In this document: positions 1-64,000 of the stretch, in pieces | How the letters are laid out: every line of letters begins with the position of its first letter | Position numbering within the stretch: the first letter of the stretch is position 1 | Source of the DNA: a virus | Lineage: Duplodnaviria; Heunggongvirae; Uroviricota; Caudoviricetes | Virus record (IMG/VR): IMGVR_UViG_3300010365_001407 | Location: 49,463 to 113,462 of that record | DNA length: 64,000 nt | Reading direction: 5' to 3' (one strand) | Position numbers and translations under genes: made by a program | Notes under the pieces: generated by a model | What the model was told of the DNA's origin: nothing | The model's database searches: none | Seen by the model: the letters and a program-made list of their open reading frames with translations, nothing else

Positions 1-237
1 GAATGATTGACAAGGTGATCCACCAAATAGTAAATCTATCTTAGGTAATTGAGAACTTTGTAATTCTGTTATACTACCCATCTGAATTGTGTTTGGATAA
101 TTATGTTGAGTTACTGACATTGCAGGTTCATCAATTTCTGATGCATAATAATTATCATATTTAATACCTAACTTGTTTAAAGCAATTTGTCCACAAGACA
201 TACCATCAAATAAACTTAATACATTTTCTATCTTCAT
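1..237 (-). CDS. DNA (cytosine-5)-methyltransferase, N-terminal part; gene runs off the window edge
   Basis: Minus-strand translation from the ATG at 237: MKIENVLSLFDGMSCGQIALNKLG...DLLFGGSPCQSF. It shows the C5-MTase motif I (F-x-G-x-x-x-G) and the motif IV Pro-Cys-Gln catalytic dipeptide. Confidence 0.7.
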   Translation of the reverse strand, partial: MKIENVLSLFDGMSCGQIALNKLGIKYDNYYASEIDEPAMSVTQHNYPNTIQMGSITELQSSQLPKIDLLFGGSPCQSF

Positions 238-287
238 TTATAAATAAATAATTTTAATATATATAGTACAAAATATAGTCTAAGTTT

Positions 288-977
288 ATGATTAGTAGTT
301 TTACTAAGTTCAATGAAAGTTTAACAAATGATATTGAAAAATTGAAAAGTGATATTGATGATGTATTTGCATATATTTCTGATGATAATAAAGTATCAAC
401 TTATATAAGAGAAAGTGAAGTTTATGTGGATATTCTTTCTATTCTACCAAATAATATAGTATATGATAATATAGAAGAATATATTAATAAACATGAGATA
501 TGGCATGAAGTACTTTTAGATATTAATGTTGCTATAGAACAATTAACCGCTAAGGGTAATGTTGGAGTTGTATTAAATATAAATACAGTAGGCAATGTAA
601 AGATTAAATTTCATTTAATACATAATAAAATAATTAAAAGTGATAATACTTTAATAGTAATTAGTGCTACTAATTTAAGTAAGGCACTTAAAGAAGCTGG
701 ATTAGAAGCTGGATCTGGAACTGATAATTATAGTACAAGAGAAAGAGATAGATATAGTATTCAATTATATTTTAAAAATGTAGAACTAAAAGAAATTGAA
801 GATAAAATTACTAAAATCTTTGTTGATGAAGGATTATCATATATTCAAGTTAAAAGTGAACGTGATTTCTACAATAATGGTGTGATAACCACTAATGTAT
901 TTTTTTCTGAACCTAAAATAAATATTAGTGGTAAATCTACTGGATTTAAAAGAATAAAATTAAAAAGACAAATATAA
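288..977 (+). CDS. hypothetical protein
   Basis: 229-aa ORF preceded by a TTTTAATATATATAG motif at 253-269; no recognisable domain. Confidence 0.55.
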   Translation: MISSFTKFNESLTNDIEKLKSDIDDVFAYISDDNKVSTYIRESEVYVDILSILPNNIVYDNIEEYINKHEIWHEVLLDINVAIEQLTAKGNVGVVLNINTVGNVKIKFHLIHNKIIKSDNTLIVISATNLSKALKEAGLEAGSGTDNYSTRERDRYSIQLYFKNVELKEIEDKITKIFVDEGLSYIQVKSERDFYNNGVITTNVFFSEPKINISGKSTGFKRIKLKRQI

Positions 978-1336
978 TGAATAGACCAGAAGTAAGAATT
1001 ATTAGTCAACAAGAAGAAACTAATAGTAGAGAAGTATCAGGATGGGAAGCAGAACAACTACTTAGAAAATATGGTCAAGATCAAAGTTTTTCTAATAGAC
1101 CTCAAGTTCAACAACCACAACAACCGGGATTAACTTTTGACCAAATGGTTGCTCAAGAAGAAGCTAAAATAAAACAAGAACAGCTTAGGAGACAACAACA
1201 AATGATGGGTCCTAAGCCAGTTACGTTTAATGGTCAAAATGGTTATGATTCAGAGATAAGATATGGTTCTGATTCAGATAGTGGATTTGGTTTCAAAATT
1301 GAAATCACCACTGATATGAATTTACCTAGATATTAA
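977..1336 (+). CDS. hypothetical Q-rich protein
   Basis: 119-aa ORF whose start overlaps the upstream stop (ATAATGA). Confidence 0.45.
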   Translation: MNRPEVRIISQQEETNSREVSGWEAEQLLRKYGQDQSFSNRPQVQQPQQPGLTFDQMVAQEEAKIKQEQLRRQQQMMGPKPVTFNGQNGYDSEIRYGSDSDSGFGFKIEITTDMNLPRY

Positions 1337-1629
1337 TTAAGAACTATTTTAGCTTTTAATCTAAGTTGATTGGATGGTTTTATAGGCCTTGGACATAATA
1401 CCATAAAAGGCTCAACAACATCTTTAGTAATAATAGGTAATTTTATAACATCACCTATCTTAAACCTTTTATCATCTGTTTTAAGTATCTTAACATTTGC
1501 AATTGCAGGAATTCTACTTGGACTCCATTCATAATCAACTAAAGTAGCAGTCAAGGTTACTACATTTTCACCTTCAATAAGTTCAATATTTAACTCTTTG
1601 TTATAATCTATTTTGTTCCAATCAATCAT
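1333..1629 (-). CDS. hypothetical protein
   Basis: 98-aa ORF. Confidence 0.45.
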   Translation of the reverse strand: MIDWNKIDYNKELNIELIEGENVVTLTATLVDYEWSPSRIPAIANVKILKTDDKRFKIGDVIKLPIITKDVVEPFMVLCPRPIKPSNQLRLKAKIVLN

Positions 1630-1671
1630 GACTTTTAGTTTATTTTTCTTCTACAAAGATACAAATTATTT

Positions 1672-2136
1672 TTAATTCCTAAAACTTTTCATTGCACTAT
1701 TTATAGCAAGATCCATTGCAATATCTTGATATTCATCCTCTGTAAGACCTGGTCCATATGCATCTTCTATCTTTTTAATCATTTCATATTTTCCTTTTTC
1801 AGATTCAGCTCTTCTTTTTTGAGATTGTATTTCTTCTTCAACACGTTCATCACTCCAAGTAGTTTCTCTTTCAAGTATCTCAATATCTTCTAGATTACAA
1901 ATACAACCTGCAACACCTGTTCCAGTAACTGCATTTGCTAATTCTTTAGGAACTGCTGCCCAAGTTCTACCACCATCAGAGAAATCATATACATATAAGT
2001 AACCAGATAATCTATATTCATTTGATGAATACTTACTTTTCTTTTCTCTTGTATCTCTGAAACAAGTTTTACCAACTTTTGTATTTTTCAACATATCTGT
2101 AGTAACTGCTTCATTAAACTTTCTCAAATGTTTCAT
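1672..2136 (-). CDS. hypothetical protein
   Basis: 154-aa ORF; TATATATAA motif just upstream on the minus strand (2140-2160). Confidence 0.5.
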   Translation of the reverse strand: MKHLRKFNEAVTTDMLKNTKVGKTCFRDTREKKSKYSSNEYRLSGYLYVYDFSDGGRTWAAVPKELANAVTGTGVAGCICNLEDIEILERETTWSDERVEEEIQSQKRRAESEKGKYEMIKKIEDAYGPGLTEDEYQDIAMDLAINSAMKSFRN

Positions 2137-2159
2137 AGATTATATATAAAAATAGTAAA

Positions 2160-2411
2160 CTAACTTTTAGTAATTAGATTGATTTTTGCTTCTCTTAGCA
2201 AGACTTTTATAAGTTCAAAGTCTTTTTCTGTTAATCCCCAACGGTCTTTAGGTTCAGTTAATAAATAAACAAGGTCTGTCATAGTAGAATCAGTTTTAAG
2301 ATACTCTAATTGTTTTTCACATTGTCTTATATGTGCAGCCAACATAAAGTGTTGTCTATTCATTGCTTCATCTTTCATGAAGTTTATTACATCTTGTATA
2401 TTATAATTCAT
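2160..2411 (-). CDS. hypothetical protein
   Basis: 83-aa ORF, first of four tightly packed or overlapping minus-strand ORFs. Confidence 0.45.
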   Translation of the reverse strand: MNYNIQDVINFMKDEAMNRQHFMLAAHIRQCEKQLEYLKTDSTMTDLVYLLTEPKDRWGLTEKDFELIKVLLREAKINLITKS

Positions 2412-2658
2412 CTAATAATAGTGTTAATTTTAAGTCTCTTAAACATTGACTTTGAGGATTGTATTTATTGAAATATTCTACCACTTTAGTAAGTTCAATT
2501 TTTAAGTTTTCTTGTGTAGGTTCAATATAGACTTTCCCATAATCACCATTAAAGGAATTTTCTATATCTCTTAGTTTACTTGCCATTTCATAGTCTTGAA
2601 CTTTAACTGTAAAAGATTTTAACTCATATACTTTATCAATTACTTCTTGACTAGACAT
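2401..2658 (-). CDS. hypothetical protein
   Basis: 85-aa ORF with start/stop overlap to its neighbours. Confidence 0.45.
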   Translation of the reverse strand: MSSQEVIDKVYELKSFTVKVQDYEMASKLRDIENSFNGDYGKVYIEPTQENLKIELTKVVEYFNKYNPQSQCLRDLKLTLLLDEL

Positions 2659-2890
2659 TTATAGATTTTAATTTATTGTATCTCCATTCACTTAATAAAC
2701 TAAAACTTTCTTTAATATAAGATTGTCTTTCAACACCATCATCATCCACAATTAATATTGTGTGTTTTGTAGAATCTAAAATAGTATATGATTTACCATA
2801 AGTTAATGATACTATTTTTGTATCTGAAAAATCAACTATACATATAACTACATCACCTTTATTCATTTTATTTTCTAACCAATATCCCAT
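2651..2890 (-). CDS. hypothetical protein
   Basis: 79-aa ORF in the same operon-like run. Confidence 0.45.
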   Translation of the reverse strand: MGYWLENKMNKGDVVICIVDFSDTKIVSLTYGKSYTILDSTKHTILIVDDDGVERQSYIKESFSLLSEWRYNKLKSINV

Positions 2891-3411
2891 TATTTAAGTA
2901 GTCTTTTTAATTTTATATCTCTAATTTCTTGTTCACTTCTTCTGAACCAAAGAGTTTGTTCATAAGCTAATCTCAATTCTTTATGAGTAGGTTTAACATC
3001 CCAAACACCATAAACATACATTGAATCATCCCAACAAATACAACTTCTTAATTCAGACCTTTCATCATCAGCCCAACTTTTATATGTCTGTCCATTACCT
3101 TCATACACATATTCATATTGAGTATTTCTCTCCCAGGTTCTTCTTACATCAACCCATTCAACTTCAATTGCCATATCAACCATATAATCATCAATATGTA
3201 ATCCAAGTTTAGGGTAATAAAGTCTTTCTTCATAATCTTCATCAATTCTTTTTATTGGTTCAGTAACTTCATATAAAAAGAACTTACCTGTATTTACTTT
3301 TGCTTTTAAGAAATCATATTTATCATTATGTTTTCTTAAAAAATCACCACTATAAGTAACTATTTTACTTATTTTCCTTTTCTCTGCTATTTCTTCCTTA
3401 GTTAAAATCAT
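2890..3411 (-). CDS. hypothetical protein
   Basis: 173-aa ORF; shares the divergent promoter region 3412-3464 with the fibre gene. Confidence 0.5.
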   Translation of the reverse strand: MILTKEEIAEKRKISKIVTYSGDFLRKHNDKYDFLKAKVNTGKFFLYEVTEPIKRIDEDYEERLYYPKLGLHIDDYMVDMAIEVEWVDVRRTWERNTQYEYVYEGNGQTYKSWADDERSELRSCICWDDSMYVYGVWDVKPTHKELRLAYEQTLWFRRSEQEIRDIKLKRLLK

Positions 3412-3428
3412 TTTACAAATATAAAAAA

Positions 3429-3440
3429 TTAATATATAAG
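3429..3440. promoter_or_regulatory. conserved near-palindromic TTAATATATAAG motif in a divergent intergenic region
   Basis: Same motif family recurs upstream of many genes (see findings); here it sits between divergent genes starting at 3411 (-) and 3465 (+). Confidence 0.35.
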
Positions 3441-3464
3441 ATACAAAATAATATAGAATTAATT

Positions 3465-6233
3465 ATGGCTTTAGTTGTCTTTAGTGAAAGAATAGATTTT
3501 AATTCAATTACTCCTCCAGAACAAGGTGGATATATAGTTGGATATAATATAGAGAATGATTTATTATCACAGATGGATTATCAAGGTATTGTTACTCCAA
3601 TAGGTGGTGTAGGAAGTGCAGGAACATTATTTAGTACATTATCACTAGGTAACACTACTGGTACATATTCTATAGTTTTAGATAGTTCTATAACAAAAGG
3701 AACTAATAAAATATCATTAGATAGTGGTATAGTTTCATTAACAACTGATAATGGTTCTTATGGAGAATCATACTTATATTTGAATTCAGGTAATGTAATT
3801 TTGGGTAATGGTTCCAGTAAAAGTTTTAGAATAGAAAATACAGGTATAACTACTAAATGGTCAGAGACTGATAGACAGATAATTAATACAAACTCATATG
3901 AGTTATTTTTAAATAATTTTGCAACATTACAATTTGGTCAATTATCATCAGGTGCTGGTAGTAAACTATCTGCTTTAATTTCTACCGATAACTCAACAAT
4001 TAGTAATAGTATTGTAAATACAGTTGTAATTGGTGGTCAAAATTTATCAGCAACACAATCTAATTCAGTTTATGTTCCTAACTTGTATATTCAAGATGGT
4101 AAAGTAATAAAAAGTACTAAGGGTACTGGTCAAATTAAAATTACTGAATTAGATATAATAACATCTAACTCTATTGGTAATTTTGCTTTAGTATCATCAA
4201 CTAGTTCAAATGTGTTCACTAAGAATGGTATTATCATAAAGGATAGTGCAACTGCATCAACAAGTCCTAATTTTGATTCTGGTATAACTTATATATCAAC
4301 TAAAAATTCAGGTGCAACTGCCAGTATAAAAAACTCTGTAATTATAGGTGGTAATGGTTTACAAGCCACTCAGGATAATACAGTATATCTTCCTAATGTT
4401 AATATAAATAATTTATATACATTACCATCAACTGATGGTACATCAGATCAGGTTATAAAAACAGATGGTTTAGGAAATTTATCTTGGACAACAGTAGGAG
4501 TTGGTGGAACAGGTGGAACAGGTTCAGGTATAACAAATACTATAACAAAGTGGACAAGTTCTTCAACTTTTGGTAATAGTAATATAACTGATGATGGTAC
4601 AACTATTAATATTAATGATTCATTAATAATAGGTACAAATTCTGTCTATACAAGTAATACATTGAATACAATAATTGGATATAGAACAAACGTATCTATG
4701 GCAGGTGGATTTAATACTGCTATTGGTGTTAATGCATTTAGGAATAATACAACAGGTGGAAATAATATTATTATGGGTAATAATTCACTCTATAATAATT
4801 CAACAGGTAATTTTAATCTTGCAATTGGTAATAACTCACTATATAATAACACAACCGCAGGTTTTAATATAGGAGTTGGACACAATACTTTATATGCAAC
4901 AACAACAGGTGTGGATAATGTTGCAATTGGTTATTTACCATTAAGTAGTAATACAACAGGTTCTAATAATATTTCAATTGGTAAAGCAGCAATGTTATTT
5001 AACACAACAGGTTCTGGTAATGTTGCAATTGGTTGGCAGTCATTACCAAGAAATACAAGTGCAGATAGTACAATTTCAATTGGTAGAAATGCAATGTTTT
5101 ATAGTAGAATAGGGGAACAAAATGTTGCAATTGGTGATGCCACAATGTATTACAATACCTTAGGAGGTTATAATGTTTCTGTTGGATATCAAGCAGCATT
5201 TGAAAATACAACAGGAATATTAACTTTAGGTACATTTTCTGAAGGAAGTGGATATACACCAGGAACACATTCAGGAGTTCAACTTAAATATAATGGTGGT
5301 GGTTTTTTAGATGTTGTTGCAAGTGATTATCCATTAGCAACAATAGTTGTTTCACCAGGAGGTACTGTGAGCTCAGTCACATTAGACACACCAGGACATG
5401 GATTTCAAAATACATCAACTATTCTTGGATGTACTGCAAGTCCAATTGGACCAGGGACTGGATTCACTGTAAGGATAAGTTCATTAATAAGCGGTGAATA
5501 TAATACAATTATTGGTAATGGTGCACTTCGTTATAATACAATAGGTAGTGATAATATAGCAATTGGTAAAAATGCTGGTAATAATACTATATTAGGAACA
5601 AATGTTATATCTAATAATTCTATATTTATAGGTAGTGATACTAGAGCACAGTCAACAGATGAAACTAATCAAATAGTAATAGGTTATAATACAACAGGAA
5701 ATGGATCTAACTCTACTACAATAGGTAATGATAATACATTAAAAACTATCATTAAAGGTAATGTTGGATTTGGATTAACTGGACCAAGTACAAAAGTTGA
5801 TATTTATGCAACTCAATCAGGTGGTGGTTTTAAACTACAAGATACATCAGAAGGACCAGGTTATGTTCTTATATCTGATGTGAATGGTGTTGCAAGTTGG
5901 ACATCTTCAGTTACATCAACCACAGCAATTGATGTTATAACATCAACATCAAGTATTACAACAAATACATTAACAGATGGTGGATATGATCAAAATGGTA
6001 GATGTGTTATTATAAATAATGGTACATATAGTATAAACCTTACTGTTAATTCTTATGACAGATTTACATCAACATATTTAAAACATGGAACTGCAAGTGT
6101 AACATTTGTACAAGGTTCAGGAAGAACACTAATTGATGTTGATGGTACATTTATATTAGATGGTTCTGTTGGTTCAACTGCAACAATAATAAGTTATGGT
6201 ACAACTGATTACTTAAGAGTAAGTAATGCATAA
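3465..6233 (+). CDS. tail-fibre-like structural protein with YadA-head / Hep_Hag-like tandem repeats
   Basis: 922 aa, N/S/T/G-rich. More than 12 tandem units of about 15 aa of the form NTTGxxNxAIGxxAL between aa 400 and 600. Confidence 0.65.
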   Translation: MALVVFSERIDFNSITPPEQGGYIVGYNIENDLLSQMDYQGIVTPIGGVGSAGTLFSTLSLGNTTGTYSIVLDSSITKGTNKISLDSGIVSLTTDNGSYGESYLYLNSGNVILGNGSSKSFRIENTGITTKWSETDRQIINTNSYELFLNNFATLQFGQLSSGAGSKLSALISTDNSTISNSIVNTVVIGGQNLSATQSNSVYVPNLYIQDGKVIKSTKGTGQIKITELDIITSNSIGNFALVSSTSSNVFTKNGIIIKDSATASTSPNFDSGITYISTKNSGATASIKNSVIIGGNGLQATQDNTVYLPNVNINNLYTLPSTDGTSDQVIKTDGLGNLSWTTVGVGGTGGTGSGITNTITKWTSSSTFGNSNITDDGTTININDSLIIGTNSVYTSNTLNTIIGYRTNVSMAGGFNTAIGVNAFRNNTTGGNNIIMGNNSLYNNSTGNFNLAIGNNSLYNNTTAGFNIGVGHNTLYATTTGVDNVAIGYLPLSSNTTGSNNISIGKAAMLFNTTGSGNVAIGWQSLPRNTSADSTISIGRNAMFYSRIGEQNVAIGDATMYYNTLGGYNVSVGYQAAFENTTGILTLGTFSEGSGYTPGTHSGVQLKYNGGGFLDVVASDYPLATIVVSPGGTVSSVTLDTPGHGFQNTSTILGCTASPIGPGTGFTVRISSLISGEYNTIIGNGALRYNTIGSDNIAIGKNAGNNTILGTNVISNNSIFIGSDTRAQSTDETNQIVIGYNTTGNGSNSTTIGNDNTLKTIIKGNVGFGLTGPSTKVDIYATQSGGGFKLQDTSEGPGYVLISDVNGVASWTSSVTSTTAIDVITSTSSITTNTLTDGGYDQNGRCVIINNGTYSINLTVNSYDRFTSTYLKHGTASVTFVQGSGRTLIDVDGTFILDGSVGSTATIISYGTTDYLRVSNA

Positions 6234-6247
6234 AAATAATAAATAAT

Positions 6248-7033
6248 ATGTTTAATAATACATTTTTTGAATTTGGATATAATGTTATATTTGAACCTGA
6301 ATATATTGCAATATTAGATTATGCAAAGTCTAATGGGTATCAATTACCTAAAAGAAATCAGAATTTTAAAAATAATAAAAAAATAAAAAAACTAAAGTCA
6401 GAAGGTATATTTACTGAATTAGATATATTATACAACTTTAAACAACATTCAGGATTAAGTGATTTCAGTAAGATAAATTGGGTAAATCCTGGTGTCTATA
6501 ATGCAACACAGAGTAATGTTATAAATCATCCTGTTTTAGAAAGTGATAAAGGATTTAAAGGTGGTACAAATAGTTATCTATTAACTGATTATATACCATC
6601 TATTAACTCTAATAAAGCACAATTAGAAGATGTTACTGTTTTCTTTAAAACATATGATGAGATACAAGGTGTTGTTGCAGGTACAAGAAATGGTTCAGGT
6701 AATAACTTTGTATTTAGAAAATTTAATCCATCAGGTAATAATGTTGCTAATTTTCATGGTAATAGTGGTGGGGATGGACTAAATGTATTTGCTGATAATA
6801 AGCATGTTATTCATTCAAAATTTGGATTAACACATAGTTATTATGTTGATGGAACTTTAACAACCACTGGTACATATTCCAGTACATTCTTCAGTACAGT
6901 TCCATTAACAATTTTTGCTTGGAATTTAAATGGTACAATATCACAAAATTTTGAAGGTGGTATTGAATACTTTGCACTTGGTAGTTCCTATATAGGAACA
7001 AAGGCATTAGAAATATCTGAGATATTTAAGTAG
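6248..7033 (+). CDS. hypothetical protein, possible lectin-like fibre-associated protein
   Basis: 261 aa directly downstream of the fibre gene; Gly/Asn-rich beta-like C-terminal half. Domain assignment is a guess. Confidence 0.45.
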   Translation: MFNNTFFEFGYNVIFEPEYIAILDYAKSNGYQLPKRNQNFKNNKKIKKLKSEGIFTELDILYNFKQHSGLSDFSKINWVNPGVYNATQSNVINHPVLESDKGFKGGTNSYLLTDYIPSINSNKAQLEDVTVFFKTYDEIQGVVAGTRNGSGNNFVFRKFNPSGNNVANFHGNSGGDGLNVFADNKHVIHSKFGLTHSYYVDGTLTTTGTYSSTFFSTVPLTIFAWNLNGTISQNFEGGIEYFALGSSYIGTKALEISEIFK

Positions 7034-7119
7034 AAGAGAGCAAGGGAATCGAACCCTAGCCAGTTTCCCGACCGTCACGCTTAGCAGGCGGACCCTATCA
7101 CCATCAAGGTTTACTCTCC
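7034..7119 (-). tRNA. tRNA-Ser (anticodon GCU), class II long variable arm
   Basis: Reverse complement has a 7/7 acceptor stem (GGAGAGT/GCTCTCT with G-U pairs), anticodon loop CUGCUAA, a long variable arm and T-arm GGGTTCGATTCCC. Confidence 0.6.
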
Positions 7120-7128
7120 ATTTTTTAG

Positions 7129-7214
7129 CAGTGAACAAGGGAATCGAACCCTAGCCAGTTTCCCGACCGAACTGCTTTCCAGGCAGACCCTATCACCATC
7201 AAGGTTTACTCACT
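7129..7214 (-). tRNA. tRNA-Ser (anticodon GGA), class II
   Basis: Near-identical scaffold to 7034-7119; anticodon loop CUGGAAA; acceptor AGTGAGT/GTTCACT. Confidence 0.6.
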
Positions 7215-7218
7215 ATTG

Positions 7219-7306
7219 CGGAAGAAGTGAGACTTGAACTCACACGGGTGTTACCCCCAACAGTTTTCAAGACTGCGACCCATAGACCAACTTGGCTTAT
7301 TCTTCC
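7219..7306 (-). tRNA. class II tRNA, anticodon read as UGA (Ser); assignment tentative
   Basis: Perfect 7-bp acceptor GGAAGAA/TTCTTCC, T-arm GTGAG-TTCAAGT-CTCAC, anticodon stem-loop GCAGT-CTTGAAA-ACTGT and a long variable arm. The D-arm is hard to place by eye. Confidence 0.5.
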
Positions 7307-7349
7307 ATATTTTTAATTATACCACTTATTGTACCTTTTGATACTTTTG

Positions 7350-7435
7350 TGGAGAAGTGAGGTATCGAACCCCATGCGAGTAAACGCACCCACAGTTTTC
7401 AAGACTGGGTTTAGCACCTGCTAAATTACTCCTCC
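7350..7435 (-). tRNA. class II tRNA, anticodon loop CTTGAAA (UGA-like); identity tentative
   Basis: Acceptor GGAGGAG/CTTCTCC, T-loop TTCGATA and a 17-nt variable arm. It has the same anticodon loop as 7219-7306, so one of the two may be mis-read. Confidence 0.45.
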
Positions 7436-7442
7436 ATATTTG

Positions 7443-7515
7443 TGATTCCAATAGGATTCGAACCTATATCTGATCGTTCGTAGCGACCTATCCTATCCAA
7501 TTGAACGATGGAACC
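7443..7515 (-). tRNA. tRNA-Arg (anticodon ACG)
   Basis: 73 nt; acceptor GGTTCCA/TGGAATC, anticodon stem GGTCG/CGATC with loop CTACGAA, T-arm TAGGTTCGAATCCTA. Confidence 0.6.
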
Positions 7516-7522
7516 AATAAAA

Positions 7523-7552
7523 AAACCCACAAACTTTGAGGTTTGTGGGTTT
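7523..7552. terminator. bidirectional rho-independent terminator hairpin
   Basis: AAACCCACAAAC-TTTGAG-GTTTGTGGGTTT is a perfect 12-bp stem flanked by A-run and T-run. Confidence 0.6.
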
Positions 7553-7727
7553 CAAATAACTTTTAACTTAAAATTATGAATACACAAGAACCTCACTCAA
7601 TTTACTTGAGCGACTTGAAGAACTTGACGATGTAGTGCTTTGCACTCTCACTATGTGAGTACTTATAATTGTTTTCATAACTTATATATTAAAAATTTAT
7701 TCTTTTGTTTTACTTTTTTACTTTTAG

Positions 7728-7820
7728 TAGTCTGAACAGGAATCGAACCTGTGATGCGCGGAAGATACCCCTACTATATATAGGATCGACTACATAATGT
7801 TACCACTACATTATCAGACT
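7728..7820 (-). tRNA. tRNA-like element with irregular core, possibly Ile(UAU)-like or a pseudo-tRNA
   Basis: Canonical acceptor AGTCTGA/TCAGACT and T-arm ACAGG-TTCGATT-CCTGT, but 93 nt long. About 10 extra nt sit between the D-arm and the only good anticodon-like hairpin (TCCTA-TATATAG-TAGGG), which has A at position 33. Confidence 0.35.
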
Positions 7821-7829
7821 ATTTTTTTG

Positions 7830-7901
7830 TGCGGACTGACGGAATCGAACCGACCTCTTATGGGCTTCAACCATACGCTAAACCGTCTCAGCTAAATCCG
7901 C
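7830..7901 (-). tRNA. tRNA-Phe (anticodon GAA)
   Basis: 72 nt; acceptor GCGGATT/AGTCCGC, anticodon stem TATGG/CCATA with loop TTGAAGC, T-loop TTCGATT. Confidence 0.6.
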
Positions 7902-8678
7902 ATTATATTTTTTTATCCATTTTCTTATAGTGTTATCACTAACACCATATTTTTTACCAGTTGAGACATAGTTTGTTTCTTTTATATCTTTTAATAGTTG
8001 GTATAATGAAGGTCTTTCAACCTTTCTTTGTTTAAATGAATCACATTTAGAACACATTTTAGAACGTTTATATATTTCTATACCACATTCACAATACTTT
8101 TTATTATCTAATAGTTCAAATGTTGGTTTGTTTTCTACTAATCCATTTATATAAAGTATTAAACTGTCAATAAAATACTTTTTAGAATCCTTGTTCAATA
8201 ATTGATACTCACTCCATTTTATTCTAATTATATCCCAACCTAAGTCTTCTAAATATTTATTTCTTCTTTTATCACTTTCAATAATTTTATTATCTAAATA
8301 GTGTTGACTACCATCAACCTCTATATCTATTTTCTTATCTAAAATACAAAAGTCTAATTCGTACAATCCAATTCTGTAGGATTTTGTTATATTAATATTT
8401 TTATCTAAAAAAACCTCAGTAAAATATTTCTCAGGATATGATTCATTTCTACTATGATTTAATAGGTAAGGAACTTTATCAGGATTATTTTTTAAATATT
8501 CTTTTCTACTATTTGATATTTTTTTTCTAGTTTCATCTGATAACTTTCTATTTTTACCAATTTCACTTAATTTACTACATCTAATTTTATAATTTGGATT
8601 TAATTTACAATTTGTAATATGTCCACCAAGTTTTAATCCATTTTCTGTTGTAAATCCACAATACTTACACTCCTTCAT
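7878..8678 (-). CDS. homing-endonuclease-like protein (N-terminal Zn finger, NUMOD3-like motifs, Vsr/DUF559-like PD-(D/E)xK domain)
   Basis: 266 aa; CKYCGF...HITNC, LSDETRKKISNSRKEY, and YELDFCILDKKIDIEVDGSQHY...RRNKYLEDLGWDIIRI. Confidence 0.6.
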   Translation of the reverse strand: MKECKYCGFTTENGLKLGGHITNCKLNPNYKIRCSKLSEIGKNRKLSDETRKKISNSRKEYLKNNPDKVPYLLNHSRNESYPEKYFTEVFLDKNINITKSYRIGLYELDFCILDKKIDIEVDGSQHYLDNKIIESDKRRNKYLEDLGWDIIRIKWSEYQLLNKDSKKYFIDSLILYINGLVENKPTFELLDNKKYCECGIEIYKRSKMCSKCDSFKQRKVERPSLYQLLKDIKETNYVSTGKKYGVSDNTIRKWIKKYNADLAETV

Positions 8679-8754
8679 AATTCAATTATCTTTTCTTTTA
8701 TATATAAATAATTGAACTCCCTCTCCTTAAAAAAGCTGAGTGCTTGTAAATTAG

Positions 8755-8833
8755 TTCCCCCGACTGGGTACGATCCAGTAGTCTGCATATTAAAAGTATG
8801 CGGCTTTCTCCATTTAAGCTACGGGAGAGAATT
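8755..8833. repeat. 79-bp direct repeat, copy 1 (contains tRNA-Lys)
   Basis: Identical to 9152-9231: GTTCCCCCGACTGGGTACGATCCAGTAGTCTGCATATTAAAAGTATGCGGCTTTCTCCATTTAAGCTACGGGAGAGAATT. Confidence 0.9.
8756..8828 (-). tRNA. tRNA-Lys (anticodon UUU) with A54:U58-swapped T-loop
   Basis: Acceptor TCTCCCG/CGGGGGA, D-stem GCTT/AAGC, anticodon stem GCATA/TATGC with loop CTTTTAA, T-arm ACTGG-ATCGTAC-CCAGT. Confidence 0.55.
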
Positions 8834-8838
8834 ATTTG

Positions 8839-8911
8839 GGTGAAAGACGGATCCCGAGACCGCATCTCCTCCTTCACAGGGAGGCATCCTAACCTTTAGA
8901 CGACAATCACC
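8839..8911 (-). tRNA. degenerate tRNA-His-like element (anticodon GUG, G-1/C73), possible pseudogene
   Basis: Perfect anticodon arm CCTCC-CTGTGAA-GGAGG with extra 5' G and discriminator C. Only 5/7 acceptor pairs and a non-canonical T-arm (GCGGT-CTCGGGA-TCCGT). Confidence 0.3.
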
Positions 8912-8920
8912 ATATATCAG

Positions 8921-8991
8921 CACGCCATACAGGACTCGAACCTGTAACACTGGTTTTGGAGACCAGGATGATACCATTTCACCAATGACGT
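8921..8991 (-). tRNA. tRNA-Trp (anticodon CCA)
   Basis: 71 nt; acceptor ACGTCAT/ATGGCGT, anticodon stem CTGGT/ACCAG with loop CTCCAAA, T-arm ACAGG-TTCGAGT-CCTGT. Confidence 0.6.
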
Positions 8992-8998
8992 ATTTTGG

Positions 8999-9072
8999 GT
9001 TGACAGACGGGACTTGAACCCGCAATCCCTTGGCTCACAACCAAGTGCTTTAACCAATTAAGCTACCATCAA
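8999..9072 (-). tRNA. tRNA-His (anticodon GUG)
   Basis: Acceptor TTGATGG/CTGTCAA (two G-U pairs), D-stem GCTT/AAGC, anticodon stem CTTGG/CCAAG with loop TTGTGAG, T-arm GCGGG-TTCAAGT-CCCGT, discriminator C. No encoded G-1. Confidence 0.5.
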
Positions 9073-9074
9073 AG

Positions 9075-9146
9075 TGGAGAGAGTGGGGATCGAACCCACG
9101 ACACCTGCGGCTTCAACACAGTGCTCTACCTCTGAGCTACCTCTCC
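9075..9146 (-). tRNA. tRNA-Phe (anticodon GAA), second copy
   Basis: 72 nt; acceptor GGAGAGG/TCTCTCC, D-stem GCTC/GAGC, anticodon stem CTGTG/CGCAG with loop TTGAAGC, T-arm GTGGG-TTCGATC-CCCAC. Confidence 0.6.
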
Positions 9147-9151
9147 TTTTT

Positions 9152-9231
9152 GTTCCCCCGACTGGGTACGATCCAGTAGTCTGCATATTAAAAGTATGCG
9201 GCTTTCTCCATTTAAGCTACGGGAGAGAATT
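9152..9231. repeat. 79-bp direct repeat, copy 2 (contains the second tRNA-Lys)
   Basis: Identical to 8755-8833. Confidence 0.9.
9153..9225 (-). tRNA. tRNA-Lys (anticodon UUU), duplicate
   Basis: Identical sequence to 8756-8828. Confidence 0.55.
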
Positions 9232-9237
9232 TATTTT

Positions 9238-9702
9238 TTAAATCTTAATATTCATATTATTAATAAATTGTAACATGCCCCAATTTTGTTGTTTTGAGGT
9301 TCTTATTCTATGACAATTGGCACACCTAACATCACATTTATTTATCTCATTTTTTATTTTAACTAAATCAACACCTTCACTAATCATATCACATAAATTA
9401 CCAATCTTTTCAACATTATCTTTGTGATCAAATTCTAATACTATTGGATTATTTTCACCACAATCAACACAAGGATTTTCCAAAAGATAATTATAAATAT
9501 ATTCAATTCTTTCAATTTTTCTTTTTCTTTTTCTTTCATTTATCATAGGTTTCATTATTTCTTTATTGACTTTATAATAATTATGTGAATTATTCTTACT
9601 ACAAACTCTACATATAGAATTCAAACCATCTTTTCTAACTTTATTTTTATTAAACTCTGTTTTATTTTTAACTTCTTTACATGTACCACAATACTTTTTC
9701 AT
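9238..9702 (-). CDS. HNH homing endonuclease
   Basis: 154 aa; CGTC...CRVC zinc knuckle and C-terminal EFDHKDN...CANCH HNH motif. Confidence 0.7.
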   Translation of the reverse strand: MKKYCGTCKEVKNKTEFNKNKVRKDGLNSICRVCSKNNSHNYYKVNKEIMKPMINERKRKRKIERIEYIYNYLLENPCVDCGENNPIVLEFDHKDNVEKIGNLCDMISEGVDLVKIKNEINKCDVRCANCHRIRTSKQQNWGMLQFINNMNIKI

Positions 9703-9706
9703 AATT

Positions 9707-9737
9707 GACTTTTAATTTATTATATATATTAAAAGTC
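9707..9737. promoter_or_regulatory. perfect 10-bp inverted repeat flanking a TATATATA core
   Basis: GACTTTTAAT-TTATTATATAT-ATTAAAAGTC lies immediately upstream (minus strand) of the HNH gene start and overlaps a promoter-like motif. Possible operator, or a terminator for the tRNA array. Confidence 0.35.
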
Positions 9738-9765
9738 AGTGAGTTCCTTCAAATAAAAAACCCAA

Positions 9766-9795
9766 ACTTTTTGTAAAGTTCGGGTTTCTGTCTAT
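9766..9795. terminator. terminator-like hairpin
   Basis: AACCCAAACTTT-TTGT-AAAGTTCGGGTT, an imperfect 12-bp stem. Confidence 0.4.
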
Positions 9796-10032
9796 GTTTT
9801 ATTATTCTCTTATCTATATAACTAACTATTTAAAGTTACATCTGAGAATGACATACTCATACATCCGAACTTGTGGCTAAACCACTTGAACGACTTACTA
9901 AAGCTTGTATGTTTGAAATTTGTTCTCATTATTGTATATATTAATTTATTATTGTTCCTTTTTGTTATTTTGTTATTTTTATAGTACAAATATATAAAAA
10001 GTTTATATATCTACCTAATTTTTATGCTATTT

Positions 10033-10293
10033 TTATTCAAATTTTAAACTATGTTTCATAAAGTCACTTACATTAAACAATTTAACTTGCTTATTTCTTG
10101 TAGTTGTGTATTTAATCTCATTATATTCATATACATTAATATATCTAATACCACGTTCAAATTGGTATTCTGCTATACCATATGCTAAAGTTACTTTACC
10201 ATGTGGTCCATTATATCCTTTTAAAAATACCATCATATTTTCAATATCTTTACTTGAAGATAATTCAACTTGTATGTATGTCTGTTTTTTCAT
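10033..10293 (-). CDS. hypothetical protein
   Basis: 86-aa ORF with the promoter-like motif AAATATATAAAAAGTTTTACTTTCTACCTAATTT immediately upstream at 10296-10335. Confidence 0.5.
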   Translation of the reverse strand: MKKQTYIQVELSSSKDIENMMVFLKGYNGPHGKVTLAYGIAEYQFERGIRYINVYEYNEIKYTTTRNKQVKLFNVSDFMKHSLKFE

Positions 10294-10446
10294 AGTGTAA
10301 ATATATAAAAAGTTTTACTTTCTACCTAATTTAATGTTATTTTTATCTACAAAAAATGATTATCGGTTAACCAATTTTCACTCATAATTTTTAAATTTTA
10401 AGCTTTAGTCCCCATATTAAATATCCTACAAATATTCCTAATAAAA

Positions 10447-10665
10447 ATGATCCCATTTTTGTTTTTAATTTTTTATATATACTTTATGCCAGTACGCTCA
10501 AAATCACAACTTAAATACATCTTTGCAATGCGTAAGAAGTACAAATCAAAAAAGAATGCACCCAAAGATAAAAAATGGGTATTCAATGATGAATGGACTA
10601 AAGGTGTTGATACAGGTGGTATGCCAACTAAAGTAAAAGATTTTAAATCATTTAATGTTGATTAA
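10447..10665 (+). CDS. hypothetical small basic protein
   Basis: 72-aa ORF with a hydrophobic N-terminus; weak support. Confidence 0.3.
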   Translation: MIPFLFLIFYIYFMPVRSKSQLKYIFAMRKKYKSKKNAPKDKKWVFNDEWTKGVDTGGMPTKVKDFKSFNVD

Positions 10666-11066
10666 GCTAATGCTTCTTTAATTACTTCTGATACTACTTT
10701 TCTGTCAACTTGTAAAGTTGCAAACTCTTTCATAATACCACCAACATTAGTTACACCAGATGCTACAAGTTCATTTACTTTAGTAACAATATCCTCTCTT
10801 GTTAAAGCAGCTGGAAGTAAAGCTTCTACAATAGTTAATTGTAATTTAGACTCTTCATCACCACTTGTTGCAATAACCTCATTCAAAGATTTTGCAGTTT
10901 TGTTAAGGATTTTGATTACTTCTGCATCAGAAAGACAATCAACTCCTGTATTTTTTTCAATAGTTTGGATCTCTCCTTTTACTACAGAAAGTAAATTTTT
11001 TGCTACTGCATTTCTTTCTTTGAAAGCAGTCATGTAGTCTTTGCTAATTTTTTCTTTTAAACTCAT
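10662..11066 (-). CDS. GatB/YqeY-domain protein
   Basis: 134 aa; MSLKEKISKDYMTAFKERNAVAKNLLSVVKGEIQ...LLPAALTREDIVTKV...ASGVTNVGGIMKEF matches the YqeY / GatB C-terminal-domain family end to end. Confidence 0.7.
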   Translation of the reverse strand: MSLKEKISKDYMTAFKERNAVAKNLLSVVKGEIQTIEKNTGVDCLSDAEVIKILNKTAKSLNEVIATSGDEESKLQLTIVEALLPAALTREDIVTKVNELVASGVTNVGGIMKEFATLQVDRKVVSEVIKEALA

Positions 11067-11580
11067 AATTTCTAATTTTTAGTTCTGCAAATGTAGAACA
11101 ATTATTTTAATCTACCTAATTTATTTTAAAAAATATGAAGAGGGTGGAACGCCTGTTAAGTATGGCCGGAATCCGAGAGCCTAACCTTAACTTTTATGAT
11201 CTAATCACTTGGGATTACCTTTTAATGGATTTGTGTCCTTGGTTTCGTAGTGTTACCATTCTACGCATTTAATTTCTTCATAGTGTTGGATTTAGTTTCA
11301 GTAAGTTATTTTCTTATTTATAACCTACTATCATCTGTTTAGATTTTGAGTATTTATTACCATCACAATTTCAATACTACACCTTTACATTTTATCATAT
11401 ATTTAAGTACAAGGTAGTTCACTAATTTTATCAAAGGTGTTAACTTATTTGTTAGCTACTTACTACCATAAACATTATTAAAGTTATGTGACCTTTGTTC
11501 ATTATTTATAACAGTCAACCTTAATAACTTCTTATTATTATACAAATATATAACAAAAGTTTTAATTTGAAAAATTTATT

Positions 11581-11594
11581 TTAATATATAAGTA
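11581..11594 (+). promoter_or_regulatory. TTAATATATAAGTA promoter-like motif directly upstream of the ATG at 11595
   Basis: Conserved motif family. Confidence 0.35.
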
Positions 11595-13220
11595 ATGAAA
11601 TACATTAAATTATATGAAGCCTTTGAATCACAAGTGATTACTAATACACTTAAATTCTTAACTAAAAAAATAGGACAAGATACTGCAAACTATTTCTCTA
11701 ATGATATTAAAAGATTAATGAGTCAATATAATATTCCTATCTCAAGGATAAAAGAAGATGATTTACAATATCTTAGAACATCTAAAGCGATTAAAGTTAA
11801 AAGCAATGAACCTGTAAATAATAATTATGATATTTATTGTATTAAGTATTGGTTCTCTTTAGAAAAAGGATTTTTGGGTAAAACTGCTACAGGTAATTTA
11901 ACTACACCATATGTTAGACTTGAAAATGATTATTCTGATAAAAATAAAAAATTCAGTGAGGATCAATTTAATTATATTAAAGATGACTTAGGAATAACAA
12001 AAGGTAAATTATCATCGGTATTAAATTATAGAGATTTAAAAACTGGTGATGATGTTCTTGCTATATTTGGAGATAACAATTCTAACTCAACTAAAGTAAG
12101 TGTAGGTAAAGTATTTATAGATACTCAGAATTATAATACAATCTTTGTTTATAATAATGATAGAAATGATGGTGTTAATGTTTATGGTGATCAACCAACT
12201 TTTGCACAAGATTATCAATATACTTGGAGATTAGGTCGTGATAATGAAAATAATGGTGATATTATAACAGATGGTGACCATTTTAGATTACATCTTTATA
12301 TTAAAGATAACAGACAATTAAGATATGAAAATAAAACTATCAAAAGTAAACATAAAGCAAATTTGGCAGACTTTAATAAACCATTAAATGATAGTGGTTA
12401 TATTATAGATTGGACTATACACAATCAAAATATTATTGAAAATGCTATAGAAAAATCAGACTTTGCTATTATTGTTTATATGGATAAATTACTTTCATTA
12501 CCAAGTAGAAATGTTATACAAAGTAATAGAAGAGATGCTAGAAAAGGTGCCACTGCTCTTATGTCAGATTATGATATAAAACAAATAAATATTAATAACT
12601 ATACTACTAAATTAGTTACTAAGTATGGATTACATAAAGATGCAGAAGATTTTTCTAAATTAAATAAAGTTGTTAATAGTATAATGTGTAATAAGTTTAT
12701 TATGTTTAATCTTTATTTAGACAAAACTATGGGATCATTAAATAATCTTATTAATCAATTATATAATTTAGTAAATGAAGATGAAAGTGATAAAGAGTAT
12801 TATTTTAATAATGTTTTATCTGTATTTAAAAATAGTAGAGATAGAAGTACAGATATTAATCAATTATATAAATCTAACTTAAATATTATTTTTACCTCTG
12901 GTGATGAAAATCTTATTACTATAATAAAAAGACTTTTAAATTTAGGAGAAAAGATAAATAAATATATTGAGTCTGTTGATATTGAGAATATACATGATAT
13001 AATAATGATTAAATATAAGTTAAAAACTATAGAAAGTTTTATATTAGATGGTAAACATAAATTATCAACACCTTATAATGATGTTTTAAATTCATTTGAT
13101 GAATCAAATAAAAGTATGAATAGATATGTTGGATATTGTGATGGTGCAACAGATGAATTTGTTTACTCAATGGAAAGATTAGATATAATTGAGAAGTTTG
13201 TTAATAGTTTATTAAAGTAA
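11595..13220 (+). CDS. hypothetical protein
   Basis: 541-aa ORF; no recognisable domain. Confidence 0.55.
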   Translation: MKYIKLYEAFESQVITNTLKFLTKKIGQDTANYFSNDIKRLMSQYNIPISRIKEDDLQYLRTSKAIKVKSNEPVNNNYDIYCIKYWFSLEKGFLGKTATGNLTTPYVRLENDYSDKNKKFSEDQFNYIKDDLGITKGKLSSVLNYRDLKTGDDVLAIFGDNNSNSTKVSVGKVFIDTQNYNTIFVYNNDRNDGVNVYGDQPTFAQDYQYTWRLGRDNENNGDIITDGDHFRLHLYIKDNRQLRYENKTIKSKHKANLADFNKPLNDSGYIIDWTIHNQNIIENAIEKSDFAIIVYMDKLLSLPSRNVIQSNRRDARKGATALMSDYDIKQININNYTTKLVTKYGLHKDAEDFSKLNKVVNSIMCNKFIMFNLYLDKTMGSLNNLINQLYNLVNEDESDKEYYFNNVLSVFKNSRDRSTDINQLYKSNLNIIFTSGDENLITIIKRLLNLGEKINKYIESVDIENIHDIIMIKYKLKTIESFILDGKHKLSTPYNDVLNSFDESNKSMNRYVGYCDGATDEFVYSMERLDIIEKFVNSLLK

Positions 13221-13562
13221 AATCAAATCATTGATTCGATCATTTATTTCATATAATAAACCCATACATTCTCTTTTCAAATCCTTTAGTCTATTAAAAT
13301 CACTGACACTAATTGGTTTATTTAGAGCATCATCTATACCTCTTATTTCTAATTCAATATTGTCTCTGATTAAACCAATCTCAAATAGAATATCTCCTTT
13401 GATTTCATTTATTAATAAACTAAAATAAGGATTACTCATAAGTCTTTCTTTGTATGTAGATACATTAAAACTTTTGATAATCCTTTTTAAGTTTTTTATT
13501 ACTTCTTCTTCACTACCTGAACTATGGAGTTTTTCAAAGAAGTCTTCTATGTTATGTTTCAT
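13212..13562 (-). CDS. hypothetical protein
   Basis: 116-aa ORF overlapping the start of the downstream homing-endonuclease gene. Confidence 0.45.
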   Translation of the reverse strand: MKHNIEDFFEKLHSSGSEEEVIKNLKRIIKSFNVSTYKERLMSNPYFSLLINEIKGDILFEIGLIRDNIELEIRGIDDALNKPISVSDFNRLKDLKRECMGLLYEINDRINDLILL

Positions 13563-14428
13563 GTTTTTAAATCTCTTTTAACTTTATAAATAAGTGATTG
13601 GCTAAATCCAGTATTTTCTTTTATCTTTTTAATATCTTGTCCCTCAATAAGTAGATTTTGTATAATGTTATATTTATCACATTTTAATGTTCTATCAACC
13701 ACTCTATCCCATTTTCTTTTCATTATAGGTAAATTTAGAGACAATGCTCTATTCTTAATTTTAAGAACTACTTTATTTTTAGTTATACATATTTTTGAAC
13801 ATCCATCAGGTGATATATAAAAATTCTTTTTTGATGATGTTAGTATATAATATGCTTCTTCTAAAAAATATCCCCATGAAGAATCACATTTAAGATATAA
13901 TAAACCCTTTTTACTTATACAACCATCACCATCTATAAATCCAATCATCATGCTAAATAGTTGGTCATTGGTTATGTTATAAGGTATTTTTACTGGATTC
14001 TTGGTTTTATTAGACAACCAATTAAAGTCATTAGATAATTTACTCACACTTTTTCTATCTGAAATTACAAGTCTTATATCATTTTTATACTCATATTTGC
14101 ATACTTTTCCTATATGTTCTTCAATTTTTAAAATATATTCTTTATCTTTTATTGATAAGTTTATCTGAATGTTGGATTTTTTGTATATATGACCATCAGC
14201 AAGTATAAAACCTATCCAATAACAAGTTATATTATCAGTGTAATCAATTATTTTTGAATATTTTGAGTTATTTTTTGATTCATTAGAACCTTTTTTTATT
14301 TTATTTAAACAAGCAATTTTTTGTATATAGTTCCAAGAAAGATTTGTATCTTTAATTATTTCATCTTTAGATTTTTTATTATAATTTGATTTCAAATAAT
14401 CAATCAATTTTATTTTAGATGGTTTCAT
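13559..14428 (-). CDS. LAGLIDADG homing endonuclease, two-motif single chain
   Basis: 289 aa; YWIGFILADGHI and MMIGFIDGDGCI LAGLIDADG motifs, HTH-like tail; promoter-like motif at 14430-14458. Confidence 0.75.
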   Translation of the reverse strand: MKPSKIKLIDYLKSNYNKKSKDEIIKDTNLSWNYIQKIACLNKIKKGSNESKNNSKYSKIIDYTDNITCYWIGFILADGHIYKKSNIQINLSIKDKEYILKIEEHIGKVCKYEYKNDIRLVISDRKSVSKLSNDFNWLSNKTKNPVKIPYNITNDQLFSMMIGFIDGDGCISKKGLLYLKCDSSWGYFLEEAYYILTSSKKNFYISPDGCSKICITKNKVVLKIKNRALSLNLPIMKRKWDRVVDRTLKCDKYNIIQNLLIEGQDIKKIKENTGFSQSLIYKVKRDLKT

Positions 14429-14458
14429 ATTACATATTATTTTTTACTATATATAAAA

Positions 14459-14893
14459 TTAAACCATACCTCTTTTCATTTCCCTTTCTATATCTTTCTT
14501 TTTAATATCTTCTCTTTTATTCCATAATTTTTTACCAGTTGCCACACCAATCTTAATCTTAATTCTGTTTCTTTTTATAAAAACACTTAATGGTATAGCT
14601 GTTGTTCCTTTATCTTGTAGTTTTCTTTCAATTCTATTGATTTCTTTTCTGCTTAAAAGTAACTTCTTATCCCTGTTCTCTTCATGTTTTGTTAATGGAT
14701 GTGATGATTTATATCTTGCCACATTCATATTTTTGAGCCATACTTCACCATCTTTTAAGTAAATAAAAGAATCTGCTAAAGTAACATTACCCATCCTGAT
14801 TGACTTTACTTCACTTCCAACCAATACAACACCTGCTTCAAATTCCTCATGTATGTGGAATTCATAATATGCTTTTCTATTATTTACTATCAT
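14459..14893 (-). CDS. smpB: SsrA-binding protein SmpB
   Basis: 144 aa; NRKAYYEFHIHEEFEAGVVLVGSEVKSIRMGNVTLADSFIYLKDGEVWL...HPLTKHE...KLLLSRKEINRIERKLQDKG matches bacterial SmpB along its whole length. Confidence 0.8.
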   Translation of the reverse strand: MIVNNRKAYYEFHIHEEFEAGVVLVGSEVKSIRMGNVTLADSFIYLKDGEVWLKNMNVARYKSSHPLTKHEENRDKKLLLSRKEINRIERKLQDKGTTAIPLSVFIKRNRIKIKIGVATGKKLWNKREDIKKKDIEREMKRGMV

Positions 14894-15386
14894 ATTTTAT
14901 ATCTATTTGTGATCCACCTTCACGGTTTTTCATTACTCTTACTCTATCTTCTCTGATTATACCTACAAAGTCAGCCATGTACAATCCTGTGTTACCACCA
15001 CTGAAATTATATTCATCATTACCTGTAGTAGTATATATTGGACAAGTGATTAATAGTTTGAAATTACTATCTACTAATTCATTTGCTATTCTTTGAAGAG
15101 AATTTTTTATTACATTATACCTACTTGTTTCACCTCTACCCATCATAAAATTATTTATGTCTAATAAGAAGTGACTTGGTGTTTCAGTTTTATCATTCAA
15201 TACTGAATCAATTTTAGAATCTCTAATATAAGAAAGCATAGAAAAAGATGAATTTATTTCTGGTAACTCAATATGAGAAACTTTAGAAATAATTTCATCT
15301 TTAATTCTTTCTTCTTTGAAAGTGTAACCTAATAGAGAAATATTTGATTTATTAATTAATTCAAATAAATATTCTGTGGGTTCCAT
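14880..15386 (-). CDS. hypothetical protein
   Basis: 168-aa ORF between smpB and the thioredoxin gene. Confidence 0.5.
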   Translation of the reverse strand: MEPTEYLFELINKSNISLLGYTFKEERIKDEIISKVSHIELPEINSSFSMLSYIRDSKIDSVLNDKTETPSHFLLDINNFMMGRGETSRYNVIKNSLQRIANELVDSNFKLLITCPIYTTTGNDEYNFSGGNTGLYMADFVGIIREDRVRVMKNREGGSQIDIKYDSK

Positions 15387-15390
15387 TAAA

Positions 15391-15711
15391 TTAGTTTAAG
15401 TGAGTGTTAATCAATTCCGCTAATTTTTCTTTAGTTGTCATTCCTGTACTTCTTTCAACAATCTCTCCATTTTTGAAAAGAATTAATGTAGGAATATTTC
15501 TAACTCCTAATTCAACAAGAATGTCTCTATTCTCATCAGCATTTAATTTACCAACTTGTAATTGCTCCATAAACTCTAAAGAGATTTGATCCACAATTGG
15601 TGAAATTTGAAGGCACGGCGCACACCATTTTGCCCAAACATCTATCAAAACCAAATCATTTTTAATAAAACTTTCATAGGTTGAGGGTGTTAAATCTACT
15701 GCATTTGTCAT
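15391..15711 (-). CDS. trxA: thioredoxin
   Basis: 106 aa; WAKWCAPCLQISP contains the CxxC active site (WCAPC here, canonical WCGPC), and the overall length and layout fit thioredoxin. Confidence 0.75.
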   Translation of the reverse strand: MTNAVDLTPSTYESFIKNDLVLIDVWAKWCAPCLQISPIVDQISLEFMEQLQVGKLNADENRDILVELGVRNIPTLILFKNGEIVERSTGMTTKEKLAELINTHLN

Positions 15712-15783
15712 AATTTTATATTTGTTTTATAATTATATAAAAGATGTATAAAAAGTTTATTTTTATACAGGGTGAACACCACT

Positions 15784-15799
15784 TTTTTATATATACTAT
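15784..15799 (+). promoter_or_regulatory. TTTTTTATATATACTAT promoter-like motif abutting the ATG at 15800
   Basis: Conserved motif family. Confidence 0.35.
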
Positions 15800-16522
15800 A
15801 TGGAAAATAATAATACAGAAATAGCATACATATATGCCTTATTAGATCCAAGAGATAATGAGGTTAGATATATAGGAAAAACAACACAACCAAAGAATAG
15901 ATTATCAGGTCACATAAGAGAATGTAAAAATATAAAATCTCTACATTATAGAGCAAAATGGATTAGATCTCTCTTAAAGAAAGAACTATTACCTATAATA
16001 AAATTTCTAAAGATATGTCCTTTATCTGATTTTGTTAAATATGAAACAGAGTATATACAAATATATAAAAATGATAAATTAACCAATTCTGATGAAACTG
16101 GTAGTGGTAATACAGGTAGAAAAAAAGAAGTATTGGATAGACAATCAAAATCTAGTGGTAGAATAGTTTATCAATACAATTTAGATGGTAAATTTATTAA
16201 AGAATATCAATCTGTTAGATTTGCTGCAGATTGTCTAAATTTATCACATTCAAATATATCAAGGTCTTGTAATGGAATATCTAAACATGCAGGTGGATTT
16301 ATATTTAGATATGAAAAAGTAAATGTTGAAAAATTAGAAAATCCAAATGCAGTAAAGAAATCAGTCATAGAAATAGATACTTTAGGTAAAGAAATAGGAA
16401 GATGGAACTCACTTATGGATTGTAGTAGAGATACTGGCTTAAGAAATGAGGCAATTAGCAAACTTTGTAATAAAAGATATGGATCCAAATCAGTAGGTGG
16501 TAGATATTTTAAGTTTGAATGA
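15800..16522 (+). CDS. GIY-YIG homing endonuclease
   Basis: 240 aa; IAYIYALLDPRDNEVRYIGKTTQPKNRLSGHIRE GIY-YIG motif at the N-terminus; basic C-terminal DNA-binding region. Confidence 0.7.
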   Translation: MENNNTEIAYIYALLDPRDNEVRYIGKTTQPKNRLSGHIRECKNIKSLHYRAKWIRSLLKKELLPIIKFLKICPLSDFVKYETEYIQIYKNDKLTNSDETGSGNTGRKKEVLDRQSKSSGRIVYQYNLDGKFIKEYQSVRFAADCLNLSHSNISRSCNGISKHAGGFIFRYEKVNVEKLENPNAVKKSVIEIDTLGKEIGRWNSLMDCSRDTGLRNEAISKLCNKRYGSKSVGGRYFKFE

Positions 16523-16523
16523 A

Positions 16524-16550
16524 AAAACCCACATCTTTGAGGGTTTTTAA
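16524..16550. terminator. terminator-like hairpin between convergent genes
   Basis: AAAAACCCACATCTTTGAGGGTTTTTAA. Confidence 0.4.
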
Positions 16551-16783
16551 TTCAAATCTAAGTATTTTTTGAAATTTGTAATAAATTCACTTTCATCTAC
16601 AATATCACTTGCTATAAGATTTTTATCAATGAAAAAGGAATACATAAACTTATCATCTAAATCATCTAGATCATCTAGTATTAGTATTTTATTTTCACTA
16701 AATAATAAAGTTATTTTATTCTTTTCAATAAAATAATCTATTGGTTTAAACTCACTAATTATATTCTCAGTATTCATATTCAT
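16547..16783 (-). CDS. hypothetical acidic protein
   Basis: 78-aa ORF. Confidence 0.4.
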   Translation of the reverse strand: MNMNTENIISEFKPIDYFIEKNKITLLFSENKILILDDLDDLDDKFMYSFFIDKNLIASDIVDESEFITNFKKYLDLN

Positions 16784-18039
16784 TATATTGTGAAAAGTTT
16801 ATCTATAACTTCTTTATCATCTGTTTCAGATATTTCTTCTAGTATTCTACTTACTTTACCTTTTGTATCATTGACAATTTCTTTTCTAACAGATAATTCA
16901 AGTAGTAATTTAGTTTGTTCATCTAACTCAATATCTTTATCTAACTTATTCTTTTCTAATACAGATATTGCAATTATAGGGTCATCCTTATACACTTCAA
17001 GAAGTTTCTTTATAAGATTAATCTGTTCTGATAACTTTAGACCTTTTAGATTAGATATTGCATTAGGTGCATTGTAAACAAATCTTGAAAGAAGTTTAAT
17101 ATCTTCTTCACTTACTTCTTTATCAACATAATCTGGTGTATCATAAAAATAATGTAAGTGTTCCCAAATTAATTGTAGATTTTGATTTTTATTACTATAA
17201 ATATTTCTAATATAGAATAAATAGTTATCAGCTTTTAAATCTGATAGGTTTTTATCTTCAAATACTCTTTGATTACTAGATACTAACTTCCAAAGTTTAA
17301 CATCTTTGTTTTGTGAAACTCTGAGCCATTCAATACATTGAACATCTTTCTGTAAATAAAAGAACTCACTTAATCTATCAATGTATTTAGCAAATACCTC
17401 TAAATATCTTTCTTGAAATCTAACTTTATATGGACTTAAATGAACATTTTCACTTAAAGCATATTGTAAGATATTTAATTCAAAGTCAGTAAGAGTAGCA
17501 TTTAATTCATCTGCTTTTTTGATTATTCTTAATACTGTATGAGAAGGTGTCTTAACATTAGTAATTCTTAATATTCCTGTCTCTAAGAATTTTTCAAATT
17601 CATCAGTCCAGTAATATTCATCATTATCAATTGAATATCCAATTGCTGTACAATTAATATCAAAAGAATCAATTACCACTCTTGGTTCTGGTGAATTAGA
17701 TTGATACTTTATATAATTGAATATACCATCTTTAGTAGATTCAGTTATACAATAAAAATCTTTTTCTTTAGTCATAAATGCAATACCATTATAATCTTCA
17801 TACCAAATATCTTCTTTGGTAGAGTGTTCATAAAGTGTTTGAGATTTATCTTGTATTAATTTTTCTAATATACCATCAAATAAAAAAACATCAATATCAT
17901 TGATGATGGCTTTGTTACCTGATACTTCTTCCCAGATTAGGTTTGCAATAGATCCACCAGCAATAAAACCACTTTGAGGAAGACCCCAAGTGGTTTTAAT
18001 TCTATCAATTGCTTTTTCTGCTAATTGTTTTACATTCAT
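16783..18039 (-). CDS. pol-beta-superfamily nucleotidyltransferase (class-I-CCA-like or CD-NTase-like head), function unknown
   Basis: 418 aa; N-terminal GFIAGGSIANLIWEEVSGNKAIINDIDVFLF fits the hG[GS]...[DE]h[DE]h nucleotidyltransferase signature. Confidence 0.5.
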   Translation of the reverse strand: MNVKQLAEKAIDRIKTTWGLPQSGFIAGGSIANLIWEEVSGNKAIINDIDVFLFDGILEKLIQDKSQTLYEHSTKEDIWYEDYNGIAFMTKEKDFYCITESTKDGIFNYIKYQSNSPEPRVVIDSFDINCTAIGYSIDNDEYYWTDEFEKFLETGILRITNVKTPSHTVLRIIKKADELNATLTDFELNILQYALSENVHLSPYKVRFQERYLEVFAKYIDRLSEFFYLQKDVQCIEWLRVSQNKDVKLWKLVSSNQRVFEDKNLSDLKADNYLFYIRNIYSNKNQNLQLIWEHLHYFYDTPDYVDKEVSEEDIKLLSRFVYNAPNAISNLKGLKLSEQINLIKKLLEVYKDDPIIAISVLEKNKLDKDIELDEQTKLLLELSVRKEIVNDTKGKVSRILEEISETDDKEVIDKLFTI

Positions 18040-18227
18040 TATTTTTTCTTTTTAATGTTCATTATCTCTGCCATATGGTCATTGATAACTCTTCTTGTTG
18101 TGTTTTCCTTATAAGTTTCCTTTACCTCTTTATTTTCAGGTGTATCATCTTTCTTTATTAAGATTTTATATACAGCACCAGTTATTAGTACTGCTATGAA
18201 TAAACTTGGTATAATGTATTTTGCCAT
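18039..18227 (-). CDS. small single-pass membrane protein
   Basis: 62 aa; hydrophobic N-terminal helix IIPSLFIAVLITGAVYKILI; start overlaps the stop of the upstream ORF. Confidence 0.4.
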   Translation of the reverse strand: MAKYIIPSLFIAVLITGAVYKILIKKDDTPENKEVKETYKENTTRRVINDHMAEIMNIKKKK

Positions 18228-18243
18228 AGTTTTTTATTATTAT

Positions 18244-18888
18244 CTATAAAAACATTTCATCTATCTCTGAAAACTCTTTCTTAGATTGTTCCATTAGAAT
18301 ATGACGACCATTTCTAATTTGAGATTTTATAGTAGATAAGTTTTTATCTAATTTATCTGCTATGTCTTTATATGACATTCTGTCAATCTCTCTCATTTCA
18401 ATAACTGTCTTATAAGGTTCTTTCAATTCTGAGATATGTTTCTTCAAAACATCTGCTTTTTTACTATACACATCATAAACTGCTTCATTACTTTCAGTTT
18501 CTTGTATAAAGTCTTTTAGAGTAGTTCCTTCATCATCAAATTCAATGTCTAATGAAATACTTCTGTTTTCTATTTTTAAGTCTTGTAATGCAAGATTTCT
18601 TGCTATTGTAAATAACCAAGTTGAAAATTGAGCTTTCTCTTTATCATACTTGTCTATTTTTTCCAGTGCTACTATGAAAGAGTCTGTAGAAATATCCTCT
18701 GCTTTTTGCACATCCTTACATATCTTAGATATGAAGTAAATTAATTTTGGGTAGTATTTTGAGTAAAGTGTTGAAAAGTCTTTACCAGTTCTTTCTTTAA
18801 AAATTACTTCTTGTTCACTGAACAAGCTCATTGGGGCTGCTGTTGATACCATTAATTGCTTTTTAGTTTTTTGTTGACTTGCTGTCAA
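18244..18888 (-). CDS. sigma-70-family (ECF-like) RNA polymerase sigma factor
   Basis: 214 aa; region-2-like FSTWLFTIARNLALQDLK and region-4 HTH MSYKDIADKLDKNLSTIKSQIRNGRHIL. Confidence 0.65.
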   Translation of the reverse strand: MTASQQKTKKQLMVSTAAPMSLFSEQEVIFKERTGKDFSTLYSKYYPKLIYFISKICKDVQKAEDISTDSFIVALEKIDKYDKEKAQFSTWLFTIARNLALQDLKIENRSISLDIEFDDEGTTLKDFIQETESNEAVYDVYSKKADVLKKHISELKEPYKTVIEMREIDRMSYKDIADKLDKNLSTIKSQIRNGRHILMEQSKKEFSEIDEMFL

Positions 18889-18983
18889 TTGCTTTTGATT
18901 TATTTGATTGCTTTATATTGTAACAATTTATATTACAAAGTATATATAAAGTTTGATTAGTCCTCTATGTTTTTTTATACTTT

Positions 18984-19397
18984 TTAATTGTCAAAAAAGA
19001 ATAAACACCTAACCTTCTCTGGGTCAGTATCTAATTGTTTCATCTTTTCAATTGTTTCAAAAAATTCTGAAATATATTCTGTCTCATACTTTGACCAGTC
19101 AACATCTAATAATTCTTTTAATGTGAAGTAAGATTTTGAATGTGCATCTCCTTCCCATTGTCTTAACTGTTCTTTATAAGCATCTGAAATATCATCAGGA
19201 ACACCTCTTGGTTCACTAATAGATTCATCACCACCTCTTACACCAGCTAAGATACCAAATAAATAGTAATTTCTACCAGCATAGAATCTTTTATCTCTTA
19301 CTACTGACCAGTAAGCATATTCATCGTCTTCATCTGCAAATCCTAAAATACCAAATATTAATCCACCTACTAATAATCCTACTATAAATGCCCACAT
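18984..19397 (-). CDS. membrane-anchored hypothetical protein
   Basis: 137 aa; N-terminal TM helix MWAFIVGLLVGGLIFGILGF. Confidence 0.45.
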   Translation of the reverse strand: MWAFIVGLLVGGLIFGILGFADEDDEYAYWSVVRDKRFYAGRNYYLFGILAGVRGGDESISEPRGVPDDISDAYKEQLRQWEGDAHSKSYFTLKELLDVDWSKYETEYISEFFETIEKMKQLDTDPEKVRCLFFFDN

Positions 19398-19401
19398 AAT
19401 T

Positions 19402-19704
19402 TTAATCTATTAATTGATTTAACTTTTTTTCTCTAATTCTTCTTGTTACCTCACTTCTGAGTAATTCTTTATCAGTATTAAACTCTCTATAATATCTGAA
19501 CTTATATGCAGTCATTATAGTATTAAACTGTTTTTCATCTGCATTAATCATGTTATCTAAGATACCATCTTCAACATCTTTATAAAATCTGACTGCACCA
19601 AAATCTTCACCTCTATGATTATCATTATACCTTTTAAGAACATCAGTCATTTCTTTCATGTTTTGAATCATATTATCTAAATGTAATTCTAATTCTTCAT
19701 TCAT
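19402..19704 (-). CDS. hypothetical protein
   Basis: 100-aa ORF. Confidence 0.45.
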   Translation of the reverse strand: MNEELELHLDNMIQNMKEMTDVLKRYNDNHRGEDFGAVRFYKDVEDGILDNMINADEKQFNTIMTAYKFRYYREFNTDKELLRSEVTRRIREKKLNQLID

Positions 19705-19705
19705 A

Positions 19706-20050
19706 CTAAATATTTTCTAAAATTGATTTCCATGTTTTTTCACCTAATTCTGGTTCAATCTTTTTTGTAACTACAAATATAGATGTTGAAAATATTTCAC
19801 CAGAGAATTTTTCATTTGGTAAAACTTCCATAATTTCAATTGGATATGATGATAAAATAGTTCTTTGGTCATATACATATAAAACTACACAATGATGATA
19901 AGTTATATCATTACCAATGATACTTTTGAAACACATAACATCACCTTTATTGGGTATTCTATCAGTTTCAAAGTCTGTTGGTAAATCAATTTCTTTATCA
20001 ATATCAACAAATATTATACCATTGTAAAATGCACTTTTCTGCTTATTCAT
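19706..20050 (-). CDS. hypothetical protein
   Basis: 114-aa ORF. Confidence 0.45.
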   Translation of the reverse strand: MNKQKSAFYNGIIFVDIDKEIDLPTDFETDRIPNKGDVMCFKSIIGNDITYHHCVVLYVYDQRTILSSYPIEIMEVLPNEKFSGEIFSTSIFVVTKKIEPELGEKTWKSILENI

Positions 20051-20268
20051 TATTTCTTTCTTATAAAATATCCACTAACCCATTCTTCTTTATCAGAAAC
20101 ATTAGATTTTACTAAGTACTCTGTATAAGAATATACTTCAAACTCTGTCTGATTTTTAGTTCTTTTATCTAAAACTAAACTTTCTTCTAAAGGTTTACCA
20201 TCATGTTCTACAAAAGTAACAATTACTTTATCATCAATTTCTGCATTATCATTATACATTATATACAT
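20050..20268 (-). CDS. hypothetical protein
   Basis: 72-aa ORF. Confidence 0.4.
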   Translation of the reverse strand: MYIMYNDNAEIDDKVIVTFVEHDGKPLEESLVLDKRTKNQTEFEVYSYTEYLVKSNVSDKEEWVSGYFIRKK

Positions 20269-22088
20269 TATTTCAACATATTTTCTAATTCATCAACAGT
20301 AAGGATTTTAACTCCTAAACTAATTGCTTTTGTTTCTTTACTTGATCCTGAACCTTTAGCTTTCATTACAAGGTGAGAAGTAGTTTTTGATACAGATGAA
20401 CCAATTTTACCACCTCTTGATGTAATAGTTTCTTCTAAATCAGCTCTTCTTACTCCAGTAAATACAAATGATGTACCAGCTAAATCATCACCAACTTGAA
20501 CAGCTTCCACTTTTTGTGCAATTGTTATTGGAAGGTCTTTAACAAATGTATAGAATTTATCATAACTATCCAAATAAGACTTGGCTGAAATCTCAGCAAA
20601 TCCTTCTATTGACATAACTTGTTCTAATGTAGGCTTTTCTGAAAACTCTAATAGAGCTAATTTTTTACTACCTAATCCTTTAAATAATCCTGTTGCATGT
20701 TGTAATTTAGATAATTCAACATTCTCAGTACATTTTCTAATTGAATCAAATACAATAGCAGCTTTTCTCTTACCAAATCGATCGATTGATTCAAAATCTT
20801 TTTTAGTTGCATTTAAAACAGCTTCAACTGTTTGGTAACCTGCATCCCATAATTGATTAATAACACCTTCTCCAACATTATCGGCTTCTAAAATTTCAAA
20901 GAAAGAAACAATTTGTTTTGTTTTTTGTGTATCAGTTTCAGTTAGAGTAATCAATTCAATTCCTGCTTCATTCCATCCAAGTTCAACACCTTCAATTGTT
21001 GGTAGAACAAACTCAACAGTTTTAGTAACTTCAACGATTTTAGGAATAACCATACCACTGCGGATTACTCTAATTTTTGAACCAATACCCAATCCATTAT
21101 CCTTAACAAATTTTGCATTATTTCCAGTTACATTAGAAACAGTTACTCCATCTAAATTAATTGGTTCCACCTGTATAACAGGTTTCAATAAACCCTGTTT
21201 AGAAATATTCCAAGTTATTCCAGTTACTGTTGTTATTTTATTTTCAACAAAAGAAATGTGTTTAAAAGCTCTTGAAAAACAAGGATTTGATGTTGAAGTT
21301 TCTCTACCTAATTCTTCTTGTAATTTTAGATTATTTATCTCAATAATAAGACCATCAATTTCATAATCAATAGACCACTCTTTGAATAAATCAATTAATA
21401 AGTTTTCTGATAAATCAGATATTTTAGAGATATGATAAGAAACTTTAATATCTTGATTATTATTTAGTTCATCAATAAGTTCTTTTTTTGTAGATAATCC
21501 ATCAATAACACCACCATATTTAATATAATCAATATCTTCTAATATATCATGTAAAGTTTTAGAATTCAACATTCCAGCTACTAAGTTTCTAGGATTTGCA
21601 AATTCTTTTGAGTATTTATCTAAAAATACTTTTTTAGACATTATGACTTCTCCATAAGTTATGGAAAAGTTTGTATTTTTATTAAGTTTATTGTTTATTA
21701 ATTTATAATGTTCATTAGAATTTTGTCCAATAAACCCATCACCTCTAGTAGTTGCAGTATCTTTTATTTCATCAACACATAAAGATAATCCATCAAACTT
21801 AGGAGTAATAATCACCTCTTCATTTTTAGATATTCCTTTTAACCTACACCAATCAGATATTTCCTCCATAGTTTTAATCTTATTCATACTAAACATAGGA
21901 ATAGGTAATTTAACCTTTCTAGAATCATCCAATACTTCAATTCCTACTTTATTAAAGTATTCATTTTCTGGATCATACTCTAAAAGAGTTTCTAGTAATT
22001 GATCATAATCATAATCAGACATTATAGGATTTCCTTGTCTGTATTTATCATTAGCTTCTTCTAATTTTTCTACTATTCTATCTATCAT
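20268..22088 (-). CDS. ligA: NAD-dependent DNA ligase (LigA-like)
   Basis: 606 aa; N-terminal Ia-like YDYDQLLETL, adenylation motif TPKFDGLSL (KxDG) and a C-terminal BRCT-like FVFTGVRRADLEETITSRGGKIGSSVSKTTSHLVM. Confidence 0.75.
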   Translation of the reverse strand: MIDRIVEKLEEANDKYRQGNPIMSDYDYDQLLETLLEYDPENEYFNKVGIEVLDDSRKVKLPIPMFSMNKIKTMEEISDWCRLKGISKNEEVIITPKFDGLSLCVDEIKDTATTRGDGFIGQNSNEHYKLINNKLNKNTNFSITYGEVIMSKKVFLDKYSKEFANPRNLVAGMLNSKTLHDILEDIDYIKYGGVIDGLSTKKELIDELNNNQDIKVSYHISKISDLSENLLIDLFKEWSIDYEIDGLIIEINNLKLQEELGRETSTSNPCFSRAFKHISFVENKITTVTGITWNISKQGLLKPVIQVEPINLDGVTVSNVTGNNAKFVKDNGLGIGSKIRVIRSGMVIPKIVEVTKTVEFVLPTIEGVELGWNEAGIELITLTETDTQKTKQIVSFFEILEADNVGEGVINQLWDAGYQTVEAVLNATKKDFESIDRFGKRKAAIVFDSIRKCTENVELSKLQHATGLFKGLGSKKLALLEFSEKPTLEQVMSIEGFAEISAKSYLDSYDKFYTFVKDLPITIAQKVEAVQVGDDLAGTSFVFTGVRRADLEETITSRGGKIGSSVSKTTSHLVMKAKGSGSSKETKAISLGVKILTVDELENMLK

Positions 22089-22089
22089 A

Positions 22090-22275
22090 TTAAAATTCTT
22101 TTTCTATATTTTTACCTCTTTTTTCCATATCTTCTCTAATCAACTTCTCAATATATCTTGACCTCTTGGGTATTTCATTTTTATCCAAAAAATCATCTAA
22201 TTTATCTAATAGTTTTTCATTAACAGAAAATGATATTTTTCTTTTCTTTTTATCCTCAGATTTCTTATTTGCCAT
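22090..22275 (-). CDS. ribbon-helix-helix (CopG/Arc-like) DNA-binding protein
   Basis: 61 aa; KISFSVNEKLLDKLDDFLDKNEIPKRSRYIEKLIRED is a typical RHH beta-strand plus two helices. Confidence 0.55.
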   Translation of the reverse strand: MANKKSEDKKKRKISFSVNEKLLDKLDDFLDKNEIPKRSRYIEKLIREDMEKRGKNIEKEF

Positions 22276-22360
22276 TGTATATTTTTTATTTTACAAATAT
22301 ATATAAAATATTTCAATTTATTACAAAAAAAGTATAAAATTATTACTTTTTGAGTTTTGA

Positions 22361-22380
22361 AACTTAATATATACTATAAC
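22361..22380 (+). promoter_or_regulatory. AACTTAATATATACTATAAC promoter-like motif
   Basis: Upstream of the small ORF at 22400; a mirror motif at 22290-22320 serves the divergent RHH gene. Confidence 0.35.
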
Positions 22381-22399
22381 AAAAATAAGTAATTAAATT

Positions 22400-22567
22400 A
22401 TGAAAACAAAGAGTAAAAAGGAAAAAGTGATAGTATCATTATCAATTGACCAAAAATTAGATGATTATATGAATGAAATGTTTGATAATAAATCTCAATA
22501 TATTGAGTGGTTGGTAGAACAGGATTTATTAAAAAATGGAATAGATTTAGAAAAAATTATACTATAA
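22400..22567 (+). CDS. small RHH-like protein, 55 aa, not in the supplied ORF track
   Basis: Manual translation: MKTKSKKEKVIVSLSIDQKLDDYMNEMFDNKSQYIEWLVEQDLLKNGIDLEKIIL. Its stop overlaps the ATG of the next gene (TAATATG). Confidence 0.4.
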   Translation: MKTKSKKEKVIVSLSIDQKLDDYMNEMFDNKSQYIEWLVEQDLLKNGIDLEKIIL

Positions 22568-22568
22568 T

Positions 22569-23312
22569 ATGAAAAGGAAAGGTAATGGATATTGGACATA
22601 TGAAAGATGTAGAGAAGAAGCTTTAAAATATATTAGTTCATCTGAATTACAAAGAAATTGTAGTAGTGTATATAATAAAATCTATATTAATGGTTGGAAT
22701 GAACTTACTCAACATTTTATTAAAATTGGGAATAGATATAAAAGATTGGTATATGTTTATGAATTTAGTGATAATTTTTTCTATGTAGGTCTTACAGGTA
22801 ATATCAATAGAAGAAGAAAACAACATATTAATGATATTGATAGTTCTGTCTATAAACATTCAAAATTAACAAAGTTAAATCCAAATTTATTGATAGTATC
22901 TGATTATATTGATGTTGATAATTCAGTAGAATTGGAAAAAATCTATTTTGATAAATATATTAAAAATGGTTGGATTTCACTTAATAAAGTAAAAACTGGT
23001 AATATTGGTTCATGTAATATAAAATGGAACAAAGAAGAATGTATTAAAGAGAGTTTGAAATATTCAAAGATAATAGATTATCAGAGAAATTCTAAAAGTT
23101 CATATAACTCAGCACTTAAAAATGGTTGGGTTGATGAAATATGTTCTCATATGATAAGAAGAAAGTGTAAAAATGGTGAATATAATGATAAAAACAAATG
23201 TTTTATTGAAGCAAGTAAATACAAAAGTAAGTCAGAGTTTCATAAAAATAATTGGAGTGCCTGGAATTACTCAAAAAAGAATGGTTGGTTGTATGATTTT
23301 TATGATAACTAA
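22569..23312 (+). CDS. GIY-YIG domain (homing-endonuclease-like) protein
   Basis: 247 aa; RLVYVYEFSDNFFYVGLTGNINRRRKQH GIY-YIG core with repeated W-containing modules either side. Confidence 0.55.
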   Translation: MKRKGNGYWTYERCREEALKYISSSELQRNCSSVYNKIYINGWNELTQHFIKIGNRYKRLVYVYEFSDNFFYVGLTGNINRRRKQHINDIDSSVYKHSKLTKLNPNLLIVSDYIDVDNSVELEKIYFDKYIKNGWISLNKVKTGNIGSCNIKWNKEECIKESLKYSKIIDYQRNSKSSYNSALKNGWVDEICSHMIRRKCKNGEYNDKNKCFIEASKYKSKSEFHKNNWSAWNYSKKNGWLYDFYDN

Positions 23313-23361
23313 CTTTTAATAATAATACTATATAATATAGATAAAAATAAAATAAATAATA

Positions 23362-24528
23362 ATGGATTTTACAAATAAATATAATGATAAAGAGAAAAAG
23401 AAAAATGGAGTTTTTTACACTCCAAAAGACATAGCTGAGTTTATGGCTAGTAAAAGTAAGTTTGATGATGGTAAAGGTATATGGTTGGATCCTTGTTGTG
23501 GATTAGGTATATTAGCCATATCACTGGCATCAATTCAAGATGATCCTATTGATTTTATAGAAAATAGACTCATAATCAATGATATGGATAAATTTCAATT
23601 AGATATAGCCTTAAATAATTTTAAAGAAAAATTTGGTGTTATTCCTAAAAGTTTCAATGAGGATTTTTTATCTTATGATTTTAAGTGTGATTATGTTATA
23701 ATGAATCCACCTTACTTCAAATATAAAGATAGTGATATATATGCATATTTTATAGAAAAGGTTTGTAATATATCAAATGGATTTATTAGTATAAATCCCA
23801 TTTCATTTACTAATGGTTCAAAATTTAAAAAGATTAGAAAATCTATTTTAGATTTTAGTTCTATAAATTTGTATCATTTTGACAATATACCAGGTCATAT
23901 TTTTGATGATGCTGATGTTAGAGTTTCTATAATTGTATCAAGTAATGTAGAAAATAATAGAAAGACAACTACTCAAATTAGATGGCAATCAAAGAAGAGG
24001 GAAGAAATGATTAAAAATTTGGATAGTAATTTAGATGAAGCTATTTTTACAGAAGATATTTTTTATAAAACATCACCAAATACAACACATCTTATACATG
24101 ATAATACATTATCAAATTATGTGGTTAATAAATCAGATTATCCAATTTATATCACTAGTCTTACAAGATATTTTATAACAGGATCAACTAAAAAATTAGA
24201 TAGAAATGGTCAGATAGAGATTTTTCTAAAAGATGAAGATTCATATAATAAAGCTTTAATTATGATAAATAGTTCATATCTTTATTGGTGGTGGAGAACA
24301 TCAGATAGTTCAATGTCTTTAACTAAAAGAACTTTATTATCTTTACCATGGATAGATTTCAAATATGAAAATGATATAATATCTGAGGTATTGGAAAGTG
24401 AGAATATAAATAAGGTGTATAAAATGAATGCTGGGAAATCACAGGAAAATATTAAACATAGTAAAGAATTGGTTGCCAAATTAAATTCATTATTTATACC
24501 AGGGGACTTTATTAAACTTCAAGATTAA
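23362..24528 (+). CDS. N6-adenine DNA methyltransferase, gamma class (TaqI/Eco57I-like)
   Basis: 388 aa; motif X GVFYTPKDIAEFMA, motif I LDPCCGLGILAISLA, motif IV VIMNPPYF, then a variable TRD-like C-terminal half. Confidence 0.75.
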   Translation: MDFTNKYNDKEKKKNGVFYTPKDIAEFMASKSKFDDGKGIWLDPCCGLGILAISLASIQDDPIDFIENRLIINDMDKFQLDIALNNFKEKFGVIPKSFNEDFLSYDFKCDYVIMNPPYFKYKDSDIYAYFIEKVCNISNGFISINPISFTNGSKFKKIRKSILDFSSINLYHFDNIPGHIFDDADVRVSIIVSSNVENNRKTTTQIRWQSKKREEMIKNLDSNLDEAIFTEDIFYKTSPNTTHLIHDNTLSNYVVNKSDYPIYITSLTRYFITGSTKKLDRNGQIEIFLKDEDSYNKALIMINSSYLYWWWRTSDSSMSLTKRTLLSLPWIDFKYENDIISEVLESENINKVYKMNAGKSQENIKHSKELVAKLNSLFIPGDFIKLQD

Positions 24529-24531
24529 AAA

Positions 24532-24561
24532 TAAAAAATTCCCTTAAAGGGAATTTTTTAT
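24532..24561. terminator. bidirectional terminator hairpin
   Basis: AAAATTCCC-TTAAA-GGGAATTTT between the convergent gene ends. Confidence 0.6.
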
Positions 24562-25487
24562 TTTGTGTTTAGAAAATGTTGTATAGATACTTCACCAACA
24601 TGTTGTTTAATTTTACCAAAATCTATATATGTTCTACCATCATTATCTTCTTTAAGATCAGTCTTTTTGAAAGAAAAAGTTGCATTTTTGTGTATATATT
24701 TATATCTACTTGAAGTTCTTCCACCTCTTTGTATAATATCTTCAATATCATTCTTATTAACATAATGTTTATTATCAACTAAGGATAATTTGTTTTCAGT
24801 AAAAACTTTTCTAGTATTTCTACCACAACTTCTAACCTCTATCTTAAATGAAAACTTACTTTTATATTCATCAATTGTCATTATACTTATTATACCATTA
24901 TTATCATAACTAATAATGTGATCAAAGTTATTTGTAATAATATCTTCAATATTAAAAATTTTATTATGTCCTTGGTTTTCTAAAATATTGTAGTTTTCTA
25001 ATTCACCACCAGTTTCAAATAAAGATTTTACATATTCCTTATATTTTTCATTTTTTGATGTAAAATCAATTGGTTTACCATTATCATCATATGTAAATCC
25101 ACAAGATTTACCATATGCAACAGGTTCTTTTATTTCAAAGATTTTAATTTTATTTTCAATCTTATCAGTTATTACCAAATCTGACATTCCTGAACCACCA
25201 TCTTGTTTAATAGAATATCTTTCATTTTCATAAATACCATTCCCAATATAAACACATCCTAAATGATTTGCTATTGTTTGTATTATCATGGTTTCAACTA
25301 TTCTACCAGGTTGGAATAAAATTAAATTATTTATTCTATTATTTATATCATTTCTTAGGAATGGTAAATTTTCTAAAATATCAGATACTTCATCAATTCT
25401 TTCAAAATTATCTCTCACTGCATTTTTAATTTTATTTAGTGATGCTAAATTTATTCTTAACTCTTTATTTTTTAACTCTTCTATCAT
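24558..25487 (-). CDS. hypothetical protein, candidate PD-(D/E)xK restriction endonuclease partner of the adjacent methyltransferase
   Basis: 309 aa; central GMSDLVITDKIENKIKIFEIKEP resembles a D...(D/E)xK catalytic core. It is convergent and terminator-sharing with the MTase. Confidence 0.4.
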   Translation of the reverse strand: MIEELKNKELRINLASLNKIKNAVRDNFERIDEVSDILENLPFLRNDINNRINNLILFQPGRIVETMIIQTIANHLGCVYIGNGIYENERYSIKQDGGSGMSDLVITDKIENKIKIFEIKEPVAYGKSCGFTYDDNGKPIDFTSKNEKYKEYVKSLFETGGELENYNILENQGHNKIFNIEDIITNNFDHIISYDNNGIISIMTIDEYKSKFSFKIEVRSCGRNTRKVFTENKLSLVDNKHYVNKNDIEDIIQRGGRTSSRYKYIHKNATFSFKKTDLKEDNDGRTYIDFGKIKQHVGEVSIQHFLNTK

Positions 25488-25518
25488 ATTACTATTATTT
25501 TTTTACAAAGATAAGGTA

Positions 25519-25770
25519 TTAAACTAATTTATCCAAATTTTTATTTCTATTATATGTTTTTTCATCATAGACTTCTATGACATATCCTTCTATCTTAAAC
25601 TCAGTTGCCCATTTGTCATAACCTGTCTTATAGGAAGGATGTTTTTCTAATACCTTATCAATTGCTTCTTGTTTGTTTTCAGCTACTACTTGAAAACTTG
25701 GCATTGGTCCACTTCTCCAACCACCATCATTAAATGTTACATCATATATTTTCATGACACAAATATACAA
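25519..25770 (-). CDS. hypothetical protein
   Basis: 83-aa ORF. Confidence 0.45.
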   Translation of the reverse strand: MYICVMKIYDVTFNDGGWRSGPMPSFQVVAENKQEAIDKVLEKHPSYKTGYDKWATEFKIEGYVIEVYDEKTYNRNKNLDKLV

Positions 25771-25792
25771 AATAAAACTTAAAGAATAAACA

Positions 25793-25810
25793 AAAATTAA
25801 TATATACTAA
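25793..25810 (+). promoter_or_regulatory. AAAATTAATATATACTAA promoter-like motif
   Basis: 17 nt upstream of the ATG at 25828. Confidence 0.35.
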
Positions 25811-25827
25811 AAAATCATTTTAGAATA

Positions 25828-28800
25828 ATGGCAATTCAAAGTTCATTTCCAAAGGTAGCAGACCAAATAATATCTTATAATAAAAATATTGTTGAAATAC
25901 TATCTAAAATTAGTTCATTAACAACAACAACTGAATCATCAGTAAACCTTCAAATATATGATGCAAATGGAGTATTAAGAAACTTCACAATGCCATCCTT
26001 TACATCTTTAAAAGGTGAGATTGATAGACTAAATAATAATATAAATTCATTATATGGTATTGATGGTGCTGGTTCTTTAATACAAACAACTACACAAAAC
26101 AAATATAAAAAATTGGTTACTGTAGATTTGAATAGAGATCCTACTCCTATTAGTAGTGTTGGTTTTATATCTACTTTTAAATCAAGTCCTAACTGGTTCT
26201 TTGATTCATTAATGGATCCAATGATTTCTATTGAACTGGATTTATCTAATAAAATTGAAGATAATGTAAGAAAATGTTTAGTAAGAAGATATATGGTTGA
26301 TTTTGAAAAAAATGCAGATGGTTCATTAACTACTAATGGTCAATCAGCATTAAATTCTTATAACCAATTATTTAGAGGAAATGCAAATATTATTATTTCA
26401 GAATTTGAAAATTGGCACAAAACTACTACAGGTGTTTTAAATGCTATTAATCCTAAGTTTGATGAACAGATTTTTGATTTAGAACCAAATAACTTATTAT
26501 ATGATGGTCAATTTAGTGTATTAAGAATACAAGAAGATAGATTAAATAAAAAACTTTGGTATGTATTAGATACACTTGAGTATTTAGTAGTTGATGCAGG
26601 TCAAACTAAACAATTGGCAGTTGGTGATGAGTTAATTATTAATACTGCAAAATCATCTACTAAGTATAAAATTATAGAAGTTTCTACAGTTGAAAGTAAT
26701 CCAAGAGTTAGAGTTGAGAGATTAGAAGGTATTGAACCAATTCCAGTTGGTATTGGGACATTAAAAGTTTATTCTGATGTTATCTATACTAAAAAATGTA
26801 GAGTAAGTGTTGGTTACAATGAGAGAAATGTTCTTTTCATTAAACCAATTAATACTGATAATCACTTAGTTGCTAAGAAATGGAGTTTAGGTACAGGTTA
26901 CTATACTAATGATTTAAGATTGGATTCTTCATCTACTGCAAATGGTTTATCAATGGAACAATTCTATATTGATTATGTTTATGACTATGGTGTTGTTTTA
27001 CAAGATTTAGTTGCTAAGAAAACTCCTAATATATTAGGTGGTACTCCTGTTGCACCGGCTTTAAGTGTTGATAACTTTAAAGTTGTACAAATCAATAAAC
27101 ACCTTACAGACTCACCAGATTCTAATTTGGTTAAACAAAAACACAATTATCAATTATCTCTTAAATCTGAGATACAGCAAATACAAGAAGCAATTTCATC
27201 AAGAAATAAAACAGCTAAATTTACTAAATATAAATCTGACTCAGCAAAAAAACAAGCAGACTTAGAGATTGAAGGATTAGTATCTAAAAAAGATAGTAAG
27301 AGTAAATTACTTGCATCAGTAACTCAAGAGATTATTGATCTTTCTAAAGATCCTAAAACTAAAGTTGAACCTCAATTTAATGTAAGAGGTTTCTGGACTA
27401 TTCCTGCTGCAGTTATTACAACTGGAACTAGACCACAAGAAATTGTACAATTCAGAGTTCAATATAGAAAAGTAAGTAAAGATGGTAAAGAATCTCCTGT
27501 TGAAACTTATTCAATAACAGATTCTCAAAGTAAGGCAGCTTTCTCTAACTGGTCTGAATATAAAACAGATGCAAGAAAAAGAGTTTATAATAGTACAACT
27601 GGTGAATACACTTGGCAAATTGAAGATGTTACATCAGCAGATACACCAAATATAAATCAATTTGATTTACCTATTTTACCAAATGAAAGAATTGAATTTA
27701 GAATTAAATCAATTTCAGAGGTAGGTTGGCCAGAAGCAGCAGTTGAATCAGATTGGTCTGATATATTGACTGTGGACTTCCCAGATGACTTAAATACGGT
27801 TCTTAATGAAACTGACTTTATATTAAGAGAAGCTACTAAGGAAGACTTAAAAACAAGTATGAATGCTGAGCTATCTGCTAAAGGTTTAGATGAACACTTA
27901 TCAGATACAGTAACAGTTAATAATGTTACTTATCATCATGAAGCTAAGAAAGTTCTTTCAGGATTCCAAGATGAAAATGGAGTTTCATTAGATTTATATA
28001 CTTATATTAAAGCTTTAACTGATAGAATTACCTCATTAGAAGAAAAAATCAAAAGAGCTAAAGGTGAACTTGAAATCATTATTCTTAGAAATAATCAAGA
28101 GTTTATTATATCAAATGGTTCTGAAACAACATTTAATGTTGAGTGTGAAGATTACTTAGATTCTTATACTGCAACAGGTGCACCAACAGGTAGAGTTTAC
28201 CAAAACAATATCTATGTGATTAAAGACTTTGTTGTTAAGTTTAGAAATAAAGCTACAGAATCTGTACTTGGATTATTATCTAATAGAAATTATGTTGATG
28301 GTAGTGGAACTGTTTATAACTCAACTGCACCTCAAACCTTCTGGGTAAATAATCAAGATGAATTAAAAACAGTTGATGTTAGTGGTCAAACAAGAACACA
28401 ACTTGATAATCAATATATCTGGATGGTTAATTATGATTCAATTACTCAAACAACAGTTTCTAAATTATCAGAAAATGTTGGTAATGCATTTAATACAGAT
28501 AATTCAAACTCAGTAACAAGTGTACTTTCATCAACTGAATATAACCTTGGATATAATGAGTCATCAATATTAGCATTTATTGGTAATAATAAATCATTAC
28601 TAGATCCAACAAAATGGAATGATAGTACTATTTCAGTTGCATCAACTACTAAATTCTTGACTACAATTCATCCAGTTGTTAAAGACCTTGAAAGTATTCA
28701 AGAAGTAAATAGTGATAAGATTCATACAGTTGCTGCAGGAGATAAAAACTCTATAATAGTTCCATTGAATATTTATTTCAAAATGAACTCATTGGATAGT

Positions 28801-29028
28801 AGTCAAAATGGATTAAACTATCAATATATTGATTTGAATAATTCAACTCAAACAGTTAAACATGTTAAAAAGTTAAAATTCTTTGTAGAAAATGAATCTG
28901 AAAATAGACCATTTACATTCACTCTTAAATTTAACTTAAACAGAAATAAAGTTGCAGTTAGAAAATTCAATAATATAGGTGGTGGACCTGCATATATTGA
29001 TGATTATTCAACAACAAGTAAAAAATAA
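25828..29028 (+). CDS. large virion structural protein (putative)
   Basis: 1066 aa; heads the structural block, gene order and size only. Confidence 0.55.
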   Translation: MAIQSSFPKVADQIISYNKNIVEILSKISSLTTTTESSVNLQIYDANGVLRNFTMPSFTSLKGEIDRLNNNINSLYGIDGAGSLIQTTTQNKYKKLVTVDLNRDPTPISSVGFISTFKSSPNWFFDSLMDPMISIELDLSNKIEDNVRKCLVRRYMVDFEKNADGSLTTNGQSALNSYNQLFRGNANIIISEFENWHKTTTGVLNAINPKFDEQIFDLEPNNLLYDGQFSVLRIQEDRLNKKLWYVLDTLEYLVVDAGQTKQLAVGDELIINTAKSSTKYKIIEVSTVESNPRVRVERLEGIEPIPVGIGTLKVYSDVIYTKKCRVSVGYNERNVLFIKPINTDNHLVAKKWSLGTGYYTNDLRLDSSSTANGLSMEQFYIDYVYDYGVVLQDLVAKKTPNILGGTPVAPALSVDNFKVVQINKHLTDSPDSNLVKQKHNYQLSLKSEIQQIQEAISSRNKTAKFTKYKSDSAKKQADLEIEGLVSKKDSKSKLLASVTQEIIDLSKDPKTKVEPQFNVRGFWTIPAAVITTGTRPQEIVQFRVQYRKVSKDGKESPVETYSITDSQSKAAFSNWSEYKTDARKRVYNSTTGEYTWQIEDVTSADTPNINQFDLPILPNERIEFRIKSISEVGWPEAAVESDWSDILTVDFPDDLNTVLNETDFILREATKEDLKTSMNAELSAKGLDEHLSDTVTVNNVTYHHEAKKVLSGFQDENGVSLDLYTYIKALTDRITSLEEKIKRAKGELEIIILRNNQEFIISNGSETTFNVECEDYLDSYTATGAPTGRVYQNNIYVIKDFVVKFRNKATESVLGLLSNRNYVDGSGTVYNSTAPQTFWVNNQDELKTVDVSGQTRTQLDNQYIWMVNYDSITQTTVSKLSENVGNAFNTDNSNSVTSVLSSTEYNLGYNESSILAFIGNNKSLLDPTKWNDSTISVASTTKFLTTIHPVVKDLESIQEVNSDKIHTVAAGDKNSIIVPLNIYFKMNSLDSSQNGLNYQYIDLNNSTQTVKHVKKLKFFVENESENRPFTFTLKFNLNRNKVAVRKFNNIGGGPAYIDDYSTTSKK

Positions 29029-29037
29029 TAAGTCATA

Positions 29038-32000
29038 TTGAAATCATTTGCAATATTAAGAACCAATGTTGGTTTAACAACTAATATAAAAATAATGATT
29101 GATACTAACTATAAATTAAGTTTAGATAGTATTGAATCAAATATGAATTTGTCTTTTGATAAGTTCAAAAAGGTCTCATTTAATAAGAGTAATTATTATG
29201 ATGAACTAATTCCTTATTTTTATAAAGATTTACCTGCAGAAACAGCATATAGTATAAAATATGAGAGTGATGCAGAAACAATGTCAAATGATTTTGCTTA
29301 TCAGTATGATGAGTTATATAACTATGGTGCAAGAAATATTATAGATAATAAAAATTACTCAGAAGAGTATGAATACTTTGCACCTCTTTATATTACTAAA
29401 ACAGGACTTCCTAAAAAGTTTATTGTATTTAGAGTAGATGAACCAGGTATTGGAACATTAACAACTGCAAATTTTAAAACAGAAATAATTAATAAATTAA
29501 AAACTGTTAAGTTATTTGACTTGACAAAAGAAAGTATATTTGGAGAATGGTTACACACTAACTTTATTGATAATAAATATTTTCCAGATTCACCATTAGA
29601 AATAGACTTTAGAAGTCTTGAGTTTTGTAGATGGAATGGTATTGATTATCAAAATGGTGGTTATACATCTAAGTCATTATTTATTGATGATATTTTAGAT
29701 GAAGAAAAAGAGATATTTGAACTTGAAAAGTTTGTATTTGACTCTTATAAAAACAATAAAGTTGTTTTTCCTAACATATTAAACTTATCATTTTTATTTG
29801 ATGATACACCTTCTACGCCAGAACAAAAAAGAAGATGGTCTATAAATAGATATTATGGATTTTATTTAGATGATTTAAAGTTGGTAACAACAATGTCATC
29901 TTATATACCTGTACCTTTAAAAAATGATATTATTGTTTTATCAGGTACTGATAGAAATATATTATCGTCACCAAGTGGTTATCCATTTGAAGAAGTTTGG
30001 ACTGATAAAAAGCCTTTTTATGTAGAGTATAGTGGTAAATATTATAAAGTAGAACAATATACTGAAACTATAACAAATCAACTAATTAAGATTAAAAATA
30101 CTACAGGTAATACATCAGTTGATAGAATGGAAAGAGACTTAGGATTTAGTTCATCTAAAAAACAAGCATCTACTGTTAAAATGGTTAATACTAAAAACCT
30201 AACAACAAATACAAAATCTGCAGTTGAGAATTATGGTGAGGTAATTGTAACTAAATATAGAATAATATCTGATTTAGATTTTGGTGGAATGACTTATTCA
30301 AGTTTCAATCAAAACTTTGGTGAAATTAAAAACAATCAATTGATTGATATGAGTAAAAATCCAATTTTAATAGATGGATTTGATAGTGCTGATATTTGGT
30401 TAATTAATATAGATGGTGTTTACCATAATTTAATTAATAGTGGTACTAATTCAATTAGTGTTAATAGTGATTACTCATTCCAATTTAATGAGAATAGTTA
30501 TACTTATAAAGTAAATGGTGTTGAAAAAACAATCAATACAATAGTTGACTTTAATAATCCACCTACAATATTTGATATTTACAAATTAAAACTTACAGAT
30601 ATTAAAGACTTTGATGATAGATTAGTTGATACTGAGTATTCTAAATATGAATATGAGAAGTCAACTGAATTAACAAATACTGATGAGACTAAGATGTATT
30701 TTGAAGATTTGACAAGTAAAACTGATCCAAGAGATTTAGATGACTTTGTTTATAAGAATGAAGTGGTTAAAATTCCTGTATCATCTGAGTACACTGCAAA
30801 TTATGAAACTTTTAAAGTTGATGATACAACTGGTAATTTATCAGAGTTATGGAGAAAGAACTCAGTTTATTGTAGATTTGGATTTCAAAACTCAATATCA
30901 GGAAATGACGTACCTTACTTATTAAATAATTCATTAATATTTGAAGATTATAATAGGACTGTAAATGTTTCTGATATTCATCCTAAAAGAATTGAAAGAA
31001 ATTTAGATTACTTTTATACAATAAACTCAGCAACATCATCATATTTACATCATACATTACATGTTGAGGGATTTACCTATAGTAGTATTGATAACACATT
31101 TAAGTTTGAGTTAGATAAATATTTGAACTTACAATATGATATGGTTTTAGGTACTTATTCTTATGATTACTTTAGTTATTTCTTTAGCAAACAAACACAA
31201 TTTTTAAATGGTGATATTAAGAAGAATACTAGAAAATACTCTTATTTTAATGTAGGTGATGACTCTGTACCTAATCATAGTTTATTTAGAGGTATTAGAT
31301 TTGATGTTTATAAAGTAGAAGGTGTTAACTTAAACTCTAATAATCAGATTGATAAAATTAACATATCAACAAATAATGATTTTGTAGATTATAAAATGTC
31401 TGTTTTATTATCTGATAATGATTATCAACCAATATTTTTAGATAATAATTCAAATCAAATTATTGGGTTGACATATTCTCCTAATCAATTAGAATGGAGT
31501 ATAATTGATGAGTGGAAAATGGATAAAGTTTATGCAACTGGTTCAGTTGTTATATTTGATGATATTTTATTTACTAATCCTAATGGTACTTTAGGACCTT
31601 GTGGACCTACAATTAACTTAAATGGTAATAATGTTATATCAAATCCAAGTAATCAAGGTTGGAATATTTATAGTGATGGAGTAAATAATGATAATAGAAT
31701 ATTTTGGTCACCAAGACAAAATGATACATTTATTTATAATTCTGGTGAGTATTGGCAAAAAAACTTTACAACAGAAACAGGAAGTGATTATATAAATTTT
31801 TGGATTCCACCAGATACACAATCTAGTTCTAATTATGGAACAGGAAGTATTGTAATGTATAACAATAAGGTTTATATATCTAATACATATAATAATAACT
31901 TTCATCCAAATCAAAAACAATGGATAGATATATCAACTATTAGTAAGTTTGATTCTAGTATAACATATTCTAAGTCAGATATAGTAATAAGTACTGATTC

Positions 32001-33339
32001 ATATTATATTTCATTAGTTGATAAAAACAAAGGAAATAATATTGAAAATAGCCTTGTATGGGAAAGAACTGTAAATAAACCAACTGCTGATTTATTTTAT
32101 TGGAAATTAATAGAGATTTGGAATCCAACTAAGAGATATGAACAACAAGCTTATGTTGTTCATAATAATGTATTATATAGAAATTTTAGACGTCAAGTAA
32201 CTCAAATGCAAGTACAGCAACTTTTTAGACCTCAAAATCCTTATTTAGAGATGTTACCTGGTTTTGAACCAGGAGTTGATGTTGATTGGGCTAGACAATA
32301 TAGTTTAGTTCCAGATACAGATTATACTTATAGCATATATAGTAATCCAATTATTTTATTAAATGATAGATATTATATGGCAACTAATAAAACAGAAGAT
32401 TCAACTCTGGATAATGGTATTGTAATCTATATCAATAAAAAGTGGGAAAATATATTGGTTAATATAAATATATCAGATAATACATATACTAATGTTTCAT
32501 CAACTAATAGAGATGATCTTTATAATGAGTTATATAAGAAATTAACTGCTACTAATTTTATGACTGCTATAAATGATATAACTAATAAATATGGATTTAC
32601 AGATTATGTATCTTATATAGTTATTGATAATGATAATACAATTAGTAAGTATAGTTATACTAATAATATTACTAGTCTACCTTATATAATTAAATGTGAA
32701 GGACCTGATAGTTTAGATGTTAAAATACAATCTTTGTTAAAAAGACCTATTTACTTACCTAATCCATTAAATCCAATTAAAAAGTTAGAAAAGGGTAAGA
32801 TATTAAATATTAATCAATTAAACTACTATAATGGTAATCCAGTTGGTGTAAATATAATTGAAAATAGATTTGCTCCTAAAGTAACTGAGAATTATCATGG
32901 TGCTACAAATTATATAAAAGATACTATTTATAGATTCAGTGGTTATTATATGCCATTATTTTATGATATAGAATTATTTAAAAGAGATTATGAGTACAAA
33001 GAAGTAGGTAATTATTTATTTGATACTTCATTAACAAATTTTGGTATTATTAAAGAAAGAAAAGTTAGAAAGATAAATAGAAAAGGAAGTATTCTAAAAT
33101 TAAAAGATAGTCCAGATGAGAAATCTATCTATCCAATGTTAGATGAATTTGGTTACTCTATCTATGACTTTTTCATATTCTCATCAACTTGGGATTTAAA
33201 GTATTACTTAGAAACATCTACATTAACTAAGGCAAATAAAGATTATTTAGAGAAATATACAATAGATGAAAATATTGTAAATAACAATAATATAGTAATA
33301 CCTATTACAATACCAACAAATATTGGACCATCAAATTAA
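29038..33339 (+). CDS. very large virion structural protein (putative)
   Basis: 1433 aa, N/Y/T-rich; follows the previous gene after a 9-nt gap. Confidence 0.55.
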   Translation: MKSFAILRTNVGLTTNIKIMIDTNYKLSLDSIESNMNLSFDKFKKVSFNKSNYYDELIPYFYKDLPAETAYSIKYESDAETMSNDFAYQYDELYNYGARNIIDNKNYSEEYEYFAPLYITKTGLPKKFIVFRVDEPGIGTLTTANFKTEIINKLKTVKLFDLTKESIFGEWLHTNFIDNKYFPDSPLEIDFRSLEFCRWNGIDYQNGGYTSKSLFIDDILDEEKEIFELEKFVFDSYKNNKVVFPNILNLSFLFDDTPSTPEQKRRWSINRYYGFYLDDLKLVTTMSSYIPVPLKNDIIVLSGTDRNILSSPSGYPFEEVWTDKKPFYVEYSGKYYKVEQYTETITNQLIKIKNTTGNTSVDRMERDLGFSSSKKQASTVKMVNTKNLTTNTKSAVENYGEVIVTKYRIISDLDFGGMTYSSFNQNFGEIKNNQLIDMSKNPILIDGFDSADIWLINIDGVYHNLINSGTNSISVNSDYSFQFNENSYTYKVNGVEKTINTIVDFNNPPTIFDIYKLKLTDIKDFDDRLVDTEYSKYEYEKSTELTNTDETKMYFEDLTSKTDPRDLDDFVYKNEVVKIPVSSEYTANYETFKVDDTTGNLSELWRKNSVYCRFGFQNSISGNDVPYLLNNSLIFEDYNRTVNVSDIHPKRIERNLDYFYTINSATSSYLHHTLHVEGFTYSSIDNTFKFELDKYLNLQYDMVLGTYSYDYFSYFFSKQTQFLNGDIKKNTRKYSYFNVGDDSVPNHSLFRGIRFDVYKVEGVNLNSNNQIDKINISTNNDFVDYKMSVLLSDNDYQPIFLDNNSNQIIGLTYSPNQLEWSIIDEWKMDKVYATGSVVIFDDILFTNPNGTLGPCGPTINLNGNNVISNPSNQGWNIYSDGVNNDNRIFWSPRQNDTFIYNSGEYWQKNFTTETGSDYINFWIPPDTQSSSNYGTGSIVMYNNKVYISNTYNNNFHPNQKQWIDISTISKFDSSITYSKSDIVISTDSYYISLVDKNKGNNIENSLVWERTVNKPTADLFYWKLIEIWNPTKRYEQQAYVVHNNVLYRNFRRQVTQMQVQQLFRPQNPYLEMLPGFEPGVDVDWARQYSLVPDTDYTYSIYSNPIILLNDRYYMATNKTEDSTLDNGIVIYINKKWENILVNINISDNTYTNVSSTNRDDLYNELYKKLTATNFMTAINDITNKYGFTDYVSYIVIDNDNTISKYSYTNNITSLPYIIKCEGPDSLDVKIQSLLKRPIYLPNPLNPIKKLEKGKILNINQLNYYNGNPVGVNIIENRFAPKVTENYHGATNYIKDTIYRFSGYYMPLFYDIELFKRDYEYKEVGNYLFDTSLTNFGIIKERKVRKINRKGSILKLKDSPDEKSIYPMLDEFGYSIYDFFIFSSTWDLKYYLETSTLTKANKDYLEKYTIDENIVNNNNIVIPITIPTNIGPSN

Positions 33340-33347
33340 TAATAAAA

Positions 33348-34037
33348 ATGAGAAGAAGTTATATATCACCAGAGTATCAAACTAAAGCAGTATATGGAAC
33401 ATTAAACATGCTTGAAGAAAGTACATTTTTTGGTGCAAAAATGTTAGAAATAGAAGATAGTATAAGTATAGATACTTTAGATATAATCTACTATCAAAAT
33501 CAAAATGGTGAACAATTAGACCTTTCAATTGAATCATCATTGGCTTCTATTGTTTACTCTTCATCTTTAGATAAAAAAGGTAATCATACTTTAATTTTGG
33601 ATCCTTCTCAACCAAAATATCAGTTAGATAATAATACAAGATGGATATTAACAATAGATTTAAAAACTATAATAACTGACTATTTATTTGCTACACTTAA
33701 AAAGTATAGAACCTTTGAAGGTATCAAAAATGATATGAATATTTATGCAAATACAGATACTGCAATTAAGAGTTATATAAACTATAATATTCTTAATAGA
33801 TATAAATACAAAGGTATTCAATTATATGTAAACTATATAGATTTAAGAAACCAAACAGCATTAAGATATAGTAATGAATGGAATAAAAATGTTATTACCA
33901 ATTCTAACATTTTAACTAAGTTACAAACTGAAACTGAGTTTGATGAGTCTTCAATTAAGGTTACTTTTAATCAGGAGAAACCAAGTTCAACTTATAGATT
34001 TGATTATTATTTCAATATTTTATTTGAAAAAATATAA
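33348..34037 (+). CDS. hypothetical protein
   Basis: 229-aa ORF. Confidence 0.5.
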   Translation: MRRSYISPEYQTKAVYGTLNMLEESTFFGAKMLEIEDSISIDTLDIIYYQNQNGEQLDLSIESSLASIVYSSSLDKKGNHTLILDPSQPKYQLDNNTRWILTIDLKTIITDYLFATLKKYRTFEGIKNDMNIYANTDTAIKSYINYNILNRYKYKGIQLYVNYIDLRNQTALRYSNEWNKNVITNSNILTKLQTETEFDESSIKVTFNQEKPSSTYRFDYYFNILFEKI

Positions 34038-34067
34038 ACTTACTTAATGTAAACTCATAAAAAACTT

Positions 34068-34415
34068 ATGAATGAAGAGTTTCAAAACAATCTTGTAAAT
34101 TTTCTAAAACTATTTAAAAATAGACCTTATCATCTAGCTAAGTATCTAATGGATAACTCTGCTCTAACAAAAGACTTTTATAATAAAATATCAAAATCTG
34201 ATAAATTGGAAAACAATAAATACTTTACTGATATAACAGAAATGAATGAGTTCTATAATTCAATATTAGATATTAAGAAATCTAAAAAGTCTATAGAAGA
34301 GATTACTAAGACTGCAAATGAAAAAATGGATGAACTTATTAAAAGTGAAAATTTTGAACAAGCAGCAAGGCTTAGAGATTATATGACAAAGAATAAAATA
34401 AAAAGATTGAAGTAA
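34068..34415 (+). CDS. UVR-motif-containing small protein
   Basis: 115 aa; C-terminal ENFEQAARLRDYM resembles the UvrB/UvrC (UVR) interaction motif. Confidence 0.4.
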   Translation: MNEEFQNNLVNFLKLFKNRPYHLAKYLMDNSALTKDFYNKISKSDKLENNKYFTDITEMNEFYNSILDIKKSKKSIEEITKTANEKMDELIKSENFEQAARLRDYMTKNKIKRLK

Positions 34416-34467
34416 CTAAACTTTTTCAATTTTACTAATAAAACTAAAACACTTAAATTAAATAAAT

Positions 34468-35556
34468 ATGACACAAGAAATTTTAAACCCAGAATTAGGT
34501 AATCCAGACTTTGATCTTTTATATGCAGATGATATATATAAAAGAGGACAAAAGTTACAAGATAAATACCTTGATTCACTTTATGACTCTATTCAAATAG
34601 AGACCCCATCTGCTGGTTCAGTAGTAAGATCTACTTATTTGGGTATGATGTCCAATCAATATGTGTTCAGTGTTGTTGGTTACAAAGATGATGTTCGTAT
34701 TGAGAACAAACCAGGTGAGGCAAAATACCTTAACTCCATTGAAGTTGGAGAACAAGTTGATTTGTTAATCACTGAGGTAGTACAAAGTACTTACTTCATC
34801 AAAGGAAGTATTGCTTCTTTATATGAATCTAGAGCTCATGAAAATATGAAGTCTTTAGAGGAAGGAGAATCAGTAACTGCTTATATTAGAGCTTTAAACC
34901 CTGCAGGTTACGATGTAGAGTTGACAAATGGAGGAGTTACTCTTCCTGCGTTTATGCCTAATACCTTGGCAGGTATCAACAAGCTTTATGACCCAAGTTC
35001 TATTATTGGAGACACTTTCCAAGTAATGGTTGAGTCATTCTCTGAACATGAAGGAACTTACATAGTAAGTCGTAGAAAGTATCTACAAAGCTTGATTCCT
35101 GATGAAATCAGTAATCTTGAGTTCAATACTCTATATTCAGGTAGAGTTACTGGTACTACACCATTTGGTATCTTTGTTGAGTTTAATGAATGTCTAACAG
35201 GTATGATCCACAAAGCTAATGTAATAGAAGAGTGGCAAAACAGAATCTCTGAAATCAAACCAGGACAAGAAATTGAATTCTATATCAAGGAGATTATCAA
35301 AGATAAGATTATCCTTACACAAGTTTTGAGAGAAACTTTATGGGACACTATCAAAAATGGTCAATTGATTGAAGGTAGAGTAAAAGATGTTAAACAATTT
35401 GGTACTTTGGTTATCTTAGATGATGAAACAGTTGGATTAATCCACACATCAGAAATGGAGAAACTTGGTAAGAAGTTCACATCTGGACAAGATATTAGAG
35501 TGAAAGTTCTATCAGTAGATAGAAGTTCACGTAAAATCTTCTTAACTTTAGGATAA
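34468..35556 (+). CDS. ribosomal protein S1-like protein (four S1 RNA-binding repeats)
   Basis: 362 aa; four S1 repeats of about 70 aa, e.g. GRVTGTTPFGIFVEFNECLTGMIHKANV and GRVKDVKQFGTLVILDDETVGLIHTSEM; ends VDRSSRKIFLTL. Confidence 0.7.
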   Translation: MTQEILNPELGNPDFDLLYADDIYKRGQKLQDKYLDSLYDSIQIETPSAGSVVRSTYLGMMSNQYVFSVVGYKDDVRIENKPGEAKYLNSIEVGEQVDLLITEVVQSTYFIKGSIASLYESRAHENMKSLEEGESVTAYIRALNPAGYDVELTNGGVTLPAFMPNTLAGINKLYDPSSIIGDTFQVMVESFSEHEGTYIVSRRKYLQSLIPDEISNLEFNTLYSGRVTGTTPFGIFVEFNECLTGMIHKANVIEEWQNRISEIKPGQEIEFYIKEIIKDKIILTQVLRETLWDTIKNGQLIEGRVKDVKQFGTLVILDDETVGLIHTSEMEKLGKKFTSGQDIRVKVLSVDRSSRKIFLTLG

Positions 35557-35571
35557 TACCTAATTCAAATA

Positions 35572-35604
35572 AAAAACCTCATATTTTCATATGAGGTTTT
35601 TTTT
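35572..35604. terminator. bidirectional terminator hairpin
   Basis: AAAAACCTCATAT-TTTC-ATATGAGGTTTTTTTT. Confidence 0.6.
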
Positions 35605-36022
35605 ATACTTCTACTACCCATTGTCCTATTGCAGTTCTAAAATGTTCTACTCTCATTACAGTTATCACAGTTAATGTAAACTGATTTTCACCAGGTCTTA
35701 GTTCACAAACTACATTTAATTTTGTTTCTTTATCTCTGATGATGAATCTATTTGGTTTACCATTTTCATCTTTAATATCATATCTATCTTGCATTAATGC
35801 AATTGTTATTTCCTCAATTGCTCTTTCAACTAAATCTTTAATTTCACTATCTTCAATTTTCCCACTTAATTTATTGAAACCATGTCTATATTGTTGAATT
35901 GATGCATGTTGTATTTTTTCAAGGTCTATTCTAATTTCAACCTCTTTTTGTAAATTACCTAATTCAGTCTTACCACTTCTAAAACCAATAGGTCTAAAGT
36001 TTTCAAATTTTTTAATTATCAT
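35603..36022 (-). CDS. hypothetical protein
   Basis: 139-aa ORF. Confidence 0.45.
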   Translation of the reverse strand: MIIKKFENFRPIGFRSGKTELGNLQKEVEIRIDLEKIQHASIQQYRHGFNKLSGKIEDSEIKDLVERAIEEITIALMQDRYDIKDENGKPNRFIIRDKETKLNVVCELRPGENQFTLTVITVMRVEHFRTAIGQWVVEV

Positions 36023-36411
36023 ATTATATGAATTCCTTTTTCATTATTTGAAACCATATTATCAAATGCTCTTCCTATTTTCCACCAACCTTTATCATTA
36101 CTTTCACCTACAGGTTCATGTCTTGATATATTCTCTCTGGATAAACAAATTAATATGGGAAAGTCAAAATGACTTTCAATATATTCAGCAGTTCTTCTTG
36201 CCATATCTAAATCATCTGTATTCAAAATAGATTGATATGCCAAACCTAAATGTGATGCGCCTTGTGGTTTAACCCACCAATCAACATCTAAATTATCAAA
36301 AACTTTTATAGATTCTAACCATTTAGGATCACCATGTTCTACTAAAAAAATTAATATAAGAACTTTATTTTCTTTTTCTTCTATTGACTCAAAGTATTTA
36401 AGATATTTCAT
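36019..36411 (-). CDS. hypothetical protein
   Basis: 130-aa ORF; promoter-like ATAATTTTATATATAGTTA directly upstream on the minus strand. Confidence 0.45.
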   Translation of the reverse strand: MKYLKYFESIEEKENKVLILIFLVEHGDPKWLESIKVFDNLDVDWWVKPQGASHLGLAYQSILNTDDLDMARRTAEYIESHFDFPILICLSRENISRHEPVGESNDKGWWKIGRAFDNMVSNNEKGIHII

Positions 36412-36441
36412 TAACTATATATAAAATTATCAGACATAAAA

Positions 36442-36469
36442 AAACCTCTATTAATTAAAATAGAGGTTT
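36442..36469. terminator. terminator hairpin
   Basis: AAACCTCTATT-AATTAA-AATAGAGGTTT. Confidence 0.55.
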
Positions 36470-36488
36470 AGTTTAATAAAAGGTTTTA

Positions 36489-37913
36489 TTATTTTTTACC
36501 TTTTTTGTCAGTAGTTTCATCAACTACTGGAATGTCAATAACATTACTATTATTTGCAGGTTTCATACCTTTACCCATCATTTCCATGATTTGCATTCCA
36601 AGTAATCCATCTAATGAACCATTACCTTGTCCACCACCATTGATTAATAAGTCAGGCATAATTTTCACTTTACCTTTACCAATCTCTTCTGTTACTTTGA
36701 ATGTAGTAAAGTTATCTTTACCCATTGCATTAACTGCCAATTCATATGCTTTAGCAGTAGAAGTACCTACAGCTAATATTGCATCTGCATCTGCTTCACC
36801 AATAAGTTTTTTCTTTGTTGCTTCTGCTTCAGCATTTAATTTAGTTGCCTCTGCATTAGCTTCTGCTGCAATTTTTACTGAACTAGCAGCACCTGTTGCT
36901 TTTTTAACTTCTGCATCTGCAATTTTCTCTGAAATCTCAACACCTTGATTTGCTTTTACAACTTCACCTTGCATATCTGCAATTGCAGTTTGTTTTTCAA
37001 CACCTTGTCTTCTTACTTGAGCTTTTTCTTGAGTTTCATAAGTAACTTGTTGTTCTTCTGCAATTTTACGATCAGTTAATGTTTTCATTAATGATTCTGG
37101 TGGTGTAATATCACCAATCAATGTATCAACTGCATGAACATTCAATATTCTTCAAGAACAGAAGATATTGATTTTTTTGCAGCATCTTGTCTTGATTGAC
37201 GAGTAGATAAGAATGCAATAACATCTGAATCTTGTGCAGAGTTTCTAAAATAGTTACCAATTGTAGGCTCTAATACTTGTGATACAAGGTTTTGCATAGA
37301 ACCAAAACGTGCAATTACTTTTGGTGCTTCTGTCATTGGAATGTGAATAATCTGAGATACATCTAAGTTAAATGGGAAACCATCTTTAGAACGAACAGTA
37401 ATTAAAATCAGTTCTTGTAACTTTATCAGGTGTATCATAAAGAACTTGTTCAAGTGCCATTTCTCTTGCATCATCAGTAGGTAGTTTTTTAAATCTCCAA
37501 GAACTAAACATTAGTTTTCTTGATACTCCTTCAAATCTAACATAGTTATCAATATGTGTATAAGTACCTCCACTCCAATTTTTCATTTGTTTGCTAACAC
37601 TTGATAATTCATTTATCTTATACATACCACCTTTAACCAAAGTTTTGTAACTATCACTCTTACAGATAAGAATATCTCCTTTTGATAATTGTGAAAACTC
37701 TAATGGTTCTTCAACATTCTCTATTTTCCTAGCTATGTCAATTTTTGGCAAAGGTTTACCATCAGTAGTTTCAAAGTTATTGACTGTATACCAACCTATA
37801 TCTTTAATCCAAGCTCTACCAATTCTATCTTTCTTACTATTCTCTAATGCAACTACTTGATATGGTAAACCCTTTACCAATTTTATAGTTGCTTTTTTAC
37901 AAATTACTACCAT
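36489..37913 (-). pseudogene. SPFH/band-7 (flotillin-like) gene split over three reading frames
   Basis: ORFs 37386-37913, 37142-37474 and 36489-37145 read together: ...KLPTDDAREMALEQVLYDTPDKVTRTDFNY / VRSKDGFPFNLDVSQIIHIPM...AAKKSISSVLEEY / NVHAVDTLIGDIT...AEANAEATKLNAEAEATKK. That is an SPFH domain plus an Ala/Glu/Lys coiled-coil tail. Both frame changes sit in A/T homopolymer runs. Confidence 0.5.
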
Positions 37914-38311
37914 TAGTCTAACATTGTTTTTTTAACATTACCTTTTTCTTTTAATTTCTTAAATGAAGATGGACAATCCTTAATACCATTTTGCATCCAA
38001 TCTTGGAAATCCATATGTTCAAGATAATCTTGTGCAGTTGGAATAAATCTCATTCCAAAATCTTCAAGAATATGAATTTCACAAATATCTTTCACAGATA
38101 CTTCTTTACCATCAGAGTTAGTAATGGTATAACCAAAAATAGGTATCATTACCTCATGGATCCAAAAGGCATTATGAGTTAATGCTCTATGTCTGTTATC
38201 TGAAATATAAGCCTTAGAACAATCCATTTTAACATGAATTTCTAAATAATCTTCTAATTGTCCTCCAAATCTTCTTACTGATGATTTAGAGTGAATGTGT
38301 GCATTTGCCAT
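37913..38311 (-). CDS. hypothetical protein
   Basis: 132-aa ORF. Confidence 0.45.
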   Translation of the reverse strand: MANAHIHSKSSVRRFGGQLEDYLEIHVKMDCSKAYISDNRHRALTHNAFWIHEVMIPIFGYTITNSDGKEVSVKDICEIHILEDFGMRFIPTAQDYLEHMDFQDWMQNGIKDCPSSFKKLKEKGNVKKTMLD

Positions 38312-38312
38312 A

Positions 38313-38729
38313 CTATTTGTTATAATCTAATTTTTTTGTTAATTCTATTAGGTCTTCCTTAGTTAATTTACTAAGTATAAATTTAATTGTATCTTCTTGA
38401 TTAGTGAAGTAATTTAAGTTATCTGATATAAAGTCAATATAATCTTCTTGTTCTCCTAATCCCAATGTTAATAATTTGTATTCTCTTTCAAATTCAAGAC
38501 CACCATTTACTAAATACTGACCACCTACATCTTTCAAGTCTTTTCTAAATTGTTCAATACTTTTATCTCTTGATATTTCAAACTCAACTATCCTATTAAT
38601 ATCATAATCAAAAGTATCTACAATATCTTTGGATTCTTTCAATCCAAGACCACTTACTTCCTTTATAAGTTTTACAAATGCTAATTTACTTGGTGTTTTT
38701 TGAACACACTTCATTCTTATCTTTTTCAT
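38313..38729 (-). CDS. hypothetical protein
   Basis: 138-aa ORF. Confidence 0.45.
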   Translation of the reverse strand: MKKIRMKCVQKTPSKLAFVKLIKEVSGLGLKESKDIVDTFDYDINRIVEFEISRDKSIEQFRKDLKDVGGQYLVNGGLEFEREYKLLTLGLGEQEDYIDFISDNLNYFTNQEDTIKFILSKLTKEDLIELTKKLDYNK

Positions 38730-38730
38730 A

Positions 38731-39345
38731 TTACATTACTCTTTTAGTGGCTTCATTAAATAAATAGGAGTCAATAATCTTTTGGTCAACTTTACATACT
38801 TGATTAAAAGTATCACCAAAAGCGGATGTTTCATCATTATAATTGTGTATAGTGAAGTCAGATAGTCTATTTTTTTCAAGTTGATCCATTTCAGTCTTTG
38901 ATAAATCATTGATTTGTAATAATCCCATTTTAGTAAGATTTTTACATCTACTAATTCTATCTGTATGTGAGGCAAATATACTAATACTTTTATCCATATT
39001 TTTATCCCAACCTGTTTCAAACAAGATTGATGAATGGAAAATAGTGTATATTGAAGTTTGTTTTTTGTTGAACCTTTCATAAGCTCTGAAAATATCAGGT
39101 TCAACCATATTTAGTATGTTGTTGAATACTTCTGGGTTTTTAATTTCTCTGAAATTTAAGTAGTCACCTTGGAAAATTTCACTTCCTAATTCATCTTTAA
39201 TCTCACCTAATAATTCCCAATTGTAGTTTAATATAAAACGTAGTACAGTATCTGCATCAAATACAGGAATACCTATTTGTTTAAATAAATTAGCCACTCT
39301 AGTTTTACCAGAGTATCTACTACCACTTAATCCGATCTTAATCAT
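38731..39345 (-). CDS. P-loop kinase, dephospho-CoA kinase (CoaE)-like
   Basis: 204 aa; MIKIGLSGSRYSGKTRVANLFKQIGIPVFDADTV parallels the CoaE N-terminus (IGLTGGIGSGKS...V.DAD). Confidence 0.55.
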   Translation of the reverse strand: MIKIGLSGSRYSGKTRVANLFKQIGIPVFDADTVLRFILNYNWELLGEIKDELGSEIFQGDYLNFREIKNPEVFNNILNMVEPDIFRAYERFNKKQTSIYTIFHSSILFETGWDKNMDKSISIFASHTDRISRCKNLTKMGLLQINDLSKTEMDQLEKNRLSDFTIHNYNDETSAFGDTFNQVCKVDQKIIDSYLFNEATKRVM

Positions 39346-39440
39346 ACTATGTTTATATTTTTTACAAAGATATAACTTTATTTATTATTTATCTATTATT
39401 TATCTATTTTTTTTTATAATAATAGTAGGAGAGTGTGGTA

Positions 39441-39458
39441 AAATTAATATATAAAAAT
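39441..39458 (+). promoter_or_regulatory. AAATTAATATATAAAAAT promoter-like motif
   Basis: Upstream of the ATG at 39470. Confidence 0.35.
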
Positions 39459-39469
39459 AAAGATTATTT

Positions 39470-40117
39470 ATGACATATATTTACTCACTTGAACATCCTC
39501 TCACTGGAGAGATAAGATACATTGGGAAAACAAGAAGTCTTAAACAAAGATATTATTCACATACAGAAAATTATTCAAATAAAAGAAATAAATCTCATAG
39601 AACTAATTGGATCAATGGTCTCAAAAAAGATGGATTAAAACCAATTATAAAAATACTTGATGTAGTTGATGATAATGAATGGAAATTTTGGGAAATATAT
39701 TGGATTTCTCAATTTATAACTTGGGGATTTAATTTAGTTAATCATACTTATGGTGGTGAAGGTTCACAATTTGGTAATATAACATCTTTTAAAAAAGGTA
39801 ATATACCTTGGAATAATGGTACTGCTAAACCAAAAGAAATTAAAGAAACTAGAGGAAAATCTGAAAATAGTATAAAAACACAATTTAAAAAAAATCATAT
39901 CTCTTGGAATAAGAATAAAAAAGGTTATAAATTAACAGGTAATAAAAAAGCCAGACCTGTTTTGCAATATGATATAGAAGGTAATTTTATAAAGGAATAT
40001 GATAGTTGTTTAGATGCTGCAAATGAATTTGGATGTATTCTAGAAAATATAAGAAAAGTATGTGTTGGTAAGGGAAATACTGCAAAAGGCTTTATATGGA
40101 AATATAAATTTATATGA
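39470..40117 (+). CDS. GIY-YIG homing endonuclease
   Basis: 215 aa; YIYSLEHPLTGEIRYIGKTRSLKQRYYSHTE GIY-YIG motif; basic C-terminal half with NUMOD-like KxGxxxW repeats. Confidence 0.7.
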   Translation: MTYIYSLEHPLTGEIRYIGKTRSLKQRYYSHTENYSNKRNKSHRTNWINGLKKDGLKPIIKILDVVDDNEWKFWEIYWISQFITWGFNLVNHTYGGEGSQFGNITSFKKGNIPWNNGTAKPKEIKETRGKSENSIKTQFKKNHISWNKNKKGYKLTGNKKARPVLQYDIEGNFIKEYDSCLDAANEFGCILENIRKVCVGKGNTAKGFIWKYKFI

Positions 40118-40279
40118 AATACCATTTTTCTGTACATTTTTTACCTGATGCATTATCAGTAGTAAAATAATTAAATAATTCTTTTCTCATATTATATATA
40201 TTAAAAATTATGTTCTTTCCTATGAGAAATACCAAACATTTTAGTTTTTATTAATATAATTTACTAAAACAATCTTAAT

Positions 40280-41389
40280 ATGATAATAAATTTAAAAAGT
40301 CAAACTGACCTTTCGGGGTTCTATGTAGTTTATGAAGGTTCAACAAACTTAGAAAAACCAGGATGGTATGGAATATCACACTTAATGGAACACTTGGTTT
40401 GTAAATCATTTGATCACTTACAAGAAGATTTTGACAAAGATGGTATTGATTGGAATGCCTATACTTCTTCCAATGAAATTGTTTTCTATTTAACTGGTCT
40501 TGATGAAAAAGTTAATAAATGGAAAAAGAAATTTGTAGATTTATTAACAACTTTTAATATTACTAAAGAACAATTTGAAAATGAAAGAAAAATTGTATTA
40601 GAAGAGTATATGGATTCATTTAATGACCAAACCCAATCTCATATGTTAAATCTTTCAAGAAAATTATTTAATGATTATTCACCAATTGGTTTAAGAAAAG
40701 ATTTAGAGAACCTTAAATTTATGGATTGTCTTAACTTCTTTGAATTACAATATGCAAAACCAACAAAAATTATCAATGTGTCTAAACATAAAGACTTCAA
40801 AGATAAAAGTATTGAGTTTCAAGAAAGGGTTATTGTAAGTGATGTTAATTTTGGAAATCATGAAACTACAATGGAATTAAACAATGAGTTTAAAGATAAA
40901 ACATCTATTGCAATTCTATCTCCTGTAATTGAAGAAGATTTTGCTTATGTTCACTTTATTAATGCAATGTTATCTTTAGGATTAAAATCTCCTTTATACC
41001 AAGAAGTTAGAGAGAAAAAAGGATTAGTTTACTATGTTCATTGTTACCAGTCAAGAGTTAATGATAAAGGTATAAATACTATCTCAACACTAACTTCAAA
41101 TAAAAACTTTAAAGAAGTTGTTGAAGCTGTAAAAACAGTAATCACTAACCCTGACAAGTATTTAACTAAAGAAAGATTTAATCTTGTTAAAGAATACTAC
41201 GGTGTTAGAAAACAGAAAGATGATATTAATAGATATGGTTCTGTTAATCAATGGATTAATCCAAAAGGTTGGTCTGTATATGACATCTTAGATGAAGTGA
41301 CTTTGAAAAAAGTTAGAGAGGTTTATGATAAGTATTATGACTTTGATAAATTTTATATATCATCTGACAAAAAAGAATTCAAAAAATAA
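40280..41389 (+). CDS. M16-family (pitrilysin-like) metallopeptidase homologue
   Basis: 369 aa; inverted zinc-binding motif HxxEH in GISHLMEHLVCKS near the N-terminus. Confidence 0.5.
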   Translation: MIINLKSQTDLSGFYVVYEGSTNLEKPGWYGISHLMEHLVCKSFDHLQEDFDKDGIDWNAYTSSNEIVFYLTGLDEKVNKWKKKFVDLLTTFNITKEQFENERKIVLEEYMDSFNDQTQSHMLNLSRKLFNDYSPIGLRKDLENLKFMDCLNFFELQYAKPTKIINVSKHKDFKDKSIEFQERVIVSDVNFGNHETTMELNNEFKDKTSIAILSPVIEEDFAYVHFINAMLSLGLKSPLYQEVREKKGLVYYVHCYQSRVNDKGINTISTLTSNKNFKEVVEAVKTVITNPDKYLTKERFNLVKEYYGVRKQKDDINRYGSVNQWINPKGWSVYDILDEVTLKKVREVYDKYYDFDKFYISSDKKEFKK

Positions 41390-41392
41390 TAT

Positions 41393-42118
41393 ATGTTAAT
41401 TCCATATATTGGTGAGAAGACAAAGTTTTCACAATTTATAACACCCAATATACCAACAGATATATCTACTTATGTAGAACCATTTGGAGGCATGTTTGGT
41501 GTTTTCTTTTCTTTAGACTATGACAAATATGCTCATGTTGACTTTATCTATAATGATATTAATAATCTAAACTATAATCTATTCAATCAATTACAGAGTA
41601 ATAAAGATTTTATTGACTTAGTTAAATCAACTAAAGTAGATGAAGAATTTTATAGATTTTCATTGAAGGGAATTATTACTACAAAAGATGATGCTTTATT
41701 GGCATTACAATGGTTGGTAGTTTTAACTTGTTCTAACCCTTATCAAATTGGTCAAGATAGTTGGAGAAGTGATAAAGAGTTTGAAATATTCAAAATGAAA
41801 TATAGAGCTTATAAACCAAAGATAGATAGAATTACAAGTATTTATAGTACTGATTATAAGGATATTATTGATAAATATGATTCTCCTGAAACATTTTTCT
41901 ATGTTGATCCACCATACAAAAATAGAGAACACTACTACATAAATAACACATTCAAGAATAAATCACATGTAGAACTATCAAATATTCTAAATAATATAAA
42001 GGGTAGATTCATACTAAGTTATTACATGTTTGATGGATTGAGAGAATTATATCCTAATTGTAGATTTGACTCTAAGAAGACTATAATGGGAACAGAATGG
42101 ATAATTATGAATTATTAA
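41393..42118 (+). CDS. dam: Dam-family (D12 class) N6-adenine DNA methyltransferase
   Basis: 241 aa; LIPYIGEKTKF, VEPFGGMFGVFF and YVDPPYKN motifs. Confidence 0.75.
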   Translation: MLIPYIGEKTKFSQFITPNIPTDISTYVEPFGGMFGVFFSLDYDKYAHVDFIYNDINNLNYNLFNQLQSNKDFIDLVKSTKVDEEFYRFSLKGIITTKDDALLALQWLVVLTCSNPYQIGQDSWRSDKEFEIFKMKYRAYKPKIDRITSIYSTDYKDIIDKYDSPETFFYVDPPYKNREHYYINNTFKNKSHVELSNILNNIKGRFILSYYMFDGLRELYPNCRFDSKKTIMGTEWIIMNY

Positions 42119-42154
42119 TTTTTGTAAAAAAGAAATTATAGATAGACCCATTAA

Positions 42155-42170
42155 TTTTATATATAATAAT
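42155..42170 (+). promoter_or_regulatory. TTTTATATATAATAAT promoter-like motif
   Basis: Upstream of the ATG at 42185. Confidence 0.3.
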
Positions 42171-42184
42171 AAAAAAATCTGTTT

Positions 42185-42994
42185 ATGAAAATATCAAATA
42201 TAATTAGAGAGTCTATTAAAAATGATACATTATTTTTGGAACCAATTGAAATTTCAAAAAAATATAAAATTTGCCTATCAACAGTATATAATATTAAAAA
42301 GTCTGAAAATATAGAATCTAAAATACCAAATAAAAAATATAATCTGAATGATGAATATTTTGAAAATATTGATACTGAGGAAAAGGCTTATTGGTTAGGA
42401 TTTTTATATGCAGATGGATATGTAAGGATAAAGGATGGTAGATCTGGAGAGTTAAGATTAAAATTAAAGACTGGTGATAGGAAGCATATTGAATTGTTTA
42501 ATAAACACATAGGTTCTGATTATAATATTAAAGATATTACAACAAATGTAAAAGGAGTAGATAGTTTTGCATCATTTGTATCAATTTATAACACAAAATT
42601 AGTCAATGATTTAATTAAACATGGATGTGTTAGTAAAAAATCATTTATAGTAGAATTTCCAAATATTGATAAATCATTAGAAAGACACTTCATAAGAGGA
42701 TTTTTTGATGGAGATGGATGGTTTTTTATTAGAAAAATAAAAAATGGTATATATCCAAATTTTGGTATATGTTCAGCATCCAAAATAATAATAGATCAAA
42801 TTTATAAAATATTAGAAAATAATAATATAATATGTAGGTTTGAAAGGTCTGGTGTTACATATAGAGTGTGTAACACATGTAATGACTATATGGAAAAAAT
42901 ACACAACTATCTATATTCCAATTCAAGTGTTTATCTAGATAGGAAATTTAATATATTTTCAGATTATCTATCTGACAAAAAACCACTCATTTGA
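42185..42994 (+). CDS. LAGLIDADG homing endonuclease
   Basis: 269 aa; YWLGFLYADGYV and IRGFFDGDGWF motifs. Confidence 0.75.
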   Translation: MKISNIIRESIKNDTLFLEPIEISKKYKICLSTVYNIKKSENIESKIPNKKYNLNDEYFENIDTEEKAYWLGFLYADGYVRIKDGRSGELRLKLKTGDRKHIELFNKHIGSDYNIKDITTNVKGVDSFASFVSIYNTKLVNDLIKHGCVSKKSFIVEFPNIDKSLERHFIRGFFDGDGWFFIRKIKNGIYPNFGICSASKIIIDQIYKILENNNIICRFERSGVTYRVCNTCNDYMEKIHNYLYSNSSVYLDRKFNIFSDYLSDKKPLI

Positions 42995-43003
42995 GTGGTT
43001 TTA
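42979..43003. terminator. terminator hairpin overlapping the stop codon
   Basis: AACCACTC-ATTT-GAGTGGTT flanked by A-run and T-run. Confidence 0.55.
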
Positions 43004-43005
43004 TT

Positions 43006-43572
43006 TTAGTAATTAGTTTTTACATATTCTATTAAATCAGAAAGATTATCTGAATTATAAATATAAGGATGTTTGTCTAATAAAGATTCTAAAAACTTAA
43101 CTCTACCTTCTTTATAGGCATCATTACCATAAGATTTATATTCTTCATGAATTCCTTTTTCCCAATCAAGTAACTGGTCATAGTTTCCATTAGTAATAAC
43201 ATTCATATCAAATTGAATAAAATTACTTGATAGTCTGTTACTTGGTTCATGAGTTTTAGTATCTAAAATCATTTGATTAATATCTTGAATATCTTTATTC
43301 AATTCTTGACAACATTCTAAAAAGAATTGTGCTGATTTTTCTTCATTGTCCTGTTTCATTGGATCATAAACACAATCATGAAAAAGTGCAGTGATTAATA
43401 ACTTTTCATATTCTTTTTCAGAGAAAGCATGAGTGTTTTCATTTATTTGGTCAATCAAATCATTTAAGTGATTAAGTGTATGATAAGAACGATGTGATTC
43501 ATTCCACATTGCTAAAACTGTGTTAACATCACATTTAATGTTCCATTTGTTTAATAATTCTTGTAAATTCAT
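43006..43572 (-). CDS. HD-domain phosphohydrolase
   Basis: 188 aa; HTLNHLNDL...LLITALFHDCVYDP carries the H...HD metal-binding motif. Confidence 0.6.
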   Translation of the reverse strand: MNLQELLNKWNIKCDVNTVLAMWNESHRSYHTLNHLNDLIDQINENTHAFSEKEYEKLLITALFHDCVYDPMKQDNEEKSAQFFLECCQELNKDIQDINQMILDTKTHEPSNRLSSNFIQFDMNVITNGNYDQLLDWEKGIHEEYKSYGNDAYKEGRVKFLESLLDKHPYIYNSDNLSDLIEYVKTNY

Positions 43573-43737
43573 ATTATTTATTATTTTTATAAAAGTATAT
43601 ATTAATATATTGATGGTTTAATATCTATACTAGATAATAACTTTACTATTTTAGTTTTTCTCTTATTTGCTTTTGCTGCAATATTAAGATGTTTGTTGAA
43701 GTTCTTCCAGACAAAATCAAAATCTATATTTCTCATA

Positions 43738-43989
43738 TTACTTCTTTAATATTAAATCAATTTTAGCTTCTCTTGCTGATGCCTTTTCTCTTAGTAGTCT
43801 TGCTTCTCTTTCTTGAGGTGTTTCTTCTCTTTTAGTTTTATAAGTATTCCAATAACTATTCTTCATATAATCACCTAAGAGATCATCAATACTATAAGAA
43901 GATCCTAATTCCTTTAATAATTTATCATAGGAAGAGTACTTGTCTGTTTTGTAATAATTTTTATCAAAAATATCCCACTTTTCATTCAT
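43738..43989 (-). CDS. hypothetical protein
   Basis: 83-aa ORF. Confidence 0.4.
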   Translation of the reverse strand: MNEKWDIFDKNYYKTDKYSSYDKLLKELGSSYSIDDLLGDYMKNSYWNTYKTKREETPQEREARLLREKASAREAKIDLILKK

Positions 43990-43992
43990 AAT

Positions 43993-44862
43993 TTATAGTT
44001 GTTTAGTTAATTCATTGTATAATTTTTCAAATACATCATATGATTTATCTGTTATCATAATATATGTATATCCTTCTTTAATTGTATATTCTTTTTTAAG
44101 AATGTTTTTATTTTTATGTAAATTATAGTAGTATGTTGATTTAATTTCTATTATTAAATTAATACTTTCAATATAAAAATCAGGTAAGTATTTTCTTTTT
44201 TTACCATCTTCATAATAATCTATTGTAAATTTTGGTTTTGATATAGGTATATTACTATTTTTACAGAAATGTAAAAAATTCAACTCATATTTACCTTGAT
44301 ACTTAATACTTTCAAAATCATTTATTAAAAATGATGATTTTATTCTTTTATCATTTATTTCATTAGACTGCATAGGATTTTCAACTCCATATTTCTCAAT
44401 CATACTTTGTTTATATGTAATTGAGTTTACATAATTACTAGAATTATATTTAATCATACAAGTCTTTCTTGTCTTATCTTTTACTAACTCTGATTTATTT
44501 GGATTATCAAATCCATATCTATTAATACAAGTACTTTTAATCTTATCTAAAATTATTGGATTTTGTAATTGATGTTGAAAACCTGTTCTTTTAAAATATG
44601 TTTTTTCTCTCTTTTCTTTTGAGCATTTTGATGAACAAGAATAATAACCACCATTTTTTATATTTTTAATATATTTTTTATAACTTAATTTTTTTTCATT
44701 GTCACATAAATCACATTTGACTAATAATGGTATTGTAACACCAATTGGTAAATCACTTATATTTACTAATATAAAATCATTGACCTTACAATTATACTTC
44801 TCTTTGTAGAAGCGTATATTGGCTCTATGTATTTTAACTTCTATTTCTTTATCTATTATCAT
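43993..44862 (-). CDS. homing-endonuclease-like protein with C-terminal PD-(D/E)xK fold
   Basis: 289 aa; Cys-rich N-terminus (CDLCDN...CSSKC), repeated ~33-residue modules (NPNKSELVKDKTRKTCMIKYNSS... / NPMQSNEINDKRIKSS...) and C-terminal YLPDFYIESINLIIEIKS. Confidence 0.5.
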   Translation of the reverse strand: MIIDKEIEVKIHRANIRFYKEKYNCKVNDFILVNISDLPIGVTIPLLVKCDLCDNEKKLSYKKYIKNIKNGGYYSCSSKCSKEKREKTYFKRTGFQHQLQNPIILDKIKSTCINRYGFDNPNKSELVKDKTRKTCMIKYNSSNYVNSITYKQSMIEKYGVENPMQSNEINDKRIKSSFLINDFESIKYQGKYELNFLHFCKNSNIPISKPKFTIDYYEDGKKRKYLPDFYIESINLIIEIKSTYYYNLHKNKNILKKEYTIKEGYTYIMITDKSYDVFEKLYNELTKQL

Positions 44863-44940
44863 AATGTATATATAAAATATATACTTCTCCCATACTATAT
44901 AAGGTCTAAATTAATAAAAATAGTTTAGACTATTAATTTT

Positions 44941-44958
44941 TTTATATATACTAAAAAG
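44941..44958 (+). promoter_or_regulatory. TTTATATATACTAAAAAG promoter-like motif
   Basis: Upstream of the ATG at 44973. Confidence 0.35.
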
Positions 44959-44972
44959 TCAATCATAGTTAA

Positions 44973-47900
44973 ATGAGTACATTTTCATCAGCAAATATAA
45001 TACAAAAAAACATAATCACCAAACCTTATCTTCTAACAACAGAAGAATTAAATCAAATAGGTTCTGGTATTAATTTAGTAGGTTATGACTTTCTAAAAAC
45101 ATTACCTACACCAATAGATGAAACTATTGTAAACTTTAGATATGGTAACCCAAGTAGTCCAAGACTATTGAACTGGGTTGAAGATTATACCATTGCAGGA
45201 GTTAAATATACTTTATTTTACACAGAAGTAAATTCAGGTTTAAAAGTAGGTGATAAGGTGTTTATTATTAATGGTGCCTATGATAGTAATTTATTAATTC
45301 AACAGGATAAATATAAGAAAGGTAGAGATGGTTACAAAGTTCTTTTTGTAGATGAATGTATAATTGTATTAGATATAGAATTTATTGGATGGTTGCCTTC
45401 AAGTGAGACATCTGAAAATCAAGATGTTTTTGATGATTTTATTAAAGTTTATTATATTAATGACCAAAATGATTTTATTCATGTAAATAGACAAATTACT
45501 ACAAGAAATTATAATTTTGATTTTAAATTTAATCCATATCAAAATAATCTTATATTTACTGATGTAAATACTTTTGAAAGTGTTGATGGTTGGGGTGAAA
45601 ATGCAGGTTTAACTGGTGGTCCAGGTTTCTTTATAAAAAATGGAACTTATAGTTGGATAAATATAACTACTGATTTTATGTCAGGTTCATATTCTTTGGT
45701 AGATACATATTCAAATAATAAAATACTTATATTAAATGGTGGATTTGCAATTAATGGATTTGAATTTAAAGAAGACTCTGTTTATAAATGGGATTCTACC
45801 TTATTAACTTGGGTAGTTAATGTTAAACATGAGAATAACAATCCACCAATAATTACTAAGTCTAATTTTAGAAGAGGTAAATTTGATGGTCAATGGAATG
45901 GTGGACTTTATGGAACAAGTGATGAAAGAATAATTTGGAATAGTTCAACTGCAACATGGAATTCAGGAACTTTATTAAATACAATATGGCAGACTGGTAT
46001 AATGAATTCATTTTATAGTCAACCAGATAGTTACTTTGCAGAGTTTGATTACTCTTTTGCAACTTCTTCCGCACCTTATGGTTTACCTTATCAAAAAGTT
46101 AATAACCCTGATAATAATGGTTATGGTTATAACTTTGTTATTAATTCAGATATTCAAAATGCTGTTATAAATAATGGTAATGTAACCAATTCAAAATTAG
46201 GTGCAAGTGCAAGTTCATATCTTGTTGTTGAAAAATATTTAGATGGTACATTTGATATTAATAATTTTGGTACAGCAAGTGGACTTACTGTAAATAAAGC
46301 TCTTTTTGATAATTGTAAATTTATAAATGCAAATATTGAAAATACAGAGATTAGAAATTCAAGAGCTGTAAATTCAAGATTTAATAAAGTTAAATCAGTT
46401 AACTCACATTATAAATCTTCATTATTTTTAAATTCAAATTATATTAGTGATAATATAATTAAAGTTCTTGATTATGATGAGTTTACATATAGTAGTTTTA
46501 ATAATGCAACAGAAACTCATAAAGTTTATAAGTTTTATATAAATAAGAGAAGTTATGAAAAGTTTAAATTAAAAGATAGTTTTTATATTAAAGGAATTAA
46601 AATAAATGATAATACTAGTAATTTAATAAACTTCTTTGATACTAAGTTTAAAGTAGGTCCTTGGAAAGAGTATTATGATTATAACTTAGTAGATGCTAAT
46701 GAATATGGATTTCAAAAATTTTCACTTACATATAATGCATTTGTTTCCACACCTAAAGAAAATGAGTATAGATATTCAGTTAATGGTGGAAATTTTTTAC
46801 AAGATATAAAAGGTAAAGATTATTACTCAGTTGATATTTTTGTAAAAAAAGATTTTGATTTGTTACCACTTATAAATATTAATGACAAACCAGCAAAGGA
46901 TTTTAATGATACTTTTATGGGAACTGGTATACTAGATTTTTCAGAAGCTTATATTGTTAACTCTGATTTTGAAAGTGGGGTATTTGAAAACTCAAACTGG
47001 AATAGTGGTAATCATATAAATTATAGTAATGATAATAACATAACTAAAGGTTTAATAAGTGGTGGAGGTTTATATAACTTTACATTATCAAGTTCTGCTA
47101 CAAATAGTTTATTTATAGAAAATACAATATCTAATTTAGGTGTTGATAGTGAAGTTGAATTGGATTACTTTGAAGATGATAGTATTGTATTTTTAAATGC
47201 AGTAGATTATGATACAAGAGGTAAGGTTACTGGTTTCACAATAGTAAATCAAGGTGCTGGTTATACAAGTTCTATATTAACAACATCAGGAGGTTCTGGA
47301 ACAGGATTAACTATTGATGTACAAGCATCAACAATTGGTTCTGTTAATGGAATTCTGTTTGTTCCAGATAATAATAATAATTATTATGATGCTACCTTAG
47401 GTTATACTACAAGATTTACAAATGTTGTAACTCAGAATGGTCCAACTACTGGTGTAGGATTGGAAGTATTAATAACAGTTAGTAACTTAGCCCCATATTT
47501 TATAACATCTATATCAGTATCTAGTGCAGGTTATGGTTATAATATAGGAGATGAATTAGAAGTTCAACATGTTAATAGTAATGAACCACCTGGAACAACA
47601 AAATTTACAATTACTTCCATATTAAATGGTGGGGTTTTAAATACTTCTACACAATCATATCAAGGTTTAGGTTATCAAGTTGGTGACTTAGTTACATTGG
47701 TTGGTGGTGTTGTACCATCAATTATAGAAATAAATAGTGTTGAAGGAACATTAACAAGATTACCAGATGCATATAAAATTAAAAGAACTATAAATGGTAC
47801 AACACAACAACTTGAATTAATATCATTAACTGGTCTACCTACATTATTAGATAATGGATTATTTTTAACAACAAATGCTGAGAATAAGTATGGTTATTTA

Positions 47901-50399
47901 CATAAAACTAAATTCAATAGATCTAGATTAATTACAGGTATATTTAAAAGAGCTTATATTACTAATTCATTATTGAGAGATGAATCTTTTGATGTTAGTG
48001 ATAAAGACTTTAATAATATTAAAAAGTTAAAAAATTTAATATTTATAGATACTATATTCTCAAATAACTCTAATATTTTATCTAAGGCAACTTATATGAA
48101 TTCATCTTTTGTAGGTGGTACTGATATATGGGATAATGGTATAGTTTATGATTCTATTTGGAATGGAGGAAACTTTAAAAATGGATTAGTAAAAGAATCA
48201 ATTTGGGTAGATGGTATATTTAGTGATGGTCTATTTTATAACTCAAGAAGTTTTAATAATGACTTATTAGGTGTTGACTATAATGAAAATGTAAAAACCA
48301 GATATTATAAAAGTGGTACTGAATCTAATGCAAGATTTTCATGGCAAAATGGTACATTTTTAAATGGTGAATTTTATAAAAGTGATTGGGAAAATGGAGT
48401 ATTTAATGGTGGTAAGTTTTACTATTCTAAATTTTATAATGGAATATTTAATAATGGTGTTATAGGTGATAGATCAATTCCTATAGATGATACTTGGTTC
48501 TATAATGGAACTATAAATTATGCAGTTGTGGAAAATTCCAAAATTGTTTCTCAGAAGTATAATGGTATTTCAAATTCTGTTATTACTTGGAACAATGGTA
48601 TATTTAATTCAGGTGTTTTTGGTACAAATGATACACAAATGGTGACTTTGACTAACCCAGGTGGAGGCACCACAACCAGTTTTGTAGTTAATACTGCTAC
48701 TTGGAGTTATGGTATATTTAATGGTGGTGAGTTTAGAAATAAAGCAAAATGGAAAGATGGTATATTTAATGGTGGTAAATTCTTATCTAACTATGGATTA
48801 AATTTACCTGACAATAGTTTACAACCTAAAGAAGACTATTCTTGGGAGTATGGTATATTTAATGGAGGTGAGTTTGGTAATGCAAACACTATAACTAACT
48901 CAAATTGGTTTGATGGTGAGTTTAATGGAGGGCAGTTTAAGGGAAGAGTTTGGAATAATGGTATATTCTCATTTGGAGAATTTTTAGGAAGTGGTGGTAT
49001 TGCAATTGGTGGAACATCATCAATTGTATTACAATCTAATCCAGGTAAATTTGTAAACTCATATAATTTCCCACCATTTGGATCTATAAGAAGATACTAT
49101 GGTCTATGGAGAAATGGTTATGTAACTGATATTAAAGATAAGTATATTACAGATAAAAAATTATATACTGATATTAAAAGGTCAAGTGATACTACTAAAG
49201 TTGTCAATAAAGCTATTTTAAAAAATATGCTTTGGGAAAAAGGTATATTTTCACACCCAGGTGGTGAGATGATTAACTCAGTTTGGTTGGATGGTACATT
49301 TGAAAGTGGTAGATTTTTATCAAGTTCATTTAATCCTTATGTAACAAGAAATGGTGTTAATAGATTTAATTTTAGTGATACTTGTTCTTGGAAGAATGGT
49401 ATATTTGATGGTGGTGAGTTTAATATTTCTACTTGGGAAAATGGAACATTTGTTTCAGGAACTGCAGTAGGTATGAATTGGAAAAATGGTATTGTTAATT
49501 ATATGAATGCATATAATGTATTCTGGGAAGATGGTTTATGGAGAAATGGTAACTGGAATGGTTCTTATTTTAACTTAACTAAAACAGGTTCAGTTATTGA
49601 TAATTATGCATTACAAGTTCTAAACAATGGCATGCCACTTGGTGTTACATCATCATCTTTACATGTTTGGAATATATTTCATAATGAATCATTAAGTGAT
49701 TATACACAATCTAATACAACAGGATTTGTATTTTCAGCCAATACTAATGATGATAGTCCACCTGCTTGGAGTTCAAATAGTAGTTTTGGAGAAGTTGGTA
49801 CAATACCTACAACTTCTTCAATTACTATAACTTGGGATCCTGCAGATCCTGAGTTTGATTTATTACCAGAACCACTTACTACTGAGAATAGAATTGGTTC
49901 AAATACTTCTATGAAAATTTTATTAACAAGTGTACTTAATAATTTAATAAATGCAGAATGGCAACTAAGTTCAGATGGTACAAATTGGTCTTCAAGTCCT
50001 GTAACTATTGCAGTTGAAAATATATTTACACAAATGCCTATAGGTGATAACTATTTCAGAATTGAGGATACAATAACCACTGGATTATCAATAAGTACAA
50101 TATATTCTAATGTTTTAAAATACACAAAACAATCATACTCATTTTTAGTTTCAGTAGGAGTCAAATCATGTCAGTATTCAAATTTTGTGGGTCAAACAGT
50201 ATTTTCAACTCAGTTTACAGAAACTTTATATTCTGATTCACCTACATTAACATATAATACAATCTTATATACAAATCCAAATCTTACAATACTTACAAAT
50301 GTAACAACAATAAAATTAGAGACAGGATTAATAATTTTTGAGTTGGTTTCAGGTGAAATTTTGAATTTGACTCCTGTAGGTGAGATTTGTTTTAACTAA
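44973..50399 (+). CDS. giant virion protein (tail fibre / appendage-like) with W-x-x-G-x-F-N-G-G-x-F repeats
   Basis: 1808 aa; central region has many degenerate repeats such as WENGVFNGGKFY, WKDGIFNGGKFL, YGIFNGGEFGN and WFDGEFNGGQFKG. Gly/Asn/Ser/Thr-rich. Confidence 0.6.
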   Translation: MSTFSSANIIQKNIITKPYLLTTEELNQIGSGINLVGYDFLKTLPTPIDETIVNFRYGNPSSPRLLNWVEDYTIAGVKYTLFYTEVNSGLKVGDKVFIINGAYDSNLLIQQDKYKKGRDGYKVLFVDECIIVLDIEFIGWLPSSETSENQDVFDDFIKVYYINDQNDFIHVNRQITTRNYNFDFKFNPYQNNLIFTDVNTFESVDGWGENAGLTGGPGFFIKNGTYSWINITTDFMSGSYSLVDTYSNNKILILNGGFAINGFEFKEDSVYKWDSTLLTWVVNVKHENNNPPIITKSNFRRGKFDGQWNGGLYGTSDERIIWNSSTATWNSGTLLNTIWQTGIMNSFYSQPDSYFAEFDYSFATSSAPYGLPYQKVNNPDNNGYGYNFVINSDIQNAVINNGNVTNSKLGASASSYLVVEKYLDGTFDINNFGTASGLTVNKALFDNCKFINANIENTEIRNSRAVNSRFNKVKSVNSHYKSSLFLNSNYISDNIIKVLDYDEFTYSSFNNATETHKVYKFYINKRSYEKFKLKDSFYIKGIKINDNTSNLINFFDTKFKVGPWKEYYDYNLVDANEYGFQKFSLTYNAFVSTPKENEYRYSVNGGNFLQDIKGKDYYSVDIFVKKDFDLLPLININDKPAKDFNDTFMGTGILDFSEAYIVNSDFESGVFENSNWNSGNHINYSNDNNITKGLISGGGLYNFTLSSSATNSLFIENTISNLGVDSEVELDYFEDDSIVFLNAVDYDTRGKVTGFTIVNQGAGYTSSILTTSGGSGTGLTIDVQASTIGSVNGILFVPDNNNNYYDATLGYTTRFTNVVTQNGPTTGVGLEVLITVSNLAPYFITSISVSSAGYGYNIGDELEVQHVNSNEPPGTTKFTITSILNGGVLNTSTQSYQGLGYQVGDLVTLVGGVVPSIIEINSVEGTLTRLPDAYKIKRTINGTTQQLELISLTGLPTLLDNGLFLTTNAENKYGYLHKTKFNRSRLITGIFKRAYITNSLLRDESFDVSDKDFNNIKKLKNLIFIDTIFSNNSNILSKATYMNSSFVGGTDIWDNGIVYDSIWNGGNFKNGLVKESIWVDGIFSDGLFYNSRSFNNDLLGVDYNENVKTRYYKSGTESNARFSWQNGTFLNGEFYKSDWENGVFNGGKFYYSKFYNGIFNNGVIGDRSIPIDDTWFYNGTINYAVVENSKIVSQKYNGISNSVITWNNGIFNSGVFGTNDTQMVTLTNPGGGTTTSFVVNTATWSYGIFNGGEFRNKAKWKDGIFNGGKFLSNYGLNLPDNSLQPKEDYSWEYGIFNGGEFGNANTITNSNWFDGEFNGGQFKGRVWNNGIFSFGEFLGSGGIAIGGTSSIVLQSNPGKFVNSYNFPPFGSIRRYYGLWRNGYVTDIKDKYITDKKLYTDIKRSSDTTKVVNKAILKNMLWEKGIFSHPGGEMINSVWLDGTFESGRFLSSSFNPYVTRNGVNRFNFSDTCSWKNGIFDGGEFNISTWENGTFVSGTAVGMNWKNGIVNYMNAYNVFWEDGLWRNGNWNGSYFNLTKTGSVIDNYALQVLNNGMPLGVTSSSLHVWNIFHNESLSDYTQSNTTGFVFSANTNDDSPPAWSSNSSFGEVGTIPTTSSITITWDPADPEFDLLPEPLTTENRIGSNTSMKILLTSVLNNLINAEWQLSSDGTNWSSSPVTIAVENIFTQMPIGDNYFRIEDTITTGLSISTIYSNVLKYTKQSYSFLVSVGVKSCQYSNFVGQTVFSTQFTETLYSDSPTLTYNTILYTNPNLTILTNVTTIKLETGLIIFELVSGEILNLTPVGEICFN

Positions 50400-50427
50400 A
50401 GTACATAAAAATAAAATAAAATATAAT

Positions 50428-51852
50428 ATGTCAAATATAATAAACTTAACTTGGAATGGTGCAACTGATGACAATGGTATATCAGGTTATCAAATCCAAT
50501 GGAGAACATTAACAACATCACCTTGGTCTCAACCTATTTTAGTTAATCATAATCCCAATTCACCAGGAAATACACCAACAAGTGGAGGTGGTAGTTATAG
50601 TCATACTATAACTCAATTACGTGACCATACATTTAGAATAAGAATAATAGATAGTGTAGGTCAATTTAGTGCATATAAAACAGTTGAAGTACCTGTTGAT
50701 ACTTCAACTATATTAATTTCAAGTCAAGGTGTTGCATTTGGAAACAATTTAGTATGTACTTCAAATACATTAAATCCTATAAATCCTATATTACTTAAAA
50801 ATAATAATGTAACTGCTAATACAATAGTAGATGATTTAACTTTTGTCAAAAATACTGATAATAGTACATTCAATGGACAAAGCCAGTTTTGGAGAATATT
50901 ATTTAATAACATAAGTTATAAATGTCTAATAAATACATTAGGTATGATTGAGTCACATGTAGAATGTTCTTCTAATGTTAAAACATTTAATATATCAAGT
51001 CAAGGTTATGATTCAAATATAACAAACGGTCCAATATGTGTAGCAGACTTAAATAACACAATATATTTTAATAATGAATTAGCAATTGGTACTATAATAT
51101 ATACTACTTTAAATGTGAATGGTACTTTATCAAATCTATTTATTGGTAATAATAGATACTATTTAATTAGTGATAATGATTTTTACTATATTATTCGAAT
51201 ACAGAGTAATGGTAGTGTATCATCTATTCAAGATTATACTGCTGTCTGTCAGTTAGATGATCCAAATAATGTTATTGTTATTTGTTGTTTTGTAAAAGGA
51301 ACTAAAATAACAATGTTTGATTATACAACTAAAAATATTGAAGATGTTAAAATTGGTGATATTGTAATAACTTATAATGAAGAAACTAAATTACAAGAAC
51401 CTGGTGAAGTAACAAATATTGCAAGTCCAGTAAAAAATAATATAGTTGAATATAAATTATCAAATGATGTAATAATTAAATCTACTACTTGTCATCCTTA
51501 TTGGGTTATTGGTAAAGGTTGGTCATCATTTGATAAGAAACTAACTAAGAAGTTATATGATTTTGATGTGGAACAAATATTAGAAAATGATATTTTACTT
51601 ACAATAGATAATAAAAAAGTTATAGTTGATAAAATAACTGAACTAATAACTAAAGAAGTTACTACATATAATTTAGAAATATTGGGTAATCATACATATT
51701 ATGCAAATGGTATTTTAGTACATAATAAAACTGCTATTCCTCCTGCACCAAACAGGTATGATGAATTTGGTAATCAAACTTCTGCTTGGACTACATGGAA
51801 TAACTTGTATAGTAGTGTACCAACTTGTACTATTGCTGCTCAAGAACCATAA
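50428..51852 (+). CDS. fibronectin-III-like protein with a C-terminal Hint (intein/hedgehog-type) autoprocessing domain
   Basis: Internal ATG at 50428 chosen; the track ORF starts at 50380 inside the previous gene. FN3-like LTWNGATDDNGISGYQIQWRT. Hint blocks CFVKGTKITMFDY...DVKIGDIV (A), TTCHPYW (B) and TYNLEILGNHTYYANGILVHN (F/G), followed by Lys, not Cys/Ser/Thr. Confidence 0.6.
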   Translation: MSNIINLTWNGATDDNGISGYQIQWRTLTTSPWSQPILVNHNPNSPGNTPTSGGGSYSHTITQLRDHTFRIRIIDSVGQFSAYKTVEVPVDTSTILISSQGVAFGNNLVCTSNTLNPINPILLKNNNVTANTIVDDLTFVKNTDNSTFNGQSQFWRILFNNISYKCLINTLGMIESHVECSSNVKTFNISSQGYDSNITNGPICVADLNNTIYFNNELAIGTIIYTTLNVNGTLSNLFIGNNRYYLISDNDFYYIIRIQSNGSVSSIQDYTAVCQLDDPNNVIVICCFVKGTKITMFDYTTKNIEDVKIGDIVITYNEETKLQEPGEVTNIASPVKNNIVEYKLSNDVIIKSTTCHPYWVIGKGWSSFDKKLTKKLYDFDVEQILENDILLTIDNKKVIVDKITELITKEVTTYNLEILGNHTYYANGILVHNKTAIPPAPNRYDEFGNQTSAWTTWNNLYSSVPTCTIAAQEP

Positions 51853-51895
51853 AGTTTCATCAACACTATAAAAAATAATCAAAGTGATAAACTTA

Positions 51896-51911
51896 AATTA
51901 ATATATAGTTT
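51896..51911 (+). promoter_or_regulatory. AATTAATATATAGTTT promoter-like motif
   Basis: Abuts the ATG at 51912. Confidence 0.35.
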
Positions 51912-54900
51912 ATGCAAAACTCATCAACATTTTATGATAGAAATTCTTTACAAAGTTGGGAATTTAATATATTAAATAATGGTATAACTAGAAAACTAAG
52001 AAATTCACCTATTCCATTGTATATAAATAGTGAATTTACAAATGCTAATTTATATAATCAAAAGAAGAATTATCAATTTTTAACTACTATTAAAGGTGGA
52101 TCTGCATCTACACTAGATATACAATTAAGTAATCCTTTTAAGGCAGGTTCTGTAAAAGAATTATCAATTTTGGAAAATAGTGAAGTACAATTTTATACTT
52201 ATGCAAGTCCAATTTCATCTGAAAGTTCTGTTAATATAATTAGATATGGTGCATTAGATACATTTACATCAAGTTATATAAAAGCATCATCAATTAGAGA
52301 GATAGACTTTTTAATAAATGGATATAGAGAGTTTAGATACTTAAATGTTTCTGAGAATGATGAAAGTCAACCAAATGGATGGTGTTATGAAATTAACTCC
52401 ACTTCTAATACTGGTTCATATAACTGGTATTTTTCATCAACATCAAGTGTTATTCCACCAACATACTCAACTTTTGGATCTGGATTAGAAGCAGTTTCAC
52501 CTAATAATGACTATATAGCAACTTTAATTGATTATGATTATTTCAATTTAGATTTTACTTTTAATTTCACTGGTGGTAATTCAAATGATAAAATGGAAGC
52601 ATTTTTGGTAAATAAAAATGACTTAAAATTGGGTAGAAATTCTTGGGGTAATCCAATTAACTTTGAAGTAAGTGGTTTATCTGGTGTGACTAGTTCACTT
52701 AATACAATTGCTACATTTAGTCAAATAAATTTAGCAGCTACAAATATTAATGGAACTAAAAGATATTTGGTTTTTAGACCAAGTATGTCAACTTTACCAA
52801 GAACTACAACATATGTTGCAAATATATCAATTGTAAGTTTAGTTGGTGGATATAATCCATTAAACAATCTACAAGTAGTACCTGCAACATCTTCTACAAC
52901 TAGCAATATAGATATTAATATAATAGATTCAGTATATAATTTTCAATCTGTTTCAAATGGTGTAACATTTAGTTTGGCATCAAAAATAGGAAATGGTTAT
53001 TTTAAAGCAGGTATTTGGGAAAATGGAGTTTGGAATAATGGTTGGAGAGATGATACAGTAGTGGCAGATTTTGATGATATTTACTCTGCATTTCTTTATG
53101 CATATGATGTATCTTGGAAAATAAAAATTAGTGGTTCAAAGGCTTCATGTAATTCATTTAAAGTTGGTGATAAAGTAGCAATTGGTAATATTATAGCAAT
53201 TGATATAAATGAAAATAGAAATCTATTAAGAGATTATTATAATATAACAGAGGTATATATAAATCCTGATAATTCTGGAACTAATTGGATTGAAGTTAGT
53301 TTAAATACTACATTTCCATATAGAAGAATTGAAAAAGATTCATCTAATCACAAAATTAAGATAACTAAAAACATTTGGTTATCAGGTGCATTTTTTAATG
53401 GTTATTTCTCAGGAGTTTGGAATAATGGGTTATTTAAAGGTTATCCTAAAATTACAGAAATGTTTGATACTCATTGGATTGATGGTTTTTTTAATGGAGG
53501 ACATTTTAACTCTACTTATCCAGATTTTTATTTTACTGATATAGAATCTACTGAAAATTGTCAAGTTAGTAATATTACTTTAGTATTTGGTACTGCAACA
53601 CCTCCAAGAACTTCTGGACATAATTTACTTCCAGGGGATTATATAATAATTGAAAAGGATATATCTTATATTCCTAATTCAAATAATACTACATCAACTG
53701 CTATATTATATAATCCAGAATATAATGGTATTGCTAAAGTTTTGGGAGTTAATGGAAATAATGTTGTTGTTGATAAGAAACAAAATCAGATATTAGCATT
53801 TCCAGAATCTGGTAAAGTTACTAGATATACTGCATCTAGTGTTATACAAAACTTTAAGTTTTATGATACTAATAGATCGTTATTAAAATCAAATGAAAGT
53901 TCAATTTCATCAAGTATATTTAGTTTTAATTCTTGGATAGATACTAATTATGATACTACAAGATCAGTTACATTAGGTAGAGATTTTAGGTCATATGAAC
54001 CACTAACTCGTAAATCTGTAAATAGAAATAATTTGTATGGTTACCCTACATATGATGTACTTTCAAGTGCATCACGTTTTAGAAATTCTTTTGACTTAAA
54101 TTATGGATTGTATAAGTTAGGAACTAAATATAAATTATTTACTGATTTTATTGGTGATGGTTCTGCATTTAATGAACCATTTGATCCAAAACTAGATAAT
54201 ATATCTAATTTTTATAATGCTGGTTGGACTTTTTCAACTAAACCAAATTGTTCTACTGATTTAACATTTAATAGATCTGAAGCAGTTATATCAGCAGATA
54301 GTGCTTCAATTATTTCTACTACAATACAAGATTATATAGATGCTGGTGTTACTGGAAATGAATTGTATTTAACTGCAACTAACTCAGGTGCAATATTAAA
54401 TAATGATAAAATTAATGTAGCAAAAACAAGATATAGTGTAGTAGAGTTTGATGTTGTTACATATAGCATTACCAATTCTAAATTTATACAAACTAATCAA
54501 AGGTTATATGATTCAGAAACTGAACTCAGTGGTCCACCTTTAAATCTTGCAACACAATCAAATATTTCAGTTGATAATTTAACACTTACTGCAAGTAATA
54601 TTTTCACATTTGATGTTGGTTCTCAAGGAACTTCAATGATTCCAGAAAATAACTTTTTTGATGGATTTGATGGTGAAGTTTGGTCTGTTGATAAACAATC
54701 AGATGGTAAGATTATAGTGGCTGGTAATTTTACTGAATATAATGGTTCACCAACACCAAAACCTAAAATTTGTAGAATAGATAATGGTGTATTAGATATG
54801 TCATTTAATCCTGATATTAATGATTTTAATCCTACATATATAGATTTTATAAAAGTGTTAGTTGTTAAAGATTATTTACCAATGTTTGATAAGATATTTT

Positions 54901-63694: not shown

Positions 63695-63924
63695 TATTCT
63701 TCTGCTTCTCCAAAGTAATAATCTAAATCTATTTCATCTAAAGTATTTATAATATCATTGTAAGGTACTAATCTTTCTACTATTTCTAAAACCAATTTAT
63801 TATAACCTTTCCACTTTTCAATATCACATCCAAGAATTTCTTCTAGTTTCTCATCTACTGTTAATGTTACAAATTGATTCTTATAATAAAAGGTTGATTC
63901 ATAGTATTCATCTTCATGATTCAA
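63694..63924 (-). CDS. hypothetical acidic protein
   Basis: 76-aa ORF. Confidence 0.4.
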   Translation of the reverse strand: MNHEDEYYESTFYYKNQFVTLTVDEKLEEILGCDIEKWKGYNKLVLEIVERLVPYNDIINTLDEIDLDYYFGEAEE

Positions 63925-64000
63925 TGATAGAATTACTAATACACCATCTTCAATTTTACCTAAGTATTCAATTATATCATTGAATCATGAAGATGAATAC

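Follow-up and report, generated by a model that had tools for sequence, protein, structure and literature searches.

Homing endonuclease genes lie in the tRNA regions of phages T4, T6 and T5 (PMC2330249), namely SegB in T4 and T6 and the HNH genes hegA, hegC and hegD in T5. SegB drives a UvsX/UvsY-dependent tandem amplification of a tRNA segment, and the motif at which it reportedly cuts, RAWTSGAAC, complements GTTCSAWTY, the sequence of the T-loop (PMC13096335). The U54/A58 pair of this loop has been called universally conserved in elongator tRNAs (PMC7912444), and pairs of the A54/A58 type are reported to be absent from bacteria and archaea (PMC7566577).

Two identical tRNA-Lys(UUU) genes with A54 and U58 in their T-loops, located beside predicted endonuclease genes, were found in an array of at least 13 tRNA genes on the minus strand of a large AT-rich phage (~27% GC). 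The reading that we favour, and that we regard as rather likely when its parts are taken jointly, is that both repeats are functional copies of one conserved phage tRNA-Lys(UUU) gene, that their T-loop belongs to an alternative class, and that the slot of the upstream copy was rewritten in association with an HNH endonuclease gene.

The repeat pair and its tRNA array

A repeat search of the window (the whole stretch of 64 kb that was analysed) returned an 83-nt direct repeat (8751-8833 and 9149-9231) with a single mismatch, whose exact core spans 80 nt (Table 1) and whose two copies are separated by 398 nt from start to start. An exact repeat of this length in 64 kb is far beyond chance expectation. 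The preliminary description had placed identical 79-bp repeats at 8755-8833 and 9152-9231; the identity holds, but the first interval was one base short, as the repeat is 80 nt long and begins at 8754. It gave no strand, and both Lys genes are on the minus strand. Outside the tRNA, the upstream copy (copy A) and the downstream copy (copy B) agree over only ~5 nt of upstream sequence in the flank table; allowing one indel extends the agreement to an AT-rich spacer motif of 9 nt, to which little weight can be given at 27% GC.

Each repeat carries a tRNA-Lys(UUU) gene, as had been proposed. Both copies were called by ARAGORN, and the Rfam tRNA model (RF00005) scored 9153-9226 at 51.8 bits against a gathering threshold of 29. 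The MFE fold of the gene was a cloverleaf with a T-loop of 7 nt, the elbow partners G18 G19, U55, C56 and G53-C61 are present (D-loop AAAUGGAGA, T-arm ACUGG-AUCGUAC-CCAGU), and the identity features of the isoacceptor were found in an anticodon loop of 7 nt, CUUUUAA, with U33 and A37, and in the discriminator A73. CCA is not encoded in copy A. The covariance model aligned the T-loop as A54 U55 C56 G57 U58 A59 C60, in agreement with the ATCGTAC loop that had been read from the DNA, and both copies have A54 and U58 where the canonical tRNA has U54 and A58, which did not affect their call as tRNA. When the Lys gene was searched alone, the filters of the Rfam pipeline dropped either copy, and a match was reported once the neighbouring Phe gene was included in the stretch. 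This is an effect of the filters, does not reflect a difference in structure, and was not counted against the gene; such genes may be under-annotated, as the filtered search misses a lone copy.

Four tRNA genes lie between the repeats, as previously stated, and they were identified as Phe, His and Trp (ARAGORN and Rfam) and a weak His-like gene (Rfam only), in this order on the minus strand. In the His-like tRNA, the acceptor stem contains two U-U mismatches, the 53-61 pair is U53-U61, and the T-loop reads CUCGGGA; its sequence is 100% conserved in the related contig L002. No ORF beyond spurious ones lies within 8834-9151. ARAGORN found no other Lys(UUU) gene in the window, in which AAA is the second most used codon (68 per 1000, with AAG at 15.5 per 1000). 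A promoter and terminator scan gave one good terminator-like hairpin (Table 1), and promoter-like sites were no commoner than in shuffled sequence.

Two predicted nuclease genes adjoin the repeats. The stop codon of ORF154 is 11 nt upstream of Lys copy A, and the start of ORF266, which is also present in L002, is 75 nt downstream of copy B. ORF266 looks like a free-standing homing endonuclease; its matches to NUMOD3 and HTH are weak and fall under the Pfam curated cut-offs. A LAGLIDADG-like ORF and an SbcC/Rad50-like ORF were observed elsewhere in the window. A YqeY-like ORF (10662-11066) was considered as a parallel to the 'tRNA amidotransferase' T5.081 and rejected, as BLASTP found no similarity.

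Table 1. Coordinates of the repeats, tRNA genes and nuclease genes in the window
Feature	Position	Strand	Description	Evidence
Direct repeat, upstream copy	9152..9231		80 nt exact; 5 nt leader + tRNA + 1 nt past discriminator	repeat search, flank table
Direct repeat, downstream copy	8754..8833		80 nt exact	repeat search, flank table
tRNA-Lys(UUU) copy A	9152..9226	-	anticodon 9192-9190; T-loop AUCGUAC 9172-9166; A54 = 9172, U58 = 9168	ARAGORN, Rfam tRNA 51.8 bits, MFE cloverleaf
tRNA-Lys(UUU) copy B	8754..8828	-	identical to A; anticodon 8794-8792; T-loop 8774-8768; A54 = 8774, U58 = 8770	ARAGORN
tRNA-Phe(GAA), Phe1	9075..9146	-	canonical T-loop	ARAGORN, Rfam
tRNA-His(GUG)	8996..9072	-	CCA encoded; no encoded G-1 (T at 9073)	ARAGORN, Rfam
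tRNA-Trp(CCA)	8921..8991	-		ARAGORN, Rfam
His-like tRNA, anticodon GUG	8839..8911 (tRNA 8910-8839, G-1 at 8911)	-	C73	Rfam 34.3 bits; no ARAGORN call
ORF154	9238..9702	-	predicted HNH endonuclease gene	PHROG phrog_2255, 8e-31
ORF266	7878..8678	-	predicted Vsr/DUF559/MTES_1575-type nuclease	Pfam, PHROGs
Remainder of tRNA array	7034..7901	-		ARAGORN, Rfam; hairpin from terminator scan
Phe2	7901-7830	-
tRNA-like element	7820-7727	-
Terminator-like hairpin	7553-7522	-		terminator scan
tRNA-Arg(ACG)	7515-7443	-
Four long-arm Ser-type tRNAs	7435-7351, 7306-7219, 7213-7130, 7120-7034	-

The Lys slot in related phages

Of the eight tRNA genes of the array that were compared, six (downstream Lys, His-like, Trp, His, Phe2 and Arg) show 100% identity between the window and L002, whereas the region overall is ~92% identical. 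No other tRNA is as well conserved across these phages as the Lys gene, which is identical in L002 and L004, identical but for one inserted T in L005, and has four differences in L001, one of which is a compensatory change at pair 2-71. As most of the tRNA genes do not vary from one of these phages to another, the age of the two copies can hardly be judged from their 100% identity, and the recent duplication or ongoing gene conversion that had been deduced from it loses this support.

Homology between the window and L002 ends at 9078 and restarts at 9751, and in this gap L002 holds Lys, Trp and Phe genes and no ORF154, which is missing from L247 as well. L247 has a single Lys gene, with a canonical T-loop, whose 5' flank matches that of copy B and whose 3' flank, together with Phe1, matches that of copy A. 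Phe1 and its 5' spacer are 98.9% identical to the Phe gene of L247, and Phe1 is not the ortholog of the Phe gene at the same position in L002. The context of copy B, with the His-like gene upstream and ORF266 downstream, is common to L002 and L004, and the upstream slot of the relatives is occupied by other Lys(UUU) genes with canonical T-loops. The comparison shows that the upstream "Lys slot", beside the predicted HNH endonuclease gene, was replaced specifically in this lineage. A homolog of ORF154 in L006/L007 likewise lies between Lys tRNA genes, with the relatives of ORF154 in L006-L008 having only 39-53% identity, and a GIY-YIG-like ORF, assigned by eye from its translation, lies within the array of L005. 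No donor of the ORF154-Lys junction was found; the scan with Phe1 led to L247, which has neither ORF154 nor the variant Lys gene.

In the explanation that we favour, the downstream copy B would be ancestral, keeping the His-like/Lys/ORF266 context of the relatives, and the upstream copy A would fill the Lys slot ahead of Phe, a slot that was probably rewritten in this lineage with, or beside, an inserted HNH homing-endonuclease gene. The mechanism would most likely have been double-strand-break repair, through cassette exchange with a co-infecting relative or through gene conversion templated by copy B, the latter using the 5' and 3' ends that the Lys genes have in common. What results would be a unit of 398 bp (Lys-Phe-His-Trp-His-like) with a second Lys gene at its end. 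It is the adjacency of the genes that suggests a link between the endonuclease and the rearrangement, and these data cannot separate cassette import, intragenomic conversion and unequal crossing-over from one another. Speculatively, the payoff could be a doubled decoder dose for AAA and possibly robustness against tRNA-Lys-cleaving defences.

Alternatively, the second copy might have arisen by plain recent intragenomic duplication or gene conversion, the view taken in the preliminary description, via replication slippage or unequal crossing-over and without a part for the endonucleases. Complete identity over 80 nt, including the 5-nt leader, speaks for such an event, one 398-bp unit with a second Lys gene could be a tandem duplication at its beginning or what is left of one, and in comparison with L247 the two copies bear the two flanks of a single ancestral Lys gene. 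The identity is nevertheless weak evidence in view of the invariant genes shared with L002, and the ORF154/Phe1 segment near copy A was not copied from elsewhere in the window; Phe1 differs from Phe2 and matches the gene of L247. A simple local duplication can therefore not account for the event, and we consider this origin unlikely.

Under the favoured explanation, the duplication would be a clean natural example of an endonuclease-rich tRNA array rewritten cassette by cassette. The 80-bp repeats would lend themselves to loss or tandem amplification of the unit by recombination, and a repeat pair of this type could serve recombination-driven amplification. The earlier suggestion that they could mediate deletion or amplification of the enclosed genes is mechanistically plausible, but no contig with the 398-bp unit deleted or amplified was found among the contigs compared.

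The A54/U58 T-loop class

The widespread modifications of the T-loop, m5U54, pseudouridine-55 and m1A58, and the folding of the elbow depend on U54/A58. A class of T-loops departing from this pair was defined here as A54 U55 C56 G57 U58 N59 non-U60 on a G53-C61 stem, and the Lys loop of the window conforms to it. A generic probe found at least 113 tRNA-Lys genes of this class in viral contigs and at least 78 in bacterial genomes; among the bacterial matches listed, 68 were the sole tRNA gene of the locus, many had an encoded CCA, and complete Reyranella chromosomes were included. In an operon of 18 tRNAs of Limosilactobacillus difficilis, the loop occurs in Lys only, and in the related huge phage LR745206 the Phe and His tRNAs carry AUCGUUA.

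A separate tally was made on de-duplicated viral tRNAs, which were not probe-selected. In this tally, positions 54/58 were U/A in 795, A/U in 46, A/A in 16 and U/U in 1 (Fisher p = 3e-61), and U60 was present in 656 of the 795 U/A loops and in 0 of the 46 A/U loops. G57 was found in 177/177 A/U loops, U60 in 0/177 and G53-C61 in 172/177, the class counts being drawn from related and probe-enriched loci in which events are not independent. Position 60 is never U in the A/U and A/A classes; it is mostly A in viral tRNAs and mostly C in the bacterial A/U Lys genes, as in the window. Forty diverse A54/U58 Lys tRNAs shared a single cloverleaf fold, in which 17 of the 20 pairs had changes on both sides.

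The T-loop had first been taken as a peculiarity of the gene, which it is not, as the class is widespread, includes cellular tRNAs and is associated with G57 and non-U60. Its description as a compensatory swap appears fair at the level of sequence, positions 54 and 58 covarying strongly across hundreds of tRNAs; the swapped pair may adopt a reverse-Hoogsteen geometry, although covariation of this kind cannot separate that geometry from others. The loop is a natural alternative class in predicted phage tRNAs of several specificities and in predicted chromosomal tRNA-Lys(UUU) of several bacterial lineages, and its occurrence in the latter argues that the class supports normal translation. With A at position 54 and U at position 58, m5U54 and m1A58 are excluded by chemistry, and pseudouridine-55 formation may suffer with such a loop because of TruB/Pus4 recognition.

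We regard it as very unlikely that the A54/U58 Lys gene, rather than encoding a working translation adaptor, specifies a decoy or a regulatory RNA resembling tRNA, or is a pseudogene in decay. Its T-loop pair departs from the near-universal one, a search of the gene by itself yields no match from the Rfam pipeline, and the phage group also carries canonical Lys(UUU) genes. However, its covariance score exceeds the threshold, its four stems are intact with G18 G19 present, it is the best-conserved tRNA, compensatory changes occur in every stem of the class, and the window would be left without any Lys(UUU) gene. Moreover, in many bacterial lineages the Lys(UUU) gene of this class stands alone on the chromosome with its CCA encoded, and it also occurs in a housekeeping tRNA operon.

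The exact T-arm 20-mer had no match in bacterial genomes, in which the looser probe did find the class, suggesting that the host lacks this very gene. A BLAST search of 50,697 records of cultured phages with the tRNA gave marginal partial matches only, and all T5 tRNAs carry canonical T-loops. In a literature search that left older and subscription literature uncovered, no description of a swapped A54-U58 tRNA T-loop was found, and U58 combined with T-loop returned a riboswitch paper only.

A54/U58 with G57 and non-U60 forms a coherent alternative to U54/A58 that is common in phage tRNA arrays, and the class supplies the ordinary tRNA-Lys(UUU) in bacteria amenable to study, e.g. Limosilactobacillus and Reyranella. 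This raises the questions of which geometry replaces the reverse-Hoogsteen pair, how the tRNA fares without T54 and m1A58, and why Lys(UUU) is prone to this change. A more daring proposal, in which we have little confidence, is that this may be an unrecognised structural class of working elongator tRNAs without T54 and m1A58, which in phage arrays may be favoured by removing the canonical GGTTCGAATCC or the elbow read by T-loop-directed nucleases, and that the variant Lys genes beside ORF154 and ORF266 may be cleavage-immune alleles spreading with endonuclease genes. The nucleases would then be, quite tentatively, homing endonucleases of the SegB type at the DNA level and defence nucleases or modification-dependent sensors at the RNA level; we know of no defence that reads positions 54 or 58.

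Assembly, integration and comparison with known systems

An assembly artefact (a misjoin at the repeat, or a longer tandem array or two strains collapsed into one sequence) is extremely unlikely. The 80-bp repeat does exceed typical assembly k-mers, contig L252 (97.3% identical) stops at window position 9202, within copy A, like contigs broken at a repeat, and the copy number of the 398-bp unit is unreadable from a consensus. However, at least two further assemblies contain the repeat pair: contigs L250 (ENA ERZ772708) and L251 (JGI 3300025737), one of which may be the source of the window itself, match the window at 100% identity over 5.9-6.5 kb and include both Lys copies. An identical ORF154 is encoded by ten contigs. 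The context of copy B was confirmed in L002 and L004, and the junction between the Lys 3' end and Phe1 in L247. With all four junctions taken as real, no linear order other than the assembled one would use each of them once.

Repeats of the attL/attR type, formed by a small mobile cassette inserted in a tRNA-Lys gene, are hardly credible, because, although direct repeats containing tRNA sequence flank a discrete block as in tRNA-gene att duplications, they span the whole tRNA gene and not its 3' part, the block consists of four tRNA genes without an integrase, cargo or any other ORF, and the His, Trp and His-like genes within it are resident ones that L002 has as well.

The Lys gene resembles the canonical tRNA-Lys(UUU) (Rfam RF00005) in its cloverleaf, CUUUUAA loop, G18 G19, A15/U48, G53-C61, U55, C56 and A73, and differs from it at positions 54 (A not U), 58 (U not A) and 60 (C). 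The A54/A58 loops of eukaryotic initiator tRNA-Met and AGC tRNA-Ala (PMC7566577, PMC7912444) are similar in having A54 with loss of pyrimidine 60, but they keep A58 (m1A58) in a longer purine-purine pair, whereas here position 58 is U, in bacteria and phages. In the case of T5 tRNA-Lys(UUU) and PARIS AriB (PMC11464382, PMC12409363), a tRNA-Lys(UUU) is likewise borne by a phage, and phage-encoded tRNAs rescue from a tRNA-cleaving defence. The T5 tRNA-Lys has a canonical T-loop, unlike that of the window, and near the AriB cleavage site the window has U36AAUAU41 as compared with U36AAUC|A41 in E. coli.

SegB is a GIY-YIG enzyme, whereas the genes found here encode predicted HNH and Vsr-like nucleases, and the head-to-tail tandem copies of the SegB type, which in T6 include the endonuclease gene, are replaced here by one unit with an extra Lys gene, without a tandem ladder and with the endonuclease gene outside the repeat. 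The locus nevertheless has, in ORF154 and ORF266, adjacent candidate free-standing endonucleases, and it shares with T4/T6 SegB and the T5 heg genes the occurrence of endonuclease genes among tRNAs, a mosaic array and direct repeats by an endonuclease gene.

The direct repeats and the tRNA array

The repeat search of the window returned an exact direct repeat of 80 nt, or 83 nt with one mismatch allowed, so that the identity of the repeats noted in the preliminary description holds, while its first interval was one base short. Each repeat consists of a whole tRNA-Lys(UUU) gene and a 5-nt leader, as ARAGORN called both the upstream gene (copy A) and the downstream gene (copy B), and copy A scored 51.8 bits with the Rfam tRNA model (gathering threshold 29). 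The four other tRNA genes said to be bracketed by the repeats were also found, the last being a weak His-like gene. Downstream, to position 7034, the array contains a second tRNA-Phe gene (Phe2), a tRNA-like element, an Arg and four long-arm Ser-type tRNAs.

Positions of repeats, tRNA genes and ORFs in the window
Feature	Position	Strand	Source or remark
Exact direct repeat, 80 nt	8754-8833 and 9152-9231		Repeat search of window
tRNA-Lys(UUU), copy A	9152-9226	minus	ARAGORN
tRNA-Phe(GAA), Phe1	9146-9075	minus	First enclosed gene
tRNA-His(GUG)	9072-8996	minus	CCA encoded, G-1 not encoded
tRNA-Trp(CCA)	8991-8921	minus	Third enclosed gene
His-like tRNA	8910-8839, G-1 at 8911	minus	Weak; Rfam 34.3 bits
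tRNA-Lys(UUU), copy B	8754-8828	minus	ARAGORN
ORF154, HNH endonuclease	9702-9238	minus	phrog_2255, 8e-31
ORF266	8678-7878	minus	Vsr/DUF559/MTES_1575 nuclease matches above Pfam cut-offs
tRNA-like element	7727-7820	minus	
Ser-type tRNA candidate	7351-7435	minus	Rfam tRNA-Sec model, 52.9 bits (gathering score 47)
tRNA-Ser(GCU), tRNA-Ser(GGA)	7031-7116 and 7126-7211		Neighbouring genes
YqeY-like (GatB-related) small protein	10662-11066	minus	1.4 kb from tRNA array
LAGLIDADG-like ORF	13559-14428	minus	Third endonuclease-type ORF
S1 RNA-binding-domain protein	34468-35556	plus	
SbcC/Rad50-like ATPase	61943-63640	minus	

Several other features of the array were observed. The tRNA-His(GUG) gene (8996-9073) has T at position -1 despite discriminator C73, and among ARAGORN-called genes of the array only this gene encodes CCA. 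The His-like tRNA (8839-8911) combines G-1/C73 with two acceptor-stem U-U mismatches, U53-U61 replacing G-C, and T-loop CUCGGGA (C54, G58). This tRNA is 100% conserved in the related viral contig L002; its ortholog in contig L247 has UUCGAGA (U54, A58), which makes a second double change at 54/58. The tRNA-like element, also present in L002 (5356-5448), has good acceptor, D and T arms and no match in Rfam; ARAGORN read a 4-nt anticodon (cgat) in the window and Leu(cag) in L002, the sole difference being a variable hairpin in the anticodon and variable region. The candidate detected by the tRNA-Sec model has anticodon UGA (Ser), not UCA, and looks like a long-arm Ser-type tRNA missed by ARAGORN. 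The Ser(GCU) and Ser(GGA) genes, with a mutual identity of ~90%, appear to have arisen by an older tandem duplication, after which one anticodon changed. Searched alone (8740-8836; 9148-9240), neither Lys copy gave a match to the tRNA model in Rfam cmscan, though the copies are identical; copy A was reported only with the adjacent Phe in the searched stretch, and copy B never; HMM pre-filters may lose tRNAs with an A54/U58 T-loop.

Ancestry of the two tRNA-Lys copies

The gene order is sound, which applies to order and not to the population copy number of the 398-bp Lys-Phe-His-Trp-His-like unit, because two contigs identical to the window (ENA ERZ772708, 34.9 kb, over 6.5 kb, and JGI 3300025737, over 5.9 kb; one may be the window's own source) contain both Lys copies, the copy B context is also seen in L002 and contig L004, and the junction of the Lys 3' end with Phe1 is also seen in L247. 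The identical ORF154 protein is encoded in ten contigs. A 97.3% variant contig stops within copy A (window 9202), like repeat-broken contigs.

L002, whose flanking regions are 90-96% identical to the window, has the same downstream series (His, Trp, His-like, Lys with A54/U58, ORF266, Phe2) and differs in the interval from the conserved upstream region (window 9751-10045) to His, where it has a Lys with a canonical T-loop (U54/A58), Trp and Phe with C54, and ORF154 is absent. The single Lys of L247 is of a third type with a canonical T-loop; its 5' flank is that of copy B (His-like gene and spacer), and on the other side its 3' end, AAAAA spacer and Phe1 correspond to copy A at 98.9% identity. 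A single Lys, within a compact Trp-Phe-His-Lys array, is present in the 597-kb viral contig L001. Comparison of these three contigs indicates that the variant Lys originally stood at the place of copy B, that Phe is always preceded by some Lys(UUU) gene, and that the variant Lys at both places, beside an inserted HNH gene, is confined to the window lineage. Beyond the tRNA, the copies share AATTC upstream or, with one indel allowed, AAATAA(A)TTC, which is the spacer after the His-like gene, a weak hint that copy A was derived from the His-like/Lys context.

The preliminary description took the 100% identity of the copies as a sign of recent duplication or ongoing gene conversion, which the comparison with relatives does not establish. 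The Lys, His-like, Trp, His, Phe2 and Arg genes of L002 equally match those of the window at 100%, in a region of ~92% identity overall. L004 shares the identical Lys gene, as does contig L005 apart from one inserted T, although the other aligned DNA of L005 is 81-84% identical to the window. Since array tRNA genes are this invariant, the identity gives no date for the duplication.

A widespread A54/U58 T-loop

The Rfam alignment of the copy A T-arm (ACUGG-AUCGUAC-CCAGU) assigned A54 U55 C56 G57 U58 A59 C60, and the minimum-free-energy fold was the same cloverleaf; the T-loop thus lies where it was originally read. The orthologous Lys of L001, which has a compensatory change at pair 2-71 (U-A versus C-G in the window), carries the identical T-arm, and so does an anticodon-CAU tRNA of an unrelated contig. 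L005 has three tRNAs with A54/U58-type loops, namely the ortholog of the window Lys, a different Lys (AUCGUUA) and a Phe (AUCGUCA), together with canonical T-loops in a Trp and another Lys. A related huge phage (LR745206) has AUCGUUA in Phe and His tRNAs, and none of the T5 tRNAs has an A54/U58 loop.

Searching viral contigs with a generic Lys(UUU) probe containing GGATCGTnnCC gave at least 120 matches, at least 113 of them within ARAGORN-called tRNA-Lys genes, with at least 67 distinct sequences among the matches listed; 40 of these fit one cloverleaf with both-sided changes at 17/20 pairs. In bacterial and archaeal genomes, one per species, at least 78 matches were tRNA-Lys(UUU) genes. Among the matches listed, 68/78 were the sole tRNA gene in their 8-kb locus, many bacterial ones encoded CCA, and the lineages included Reyranella (complete chromosomes too), Hyphomicrobiales, Gemmatimonadota, Myxococcota, Deinococcales and Planctomycetia. 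In Limosilactobacillus difficilis BHUE2, an 18-gene tRNA operon (6263-7980 of its locus) has A54/U58 in Lys(UUU) alone (AUCGUAA); this species is cultured, and the variant could be studied there.

Positions 54 and 58 were tallied in tRNAs of the fetched loci after removal of probe-selected genes and duplicate sequences; as these loci are related and enriched, the tallies show covariation, not independent events. U54/A58, A54/U58, A54/A58 and U54/U58 numbered 795, 46, 16 and 1 in viral loci (Fisher p 3e-61) and 135, 20, 7 and 1 in bacterial loci (p 8e-19). The compensatory swap proposed earlier is therefore well supported at the sequence level. The 46 viral A54/U58 tRNAs cover 15 isoacceptor types, including Ile, His, Phe, Asn, Thr, Glu, Tyr, Lys-CUU, Met, Leu, Val, Trp and Asp. 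G57 was present in 177/177 loops of this class, and U60 in none, versus 83% of the canonical class; these accompanying changes suggest that the loop was re-tuned. A54/U58 thus appears to be a natural, functional class in viruses and cells alike.

In the trans Watson-Crick/Hoogsteen family of Leontis and Westhof, U-A and A-U pairs are isosteric only when the bases swap roles. We infer that A54/U58 would form a strand-swapped reverse-Hoogsteen pair. A related A54/A58 loop with purine 60 is found in eukaryotic initiator tRNA and AGC tRNA-Ala (PMC7566577; PMC7912444), which share A54 but have A58 in place of the window's U58, and A54/A58-type pairs were reported absent in bacteria (PMC7566577). 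A literature search, with incomplete coverage of older work, found no paper naming an A54/U58 pair.

Other T-loop and tRNA variants were also noted. The viral probe loci include a small G54/G58 class (eight tRNAs listed, all A57; Thr-UGU, Lys-CUU, Met, Cys and Glu) and a C54/A58 class in Phe, also seen in L002 (4032-4105). The variant-Lys ortholog of L005 (1393-1468) has an 8-nt anticodon loop (CUUUUUAA) and, in the ARAGORN call, an anticodon of four bases; either a homopolymer was missequenced or the tRNA resembles a +1 frameshift suppressor. The L. difficilis operon is a typical host tRNA operon.

Overall, the original observation was confirmed and its interpretation partly supported. The T-loop, a widespread, covarying and apparently little described alternative to the "universal" U54/A58, found in housekeeping bacterial tRNA-Lys genes, is more interesting than the duplication.

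Endonuclease genes and comparison with known phage systems

The window (GC ~27%) has as nearest database relatives uncultured huge phages of 634-735 kb and L001, and its other ORFs include LAGLIDADG-like, NAD-dependent DNA ligase, S1-domain and SbcC/Rad50-like proteins. No similarity was detected between the YqeY-like protein and the T5.081 'tRNA amidotransferase'. ORF154 ends 11 nt upstream of copy A, and ORF266, which also has NUMOD3 and HTH matches below Pfam cut-offs, starts 75 nt downstream of copy B. The closest ORF154 homologs (53% identity), in contigs L006 and L007, are likewise flanked by Lys(UUU) genes, and the L005 tRNA array holds an ORF that, by eye, resembles a GIY-YIG endonuclease. 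Beside the homolog in L006/L007 (4438-4614) are two tRNAs, 83-86 nt long, which is unusual for Lys; ARAGORN called one Lys(UUU) and the other Trp, and the Trp also has the string CTTTTAAT.

Breaks made by the endonucleases would be repaired from a co-infecting relative or a paralogous copy, and such repair would swap entire tRNA cassettes. In the T4 tRNA region, SegB is known to bring about such cassette exchange (PMC2330249). The duplication is an ordinary, if neat, outcome of the evolution of an endonuclease-rich tRNA array. AAA ranks second in codon use in the window (68 per 1000), which makes a benefit from doubling its decoder plausible.

The PARIS defence targets tRNA-Lys(UUU), and T5 overcomes it by means of a tRNA-Lys of its own (PMC11464382; PMC12409363); the window also encodes a tRNA-Lys(UUU). 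In T6, SegB, UvsX and UvsY drive tandem amplification of a tRNA-Tyr segment as an escape from Septu defence (PMC13096335), whereas the window has no such ladder and presents only the precondition for one, two 80-bp direct repeats around the unit.

What the first reader, a model, noticed from the sequence alone, without database searches (positions are those of the whole stretch)
14459..14893. Phage-encoded SmpB with no recognisable tmRNA in the window
The 144-aa ORF matches bacterial SmpB along its whole length, including the conserved N-terminal NRKA..YEF..E.G..L.GSEVKS.R, the central HPLTKHE and the basic tail. SmpB only works with tmRNA (ssrA) in trans-translation. I looked for a tRNA-like 3' end (GGTTCGA.TCC...CCA) outside the tRNA arrays and found none. 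The phage therefore either supplies only the protein partner to a host tmRNA, or carries ssrA elsewhere in its genome.
Basis: partly seen in the sequence, partly recalled or inferred. Interest (0 to 1): 0.7.

Follow-up and report, generated by a model that had tools for sequence, protein, structure and literature searches.

The report
Phage SmpB with a hidden tmRNA
The gene is a genuine ribosome-rescue protein (SmpB) of a giant bacteriophage, and its RNA partner is probably not missing: complete related genomes, and another contig from the same sample, carry an unusual tmRNA far from SmpB that the standard detection programs do not recognise.

Summary
Observation confirmed. Window 14459-14893 (-) encodes a full-length SmpB (Pfam 177 bits; NCBIfam equivalog 180 bits, cutoff 130) under purifying selection, and no tmRNA lies in the 64-kb window. 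The window is a mid-genome piece of a ~0.6-Mb 'huge phage', collinear with 294-361 kb of LR745206 (Al-Shayeb 2020), a dataset already reported to contain SmpB and tmRNAs. ARAGORN on two complete relatives (634,780 and 642,428 bp), and Rfam on one of them, found no tmRNA, which pointed to an orphan SmpB. That reading is probably wrong. A weak nhmmer lead exposed a conserved 349-383-nt RNA 128-183 kb from SmpB in both complete genomes, in a 587-kb scaffold of the window's own sub-lineage, and on a contig from the window's own sample. It has a 7-bp acceptor stem with invariant G3:U70, a covarying T-stem, a long helix 2, PK1 and a 27-30-codon start-less tag frame (97.6% of cells paired; 25 compensatory pairs; 0/500 shuffles). 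Its T-loop is GGCAGUA rather than TΨCRA, and its D-loop lacks GG. Most likely this phage lineage encodes its own divergent trans-translation pair.

The parts
14459..14893 (-). smpB: 144-aa SsrA-binding protein, full length including the C-terminal tail
   Evidence: Pfam PF01668 at 177 bits; NCBIfam equivalogs at 180 and 168 bits; PDB SmpB hits down to E 3e-34; core residues conserved against E. coli SmpB; dN/dS 0.03-0.3 within the clade; PHROG 6791.
14880..15386 (-). 168-aa ORF of unknown function directly upstream; its end overlaps the smpB start by 14 nt, so the two are probably co-transcribed
   Evidence: ORF list; no Pfam or PHROG hit; a homologue sits in the same position in 19 of the viral SmpB loci L030-L052 and in LR745206 and in the 587-kb scaffold.
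15391..15711 (-). Thioredoxin gene, a conserved upstream neighbour of smpB
   Evidence: Pfam PF00085 at 85.7 bits. The Trx-SmpB adjacency is kept in viral loci down to 44% SmpB identity.
13212..13562 (-). 116-aa ORF of unknown function, the conserved downstream neighbour of smpB
   Evidence: It lies directly after smpB in relatives that lack the endonuclease insertion.
13559..14428 (-). Free-standing LAGLIDADG homing endonuclease inserted between smpB and the 116-aa ORF; it is not part of the SmpB function
   Evidence: Pfam PF14528. It is absent at this site in LR745206 and in the 587-kb scaffold, and present in L030, L031 and L045.
15800..16522 (+). Free-standing GIY-YIG/NUMOD homing endonuclease upstream of the thioredoxin gene; a mobile insertion
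   Evidence: Pfam PF01541, PF07453 and PF22083. Its presence varies among relatives.
7035..9226 (-). tRNA gene array, checked as the only tRNA-like sequence in the window; it contains no tmRNA
   Evidence: ARAGORN finds 9 tRNAs. Rfam finds 11 tRNA-clan hits and no tmRNA family. The relaxed-threshold ARAGORN 'permuted tmRNA' calls at 8584-9209 are assembled from tRNA pieces.

Best explanation
The ORF is a functional SmpB, vertically inherited in a clade of ~0.45-0.65-Mb phages. These are relatives of the 634,780- and 642,428-bp 'Mahaphage' genomes, which are predicted to infect Bacteroidota. Its RNA partner is not in the window, but this lineage does encode one: a 349-383-nt tmRNA homologue located 128-183 kb from smpB and a few kb downstream of the major capsid gene. 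This RNA keeps the parts a tmRNA needs to work. They are an acceptor stem with the G3:U70 alanine identity pair and an A discriminator, a T-stem, helix 2, PK1, a resume context UAAA(C/U)|GGN, and a 27-30-codon tag frame ending in hydrophobic residues and TAA. It has lost the canonical T-loop (GGCAGUA instead of TΨCRANY) and the D-loop GG, and its T-stem has 6 bp. These changes would explain why ARAGORN and Rfam do not call it. Inferred mechanism: late in a long infection the phage expresses its own SmpB and tmRNA, with an RNase R-family enzyme also encoded. This pair would rescue ribosomes stalled on truncated mRNAs and add a phage-specific tag of about 28 residues. What is shown: SmpB identity and purifying selection; the RNA's conservation, structure, covariation and co-residence with SmpB. 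What is inferred: that the window's own genome carries the RNA, that the RNA is charged with alanine and translated, and that phage SmpB is its cognate partner.
For: SmpB: full-length family membership. Core and tail residues are conserved and tail length matches Bacteroidota SmpBs. dN/dS is 0.03-0.3. More than 1000 metagenomic homologues were found, and the top 120 are all at least 64% identical to the window protein. The gene order ligase-sigma-p418-Trx-p168-SmpB-p116 is conserved.

The RNA was found from a weak nhmmer hit shared by both complete genomes and read directly at LR745206 204891-205271 and LR756502 231979-232357. There are 35 distinct copies among 48 elements. RNAalifold recovers the tmRNA architecture on its own. 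The structure counts are 97.6% of cells paired against 36-52% when partners are slid, 25 compensatory pairs against 3-7, and 0/500 shuffles reaching any measure. All 5 counted T-stem pairs covary. Acceptor pair 5:68 occurs as AU/GC/GU/CG, and G3:U70 is invariant. The second stem of PK1 is 82% paired against 21-61% when slid, with covariation. The tag frame is always 27-30 codons with whole-codon length differences, and always ends in TAA. An intrinsic terminator lies 5 nt after the 3' end.

Homology to accepted tmRNAs: the profile hits the ARAGORN-called phage tmRNAs of L071/72/76 at E 4e-4. The helix-2 motif CTAAGCCTGTRAATGAAT is shared with many ARAGORN-positive phage tmRNAs. ARAGORN at 85% thresholds calls the intermediate forms L239/L246/L235 with identical boundaries; for L239 its tag also matches the inferred one.

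Co-residence with SmpB on one sequence: LR745206, LR756502, ENA KRAE22-1 scaffold_1 (587,058 bp; RNA at ~228.0 kb, SmpB at ~411.1 kb), and UViG_3300027996_002186, UViG_3300042261_002385 and UViG_3300042887_005324.

Link to the window: the window is 100.000% identical over 11,862 nt to a contig of sample 3300025737. A contig from the same sample (L326, 25.7% GC) carries the RNA beside genes syntenic with LR745206 205.7-207.1 kb.
Against: The RNA has not been shown on the same molecule as this window. The link rests on shared sample, clade and synteny. The closest co-resident case has an SmpB from a cluster whose representative is 88% identical to the window's. Rfam's tmRNA models do not report the RNA even at E<=10 on an 801-nt stretch, and ARAGORN's default thresholds reject all 24 distinct copies then in hand. 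The canonical T-loop and D-loop GG are both absent, so charging, EF-Tu binding and SmpB binding cannot be assumed. The coding signature in the tag frame is weak: codon-position diversity is 0.21/0.19/0.26, and there are more non-synonymous than synonymous codon differences. No expression data exist. The structure was derived from the same alignment on which it was counted, which inflates the paired percentage, although it does not inflate the compensatory-pair counts measured against the slid controls.
Confidence: 0.75

Rival explanations
1. Orphan SmpB. The window's phage encodes only the protein, which works with the host's tmRNA. It might stabilise and load host tmRNA while host gene expression is shut down.
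For: No tmRNA is found in the window. Standard tools find none in two complete relatives. No tmRNA lies within 10 kb of any of about 30 viral SmpB loci that are at least 49% identical to the window protein. The SmpB groups with Bacteroidota SmpBs and has a Bacteroidota-like tail, so it could plausibly bind a host tmRNA.
Against: Every complete or near-complete genome of the clade that could be examined does carry the divergent tmRNA-like RNA, and a copy exists in the window's own sample. The negative calls are explained by the altered T-loop. Use of host tmRNA in addition is not excluded.
Confidence: 0.1
2. The RNA derives from tmRNA but no longer performs trans-translation. It could be a decoy that titrates host SmpB, EF-Tu or AlaRS, or blocks host tagging, as reported for the CDS-less tmRNA-like RNA of mycobacteriophage DS6A. 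On this reading, phage SmpB has a separate or regulatory role.
For: Loss of the canonical T-loop and D-loop GG together with a 6-bp T-stem could impair normal function. PMC11915505 reports that the DS6A form inhibits endogenous tmRNA in E. coli. The coding signature in the tag frame is weak.
Against: All 35 distinct copies keep an in-frame 27-30-codon tag with whole-codon length differences, a conserved resume context and a TAA stop. G3:U70 and the discriminator A are invariant, and PK1 and helix 2 covary. An SmpB with an intact tail is co-inherited with the RNA. A decoy would not need a conserved reading frame.
Confidence: 0.1
3. A different, still unrecognised tmRNA or partner RNA lies elsewhere in the genome, and the RNA described here is an unrelated structured RNA that only resembles tmRNA.
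For: The curated tmRNA models do not score it. One defining tmRNA feature, the canonical T-loop, is not met.
Against: Six separate tmRNA features coincide in the canonical order: acceptor stem with G3:U70 and A73, adjacent T-arm, helix 2 with the CTAAGCNTGT motif, PK1, resume context, and tag frame. There is also profile-level similarity to ARAGORN-validated phage tmRNAs, and the family grades into forms that ARAGORN does call. No other candidate appeared in 1.28 Mb of complete genomes.
Confidence: 0.03
4. The SmpB is a host gene caught at a prophage boundary or in a mis-binned contig, not a phage gene.
For: Many 'phage' database SmpB hits are exactly this. One example is the CP-1639 record, where smpB-ssrA belongs to the annotated chromosomal integration site. 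GC-rich viral loci also show ssrA immediately downstream of smpB.
Against: The gene sits 14 kb into a 64-kb stretch that is collinear with a curated circular phage genome. It has phage-like 27% GC and lies between phage genes and homing endonucleases. The clade is at least 64% identical internally but at most 51% identical to any cellular SmpB found.
Confidence: 0.01

Closest known systems
Bacterial SmpB-tmRNA trans-translation system (E. coli, T. thermophilus; PDB 7acj, 6q97, 4v8q)
   Same: The SmpB fold and functional residues are shared, including the GKK...DKR tail motif. The RNA keeps the acceptor stem with G3:U70, helix 2, PK1, a resume codon preceded by U-A-R-N-N, and a tag frame ending in hydrophobic residues. 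An RNase R-family gene is also present in the genomes.
   Different: It is encoded by a virus. smpB and ssrA are 128-183 kb apart rather than adjacent. The T-loop is GGCAGUA instead of TΨCRANY, there is no D-loop GG, and the T-stem has 6 bp. The tag is 27-30 aa where about 10 aa is usual, and its N-terminal and middle part (G[NK][VT]NEV..xEDLV.AL) is better conserved than its C-terminus. The 3' CCA is not encoded (A|CAA or A|CTA).
SmpB and tmRNAs reported in huge phages (Al-Shayeb et al. 2020, PMC7162821)
   Same: The phage clade is the same: the closest relatives, LR745206 and LR756502, come from that study. SmpB is annotated in the paper's supplementary GenBank files for at least 8 genomes.
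   Different: That study assigned tmRNAs with ARAGORN, which does not call the RNA in these genomes. I found no description of this T-loop variant, or of its pairing with SmpB, in the papers searched.
Canonical phage-encoded tmRNAs, with or without SmpB (phage G, PMC12484599; viral loci L071/72/76, L087, L092)
   Same: These are large phages carrying ssrA near tRNA genes. L071 and L092 have long tags of a related pattern (ANVELSTWTFEDAMAF...). The helix-2 sequence motif is shared. SmpB lies on the same contig.
   Different: They keep the GGG-TTCGAnT-CCC T-arm and the GG-containing D-loop, and ARAGORN calls them at default thresholds.
CDS-less tmRNA-like RNA of mycobacteriophage DS6A and mitochondrial (jakobid) tmRNAs
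   Same: These are reduced or aberrant tmRNA derivatives found outside free-living bacteria. The mitochondrial form co-occurs with a dedicated SmpB (PMC11915505).
   Different: Those forms lack a tag reading frame. The RNA described here is full-size with a conserved tag frame.
Host smpB-ssrA flanks in prophage records (for example CP-1639, Staphylococcus phage StauST398-5, Klebsiella ST15-OXA48phi14.1)
   Same: These are SmpB ORFs found in 'phage' sequence records.
   Different: In those records SmpB lies at a record end, beside a canonical ssrA that serves as the integration site, so it is host DNA. In the window, SmpB is internal to a lytic-type huge-phage genome.

Membership tests
SmpB (PF01668 / TIGR00086 / NF003843) | Full-length match above the curated family thresholds | tested here: met
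   Pfam 177.2 bits (cutoff 27), covering profile positions 1-141 of 143. NF003843 scores 180.4 bits (cutoff 130) and TIGR00086 scores 168.2 bits (cutoff 119).
SmpB (PF01668 / TIGR00086 / NF003843) | Conserved core residues (E. coli numbering N17, G33, E40-V-K-S43, R45, L90-92, K124, G132-K-K134, K138, I142-K143) | tested here: met
   These positions are invariant in the alignment with E. coli SmpB and five clade members, and across the groups compared. Their functional roles come from my own knowledge of the SmpB literature and were not tested here.
SmpB (PF01668 / TIGR00086 / NF003843) | C-terminal basic tail present and not truncated | tested here: met
   The tail GKKLWNKREDIKKKDIEREMKRGMV is present. 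It is 4 residues shorter than in E. coli but as long as in Bacteroidota SmpBs. An aromatic residue at position 136 and I/L/V at 147 are the common state among the cellular SmpBs sampled.
SmpB (PF01668 / TIGR00086 / NF003843) | Maintained by purifying selection | tested here: met
   Pairwise NG86 dN/dS is 0.027 (window vs L030) and 0.154 (window vs L031). It is 0.05-0.33 for the other pairs whose dS is not saturated.
SmpB (PF01668 / TIGR00086 / NF003843) | A tmRNA partner available in the same genome | tested here: inconclusive
   The window has none. Six larger sequences of the lineage carry SmpB together with the divergent tmRNA-like RNA, and a copy exists in the window's own sample. The window's full genome could not be read.
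SmpB (PF01668 / TIGR00086 / NF003843) | Binds the tmRNA tRNA-like domain and the ribosomal A site | not testable with these tools
   This needs biochemistry or structural work.
tmRNA (Rfam clan CL00001; RF00023 and relatives): the partner RNA, located outside the window | A 7-bp acceptor stem joining the 5' and 3' ends, with G3:U70 and an unpaired discriminator A | tested here: met
   The pairs in columns 1-7 with 395-401 are 100% paired. G:U at pair 3 is present in 19 of 19 sequences. Pair 5 occurs as AU 9, GC 4, GU 4 and CG 2. The same holds in all 35 distinct copies.
tmRNA (Rfam clan CL00001; RF00023 and relatives): the partner RNA, located outside the window | A T-arm abutting the acceptor 3' strand and no anticodon arm | tested here: met
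   The T-stem is 100% paired and all 5 counted pairs show compensatory changes. Helix 2 follows the D-region directly.
tmRNA (Rfam clan CL00001; RF00023 and relatives): the partner RNA, located outside the window | Canonical T-loop (T54-Ψ55-C56-R57-A58) and D-loop GG | tested here: not met
   Among the 35 copies, the loop is GGCAGTA in 23, GGCAGTG in 3 and GGCGGTA in 2. Only 3 intermediate copies keep TTCG. The D-region is TAGAAT[AT]GATT, with no GG, and the T-stem has 6 bp. Canonical phage tmRNAs in the same scans have GGG-TTCGAnT-CCC.
tmRNA (Rfam clan CL00001; RF00023 and relatives): the partner RNA, located outside the window | A long helix 2 connecting the tRNA-like domain to the body, with the conserved 3'-strand motif | tested here: met
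   Columns 21-49 pair with 339-372: 24 pairs at 97-100% pairing, 6 of them compensatory. The motif CTAAGCCTGT compares with E. coli CTAAGCATGT (my reading).
tmRNA (Rfam clan CL00001; RF00023 and relatives): the partner RNA, located outside the window | Pseudoknot PK1 upstream of the resume codon | tested here: met
   The P3 hairpin (columns 50-54 with 69-73) is 100% paired. Its loop pairs with a downstream segment (columns 58-61 with 86-89): 82% paired against 21-61% when slid, with CG/TA/AT covariation. Support is moderate.
tmRNA (Rfam clan CL00001; RF00023 and relatives): the partner RNA, located outside the window | An internal tag reading frame without a start codon, ending in hydrophobic residues and a stop | tested here: met
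   All 35 distinct copies have 27-30 codons after UAAA[CU], starting at GGN (GAC in one copy) and ending ...[LVA][VATE][VA]-TAA, with whole-codon length differences. The third-position excess is only modest.
tmRNA (Rfam clan CL00001; RF00023 and relatives): the partner RNA, located outside the window | Recognised by curated detectors (Rfam tmRNA models, ARAGORN default) | tested here: not met
   Rfam at gathering thresholds found nothing over all of LR745206, and nothing at E<=10 on the locus itself. ARAGORN at default thresholds called 0 of 24 copies; at 85% thresholds it called 3 of 24.
tmRNA (Rfam clan CL00001; RF00023 and relatives): the partner RNA, located outside the window | Alanylation, SmpB and EF-Tu binding, and tagging activity | not testable with these tools
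   This needs experiments.

The most novel reading that the evidence does not exclude
The phage runs a private, orthogonal trans-translation system. Its SmpB has co-evolved with a tmRNA whose elbow is remodelled (no T-loop TΨC, no D-loop GG, and a 13-bp acceptor/T stack). On this reading the phage pair is insulated from the host SmpB/tmRNA, and stalled chains receive a roughly 28-residue phage-specific tag. The conserved N-terminal and middle part of that tag would be read by a phage-chosen adaptor or protease rather than by the host ClpXP/SspB route. Clade-specific SmpB residues (window V58, H65, E72, D94, N109, K114) would be the candidate specificity determinants.
Probability: 0.3. Interest if true: 0.8.

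Novelty: new variant of a known kind. Interest (0 to 1): 0.62.

Why it matters
Phage-encoded SmpB is already on record, so the ORF alone is ordinary. Three things make the finding more than that.

First, the largest known phages appear to carry a complete ribosome-rescue pair, plus an RNase R-family enzyme, whose RNA half is not called by the two detectors used here, ARAGORN (also used in the huge-phage papers read) and Rfam. Surveys that rely on such detectors would score these genomes as tmRNA-negative, and an 'SmpB without tmRNA' result would be read as dependence on the host.

Second, from my own knowledge the T-loop/D-loop elbow is among the most conserved parts of tmRNA. A family of at least 35 distinct sequences that replaces it while keeping G3:U70, helix 2, PK1 and a tag frame is a natural experiment on what that elbow is needed for.

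Third, the long conserved tag suggests a fate for tagged proteins that the phage, not the host, decides. Each of these points can be tested directly with the sequences listed in this report.

Tried and rejected
1. Orphan SmpB. This was my working conclusion after ARAGORN (default and relaxed thresholds) on two complete relatives and Rfam at gathering thresholds on all 634,780 bp of LR745206 found no tmRNA. About 30 viral SmpB loci also had none within 10 kb. I dropped it when nhmmer, using ARAGORN-called phage tmRNAs as queries, gave weak high-bias hits at analogous sites in both genomes, and the DNA at those sites read as a tmRNA.

2. Dominant-negative or crippled SmpB (H136W, W147I, shorter tail). 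Rejected: these states are the norm in Bacteroidota and most of the other cellular SmpBs sampled, and E. coli is the outlier.

3. Host flank at a prophage integration site. Rejected by synteny with curated phage genomes, although this explanation does hold for many database 'phage SmpB' hits.

4. ARAGORN 'permuted tmRNA' calls at relaxed thresholds in the window (8584-9209) and in LR745206. Rejected as chimeras of neighbouring tRNAs with implausible tags.

5. The 14-mer scan with TATGCAGGTATCGG was mostly chance hits. It was useful only because it included L326.

6. The single metagenome scan did not return sample 3300025737. I made the link through IMG/VR contig L326 and exact-protein look-ups instead.

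7. The Al-Shayeb supplementary GenBank files list tRNAs, but none of the 200 stored files has a tmRNA feature, so they say nothing about whether the authors saw this RNA.

8. The codon-position test on the tag frame gave only a modest third-position excess, so I do not lean on it.

9. The Rfam tRNA-Sec hit at 7351-7435 and the other class-II tRNA-like hits read as tRNA-Ser isoacceptors, not suppressors or tmRNA-like domains.

10. I did not build a covariance model for the new family.
Full report
**1. The observation**

The window holds a 144-aa ORF at 14459-14893 on the minus strand. It is SmpB by every sequence test available.
- Pfam PF01668 scores 177 bits over profile positions 1-141 of 143.
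- Both NCBIfam equivalog models are well above their cutoffs: 180 against 130, and 168 against 119.
- It aligns end to end with solved SmpB chains, best 5zey_C at E 3e-34.

Aligned with E. coli SmpB, taken from the integration-site flank of record AJ304858, window residue i corresponds to E. coli residue i+12. Among the residues shared with E. coli are N17, the E40-V-K-S43 strand, R45, L90-92, K124, G132-K-K134, K138 and I142-K143.

Some tail substitutions look suspicious against E. coli: H136 to W, W147 to I, and a tail four residues shorter. These are in fact the common state. Bacteroidota and most other cellular SmpBs sampled have Y/W/F at 136 and I/L/V at 147, with equally short tails.

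Within the phage clade, pairwise dN/dS is 0.03-0.3.

No tmRNA is in the window. ARAGORN finds 9 tRNAs and no tmRNA. Rfam finds only tRNA-clan hits at gathering thresholds, and no tmRNA family at E<=10. Relaxed ARAGORN thresholds give only chimeric 'permuted' calls inside the tRNA array.

**2. What the window is**

The window has 26.7% GC. It has no megablast match in the phage collection, but 33 of its 67 ORFs of at least 80 aa match LR745206 collinearly at 31-79% amino-acid identity. Window position 1 to 64000 corresponds, in reverse orientation, to about 361 to 294 kb of that genome.

LR745206 (634,780 bp) and LR756502 (642,428 bp) are two of the four largest complete, curated, circular genomes of Al-Shayeb et al. 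2020. They belong to the 'Mahaphage' clade and are predicted to replicate in Bacteroidetes. [quoted passage not shown] Its supplementary GenBank files annotate SmpB in at least eight genomes. A phage-encoded SmpB is therefore a known kind of gene.

The family is large. More than 1000 metagenomic proteins match at E<=1e-10, and the top 120 are all at least 64% identical to the window protein. Some sit on contigs of 551-641 kb. The closest cellular SmpBs found among 185,579 species genomes reach only 39-51% identity. In a rough neighbour-joining tree without support values, the phage proteins group with Bacteroidota SmpBs.

The gene order ligase - sigma factor - p418 - thioredoxin - p168 - SmpB - p116 - p541 is conserved through the clade. 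The sigma - Trx - SmpB core persists down to about 44% SmpB identity. In the window, two free-standing homing endonucleases have been inserted into this block: LAGLIDADG at 13559-14428 and GIY-YIG at 15800-16522.

Many other 'phage SmpB' database hits are a different thing. They are host smpB-ssrA flanks at prophage integration sites.

**3. The apparent answer, and why it was wrong**

I assembled both complete relatives from 26 fetched pieces. ARAGORN found 59 and 46 tRNAs respectively and no tmRNA, at default and at 95% thresholds. At 90% and 85% thresholds the only calls in LR745206 were 'permuted' ones with implausible tags, several of them inside tRNA arrays. LR756502 gave no call at 95% or 90%. 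An E. coli ssrA control was detected.

Rfam at gathering thresholds over all of LR745206 found tRNAs, a GOLLD RNA and a DUF805b motif, but no tmRNA family.

Among 80 viral SmpB loci, none of the roughly 30 whose SmpB is at least 49% identical to the window's had a tmRNA within 10 kb. ARAGORN did find tmRNAs next to host-type smpB in GC-rich prophage flanks. It also found them in a few true phage contigs, including two at 28-29% GC (L087, L092), so low GC alone does not blind it.

At that point the evidence pointed to an orphan SmpB.

As a last control, I searched the genomes with nhmmer using the ARAGORN-called phage tmRNAs as queries. Nothing significant appeared. However, two queries (L071, L092) gave weak, high-bias hits (E 0.5-3) at analogous positions in both genomes.

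Reading the DNA at those positions showed an intergenic segment, 72% identical between the two genomes:
- It begins GGGGATG or GGGGGTG and ends CATCTCC-A or CACCTCC-A. That is a 7-bp acceptor stem with a G3:U70 wobble, a compensatory change at pair 5, and an unpaired A.
- It contains CTAAGCCTGT, which compares with the E. coli helix-2 sequence CTAAGCATGT.
- It contains an ATGCAGG/ATCGG...CCGAT hairpin in the position of PK1.
- It has an open frame ending ...LAVA-TAA or ...PATV-TAA.
- It is followed by a strong terminator hairpin.

**4. Testing the candidate RNA**

Pattern scans of IMG/VR and of the JGI metagenomes with conserved blocks, followed by an nhmmer profile built from five seed copies, recovered 48 full-length elements (35 distinct) of 349-383 nt, scoring 135-399 bits.

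RNAalifold, run on 19 distinct sequences with no structure supplied, returned the tmRNA architecture:
- P1, columns 1-7 with 395-401;
- a long helix 2, columns 21-49 with 339-372;
- hairpin P3, columns 50-54 with 69-73;
- body hairpins;
- a T-stem directly abutting the acceptor 3' strand;
- no anticodon arm.

Counting pairs on that structure gave the following:

| Measure | Observed | Partners slid by 1-3 columns | Shuffles reaching it |
|---|---|---|---|
| Cells forming a standard pair | 97.6% | 36-52% | 0/500 |
| Pairs with changes on both sides | 25 | 3-7 | 0/500 |

G3:U70 is invariant. Pair 5:68 occurs as AU, GC, GU and CG. All five counted T-stem pairs covary.

The second stem of PK1 (P3 loop columns 58-61 with columns 86-89) is 82% paired in register against 21-61% when slid. 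It covaries as GTCA/TGAC, GTTA/TAAC, GATA/TATC and GTCT/AGGC.

Every distinct copy has a frame of 27-30 codons with these properties:
- It starts at GGN (GAC in one copy) right after UAAA(C/U). E. coli has AUAGUC|GCA in the equivalent place.
- Its length differs between copies only by whole codons.
- It ends in TAA.

The encoded tags follow the pattern G[NK][VT]N[EQ]V[GA][TS]xED[LI]V[AF][AC]L[QKR]NN...[LVA][VAT][VA]. They resemble the long tags of the ARAGORN-called phage tmRNAs L071 and L092 (ANVELSTWTFEDAMAF...). The third-codon-position excess is modest (0.26 against 0.21 and 0.19), so I treat frame preservation, not substitution pattern, as the evidence for translation.

An intrinsic terminator (14-bp stem plus a T-run) starts 5 nt after the discriminator base. 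Two terminator-like sites were found in the region against 0.1 expected; the other one is the T-arm itself.

**5. Why the standard tools fail**

The tRNA-like elbow is remodelled:

| Feature | Divergent family (35 distinct copies) | Canonical phage tmRNAs from the same scans |
|---|---|---|
| T-loop | GGCAGTA in 23, GGCAGTG in 3, GGCGGTA in 2 | TTCGAnT |
| T-stem | 6 bp in 31 of 35 copies | 5 bp (GGG...CCC arm) |
| D-region | TAGAAT[AT]GATT, no GG | GG-containing (...GGTTTTGAC...) |

Rfam does not report any tmRNA family for the LR745206 copy, even at E<=10 on an 801-nt stretch. ARAGORN at default thresholds calls none of the 24 distinct copies then in hand.

The family is nevertheless connected to accepted tmRNAs in three ways:
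- Its profile hits the L071/72/76 tmRNAs at E 4e-4.
- Its helix-2 motif also retrieves many ARAGORN-positive phage tmRNAs.
- Three intermediate members that keep TTCG in the loop (L239, L246, L235) are called by ARAGORN at 85% thresholds, with exactly my boundaries. For L239 the tag is also the one I inferred from the resume context (GKTNEVASREELVAALRNNILKVNEVAVA); for L246 and L235 ARAGORN reports only the last 8 residues.

Because one defining feature of tmRNA, the canonical T-loop, was tested and is not met, I describe this RNA as a divergent tmRNA homologue. I do not file it as an ordinary family member.

**6. Linking the RNA to SmpB and to this window**

SmpB and the RNA lie on the same sequence in six cases:

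| Sequence | Length (bp) | RNA position | SmpB position | Separation |
|---|---|---|---|---|
| LR745206 | 634,780 | 204,891-205,271 | 332,961-333,383 | 128 kb |
| LR756502 | 642,428 | 231,979-232,357 | 367,600-368,013 | 135 kb |
| ENA KRAE22-1 scaffold_1 | 587,058 | ~227,987-228,351 | 411,116-411,550 | 183 kb |
| UViG_3300027996_002186 | 483,262 | not determined | on contig | not determined |
| UViG_3300042261_002385 | 436,265 | not determined | on contig | not determined |
| UViG_3300042887_005324 | 174,041 | not determined | on contig | not determined |

A 656,306-bp JGI contig also carries the RNA, and the cluster table lists a contig of that same length for the same SmpB sequence.

The 587-kb scaffold belongs to the window's own sub-lineage:
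- Its SmpB (P0251) belongs to a cluster whose representative is 88% identical to the window's.
- Its SmpB locus has the window's gene order, including the GIY-YIG endonuclease.
- Its RNA is about 93% identical to the copy in L326 over the aligned region, with acceptor pair 5:68 flipped from C:G to G:C.

L326 is an IMG/VR contig from sample 3300025737. The window is 100.000% identical over 11,862 nt to another contig of that same sample, and 100% identical over 4,437 nt to a Logan contig. L326 has 25.7% GC, and its genes next to the RNA are syntenic with LR745206 205.7-207.1 kb.

By collinearity with LR745206, the RNA would lie roughly 90 kb beyond the right end of the window. I could not read the window's full genome, so presence of the RNA in this exact genome is inferred, at about 85% confidence.

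**7. Mechanism**

What is shown: an SmpB that looks intact and is under purifying selection, and a co-inherited RNA that keeps the elements a tmRNA needs for alanine charging (G3:U70, A73), ribosome entry (helix 2, PK1, resume context) and tagging (a conserved frame).

What is inferred: the two work together as a phage-encoded trans-translation pair.

Three pieces of context fit that inference:
- The RNA gene lies a few kb downstream of the gp23-type major capsid gene in all three genomes examined.
- An RNase R-family gene (OB_Dis3/CSD2/RNB/S1) and an NFACT-R protein lie within 9 kb of the RNA in the 587- and 656-kb contigs. Both are conserved in the two complete relatives, although in LR756502 the RNase R homologue lies far from the RNA.
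- The window itself adds tRNA arrays, a YqeY-like protein and an S1-domain protein.

From established knowledge, RNase R is the nuclease that tmRNA-SmpB recruits to degrade non-stop mRNA, and some phages (lambda-immP22 hybrids, Mu) depend on host trans-translation. That is background, not something tested here.

The 3' CCA is not encoded (A|CAA or A|CTA), so a CCA-adding enzyme would be needed.

Whether the remodelled elbow makes the pair orthogonal to the host system is open. Six SmpB positions are clade-specific against 81 cellular sequences (V58, H65, E72, D94, N109 and K114 in window numbering). Some of them are shared with phages that have canonical tmRNAs, so this is only a lead.

**8. 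Comparison with what is known, and novelty**

Phage SmpB, phage tmRNA and their presence in huge phages are all published (PMC7162821; phage G tmRNA in PMC12484599).

The 2025 tmRNA census (PMC11915505) covered bacteria, archaea, organelles and RefSeq viruses. It recognises standard, intron-containing and permuted gene forms, plus CDS-less forms in organelles and in phage DS6A. The passages I read do not mention this T-loop variant.

In the GenBank phage collection, only LR745206 and LR756502 contain the RNA, and both records are unannotated.

My literature access is partial, so prior description elsewhere cannot be excluded.

I rate the ORF itself as already known, and the system as a whole as a new variant of a known kind.

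**9. Verdict**

The finding is real and its interpretation was sound. Interest is 0.62. The SmpB ORF alone would score about 0.2. The value lies in the unrecognised partner RNA, and in the demonstration that 'SmpB without tmRNA' calls in giant phages can be detector artefacts.

Noticed in passing
window 7035-9226 (-): The tRNA array has 9 ARAGORN calls plus 4 further Rfam tRNA-clan hits. The Rfam tRNA-Sec hit at 7351-7435 (52.9 bits, cutoff 47) reads as a class-II tRNA-Ser(UGA). The hits at 7130-7213 and 7035-7118 look like Ser(GGA) and Ser(GCU). ARAGORN's 94-nt 'tRNA-??? (cgat)' at 7727-7820, with a 4-base anticodon, remains unexplained; it could hold an intron or be degenerate.
   Followed up: partly
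window 13559-14428 (-) and 15800-16522 (+): Two free-standing homing endonucleases (LAGLIDADG and GIY-YIG/NUMOD) bracket the Trx-p168-SmpB cassette. Their presence varies among close relatives. The LAGLIDADG gene is absent at this site in LR745206 and the 587-kb scaffold. The GIY-YIG gene is absent in LR745206 and in L030/L031 but present in the 587-kb scaffold.
   Followed up: partly
window 14880-15386 (-): A 168-aa ORF with no Pfam or PHROG family overlaps the smpB start by 14 nt. It is conserved in that position in most of the clade, so it may be a functional partner of SmpB.
   Followed up: partly
window 15391-15711 (-); loci L030-L083: A thioredoxin gene stays next to, or within about 2 kb upstream of, smpB in huge-phage contigs, even where SmpB identity to the window has dropped to 44%. 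I have no explanation for this linkage.
   Followed up: partly
window 10662-11066 (-) and 34468-35556 (+): Further translation-related genes lie near smpB: a YqeY-like protein (PF09424, 47 bits) and a 362-aa protein with S1 RNA-binding domains (PF00575, 77 bits).
   Followed up: no
L388/L389 1-6025; LR745206 196.2-202.9 kb: An RNase R/II-family gene (OB_Dis3, CSD2, RNB, S1), a gp23-type major capsid gene and a small NFACT-R-domain protein lie within 9 kb upstream of the divergent tmRNA. All three are conserved in the complete relatives, although in LR756502 the RNase R homologue is distant from the RNA. NFACT-R is the RNA-binding domain of ribosome-quality-control factors.
   Followed up: partly
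L012 24875-25280 (LR745206, ~420.9 kb): A full-length GOLLD RNA (Rfam RF02032, 287 bits, E 1e-80) lies among the tRNA genes of the relative genome.
   Followed up: no
L008 6891-7271, L021 31979-32357, L326 9061-9423 (-), L388 9098-9462: The divergent tmRNA has a 6-bp T-stem in 31 of 35 distinct copies, giving a 13-bp acceptor/T coaxial stack where 12 bp is usual. From my own knowledge, this geometry is otherwise known from tRNA-Sec. Its consequence for EF-Tu binding is unknown.
   Followed up: no
window 16783-18039 (-): A 418-aa conserved neighbour has only sub-threshold hits to a nucleotidyltransferase family (PF06042, 24.1 bits, cutoff 25) and a weak precomputed Gad2 hit. Since the tmRNA gene lacks an encoded CCA, a nucleotidyltransferase here would be worth checking.
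   Followed up: no
window 14459-14893 (-): PHROG 6791, which this SmpB matches at 162 bits, is labelled 'unknown function' in PHROGs v4, although it is plainly the SmpB family.
   Followed up: no
phage-collection hits H29-H59 (for example AJ304858.2 = L032): Most SmpB hits in named, cultured-phage records lie at record ends beside a canonical ssrA, so they are host DNA at the prophage integration site. Counts of 'phage-encoded SmpB' taken from such collections are inflated.
   Followed up: partly
window 40280-41389 (+), 61943-63640 (-), 44973-50399 (+), 51912-57320 (+): Other content of the window includes an M16-family peptidase, an SbcC-like nuclease subunit (PHROG 77, 235 bits), and two ORFs of about 1800 aa with no confident family.
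   Followed up: no

Follow-up and report, generated by a model that had tools for sequence, protein, structure and literature searches.

What does a phage do with a nucleotidyltransferase of the Pol-beta superfamily? The question is raised by one reading frame in the window analysed here, that is, the whole stretch of 64,000 nucleotides with a G+C content of ~26%, which also holds 13 tRNA-like genes, genes for SmpB, YqeY, thioredoxin, a sigma-70-type factor and an NAD-dependent DNA ligase, and several homing endonucleases. In an earlier note on this DNA, made from the sequence alone, the role of the encoded protein (NTase in the following) had been left unclear. NTase proves to be a relative of Gad2, a phage inhibitor of the bacterial defence system Gabija, and its gene neighbourhoods point to the 3' ends of translation RNAs as possible substrates.

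Source genome and family

In the phage collection searched, the window has relatives only in two uncultured phages, LR745206 and LR756502 (634 and 642 kb). Both are members of a group of megaphages of >630 kb that takes in Mar_Mega_1, a phage described as having 50 tRNAs and a tmRNA and whose host is not known. The NTase homologues of the two phages share 45-49% identity with the window protein, and the DNA of a large pair of neighbouring genes is ~70% identical. The reading frame is not a product of chance: 855 homologues were retrieved by a word-indexed search, many of them from contigs 100-656 kb long, and an exhaustive profile search (E<=1e-3) retrieved 940 clusters, formed at 50% identity. 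All public names seen for members of the family are "hypothetical protein". A scan of 185,579 species-representative bacterial and archaeal genomes, with patterns that reach close relatives only, returned no close cellular relative. Neither the protein nor the family profile significantly matched PDB sequences, PHROGs, PADLOC or NCBIfam. The features discussed below are collected in Table 1.

Table 1. Positions of NTase, its motifs and domains, and selected neighbouring genes in the window
Feature	Coordinates	Strand	Remarks
NTase ORF, 418 aa + stop, ATG to stop	16783..18039	minus	From the ORF listing; Gad2-family nucleotidyltransferase
Head (catalytic) domain, residues 1-160, including the family-specific beta-hairpin insertion	17560..18039	minus	
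Gad2-homologous region, residues 22-218, head and neck	17386..17976	minus	hhalign and Gad2 HMM
hG[GS] motif, I26-A-G-G-S30	17950..17964	minus	Aligns with GG of Gad2, E. coli CCA and PcnB
Metal-binding DxD motif, N47-D-I-D-V-F52	17884..17901	minus	Aligns with Gad2 D45/D47 and with DxD of CCA and PcnB
Third-carboxylate strand, S125-F-D-I-N129	17653..17667	minus	Counterpart of class II motif B; x-F-D, not R-R-D
Neck helix, T164-P-S-H-T-V-L-R-I-I-K-K175	17515..17550	minus	Counterpart of class II motif D; E-D of EDxxR deleted
Family-specific, mostly helical C-terminal domain, residues 219-400	16840..17385	minus	
Disordered acidic tail, residues 401-418, ending ...DKLFTI	16786..16839	minus	pLDDT below 50
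Sigma-70-type factor, upstream	18244..18888	minus	Pfam Sigma70_r2 and r4_2; upstream of NTase in 27/27 syntenic loci
62-aa hydrophobic ORF, stop overlapping the NTase start (TAATG)	18039..18227	minus	Variable: in only some loci; absent from L014
Phage thioredoxin, ancestral downstream neighbour	15391..15711	minus	Pfam Thioredoxin 2.4e-24
Conserved 168-aa protein between thioredoxin and SmpB, overlapping the SmpB start	14880..15386	minus	In most syntenic loci
Phage SmpB, tmRNA-binding ribosome-rescue factor, last gene of the conserved block	14459..14893	minus	Pfam SmpB 2.2e-52
HD-like protein, possibly associated	43006..43572	minus	Orthologues directly downstream of NTase in four related loci

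Catalytic signature and domain layout

In the six-frame translation of the 64-kb window, the pattern [AG]GG[SAT][IVL]-x(8-20)-D[IVL]D[IVLF] occurs a single time. The earlier note had singled out this reading frame because its GGS...NDIDVF fits the signature hG[GS]/[DE]h[DE]h; the ORF boundaries are exact, and none of 43 relatives, the most distant of them 22% identical, departs from G28, D48 or D50. The same holds for P21, G24, Y83, N108, F126, D127, N129, R171 and K175, while G29 is conserved in >=90% of these relatives and P165 is nearly invariant. The AlphaFold model of the protein (pLDDT 76.8) contains the alpha-beta nucleotidyltransferase fold, and together with the alignments it upholds the assignment to the Pol-beta superfamily with three catalytic carboxylates, the third of which, D127, had gone unremarked before. 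The counterparts of D127 in the alignments are the D of RRD in E. coli CCA-adding enzyme and poly(A) polymerase (PcnB), and F106-D107 of Gad2. Because the glycine of the signature, both metal-binding aspartates and the third carboxylate are all invariant, the family is, as judged from the alignment, almost certainly enzymatically active; the conservation likewise indicates that the signature is under selection.

Beyond the catalytic core, the layout departs in part from the helical region of about 350 aa that had been envisaged: a mostly helical part exists, yet it spans ~250 aa (from about residue 165 to 418), and roughly residues 58-118 form a beta-rich insertion into the head domain, which carries the invariant Y83 and N108. 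The C-terminal domain has invariant positions of its own among the closer relatives (R278-N279, G333/K335/E338-Q339 and R385-K386), and more distant relatives bear other C-terminal modules, e.g., a PcfJ-like domain. The protein as a whole is acidic, with net charges of -11 for the head, -3 for residues 181-400 and -5 for the tail; of 209 full-length relatives, 170 have an aromatic residue within their last four positions.

A Gad2 head-neck module

A second anti-defence protein against Gabija, Gad2 (400 aa), has been reported; its knockout renders phage SPbetaL7 sensitive to Gabija, a homologue from a Brevibacillus prophage blocks Gabija, and AlphaFold suggested a nucleotidyltransferase domain (Gad2 discovery preprint). 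Several lines of evidence place NTase in the same family. Precomputed matches to PF26128, named "Gad2" in the contig annotations, exist for a 99%-identical homologue (P0001) and for most of 120 listed homologues; they are unmarked (E<=1e-5) for P0107, P0185 and P0199 and graded "weak" for P0046, P0150 and P0221. For direct comparison, the verified Gad2 and eight homologues were taken from the supplementary table of the discovery paper. Aligned with hhalign to these Gad2 homologues, the 43-sequence family alignment gave a probability of 97.0% (E 1.1e-10) over NTase residues 22-218 and Gad2 residues 25-201, and a shallow family alignment still gave 93% against Gad2. Family profiles are needed for such a result: against single sequences, the probability was 8.6% for Gad2 alone and 0.1% for E. 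coli CCA alone. An HMM built from the nine Gad2 sequences matched NTase with 24.0 bits (conditional E 1.1e-9), its sole match among the 158 ORF fragments of the window, where the next best score was 5.3 bits. BLASTP of NTase against Gad2 was marginal (E 0.011, ~20% identity), with GG, DxD and FD in register.

The two groups are bridged by gp049 of Aeromonas phage 2L372D, which is matched both by the Gad2 HMM (195.8 bits) and by the megaphage-family HMM (29.2 bits). Of the viral structural neighbours of NTase, the first-ranked is a 347-aa protein of the sister phage 2L372X, which has the same length as gp049. The full-length architecture of Gad2 is not shared: the alignment ends at residue 218 of 418, and the C-terminal halves are not detectably related. 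As the homology covers head and neck only, the shared unit is a head-neck module that is combined with variable C-terminal domains. We regard NTase as firmly assigned: it is a Gad2-family nucleotidyltransferase with a class II-like head and neck. What is new is a large family that bears the catalytic module of Gad2 on a different, megaphage-specific C-terminal domain.

Relationship to CCA-adding enzymes and poly(A) polymerases

Among the structural neighbours of NTase are the A-adding and CC-adding enzymes of Aquifex, 3wfo and 4wby (scores 8.6 and 8.4), followed by TENT5B (8.4), the CCA-adding enzymes of Arabidopsis, Bacillus and human (8.0, 8.0 and 7.0), E. coli poly(A) polymerase (7.8) and the DUF925 head domain 2la3 (6.7). 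The class I CCA-adding enzymes that the earlier note had put forward for comparison were thus the wrong reference; the relevant one is class II together with poly(A) polymerase. In a MAFFT alignment of the head-neck regions of the megaphage family, the Gad2 homologues, E. coli CCA and E. coli PcnB, the columns of G28-G29, D48/D50, D127, L157, P165 and R171 are invariant. Of class II motif A (GGxVRD...DxD), GG and DxD align and the VRD part is not conserved (S-I-A). In the neck, P165 is matched to the P of EDP, and R171 to the R of LRxxRF.

The nucleotide-selecting elements of class II are missing. In these enzymes, RRD (motif B) recognises the ribose of the nucleotide to be added, and EDxxR (motif D) serves as the protein template by which C and A are selected. 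In NTase, S125-F126-D127 takes the place of R-R-D in the alignment with E. coli CCA and PcnB, and the E-D of motif D falls into gaps in the megaphage family as well as in Gad2, the window sequence reading K-T-P-S-H-T. The helical body and tail domains that hold the tRNA in class II enzymes were not found in NTase, nor was an RNA-binding C-terminal region of the PcnB kind. No NCBIfam CCA or PcnB model matched NTase or three relatives at E<=1, whereas an E. coli CCA control matched nine of them, and the corresponding Pfam models gave no match to NTase at cut-offs up to E 10. NTP_transf_6 (PF06042) covers residues 20-63 only, with 24.1 bits against a gathering cutoff of 25, and two relatives, P0017 and P0026, reach 25.1 and 25.0 bits. 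With motifs B and D missing and CCA and PcnB models silent, NTase is a relative of the class II enzymes and not a member; judged by its motifs, it cannot select CCA in the canonical way.

These observations weigh heavily on the idea that NTase is a canonical CCA-adding enzyme maturing the phage's own tRNAs. This reading could draw on the class II fold of head and neck and on the 12 of 13 tRNA genes in the window that have no encoded CCA; the host enzyme, however, can add CCA. A further point in its favour comes from the distribution of canonical enzymes. The Lak phages, a 735-kb phage and LR756508 encode canonical class II enzymes, and none of these phages matched the window protein. LR745206 and LR756502, the two closest complete megaphages and carriers of the family, were not among the best 40-60 of about 440-490 canonical-enzyme matches; the Lak and 735-kb phages, which lack the family, were. 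A complementary distribution of the Gad2-like family and canonical class II enzymes is possible and is offered as a lead only. Phages 4MG and KpS8, on the other hand, carry both a Gad2 homologue and, ~41 kb from it, a canonical tRNA nucleotidyltransferase, and so the two proteins are not interchangeable. Taken with the altered motif B, the deleted E-D, the missing body and tail and the silent models, this leaves the canonical reading highly improbable.

Improbable, too, is an enzyme akin to poly(A) polymerase that would alter the stability of host or phage RNAs by tailing them. The structural relationship is real, the function at most putative; no PcnB model matched under conditions in which the E. 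coli CCA control did, the PcnB-like C-terminal region is lacking, and the gene context described below contains no pointer to mRNA decay. Least credible is a cGAS/DncV-like enzyme making cyclic oligonucleotides, with which NTase has in common nothing but the Pol-beta signature: PADLOC, including its CBASS cyclases, gave no CD-NTase match, and there is none among the structural neighbours. Of the functions proposed in the earlier note, membership in the canonical CCA-adding enzymes and the CD-NTase assignment thus fall away; a tRNA-linked function persists, on grounds of gene context, as the best-supported idea, and the notion of counter-defence survives in spirit through the Gad2 family.

Gene neighbourhood

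NTase lies in a block of genes on one strand, in which a sigma factor, NTase, thioredoxin, the 168-aa protein (not in all cases) and SmpB follow each other in this order in 27 of 37 related loci. Thioredoxin starts 0-74 nt after NTase in most syntenic loci. The 168-aa protein has no Pfam, PADLOC or NCBIfam match. At two loci (L011 and L012), where NTase identity to the window protein drops to 25% and 30%, NTase and SmpB are direct neighbours, and in the 25% case the genes overlap. Within a single phage lineage, such gene order may have been kept by common descent and need not signal a common function. The NTase ORF of the window has a TAATG overlap at both ends. The 78-aa ORF coupled to its stop codon was considered as a partner and rejected: it sits with a GIY-YIG gene in a 1.04-kb insertion that is missing from relatives of 91-92% DNA identity, where thioredoxin directly follows NTase.

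The ten loci outside this block present different neighbours. A DraRnl-type ATP-dependent RNA ligase precedes NTase in L032 and L036 (TIGR02306, 255.6 bits at a cutoff of 151), and an HD-like protein of 183-185 aa follows it in L031, L032, L034 and L036. The HD-like protein of the window matches these four with phmmer E values of 1e-58 to 1e-67; H31, H35, H65-D66 and D104 are invariant in their alignment, and the match to Pfam HD is weak (E ~1e-3). In L006, genes for a metallophosphoesterase and a P-loop protein resembling guanylate kinase lie near NTase; a P-loop protein is also encoded in L039. A SIR2 gene overlaps the NTase start in L032, and a Lar restriction-alleviation gene lies 3 kb from one NTase relative.

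In cultured phages, the Gad2 homologue of Klebsiella phage KpS8 follows an array of 15 tRNA genes, with a single gene, for endonuclease VII, in between. The homologue of Pectobacterium jumbo phage CBB is located two genes after an HD protein, 1.5 kb before a T4-type RNA ligase 1 and 3.3 kb before a polynucleotide kinase/phosphatase, all three within 4.3 kb of it. Two other cultured-phage Gad2 loci have hypothetical neighbours only. A conserved NTase-HD pair across phages was rejected, since no homology links the HD protein of CBB to the HD-like protein of the megaphages.

Proposed function

The head and neck of NTase are a pared-down form of the module seen in class II tRNA nucleotidyltransferases and poly(A) polymerases; the helical C-terminal domain to which they are fused is confined to this megaphage family. 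NTase could act in the following manner: D48, D50 and D127 would hold two metal ions and activate a 3'-OH, which would then attack the alpha-phosphate of an NTP. The likeliest acceptor may be the 3' end of a tRNA-like RNA, either a phage or host tRNA or the tmRNA, and restored or re-tailed ends would keep translation and ribosome rescue going during infection, possibly also under attack by host defence nucleases. We tentatively propose, with a confidence that stays a little below even, that NTase is a catalytically competent, template-independent nucleotidyltransferase that adds nucleotides to tRNA- or tmRNA-like 3' ends for counter-defence or maintenance.

An RNA 3' end of the tRNA/tmRNA type is favoured because RNA 3' ends are the site of action of all close structural relatives, and because neighbourhoods in five separate settings point to translation RNAs and RNA repair: (i) the SmpB block, (ii) the RNA ligase/HD block, (iii) the kinase/phosphoesterase context, (iv) the tRNA array of KpS8 and (v) the RNA-repair cluster of CBB. 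The 12 tRNA genes of the window without an encoded CCA also count in its favour. The homology to Gad2 makes a counter-defence purpose plausible. Against the tRNA-end reading, Gabija is described as sensing and acting on DNA ends, and the mechanism of Gad2 is listed as not elucidated (review, February 2026). Further points against it are the acidic character of the protein and its lack of a tRNA-binding body and tail, the absence of the class II nucleotide-selecting motifs B and D, and the canonical tRNA nucleotidyltransferases that 4MG and KpS8 carry in addition.

The main rival is a Gad2-type anti-defence enzyme with a non-RNA target, which would neutralise a Gabija-like system of OLD-family nuclease and helicase. 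It might extend or cap the 3' ends of phage DNA, nucleotidylate a host protein, or generate a nucleotide product that keeps a nucleotide-sensing nuclease off. The homology to Gad2 across the whole catalytic module and the genetic proof that Gad2 inhibits Gabija speak for such an enzyme, as do the description of Gabija as a DNA-end sensor, the nearby Lar gene of one relative and the acidic surplus of the protein, a poor fit to nucleic-acid binding. The C-terminal half, however, is wholly unlike that of Gad2, so target recognition may differ; the nearest structural relatives all work on RNA 3' ends, and what recurs next to the family are genes for SmpB, tRNAs, RNA ligases and polynucleotide kinase, not genes of DNA-end or anti-restriction functions. 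On balance, we consider a non-RNA target unlikely.

Damage to translation RNAs is part of the defence by PARIS. A Gabija-related OLD nuclease damages tRNA as well, and the one member of the OLD family characterised as a tRNase cleaves within the anticodon stem, after nucleotides 27-29 (OLD preprint). A 3'-end transferase would not repair such cuts, which further weakens the tRNA-end reading. The idea of Gad2 as a repairer of damage by OLD-type tRNases finds no direct support, the cuts lying after nucleotides 27-29 and not at the 3' end.

A bolder extension of the preferred tRNA/tmRNA reading would make the entire Gad2 family, including the original Gad2, a distinct class II-like branch that rebuilds or re-tails tRNA and tmRNA 3' ends alongside RNA ligases, end-healing enzymes and SmpB. 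We regard this extension as rather improbable; if true, the Gabija-type damage that matters would be, at least in part, damage to translation RNAs, and megaphages would have incorporated a Gad2-family enzyme in an operon for ribosome rescue. Few inhibitors are known of Gabija, a defence very common in bacteria, and Gad2 is among them; in unrelated phages, members of the family repeatedly adjoin tRNA genes, RNA ligases, polynucleotide kinase or SmpB. These neighbourhoods narrow the vague question of what Gad2 does to a specific one, the addition of nucleotides to the 3' ends of tRNA or tmRNA. Should this role hold, NTase would be one more component in the translation toolkit of the largest known phages.

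Comparison with known systems

Among known nucleotidyltransferases, the TENT5/FAM46 non-canonical poly(A) polymerases (6jyj) are eukaryotic and, at 10% identity, have no detectable sequence relationship to NTase. NTP_transf_6/DUF925 proteins (PF06042; NMR structure 2la3, "CCA-adding enzyme head domain") occur in bacteria and consist of one domain in ~190 aa. Compared with the class II enzymes (PF01743; 3h37, 3wfo, 4wby, 1miv and 3aql), NTase is devoid of RRD, the E-D of motif D, body, tail and an HD domain on the same chain. The closest counterpart is Gad2 of Bacillus phage SPbetaL7 and of the Brevibacillus laterosporus prophage. Differences concern the C-terminal half, which is unrelated (helical in the window protein, with the Gad2 half failing to align), and the genomic setting: the window gene sits in a sigma/thioredoxin/SmpB block of a phage of >600 kb, not in an anti-Gabija locus. 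Both proteins are phage-encoded, measure ~400 aa and possess a homologous head-plus-neck; they have the conserved residues A-G-G, D-x-D, F-D, P and R in common, and relative to class II they have undergone the same derived losses, namely x-F-D in place of RRD and a motif D without E-D.

Gene neighbourhood of the nucleotidyltransferase

In loci of related megaphages, the Gad2-family nucleotidyltransferase (NTase) and thioredoxin genes are adjacent, but in the window they are separated by a 1.04-kb insertion (15739-16775), as defined against the related loci L014 and L015, the DNA of which is 91-92% identical. The insertion harbours a homing endonuclease gene and a small acidic ORF (see table). 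Just past the NAD-dependent DNA ligase, a second GIY-YIG endonuclease gene adjoins a gene resembling N6-adenine DNA methyltransferases (N6_Mtase/Eco57I-type). The conserved 168-aa protein, which in most related loci has thioredoxin on one side and SmpB on the other, gave zero matches across all libraries searched. SmpB itself is phage-encoded; ARAGORN and Rfam found no tmRNA gene in the 64-kb window, and a tmRNA gene has been reported for the related megaphage Mar_Mega_1.

In four related loci, orthologues of an HD-like protein with invariant H31, H35, H65-D66 and D104 are encoded directly downstream of the NTase; in the window, this gene lies 25 kb from it. One related megaphage contig (L032) displays the order RNA ligase, 172-aa ORF, SIR2, NTase and HD-like protein.

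Features in the window and, where indicated, in L032
Feature	Position	Strand	Remarks
tRNA array	7035-9226	-	9 genes by ARAGORN, 4 further from Rfam
tRNA-Sec-like gene	7351-7435	-	By Rfam score; among the 4 Rfam additions
94-nt tRNA	7727-7820	-	Apparent four-base anticodon cgat
ORF with restriction-endonuclease-like domains (DUF559/MTES_1575)	7878-8678		Within tRNA array
LAGLIDADG homing endonuclease	13559-14428	-	Directly downstream of SmpB
SmpB	14459-14893	-	Pfam 2.2e-52
168-aa protein	14880-15386	-	Overlaps SmpB start by 14 nt
GIY-YIG/NUMOD homing endonuclease	15800-16522	+	Inside insertion
78-aa ORF	16547-16783	-	Acidic; inside insertion
Acidic tail of NTase	16786-16839		Residues 401-418; disordered
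Second GIY-YIG endonuclease	22569-23312	+	
N6-adenine methyltransferase-like	23362-24528	+	
HD-like protein	43006-43572	-	188 aa; weak Pfam HD match only
SIR2-family gene	L032 5277-6002		Pfam 1.8e-41; overlaps start of NTase gene

tRNA array and YqeY region

An encoded 3' CCA is absent from 12 of the 13 tRNA genes of the array, tRNA-His being the one in which it is apparently present. Downstream of YqeY, the related megaphages L001 and L002 carry a tyrosyl-tRNA synthetase gene; in the window, only a 154-aa ORF separates YqeY from the tRNA array downstream of it, and, judged by ORF size, 9238-11066 holds no ORF of synthetase size.

C-terminal regions of the NTase family

Four distant relatives of 565-617 aa (P0242, P0243, P0250 and P0256) have their first 230-250 residues in common with the family and bear a PcfJ-like domain (PF14284) at the C-terminus; the catalytic module is thus combined with different C-terminal domains. 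Among full-length NTase relatives, 170 of 209 possess an aromatic residue within the last four positions, with endings such as ...NNNDIWMF, ...DDDISWLF or ...DNLPF, and the ending ...PIF occurs in some Gad2 homologues from Paenibacillus. The family's tail is similar to those of SSB and T7 gp2.5, proteins whose C-terminal tips serve for docking onto their partners.

Follow-up and report, generated by a model that had tools for sequence, protein, structure and literature searches.

Which promoters are served by the sigma factor encoded at this phage locus, and is the small membrane protein encoded directly after it an anti-sigma partner? The initial annotation had described an ECF-like sigma factor co-transcribed with such a partner and had offered the conserved motif TTAATATATA as a possible cognate promoter. 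The stretch of DNA analysed, 64 kb in length and here called the window, is judged from its sequence to come from a huge phage of the Mahaphage/Lak clade with Bacteroidota as the host group; its closest matches are LR745206, LR756502 and the Lak phages. A megablast search of phage records with 5 kb around the sigma locus gave no match. Clade phages larger than 634 kb have predicted hosts in the Bacteroidetes (PMC7162821), and Lak-type phages encode sigma factors and no RNA polymerase of their own (PMC7824862). Information on sigma factors or promoters is absent from the Lak phage papers.

Table 1. Positions of genes, protein segments and promoter-like elements in the 64-kb window.
Feature	Position	Strand	Remarks
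ORF of unknown function, 78 aa	16547-16783	-	closes the co-directional gene block; its start overlaps the stop of the Gad2-like gene
Gad2-family (PF26128) Pol-beta-type nucleotidyltransferase, 418 aa	16783-18039	-	ATG overlaps the small-ORF stop
Small protein, 62 aa	18039-18227	-	N-terminal TM helix, linker, C-terminal helix
Predicted TM helix of small protein, aa 5-27	18147-18215	-	hydropathy and AF2
C-terminal helix of small protein	18042-18095	-	R-x-[IVL]-N-[DE]-H-[MIV]-[AS] tail, lysine-rich end
ECF-type (group 4) sigma CDS, 202 aa from conserved ATG	18244-18852	-	domains, SigW alignment, relatives' starts
Sigma ORF read from TTG	18244-18888	-	TTG start adds 12 aa
Sigma region 2	about 18574-18768	-	
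Sigma region 4 helix-turn-helix	about 18304-18435	-	
Sigma 5' leader, 74 nt, unusually long	18853-18926	-	three AAAGCAAT boxes and a small hairpin
AAAGCAAT boxes in sigma leader	18907-18914, 18888-18895, 18855-18862	-	
Leader hairpin TTGAC-AGCAA-GTCAA	18874-18888	-	
Class C bipartite promoter-like element AACTTTATATATACTTTGTAATATAAA	18927-18953	-	-35-like AACTT, -10-like TATAAA; spacing kept in relatives
Class A variant TTTATATATA in class C spacer	18941-18950	-	88 nt from sigma ATG
Class C element AACTTTTTATACATCTTTTATATAAT	15732-15757	-	20 nt upstream of thioredoxin gene 15391-15711(-)
Class C element	23311-23336	+	25 nt upstream of DNA methyltransferase-like gene 23362-24528(+)
Class C element	63662-63688	-	21 nt upstream of SbcC/Rad50-like gene 61943-63640(-)

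The operon runs from a promoter and leader through the ECF-type sigma gene, the small accessory protein and a Gad2-family nucleotidyltransferase to a 78-residue ORF (Table 1). The sigma stop codon (TAG, 18246-18244) and the ATG of the small ORF at 18227 are in different frames and are separated by a 16-nt gap. The overlapping stop and start that the initial annotation placed at this junction is instead found at the next one, where the stop of the small ORF overlaps the ATG of the Gad2-like gene (TAATG at 18039). Co-transcription of sigma and the small ORF is plausible, given the short gap and the lack of any promoter or terminator match inside it. The order of sigma followed by the Gad2-like gene is kept in 18/18 loci of closer relatives (64-96% sigma identity) and is not kept in two distant huge phages, L003 and L004.

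The sigma factor had been described as retaining region 2 and a region 4 helix-turn-helix, and profile searches confirm both. Sigma70_r2 (PF04542) covers residues 41-105 (E 1.1e-14; 54.4 bits, cut-off 24) and Sigma70_r4_2 (PF08281) residues 152-195 (E 1.1e-10; 41.4 bits, cut-off 25.7). The score against TIGR02937 (sigma70-ECF) is 75.2 bits, above the cut-off of 42.9. Sigma-2 and sigma-4 are the only domains, with regions 1.1 and 3 absent, and the protein aligns end to end with SigW (5wuq, E 3e-16). It matches PHROG 1740 and has 1686 homologs, which carry the JGI label "ECF subfamily"; the ECF assignment of this sigma family is already in public annotation. In NCBIfam the protein comes closest to cellular ECF families, Sig70_bacteroi1 and SigW among them. 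It falls short of the curated cut-off for every named subfamily or equivalog (SigW, RpoE, Sig70_bacteroi1 and others; for example, 89.8 against 126.4 and 86.1 against 209). A genuine phage-encoded ECF-type sigma factor is supported by these matches. Its start is probably the ATG at 18852 and not the TTG at 18888 from which the gene was originally read, since the ATG lines up with the start in 16/16 relatives (M..x..FSEQEK). Neither a second sigma gene nor a gp55/gp33-type factor was found within the 64-kb window. A tblastn search of phage records with T4 gp55 reached no farther than Atu_ph07 (E 3e-3), short of this clade.

A promoter-like motif had also been placed at 18900-18960, upstream of sigma. 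An element does lie in this interval, although it is bipartite, of the type that we call class C, and the exact TTAATATATA is absent upstream of the gene. Across 20 related loci, which comprise 16 distinct sequences, the AAC-N17/18-TATAA spacing upstream of sigma does not change, and the sequence between the boxes varies. The class C pattern, AACTT-N15/16-TATAA[AT], has 42 matches in 21 related loci compared with 4.8 expected, and 40/42 face an ORF. In the window, 8.4% of which is intergenic, five of the six matches are intergenic. The element upstream of thioredoxin is kept, with differing spacers, in all 12 relatives read; in relatives, class C elements are also located upstream of SmpB and ligase. 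A scan with the sigma-70 consensus gave 29 promoter-like matches compared with 33.8 in shuffled sequence, the consensus being uninformative for this host.

Between the class C element and the sigma ATG lies the leader, with its three boxes and hairpin. The boxes read (A/C)GGCAAT in relatives, in differing reading frames; across the window AAAGCAAT is not enriched (8 copies, 4.8 expected) and stands out solely as this local cluster of three. The hairpin is retained in L001, L002, L013 and L015 despite a changed stem, and it is present in single-sequence folds with weak energies and z-scores. RNAalifold on a MAFFT alignment of the sigma leaders returned no structure, the hairpins being misaligned.

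TTAATATATA itself occurs in 12 copies in the window (3.7 ± 2.0 expected). For TT[AT]ATATATA, 22 of 27 copies are intergenic and most are followed, 4-26 nt farther on, by a start codon on their own strand; the enrichment of AATTAGGTAGA is marginal. TTWATATATA (class A) is a real promoter-like motif and looks like a late promoter class; copies lie, for example, at 25797-25806 and 44941-44950. It consists of a single AT-only -10-like box with no -35 element, it precedes virion-structural, tail-fibre and homing-endonuclease genes with no fixed upstream box seen, and its enrichment extends to distant relatives in which a sigma homolog is retained. A class A variant lies upstream of sigma, inside the promoter spacer, in all relatives, at a distance of 3 to 8 nt from the AAC. 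The evidence leans against TTAATATATA as the cognate promoter of this sigma factor, because an intact region 4 implies a -35 element and class A has none. Class C would be the better candidate, as its rigid spacing is conserved upstream of sigma in all relatives.

The predicted 62-residue, single-pass membrane protein is indeed encoded downstream of sigma. The Kyte-Doolittle maximum over 19 residues is 2.1 (residues 6-24), and AF2 predicts a helix at residues 5-27. Its family comprises 84 clusters of 43-92 aa with three N-terminal forms, and the N and H of the tail are invariant. The small ORF (dN/dS 0.24-0.40) is a real gene under purifying selection, lineage-restricted and fast-evolving, which occupies a variable slot between two conserved genes. 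The only conserved part of the protein is the C-terminal amphipathic helix with the N-[DE]-H motif; the TM segment is absent from two of the three forms (soluble and short), and the membrane anchor is optional. The ORF is present in 8/20 related sigma loci and adjoins the 3' end of sigma in all eight. It is absent from the other 12, cleanly so in L006, where sigma is 96% identical. Its relatives were obtained solely by reading loci and by profile search; an exhaustive profile search returned only 15 representative clusters, all of 41-87 aa, and a peptide-pattern search of IMG/VR gave none. No anti-sigma or other family match was found in Pfam, NCBIfam, PHROGs or a PDB profile search. A 263-residue protein (P0224) that appeared to fuse sigma to the small ORF, as Rosetta-stone evidence would, is a gene-calling artefact that reads through the TAG stop.

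The third gene of the operon shares with Gad2 (Gabija anti-defence 2) the family PF26128, the Pol-beta motif, a fold like that of poly(A) polymerases and CCA-adding enzymes, and a similar size (418 compared with 400 aa). Most of the 120 homologs listed, up to 99% identical (P0085), carry a precomputed PF26128.2 assignment. A Pfam search with the 418-residue protein itself returned a weak NTP_transf_6 match and not PF26128; the nucleotidyltransferase fold and a GG S...D-I-D Pol-beta motif were found. The similarity to Gad2 is at the profile level only, and tblastn found no Bacillus phage Gad2. Pairing with a sigma gene is undescribed for Gad2, and an anti-Gabija role here is putative. In relatives, the Gad2-like gene always starts 0-18 nt from an upstream stop codon, and in L006, which has no small ORF, the last ~17 nt of the region between sigma and the Gad2-like gene are still kept. 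Expression of the Gad2 of SPbetaL7 was toxic (bioRxiv 10.1101/2023.05.01.538930).

The explanation that we regard as best, with a probability of about 0.55, is that the sigma factor redirects the host core enzyme to class C promoters, that class A is a separate late class, and that the small protein has a role other than that of a canonical anti-sigma factor. The sigma factor would bind the host RNA polymerase core and carry it to phage promoters, most likely those with AACTT-N15/16-TATAA[AT], an assignment of promoter to factor that we infer. Through the class C element at its own gene it would activate its own expression, as most cellular ECF sigma factors do (PMC3817407). The regulon would comprise genes of DNA metabolism and host takeover (thioredoxin, DNA methyltransferase and SbcC-like protein, with SmpB and ligase in relatives). 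The first sigma molecules may arise by read-through from an upstream host-type promoter, TAnnTTTG, at 22294-22301. Class A would serve virion and homing-endonuclease genes and would probably be read by another phage factor. More likely than an anti-sigma role is a dispensable, modulating one for the small protein, and its target may be the Gad2-like enzyme, which is prone to toxicity and whose translation would be coupled to the small ORF.

That the 62-residue protein is the cognate anti-sigma factor, holding sigma at the membrane until a signal arrives and with TTAATATATA as the sigma promoter, was the attraction of the locus. Small membrane regulators of ECF sigma factors are known (the B. 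subtilis sigY operon offers an example), and the invariable position behind sigma, the probable co-transcription, the predicted TM helix and the class A variant upstream of sigma in all relatives would fit. Like membrane anti-sigmas (RsiW, RseA, ZAS and FecR types), the protein has an ECF sigma neighbour and a single TM helix. However, in these the cytoplasmic domain that binds sigma precedes the TM helix, and the topology here is reversed, with only four residues before the helix. Translational coupling, moreover, would be with the Gad2-like gene and not with sigma. In 62 residues no anti-sigma domain was detected by Pfam, NCBIfam, PDB profile or exhaustive profile searches. Membrane tethering is not the conserved function, as soluble and short family members lack the TM segment; most related sigma loci lack the gene altogether, the apparent fusion was spurious, and class A offers no -35 element to an intact region 4. 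A role as canonical anti-sigma factor is not supported, and we consider this reading improbable. The small protein might instead work with the Gad2-like nucleotidyltransferase, as a partner, a tether or an upstream ORF whose coupling tunes a potentially toxic enzyme. Wherever the small ORF occurs, its stop overlaps the Gad2-like ATG; this overlap, the short distance to an upstream stop in all relatives, the sequence before the Gad2-like gene retained in L006 and the toxicity of the SPbetaL7 protein agree with this. Most relatives, though, have a Gad2-like gene that works with no small ORF beside it, and synonymous changes in the N-[DE]-H tail argue that the peptide, and not the RNA alone, is under selection. 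We regard this account as possible but doubtful. As the small ORF is found only beside sigma, there is also room for a lineage-specific sigma modulator.

Our preferred assignment of class C to this sigma factor and class A to another has competitors of its own. One sigma factor could read two architectures, class C and, as a perfect extended -10 with no requirement for a -35, class A, in which case TTWATATATA would be cognate after all. One base separates the class C -10 (AATATAAA) from the class A core (AATATATA), so a single factor might read both; the class A box always lies within the spacer of the sigma promoter, and class A is enriched in distant relatives that have a sigma homolog. The phiEco32 sigma factor uses a single element, tAATGTAtA (PMC8948821), but it lacks region 4, which is retained here. 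The finding of a single sigma gene also fits, although the search covered 64 kb and the whole genome probably measures about 600 kb, and related T4-like jumbo phages reportedly carry a minimal late sigma factor with gp33 (PMC7824862). The gene sets differ as well, with virion and homing-endonuclease genes behind class A and DNA metabolism behind class C, and we judge the single-factor account unlikely. The TATAA[AT] of class C, unlike the CGT-type -10 of most ECF promoters, also counts against our assignment; class C could, by analogy with T4 middle promoters, be read by a remodelled host sigma factor with a phage activator. It is very unlikely indeed that the gene is host-derived and switches on host ECF regulons in place of phage genes. 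Its top NCBIfam matches are cellular, and some phage sigma factors are known to act on host programmes (PMC9429907). Its scores, however, fall far under every equivalog and subfamily cut-off, it is a conserved syntenic core gene among the closer phage relatives, and the phages have conserved candidate promoters in which the -35 element is of the ECF-like AAC type.

The sigma factor resembles cellular ECF sigma factors (B. subtilis SigW, E. coli RpoE) in its sigma-2/sigma-4 layout, its length of about 200 aa and a conserved candidate promoter, directly upstream of the sigma gene, in which 17-18 nt lie between an AAC-containing -35-like box and a -10-like box. It differs in being phage-encoded, under all subfamily and equivalog cut-offs and with no recognisable anti-sigma partner. 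Its -10-like box is TATAA[AT], whereas most ECF promoters have a CGT-type box, and its leader (65-101 nt) has repeated boxes and a hairpin. Among phage-encoded proteins, phiEco32 gp36 and Salmonella phage 7-11 gp47 are likewise divergent factors of the sigma-70 family that redirect the host polymerase to middle or late phage promoters. Promoters of gp47 have two elements set apart by a 16-bp spacer (PMC8948821), and class C is also bipartite; in contrast to gp36, with its single element, the present factor has kept region 4 and belongs to a huge T4-like phage of a Bacteroidota host. No sequence kinship with these factors was seen. Class A has the look of a T4 late promoter, being a single AT-only box of 8-10 bp without a -35 element, near the start codon and ahead of virion genes and free-standing homing endonucleases. 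T4 late transcription uses gp55, gp33 and gp45 on TATAAATA. Class A is TTWATATATA and not TATAAATA, and the sigma factor, with full regions 2 and 4, is not gp55-like. The clade has been grouped with T4-like jumbo phages in which a minimal sigma factor and gp33 occur (PMC7824862).

Tentatively, and with rather less confidence than the preferred reading, we propose a programme of three tiers. Host sigma-A promoters (TAnnTTTG) would prime the autoregulated sigma factor, which would then read AACTT-N15/16-TATAAW, proposed here as a promoter type previously undescribed, and express a middle regulon (Gad2-family anti-defence enzyme, thioredoxin, SmpB and DNA repair). TTWATATATA would drive the late genes, many of their transcripts being leaderless or nearly so, and the small N-[DE]-H protein would be a lineage-specific modulator.

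The claim of a sigma/anti-sigma pair does not hold up. To our knowledge, nothing is known experimentally about gene scheduling in uncultured Bacteroidota megaphages. The conserved link between sigma and the Gad2-family gene suggests that counter-defence may fall within the sigma regulon. The sigma factor and its phylogenetically conserved candidate promoter offer a testable way into the timing of megaphage genes, and, together with class C, a candidate orthogonal sigma/promoter pair for engineering in Bacteroidota.

The sigma gene is genuine and of the ECF type. Regions 2 and 4, which the initial annotation had assigned to it, both match in Pfam (Sigma70_r2, E 1.1e-14; Sigma70_r4_2, E 1.1e-10), and the protein scores 75.2 bits against the NCBIfam model TIGR02937 (sigma70-ECF; cut-off 42.9), falling far under the cut-off of every NCBIfam subfamily or equivalog model. 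It matches PHROG 1740, annotated as RNA polymerase sigma factor, and the nearest solved structure is B. subtilis SigW (residues 26-189 aligned). The identification is already public, since JGI labels its homologs, 1686 of which are found in a large protein collection, "RNA polymerase sigma-70 factor (ECF subfamily)". An aligned ATG, M-x(5-8)-FSEQEK, opens the sigma in all relatives; the stop is TAG at 18246-18244(-). Homologs P0236, P0240, P0245, P0254, P0274 and P0301, which lie outside the window (268-273 aa, 75-89% identical), carry an insertion of ~68 aa in the helix-turn-helix of region 4, located between YKDIA and LSTIKSQIRNGR, with DKLDKN replaced. Pfam no longer finds region 4 in most of these variants. 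An intein would be longer than this insertion, which also has no intein junction residues.

Features of the sigma region and of the rest of the window
Feature	Position	Strand	Remarks
Small ORF	18039-18227	-	62 aa (ORF listing)
Sigma ORF	18244-18888	-	214 aa with TTG start (ORF listing)
Sigma CDS from conserved start	ATG 18852	-	202 aa
Sigma, class C-facing	18244-18852	-	
Sigma leader	18853-18926	-	equivalents in related loci L001-L021
Gad2-family (PF26128) nucleotidyltransferase	16783-18039	-	poly(A)-polymerase/CCA-adding-enzyme-like fold
Gene just upstream of sigma	18984-19397	-	PHROG 10141
Thioredoxin, class C-facing	15391-15711		
DNA methyltransferase, class C-facing	23362		
SbcC-like, class C-facing	61943-63640		
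Class C intergenic site	9978-10003		
Exact 11-mer AATTAGGTAGA	10010-10020, 10321-10331, 11111-11121, 21303-21313	-	
Two tRNA arrays	7035-7901, 8754-9226	-	at least 13 genes together
Free-standing homing-endonuclease-like genes	7878-8678, 9238-9702, 13559-14428, 15800-16522, 39470-40117, 42185-42994, 43993-44862, 58702-59775, 60902-61975		

By tblastn, the sigma is nearest to LR745206 and LR756502, "uncultured phage" genomes of 634-642 kb (64-66% identity), followed by LR756504 and LR756501 and then by Lak Prevotella megaphages (~32%). These phages belong to the Mahaphage clade; Bacteroidetes are the predicted hosts of its largest members (PMC7162821). Lak phages are placed by Iyer et al. in the T4-like "group 2.2" jumbo phages, which lack their own RNA polymerase and have two sigma factor types and a gp33 ortholog (PMC7824862). 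The window has a GC content of 23-33% and is 92% coding under the standard code, with stop codons TAA 53, TAG 8 and TGA 6; it also contains tRNA arrays, SmpB, an NAD-dependent ligase and numerous homing endonucleases. Within the tRNA arrays, a tRNA-Sec model matches at 7351-7435 (52.9 bits), the ARAGORN call at 7727-7820 has a four-base anticodon, and a 55-aa ORF (8698-8865) overlapping tRNA-Lys is probably spurious. The density of homing-endonuclease-like genes (GIY-YIG, LAGLIDADG, HNH and Vsr-like) is unusually high, and 50428-51852 includes a HINT domain. The sigma operon is separated from thioredoxin by an inserted GIY-YIG gene, 15800-16522, which several relatives lack at this site.

The small ORF is a genuine gene. 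Searching with a profile built from four syntenic copies yielded 84 clusters (43-92 aa); pairwise dN/dS is 0.24-0.40, and the reading frame is preserved in length variants. In the window's protein, residues 6-24 are strongly hydrophobic (Kyte-Doolittle 2.1), and AF2 predicts, at modest confidence (pLDDT 68.7), a helix at 5-27, a linker and a helix at 34-61. The N-terminus occurs in three forms: TM-anchored (M-x-x-YIIP…GA[IV]YK), a soluble acidic helix (MKDIKKILEYAKYTFDEAEKVKEY…), from which the hydrophobic segment is absent, and a form of 43-49 aa lacking both. Conservation is confined to the C-terminal tail (R-x-[IVL]-N-[DE]-H-[MIV]-[AS]-x-[IV]-[ML]-[NK]-[IL] with a lysine-rich end), in which N and H are invariant. 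Searched exhaustively with HMMER, 1.84 billion representatives gave only 15 clusters matching the small-protein profile, all of 41-87 aa, and nothing was found in Pfam, NCBIfam, PHROGs or the PDB.

The position of the gene differs from that initially described. The claimed overlap with the sigma stop is wrong because a 16-nt gap, with a change of frame, separates that stop from the ATG at 18227; a TAATG overlap instead joins the small ORF to the Gad2-like gene. The order sigma, small ORF, 415-418-aa gene is kept at every locus with the small ORF (L005, L007, L008, L017-L021), always with its stop overlapping the next ATG. The small ORF is often missing beside sigma relatives: in L001, L013, L014 and L016 the 418-aa homolog follows sigma directly, in L002, L009-L012 and L015 a ClpP-like protease gene occupies the slot, and in L006, with a sigma 96% identical to that of the window, the small ORF is cleanly absent and only the final ~17 nt ahead of the next ATG are kept. 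The slot is therefore variable and the small gene dispensable. An apparent 263-aa sigma/small-protein fusion (P0224) is an artefact; the DNA of its ENA contig (L023) reads TTA TAG AAA TTT ATG, and the public gene call passed the sigma TAG stop as if it encoded Gln. On short contigs from this clade, false fusions can arise when genes are called under an alternative code. Compared with membrane anti-sigma factors, the small protein has no N-terminal cytoplasmic sigma-binding domain, no TM helix following such a domain and no stable pairing with sigma, so the proposed anti-sigma role is not supported. A part as a lineage-specific modulator is improbable.

The 418-aa protein contains a Pol-beta motif (GGS…DIDVF) with a weak Pfam match to NTP_transf_6, and nearly all its homologs have precomputed matches to PF26128 (Gad2). 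Gad2 is a 400-aa predicted nucleotidyltransferase inhibiting Gabija defence, and one homolog is toxic when expressed (bioRxiv 10.1101/2023.05.01.538930). In all the closer relatives (64-96% sigma identity) the gene is found beside sigma. On the other side of sigma, the upstream gene's product opens with a hydrophobic segment, MWAFIVGLLVGGLIFGILGF; homologs in L002, L005, L009 and L010 start MGCDIHF… and are ~30 aa longer, which suggests that the N-terminus was replaced or truncated in this genome.

Upstream regions of the window hold three promoter-like motif classes. Class A, TT[AT]ATATATA, has 27 copies, 22 of them in intergenic DNA, which makes up 8.4% of the window; for TTAATATATA alone the count is 12 (3.7 expected), and the motif is enriched in distant relatives too. 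It lies exactly 4 nt or 16-26 nt from a same-strand ATG, ahead of virion-structural and tail-fibre genes (3465, 57353), giant ORFs (25828, 44973, 51912) and about nine homing-endonuclease genes; nearly all homing-endonuclease-like genes of the window have their own copy. The 4-nt spacing is seen in about nine cases, among them 2141-2150(-), 11581-11590(+), 15786-15795(+), 36416-36425(-), 44867-44876(-), 51898-51907(+), 7683-7692(-) and 40195-40204(-), and some of these ATGs open unannotated ORFs. If transcription starts 5-8 nt past the box, such transcripts would have little or no leader. The T4 late promoter is TATAAATA; class A resembles it in being a single AT-only box. Class B, TAnnTTTG, is the Bacteroidota sigma-A -7 consensus (PMC9723704) and lies 4-24 nt ahead of seven small, mostly divergent genes. 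The 11-mer AATTAGGTAGA, marginally enriched window-wide, precedes three promoter-like boxes of the 10-11 kb region by 12-20 nt and is possibly an activator or operator site.

Class C, AACTT-N15/16-TATAA[AT], has six copies in the window, five of them intergenic and facing genes. Across 21 loci the pattern gives 42 matches (4.8 +/- 2.4 expected), of which 40 face an ORF; in some genomes these ORFs include SmpB and ligase. Upstream of sigma, all 20 related loci (16 distinct sequences) place TATAA 17 or 18 nt from AAC; the embedded ATATATA box lies 3 to 8 nt from AAC, and the spacer diverges. Class C is kept upstream of thioredoxin in 12 of the 12 relatives read, several without an ATATATA box. 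ECF sigmas usually autoregulate (PMC3817407); the phiEco32 sigma, without region 4, uses a single tAATGTAtA box, and that of phage 7-11 a bipartite promoter (PMC8948821). We prefer class C as the candidate cognate promoter, at a probability of about 0.5, because its rigid two-box arrangement with an AAC-containing upstream box fits a sigma with intact region 4. The motif initially put forward is real and promoter-like, and more likely represents a late class recognised by a different factor; that one sigma reads both classes seems unlikely. Overall, the initial annotation is partly confirmed: the sigma is right though publicly annotated, the anti-sigma is not supported and the motif probably belongs to another class.

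The sigma leader is conserved and long (65-101 nt, as compared to 15-25 nt at other class C genes). Within it lie two or three (A/C)GGCAAT boxes in differing reading frames, one of them stopping 2-3 nt short of the ATG, and a hairpin that begins TTGA and ends TCAA, with stems differing among relatives (TTGAC/GTCAA, TTGAGGA/TCCTCAA, TTGATGGTCA/TGATCATCAA, TTGAATCTT/AAGGTTCAA). In L011, L013, L014 and L016 the entire leader reads open in the sigma frame. The length, repeated boxes and hairpin suggest additional control of sigma synthesis.

What is new and useful here is the conserved bipartite promoter, the sigma-Gad2 operon and the family of small proteins with an N-[DE]-H tail. A predicted host-type promoter motif (22294-22301) heads the minus-strand block 22275-16547, which is almost gap-free until a 131-nt region before sigma. 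Read-through from this promoter would give the first sigma, which would join host core polymerase and amplify its own operon via the class C promoter. The small protein and the Gad2-like enzyme would be co-expressed, and sigma would also switch on other class C genes.

Follow-up and report, generated by a model that had tools for sequence, protein, structure and literature searches.

Type II restriction-modification (R-M) systems are textbook knowledge, and viruses are among their carriers. In chloroviruses, for instance, R-M is linked to virion packaging and to the degradation of host DNA, and these viruses also possess pairs that consist of a nicking enzyme and a methyltransferase (MTase). 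In phages complete systems are rare but documented, a survey of 831 genomes having returned 9 of them (seven Type II and two Type IV) against 143 solitary MTases (PMC4176335), which agrees with the preliminary description of the present locus, where a complete phage-borne system was held to be unusual. One of the nearest described counterparts of the nuclease considered below, HhaI, is a monomer of three beta-sheet domains with the motif SD-X11-EAK, in which D34 begins strand beta2 and K48 ends strand beta3, after helix alphaA (PMC7026639). The Mahaphage clade of huge phages, with genomes of 634, 636, 642 and 735 kb and predicted hosts among the Bacteroidetes, was described in a paper whose main text mentions neither restriction nor methyltransferases (PMC7162821).

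The locus lies in a stretch of viral DNA of 64,000 nucleotides, hereafter the window, with a base composition of 23-24% G+C. Two open reading frames (ORFs) are arranged tail-to-tail with a gap of 29 bp, just as had been outlined previously for a gamma-class MTase gene convergent with a 309-aa ORF, and the pair can be read with good confidence as a two-gene Type II R-M cassette of a Mahaphage-type huge phage that probably infects Bacteroidetes. The features of the region are as follows.

23362 to 24528, plus strand: M gene, gamma-class N6-adenine DNA methyltransferase of 388 aa, predicted from the ORF, motifs, Pfam, PHROG and PADLOC
24558 to 25487, minus strand: R gene, predicted PD-(D/E)xK Type II restriction endonuclease of 309 aa, from homolog alignment and structure model
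24528 to 24564, unstranded: candidate bidirectional intrinsic terminator, a perfect inverted repeat, from sequence and RNA fold, with its function predicted
22090 to 23312, both strands: co-inserted genes outside the conserved cassette (two of RHH type and one GIY-YIG), from Pfam and PHROG
22090 to 22275, minus strand: RHH protein of 61 aa, from Pfam RHH_3 and a PHROG transcriptional repressor match
22400 to 22567, plus strand: RHH-like ORF of 55 aa
22569 to 23312, plus strand: GIY-YIG endonuclease-like ORF of 247 aa directly upstream of the M gene, from Pfam GIY-YIG and phrog_20046
25519 to 25770, minus strand: ORF of 83 aa upstream of the R gene and on its strand, with no family match

Stop codons are frequent at such a base composition, so that ORFs as long as M and R would not be expected by chance. 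An exact-protein look-up placed the identical 309-aa protein on 11 contigs from several samples, its homologs form 49 clusters at 49% identity or more (those named at source are all called "hypothetical protein"), and comparison with the closest orthologs gives dN/dS values of 0.13-0.15 for the nuclease and 0.12-0.13 for the MTase. Thus neither is a chance ORF, and both genes are under purifying selection. Positions 24528-24564 fold as a perfect 17-bp hairpin (AAAAATAAAAAATTCCC-TTA-GGGAATTTTTTATTTTT) with flanking A and T runs, which spans the intergenic gap and overlaps both stop codons; its folding energy (dG -18.2 kcal/mol, z = -5.2) was reached in 0 of 200 shuffles. A consensus terminator scan did not flag this hairpin, and a promoter scan returned 38 promoter-like sites against 40.4 in shuffled sequence, which is no excess. 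Given a stable hairpin with A and T flanks, it was fair to say that the genes share a terminator, a function that is predicted for the element.

The MTase carries motif X as GVFYTP (residues 16-21, GVFYTPKDIAEFM), motif I as DPCCGLG (residues 43-49, within WLDPCCGLG) and motif IV as NPPY (residues 115-118), so that the three motifs named in the preliminary description are legible in the translation in the order X-I-IV that is typical of the gamma class. The large C-terminal half, which had been likened to a target-recognition domain, is indeed the target-recognition region: about 270 residues follow NPPY, and the PADLOC MTase_II model PDLC03219 covers residues 9-380 (E 4e-66). Pfam assigns N6_Mtase (2e-8) and also MTS, with Eco57I below threshold, and the PHROG matches are to DNA methyltransferase families; the predicted product is N6-methyladenine in DNA. 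Homologs of the MTase make up at least 160 clusters, and the contigs that bear them reach 687 kb. Among PDB sequences the best match is weak (E 0.01), and tblastn against 50,697 deposited phage records returned no homolog of the MTase.

For the nuclease, single-sequence and profile searches of Pfam, PHROGs, NCBIfam, PADLOC and the PDB returned chance matches only. The matches to Sac7d/Sul7d (E 0.009-0.9) were rejected as they cover only a short beta-hairpin at residues 111-151, and a match to JetC (E 0.078) was likewise taken as chance. With respect to sequence homology to HhaI, HinP1I or MspI, none was found by phmmer or by profile hmmsearch against the PDB, where only Sac7d-type matches with E > 0.1 appeared. 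A Foldseek search of the nuclease model against the PDB gave no match with E < 0.03, and tblastn of the 309-aa protein against the same 50,697 phage records gave no match. The structure prediction itself is a confident model, and its best structural neighbours are nearly all Type II restriction endonucleases and other PD-(D/E)xK nucleases, the nearest being HhaI, MspI and HinP1I. An N-terminal helical region (approximately residues 1-58) is followed by beta-sheet domains. In the model, helix 60-75 holds E65, D103 stands directly before strand 104-108, and strand 113-119 ends at E118-I-K120, an arrangement in which the helix, strands, acidic residue and (D/E)-x-K of a PD-(D/E)xK core all appear to be in place. 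The modelled catalytic and recognition beta-sheet domains are also structurally similar to those of the HhaI/HinP1I/MspI group.

The candidate catalytic residues are E65, D103, E118 and K120, with the motif SD-X14-EIK, and the peptide that holds the last three (SDLVITDKIENKIKIFEIKEP, residues 102-122) contains the motif to which attention had been drawn earlier as a D...E-x-K core. In an alignment of close homologs E65, D103, E118 and E121 are invariant and K120 is nearly so. A profile search over 1.84 billion representative proteins added distance to this comparison with 64 relatives, and in a 62-sequence alignment that includes relatives at about 23-28% identity E65 is kept in 59 sequences, D103 in 61, E118 in 60 and K120 in 61. 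Conservation extends to N175, E217, R219 and N224 (61/62 each), Q59 (56/62) and R254 (55/62) and likewise to G97, G137 and Q295, the exceptions being mostly alignment gaps. The C-terminal block E217-x-R219-xx-G-R/K-N224, together with R254 and Q295, probably serves DNA binding or recognition. There is a single D...ExK motif, which is consistent with a monomer that has one active site and cuts the strands successively. The preliminary description regarded its own nuclease assignment as weak and proposed structure prediction as a check; the confident HhaI-like PD-(D/E)xK model, the restriction endonuclease neighbours and residues that are near-invariant across some 60 relatives, the most divergent at about 23% identity, have since strengthened it, and the 309-aa protein is a well-supported candidate PD-(D/E)xK nuclease.

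The wider nuclease family comprises at least 564 clusters and is common in assemblies of Prevotella, Treponema, Bacillales and Mycoplasmopsis. Pfam, NCBIfam, PADLOC and PHROGs have no model that matches it, and source-named copies are all "hypothetical", which together make it a concrete candidate for a new restriction endonuclease family. It is uncurated in those four libraries, and REBASE may already list it as putative. In the portion of the literature on mycoplasma MTases that was covered (PMC10305163) there is no direct match to the nuclease family.

That the two proteins work together is supported by the company that they keep. Loci were gathered by exact-protein look-ups and by scans of IMG/VR, GTDB genomes and JGI metagenomes, and M and R were located in them by tblastn. 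In all 26 of the loci with a close nuclease homolog and enough flanking DNA the MTase adjoins the nuclease, 23 of them being convergent with gaps of 12-103 bp and the remaining 3 divergent across some 365 bp. In every case conservation is higher in the MTase than in the nuclease (90 vs 85, 73 vs 52 and 67 vs 49% identity, for instance). With three syntenic relatives (L001, L011 and L015) set aside, only M and R are common to the window and the other loci, and since nothing else is shared the pair itself is the mobile unit. A solitary MTase, 65% identical, is found in the phage contigs L012-L014 (18-196 kb). The sole nuclease without an MTase lies on L030 (JACCDN010776086.1, 1560 bp), where the gene breaks off after residue 236 and what is left of the flanks contains no MTase; this fragment is possibly a decayed cassette. 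Thus, among the loci examined, M can be solitary and no intact solitary R was seen. The cassette also occurs, at 66-78% identity, in assemblies binned as a Cellvibrionaceae (L021, CAZCJR010000058.1) and a Nanoarchaeota (L022, JBMCRE010000022.1) genome, the former with a fragment similar to the 1433-aa phage protein of the window; both are probably phage contigs in the wrong bins.

The association extends to distant relatives of the nuclease, of which 5 of the 5 examined stand in tandem with an N6_Mtase/Eco57I-type MTase, in both gene orders. One such pair lies in the chromosomes of Mycoplasmopsis californica (LR215022.1) and M. equigenitalium (CP101808.1), with M of 514 aa followed by R of 377 aa, and the others lie on contigs L034, L037, L038 and L039. 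The MTases of these pairs align with that of the window over approximately residues 1-387 (each over at least about 16-379) at 25-49% identity. After the R-M pair the unrelated contigs L037 and L039 carry the same 512-515-aa DUF2828/DUF7788 gene, possibly a third component that is linked in this part of the family. In an 896-aa protein (P0224) from a Logan contig of 4.6 kb, a PDLC03219-type MTase (E 7e-45) is fused to a C-terminal nuclease domain that retains the D...EFKEP motif; as a single example this fusion may be an artefact of assembly or gene calling.

Taken together, linkage, fusion, the orphan M and selection make up the pattern classically seen, in genome comparison, for a functional R-M pair. 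The earlier suggestion of a possible phage-borne Type II pair has accordingly gained from the linkage, the invariant catalytic residues, the M-R fusion and the purifying selection, and on these comparative grounds the cassette is probably functional as a Type II system, with its enzymatic activities predicted. With M and R alone common to the loci, and neither protein having an ATPase or helicase domain according to Pfam and PADLOC, no subunit of a Type I or Type III system is needed; as no ATPase/translocase, HsdS or Res is called for, both of these types are excluded.

The nature of the carrier can be judged from the neighbouring genes. A 1066-aa protein next to the cassette shares 73% identity with a protein of LR745206.1 (634,780 bp) and 68% with one of LR756502.1 (642,428 bp), and has more remote relatives among proteins of Lak, Tenacibaculum and Chryseobacterium jumbo phages. 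The window also encodes a NAD-dependent ligase. The closest complete phage genome, LR745206.1, has about 500 bp between the genes for the ligase and the 1066-aa protein (L036, 8502-9001), and the window (20268-25828 compared) has 3.7 kb there, occupied by six genes, namely the two RHH genes, the GIY-YIG gene, M, R and the 83-aa ORF. Given only some 500 bp at that site in LR745206.1, where the cassette is absent, the block was either inserted in the window lineage or lost from the relative. The RHH and GIY-YIG genes accompany the pair only in L001, L011 and L015 and are missing both in LR745206.1 and wherever else the cassette was located. The 83-aa ORF is found only in L001 and L015 and was rejected as a component of the system, being conserved only in the closest relatives.

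The RHH-like genes at 22090-22567 stand back to back, the 55-aa gene heading the string that continues with the GIY-YIG and MTase genes, and in the differently arranged locus L005 an RHH-like ORF of 52 aa (5666-5824) overlaps the start of the MTase gene. Such ORFs could be lineage-specific regulators of M expression, and, outside the window lineage and L005, none lies upstream of M. A conserved controller (C) protein was considered and found no support, as no small ORF is conserved across the cassette loci. Genes resembling those of homing endonucleases are also seen near the cassette elsewhere, with NUMOD in L011 and T5orf172 in L009; together with the GIY-YIG gene of the window they point to a hotspot of mobile-element traffic. 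Elsewhere in the window there is a cluster of nine tRNA genes on the minus strand at 7218-9226 (Ser, Arg, two Phe, two Lys, Trp, His and one unassigned); ARAGORN gives the tRNA at 7727-7820 a four-base anticodon, 'cgat', and no amino acid. A 490-aa ORF at 50380-51852 on the plus strand, between two ORFs of about 1800 aa, has Hint-type matches (AXH, PT-HINT and Hom_end_hint) and could be an intein-like or a polymorphic-toxin-like module.

How would such a cassette operate, and to whose advantage? The MTase would use SAM to place an N6-methyl group on the adenine of a short DNA site that is read by its C-terminal half, and this methylation would protect the phage genome. The nuclease would be a Mg2+-dependent enzyme with a single active site that cuts the same site, presumed to be shared with the MTase, when it is unmethylated, perhaps as a monomer that cuts both strands successively in the manner of HhaI, MspI and HinP1I. 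The targets would be the unmethylated host chromosome and co-infecting phages or plasmids. As the DNA in the virion would carry its methylation from the start, the nuclease could be made at any time after infection with no delay in its expression, and a cassette in which R needs no delay fits with there being no conserved controller gene. The two genes converge on the shared hairpin, their candidate terminator, and move between phages together as the smallest mobile unit. With respect to the site itself, several palindromes are strongly depleted over the whole 64-kb window, among them GATC (81 vs 194 expected), CATG (85 vs 178) and CTAG (z -8 to -10), and also GATATC (1 vs 21.7) and GGTACC (0 vs 7.9), and these statistics do not single out a recognition site. 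Depleted palindromes are not assigned to the cassette, because a phage that methylates itself need not avoid its own site; the depletion may reflect avoidance of host restriction systems.

The proposal that Mahaphage-type huge phages wield this horizontally exchanged cassette as an offensive weapon, with which host and competitor DNA is destroyed, is put forward tentatively. The same mechanism might instead operate for the good of the cassette, which would then be a real R-M system with little or no benefit to the phage, acting mainly as a selfish, addictive element on huge phages that maintains itself by post-segregational killing and by spreading horizontally. Selfish behaviour is documented for Type II R-M systems (PMC4176335), and the unrelated flanks around a minimal M-R unit, the neighbouring GIY-YIG, NUMOD and T5orf172 genes and the vacant site in the closest complete genome would all be in keeping with such a life; yet both genes have been held under purifying selection over long divergence, the cassette is retained in many phage lineages, and post-segregational killing is hard to envisage for a lytic phage genome. 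This selfish existence, which differs from the preferred reading of the cassette only in the beneficiary, is considered unlikely.

Closer to the chemistry, the 309-aa protein might be a site-specific nicking endonuclease that is paired with the MTase in the style of the chloroviruses. This draws on HhaI, MspI and HinP1I, its closest structural relatives, being monomers with a single active site, and HhaI-type enzymes do nick when limited to one binding orientation (PMC7026639). Against this, the usual sites of gamma-class MTases that have one recognition region are palindromes, both strands of which are cut by monomeric restriction endonucleases. The sequence offers no means of telling nicking from sequential cutting of both strands, and a dedicated nickase is considered improbable. 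Least credible of all is an orphan anti-restriction MTase that merely happens to lie beside an unrelated PD-(D/E)xK nuclease of recombination or repair, of Holliday-junction resolvase-like type or of host-DNA degradation.

The two-gene Type II cassette remains the preferred reading, and a conserved, mobile cassette of this kind would give a weapon or exclusion system at the level of DNA to a group of phages that has been noted mainly for CRISPR-Cas and translation genes. What is new is the huge-phage lineage as carrier, the mobility of the cassette among such phages and the large uncurated restriction endonuclease family. The nuclease may have a new, adenine-containing specificity, and its family possibly offers a useful specificity and could improve the annotation of R-M and defence genes in gut bacteria and mycoplasmas.

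With regard to known systems, the partner MTase presumably resembles M.TaqI in architecture: M.TaqI-like gamma-class enzymes (PF02384/PF07669) have the same X-I-IV (NPPY) order as the 388-aa protein, and likewise have their catalytic domain at the N-terminus and their recognition domain at the C-terminus. The nuclease and HhaI share a secondary-structure layout, with SD-X14-EIK in the former and SD-X11-EAK in the latter, and in structural alignment they are 16% identical with no detectable sequence similarity. HhaI is shorter, at 258 aa, whereas the 309-aa protein is extended at its N-terminus by a helical stretch of some 58 residues. The partner of HhaI is a C5-cytosine MTase and that of the present nuclease an N6-adenine MTase of the gamma class, so that the site of the cassette must contain an adenine and cannot be GCGC. 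In R-M systems under the control of a C protein a small controller gene with a C-box is conserved beside R, in contrast to the cassette loci, which have no conserved controller. The Type II systems of phages and chloroviruses likewise place a complete M-R pair on a viral genome, from which it follows that the nuclease would act on unmethylated DNA that is not viral; the differences here are a restriction endonuclease family that goes undescribed in all four libraries searched and a carrier among huge, probably lytic, uncultured phages with relatives of 634-642 kb. Finally, the MTase of the window shares an Eco57I-type Pfam signature with the Type IIG/IIC enzymes Eco57I and MmeI, and P0224 is, like them, a single polypeptide. 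Those enzymes are fused, whereas M and R of the window are separate convergent genes on opposite strands, and in P0224 the nuclease domain is C-terminal, the opposite order to that of Eco57I/MmeI-type enzymes, in which it is N-terminal.
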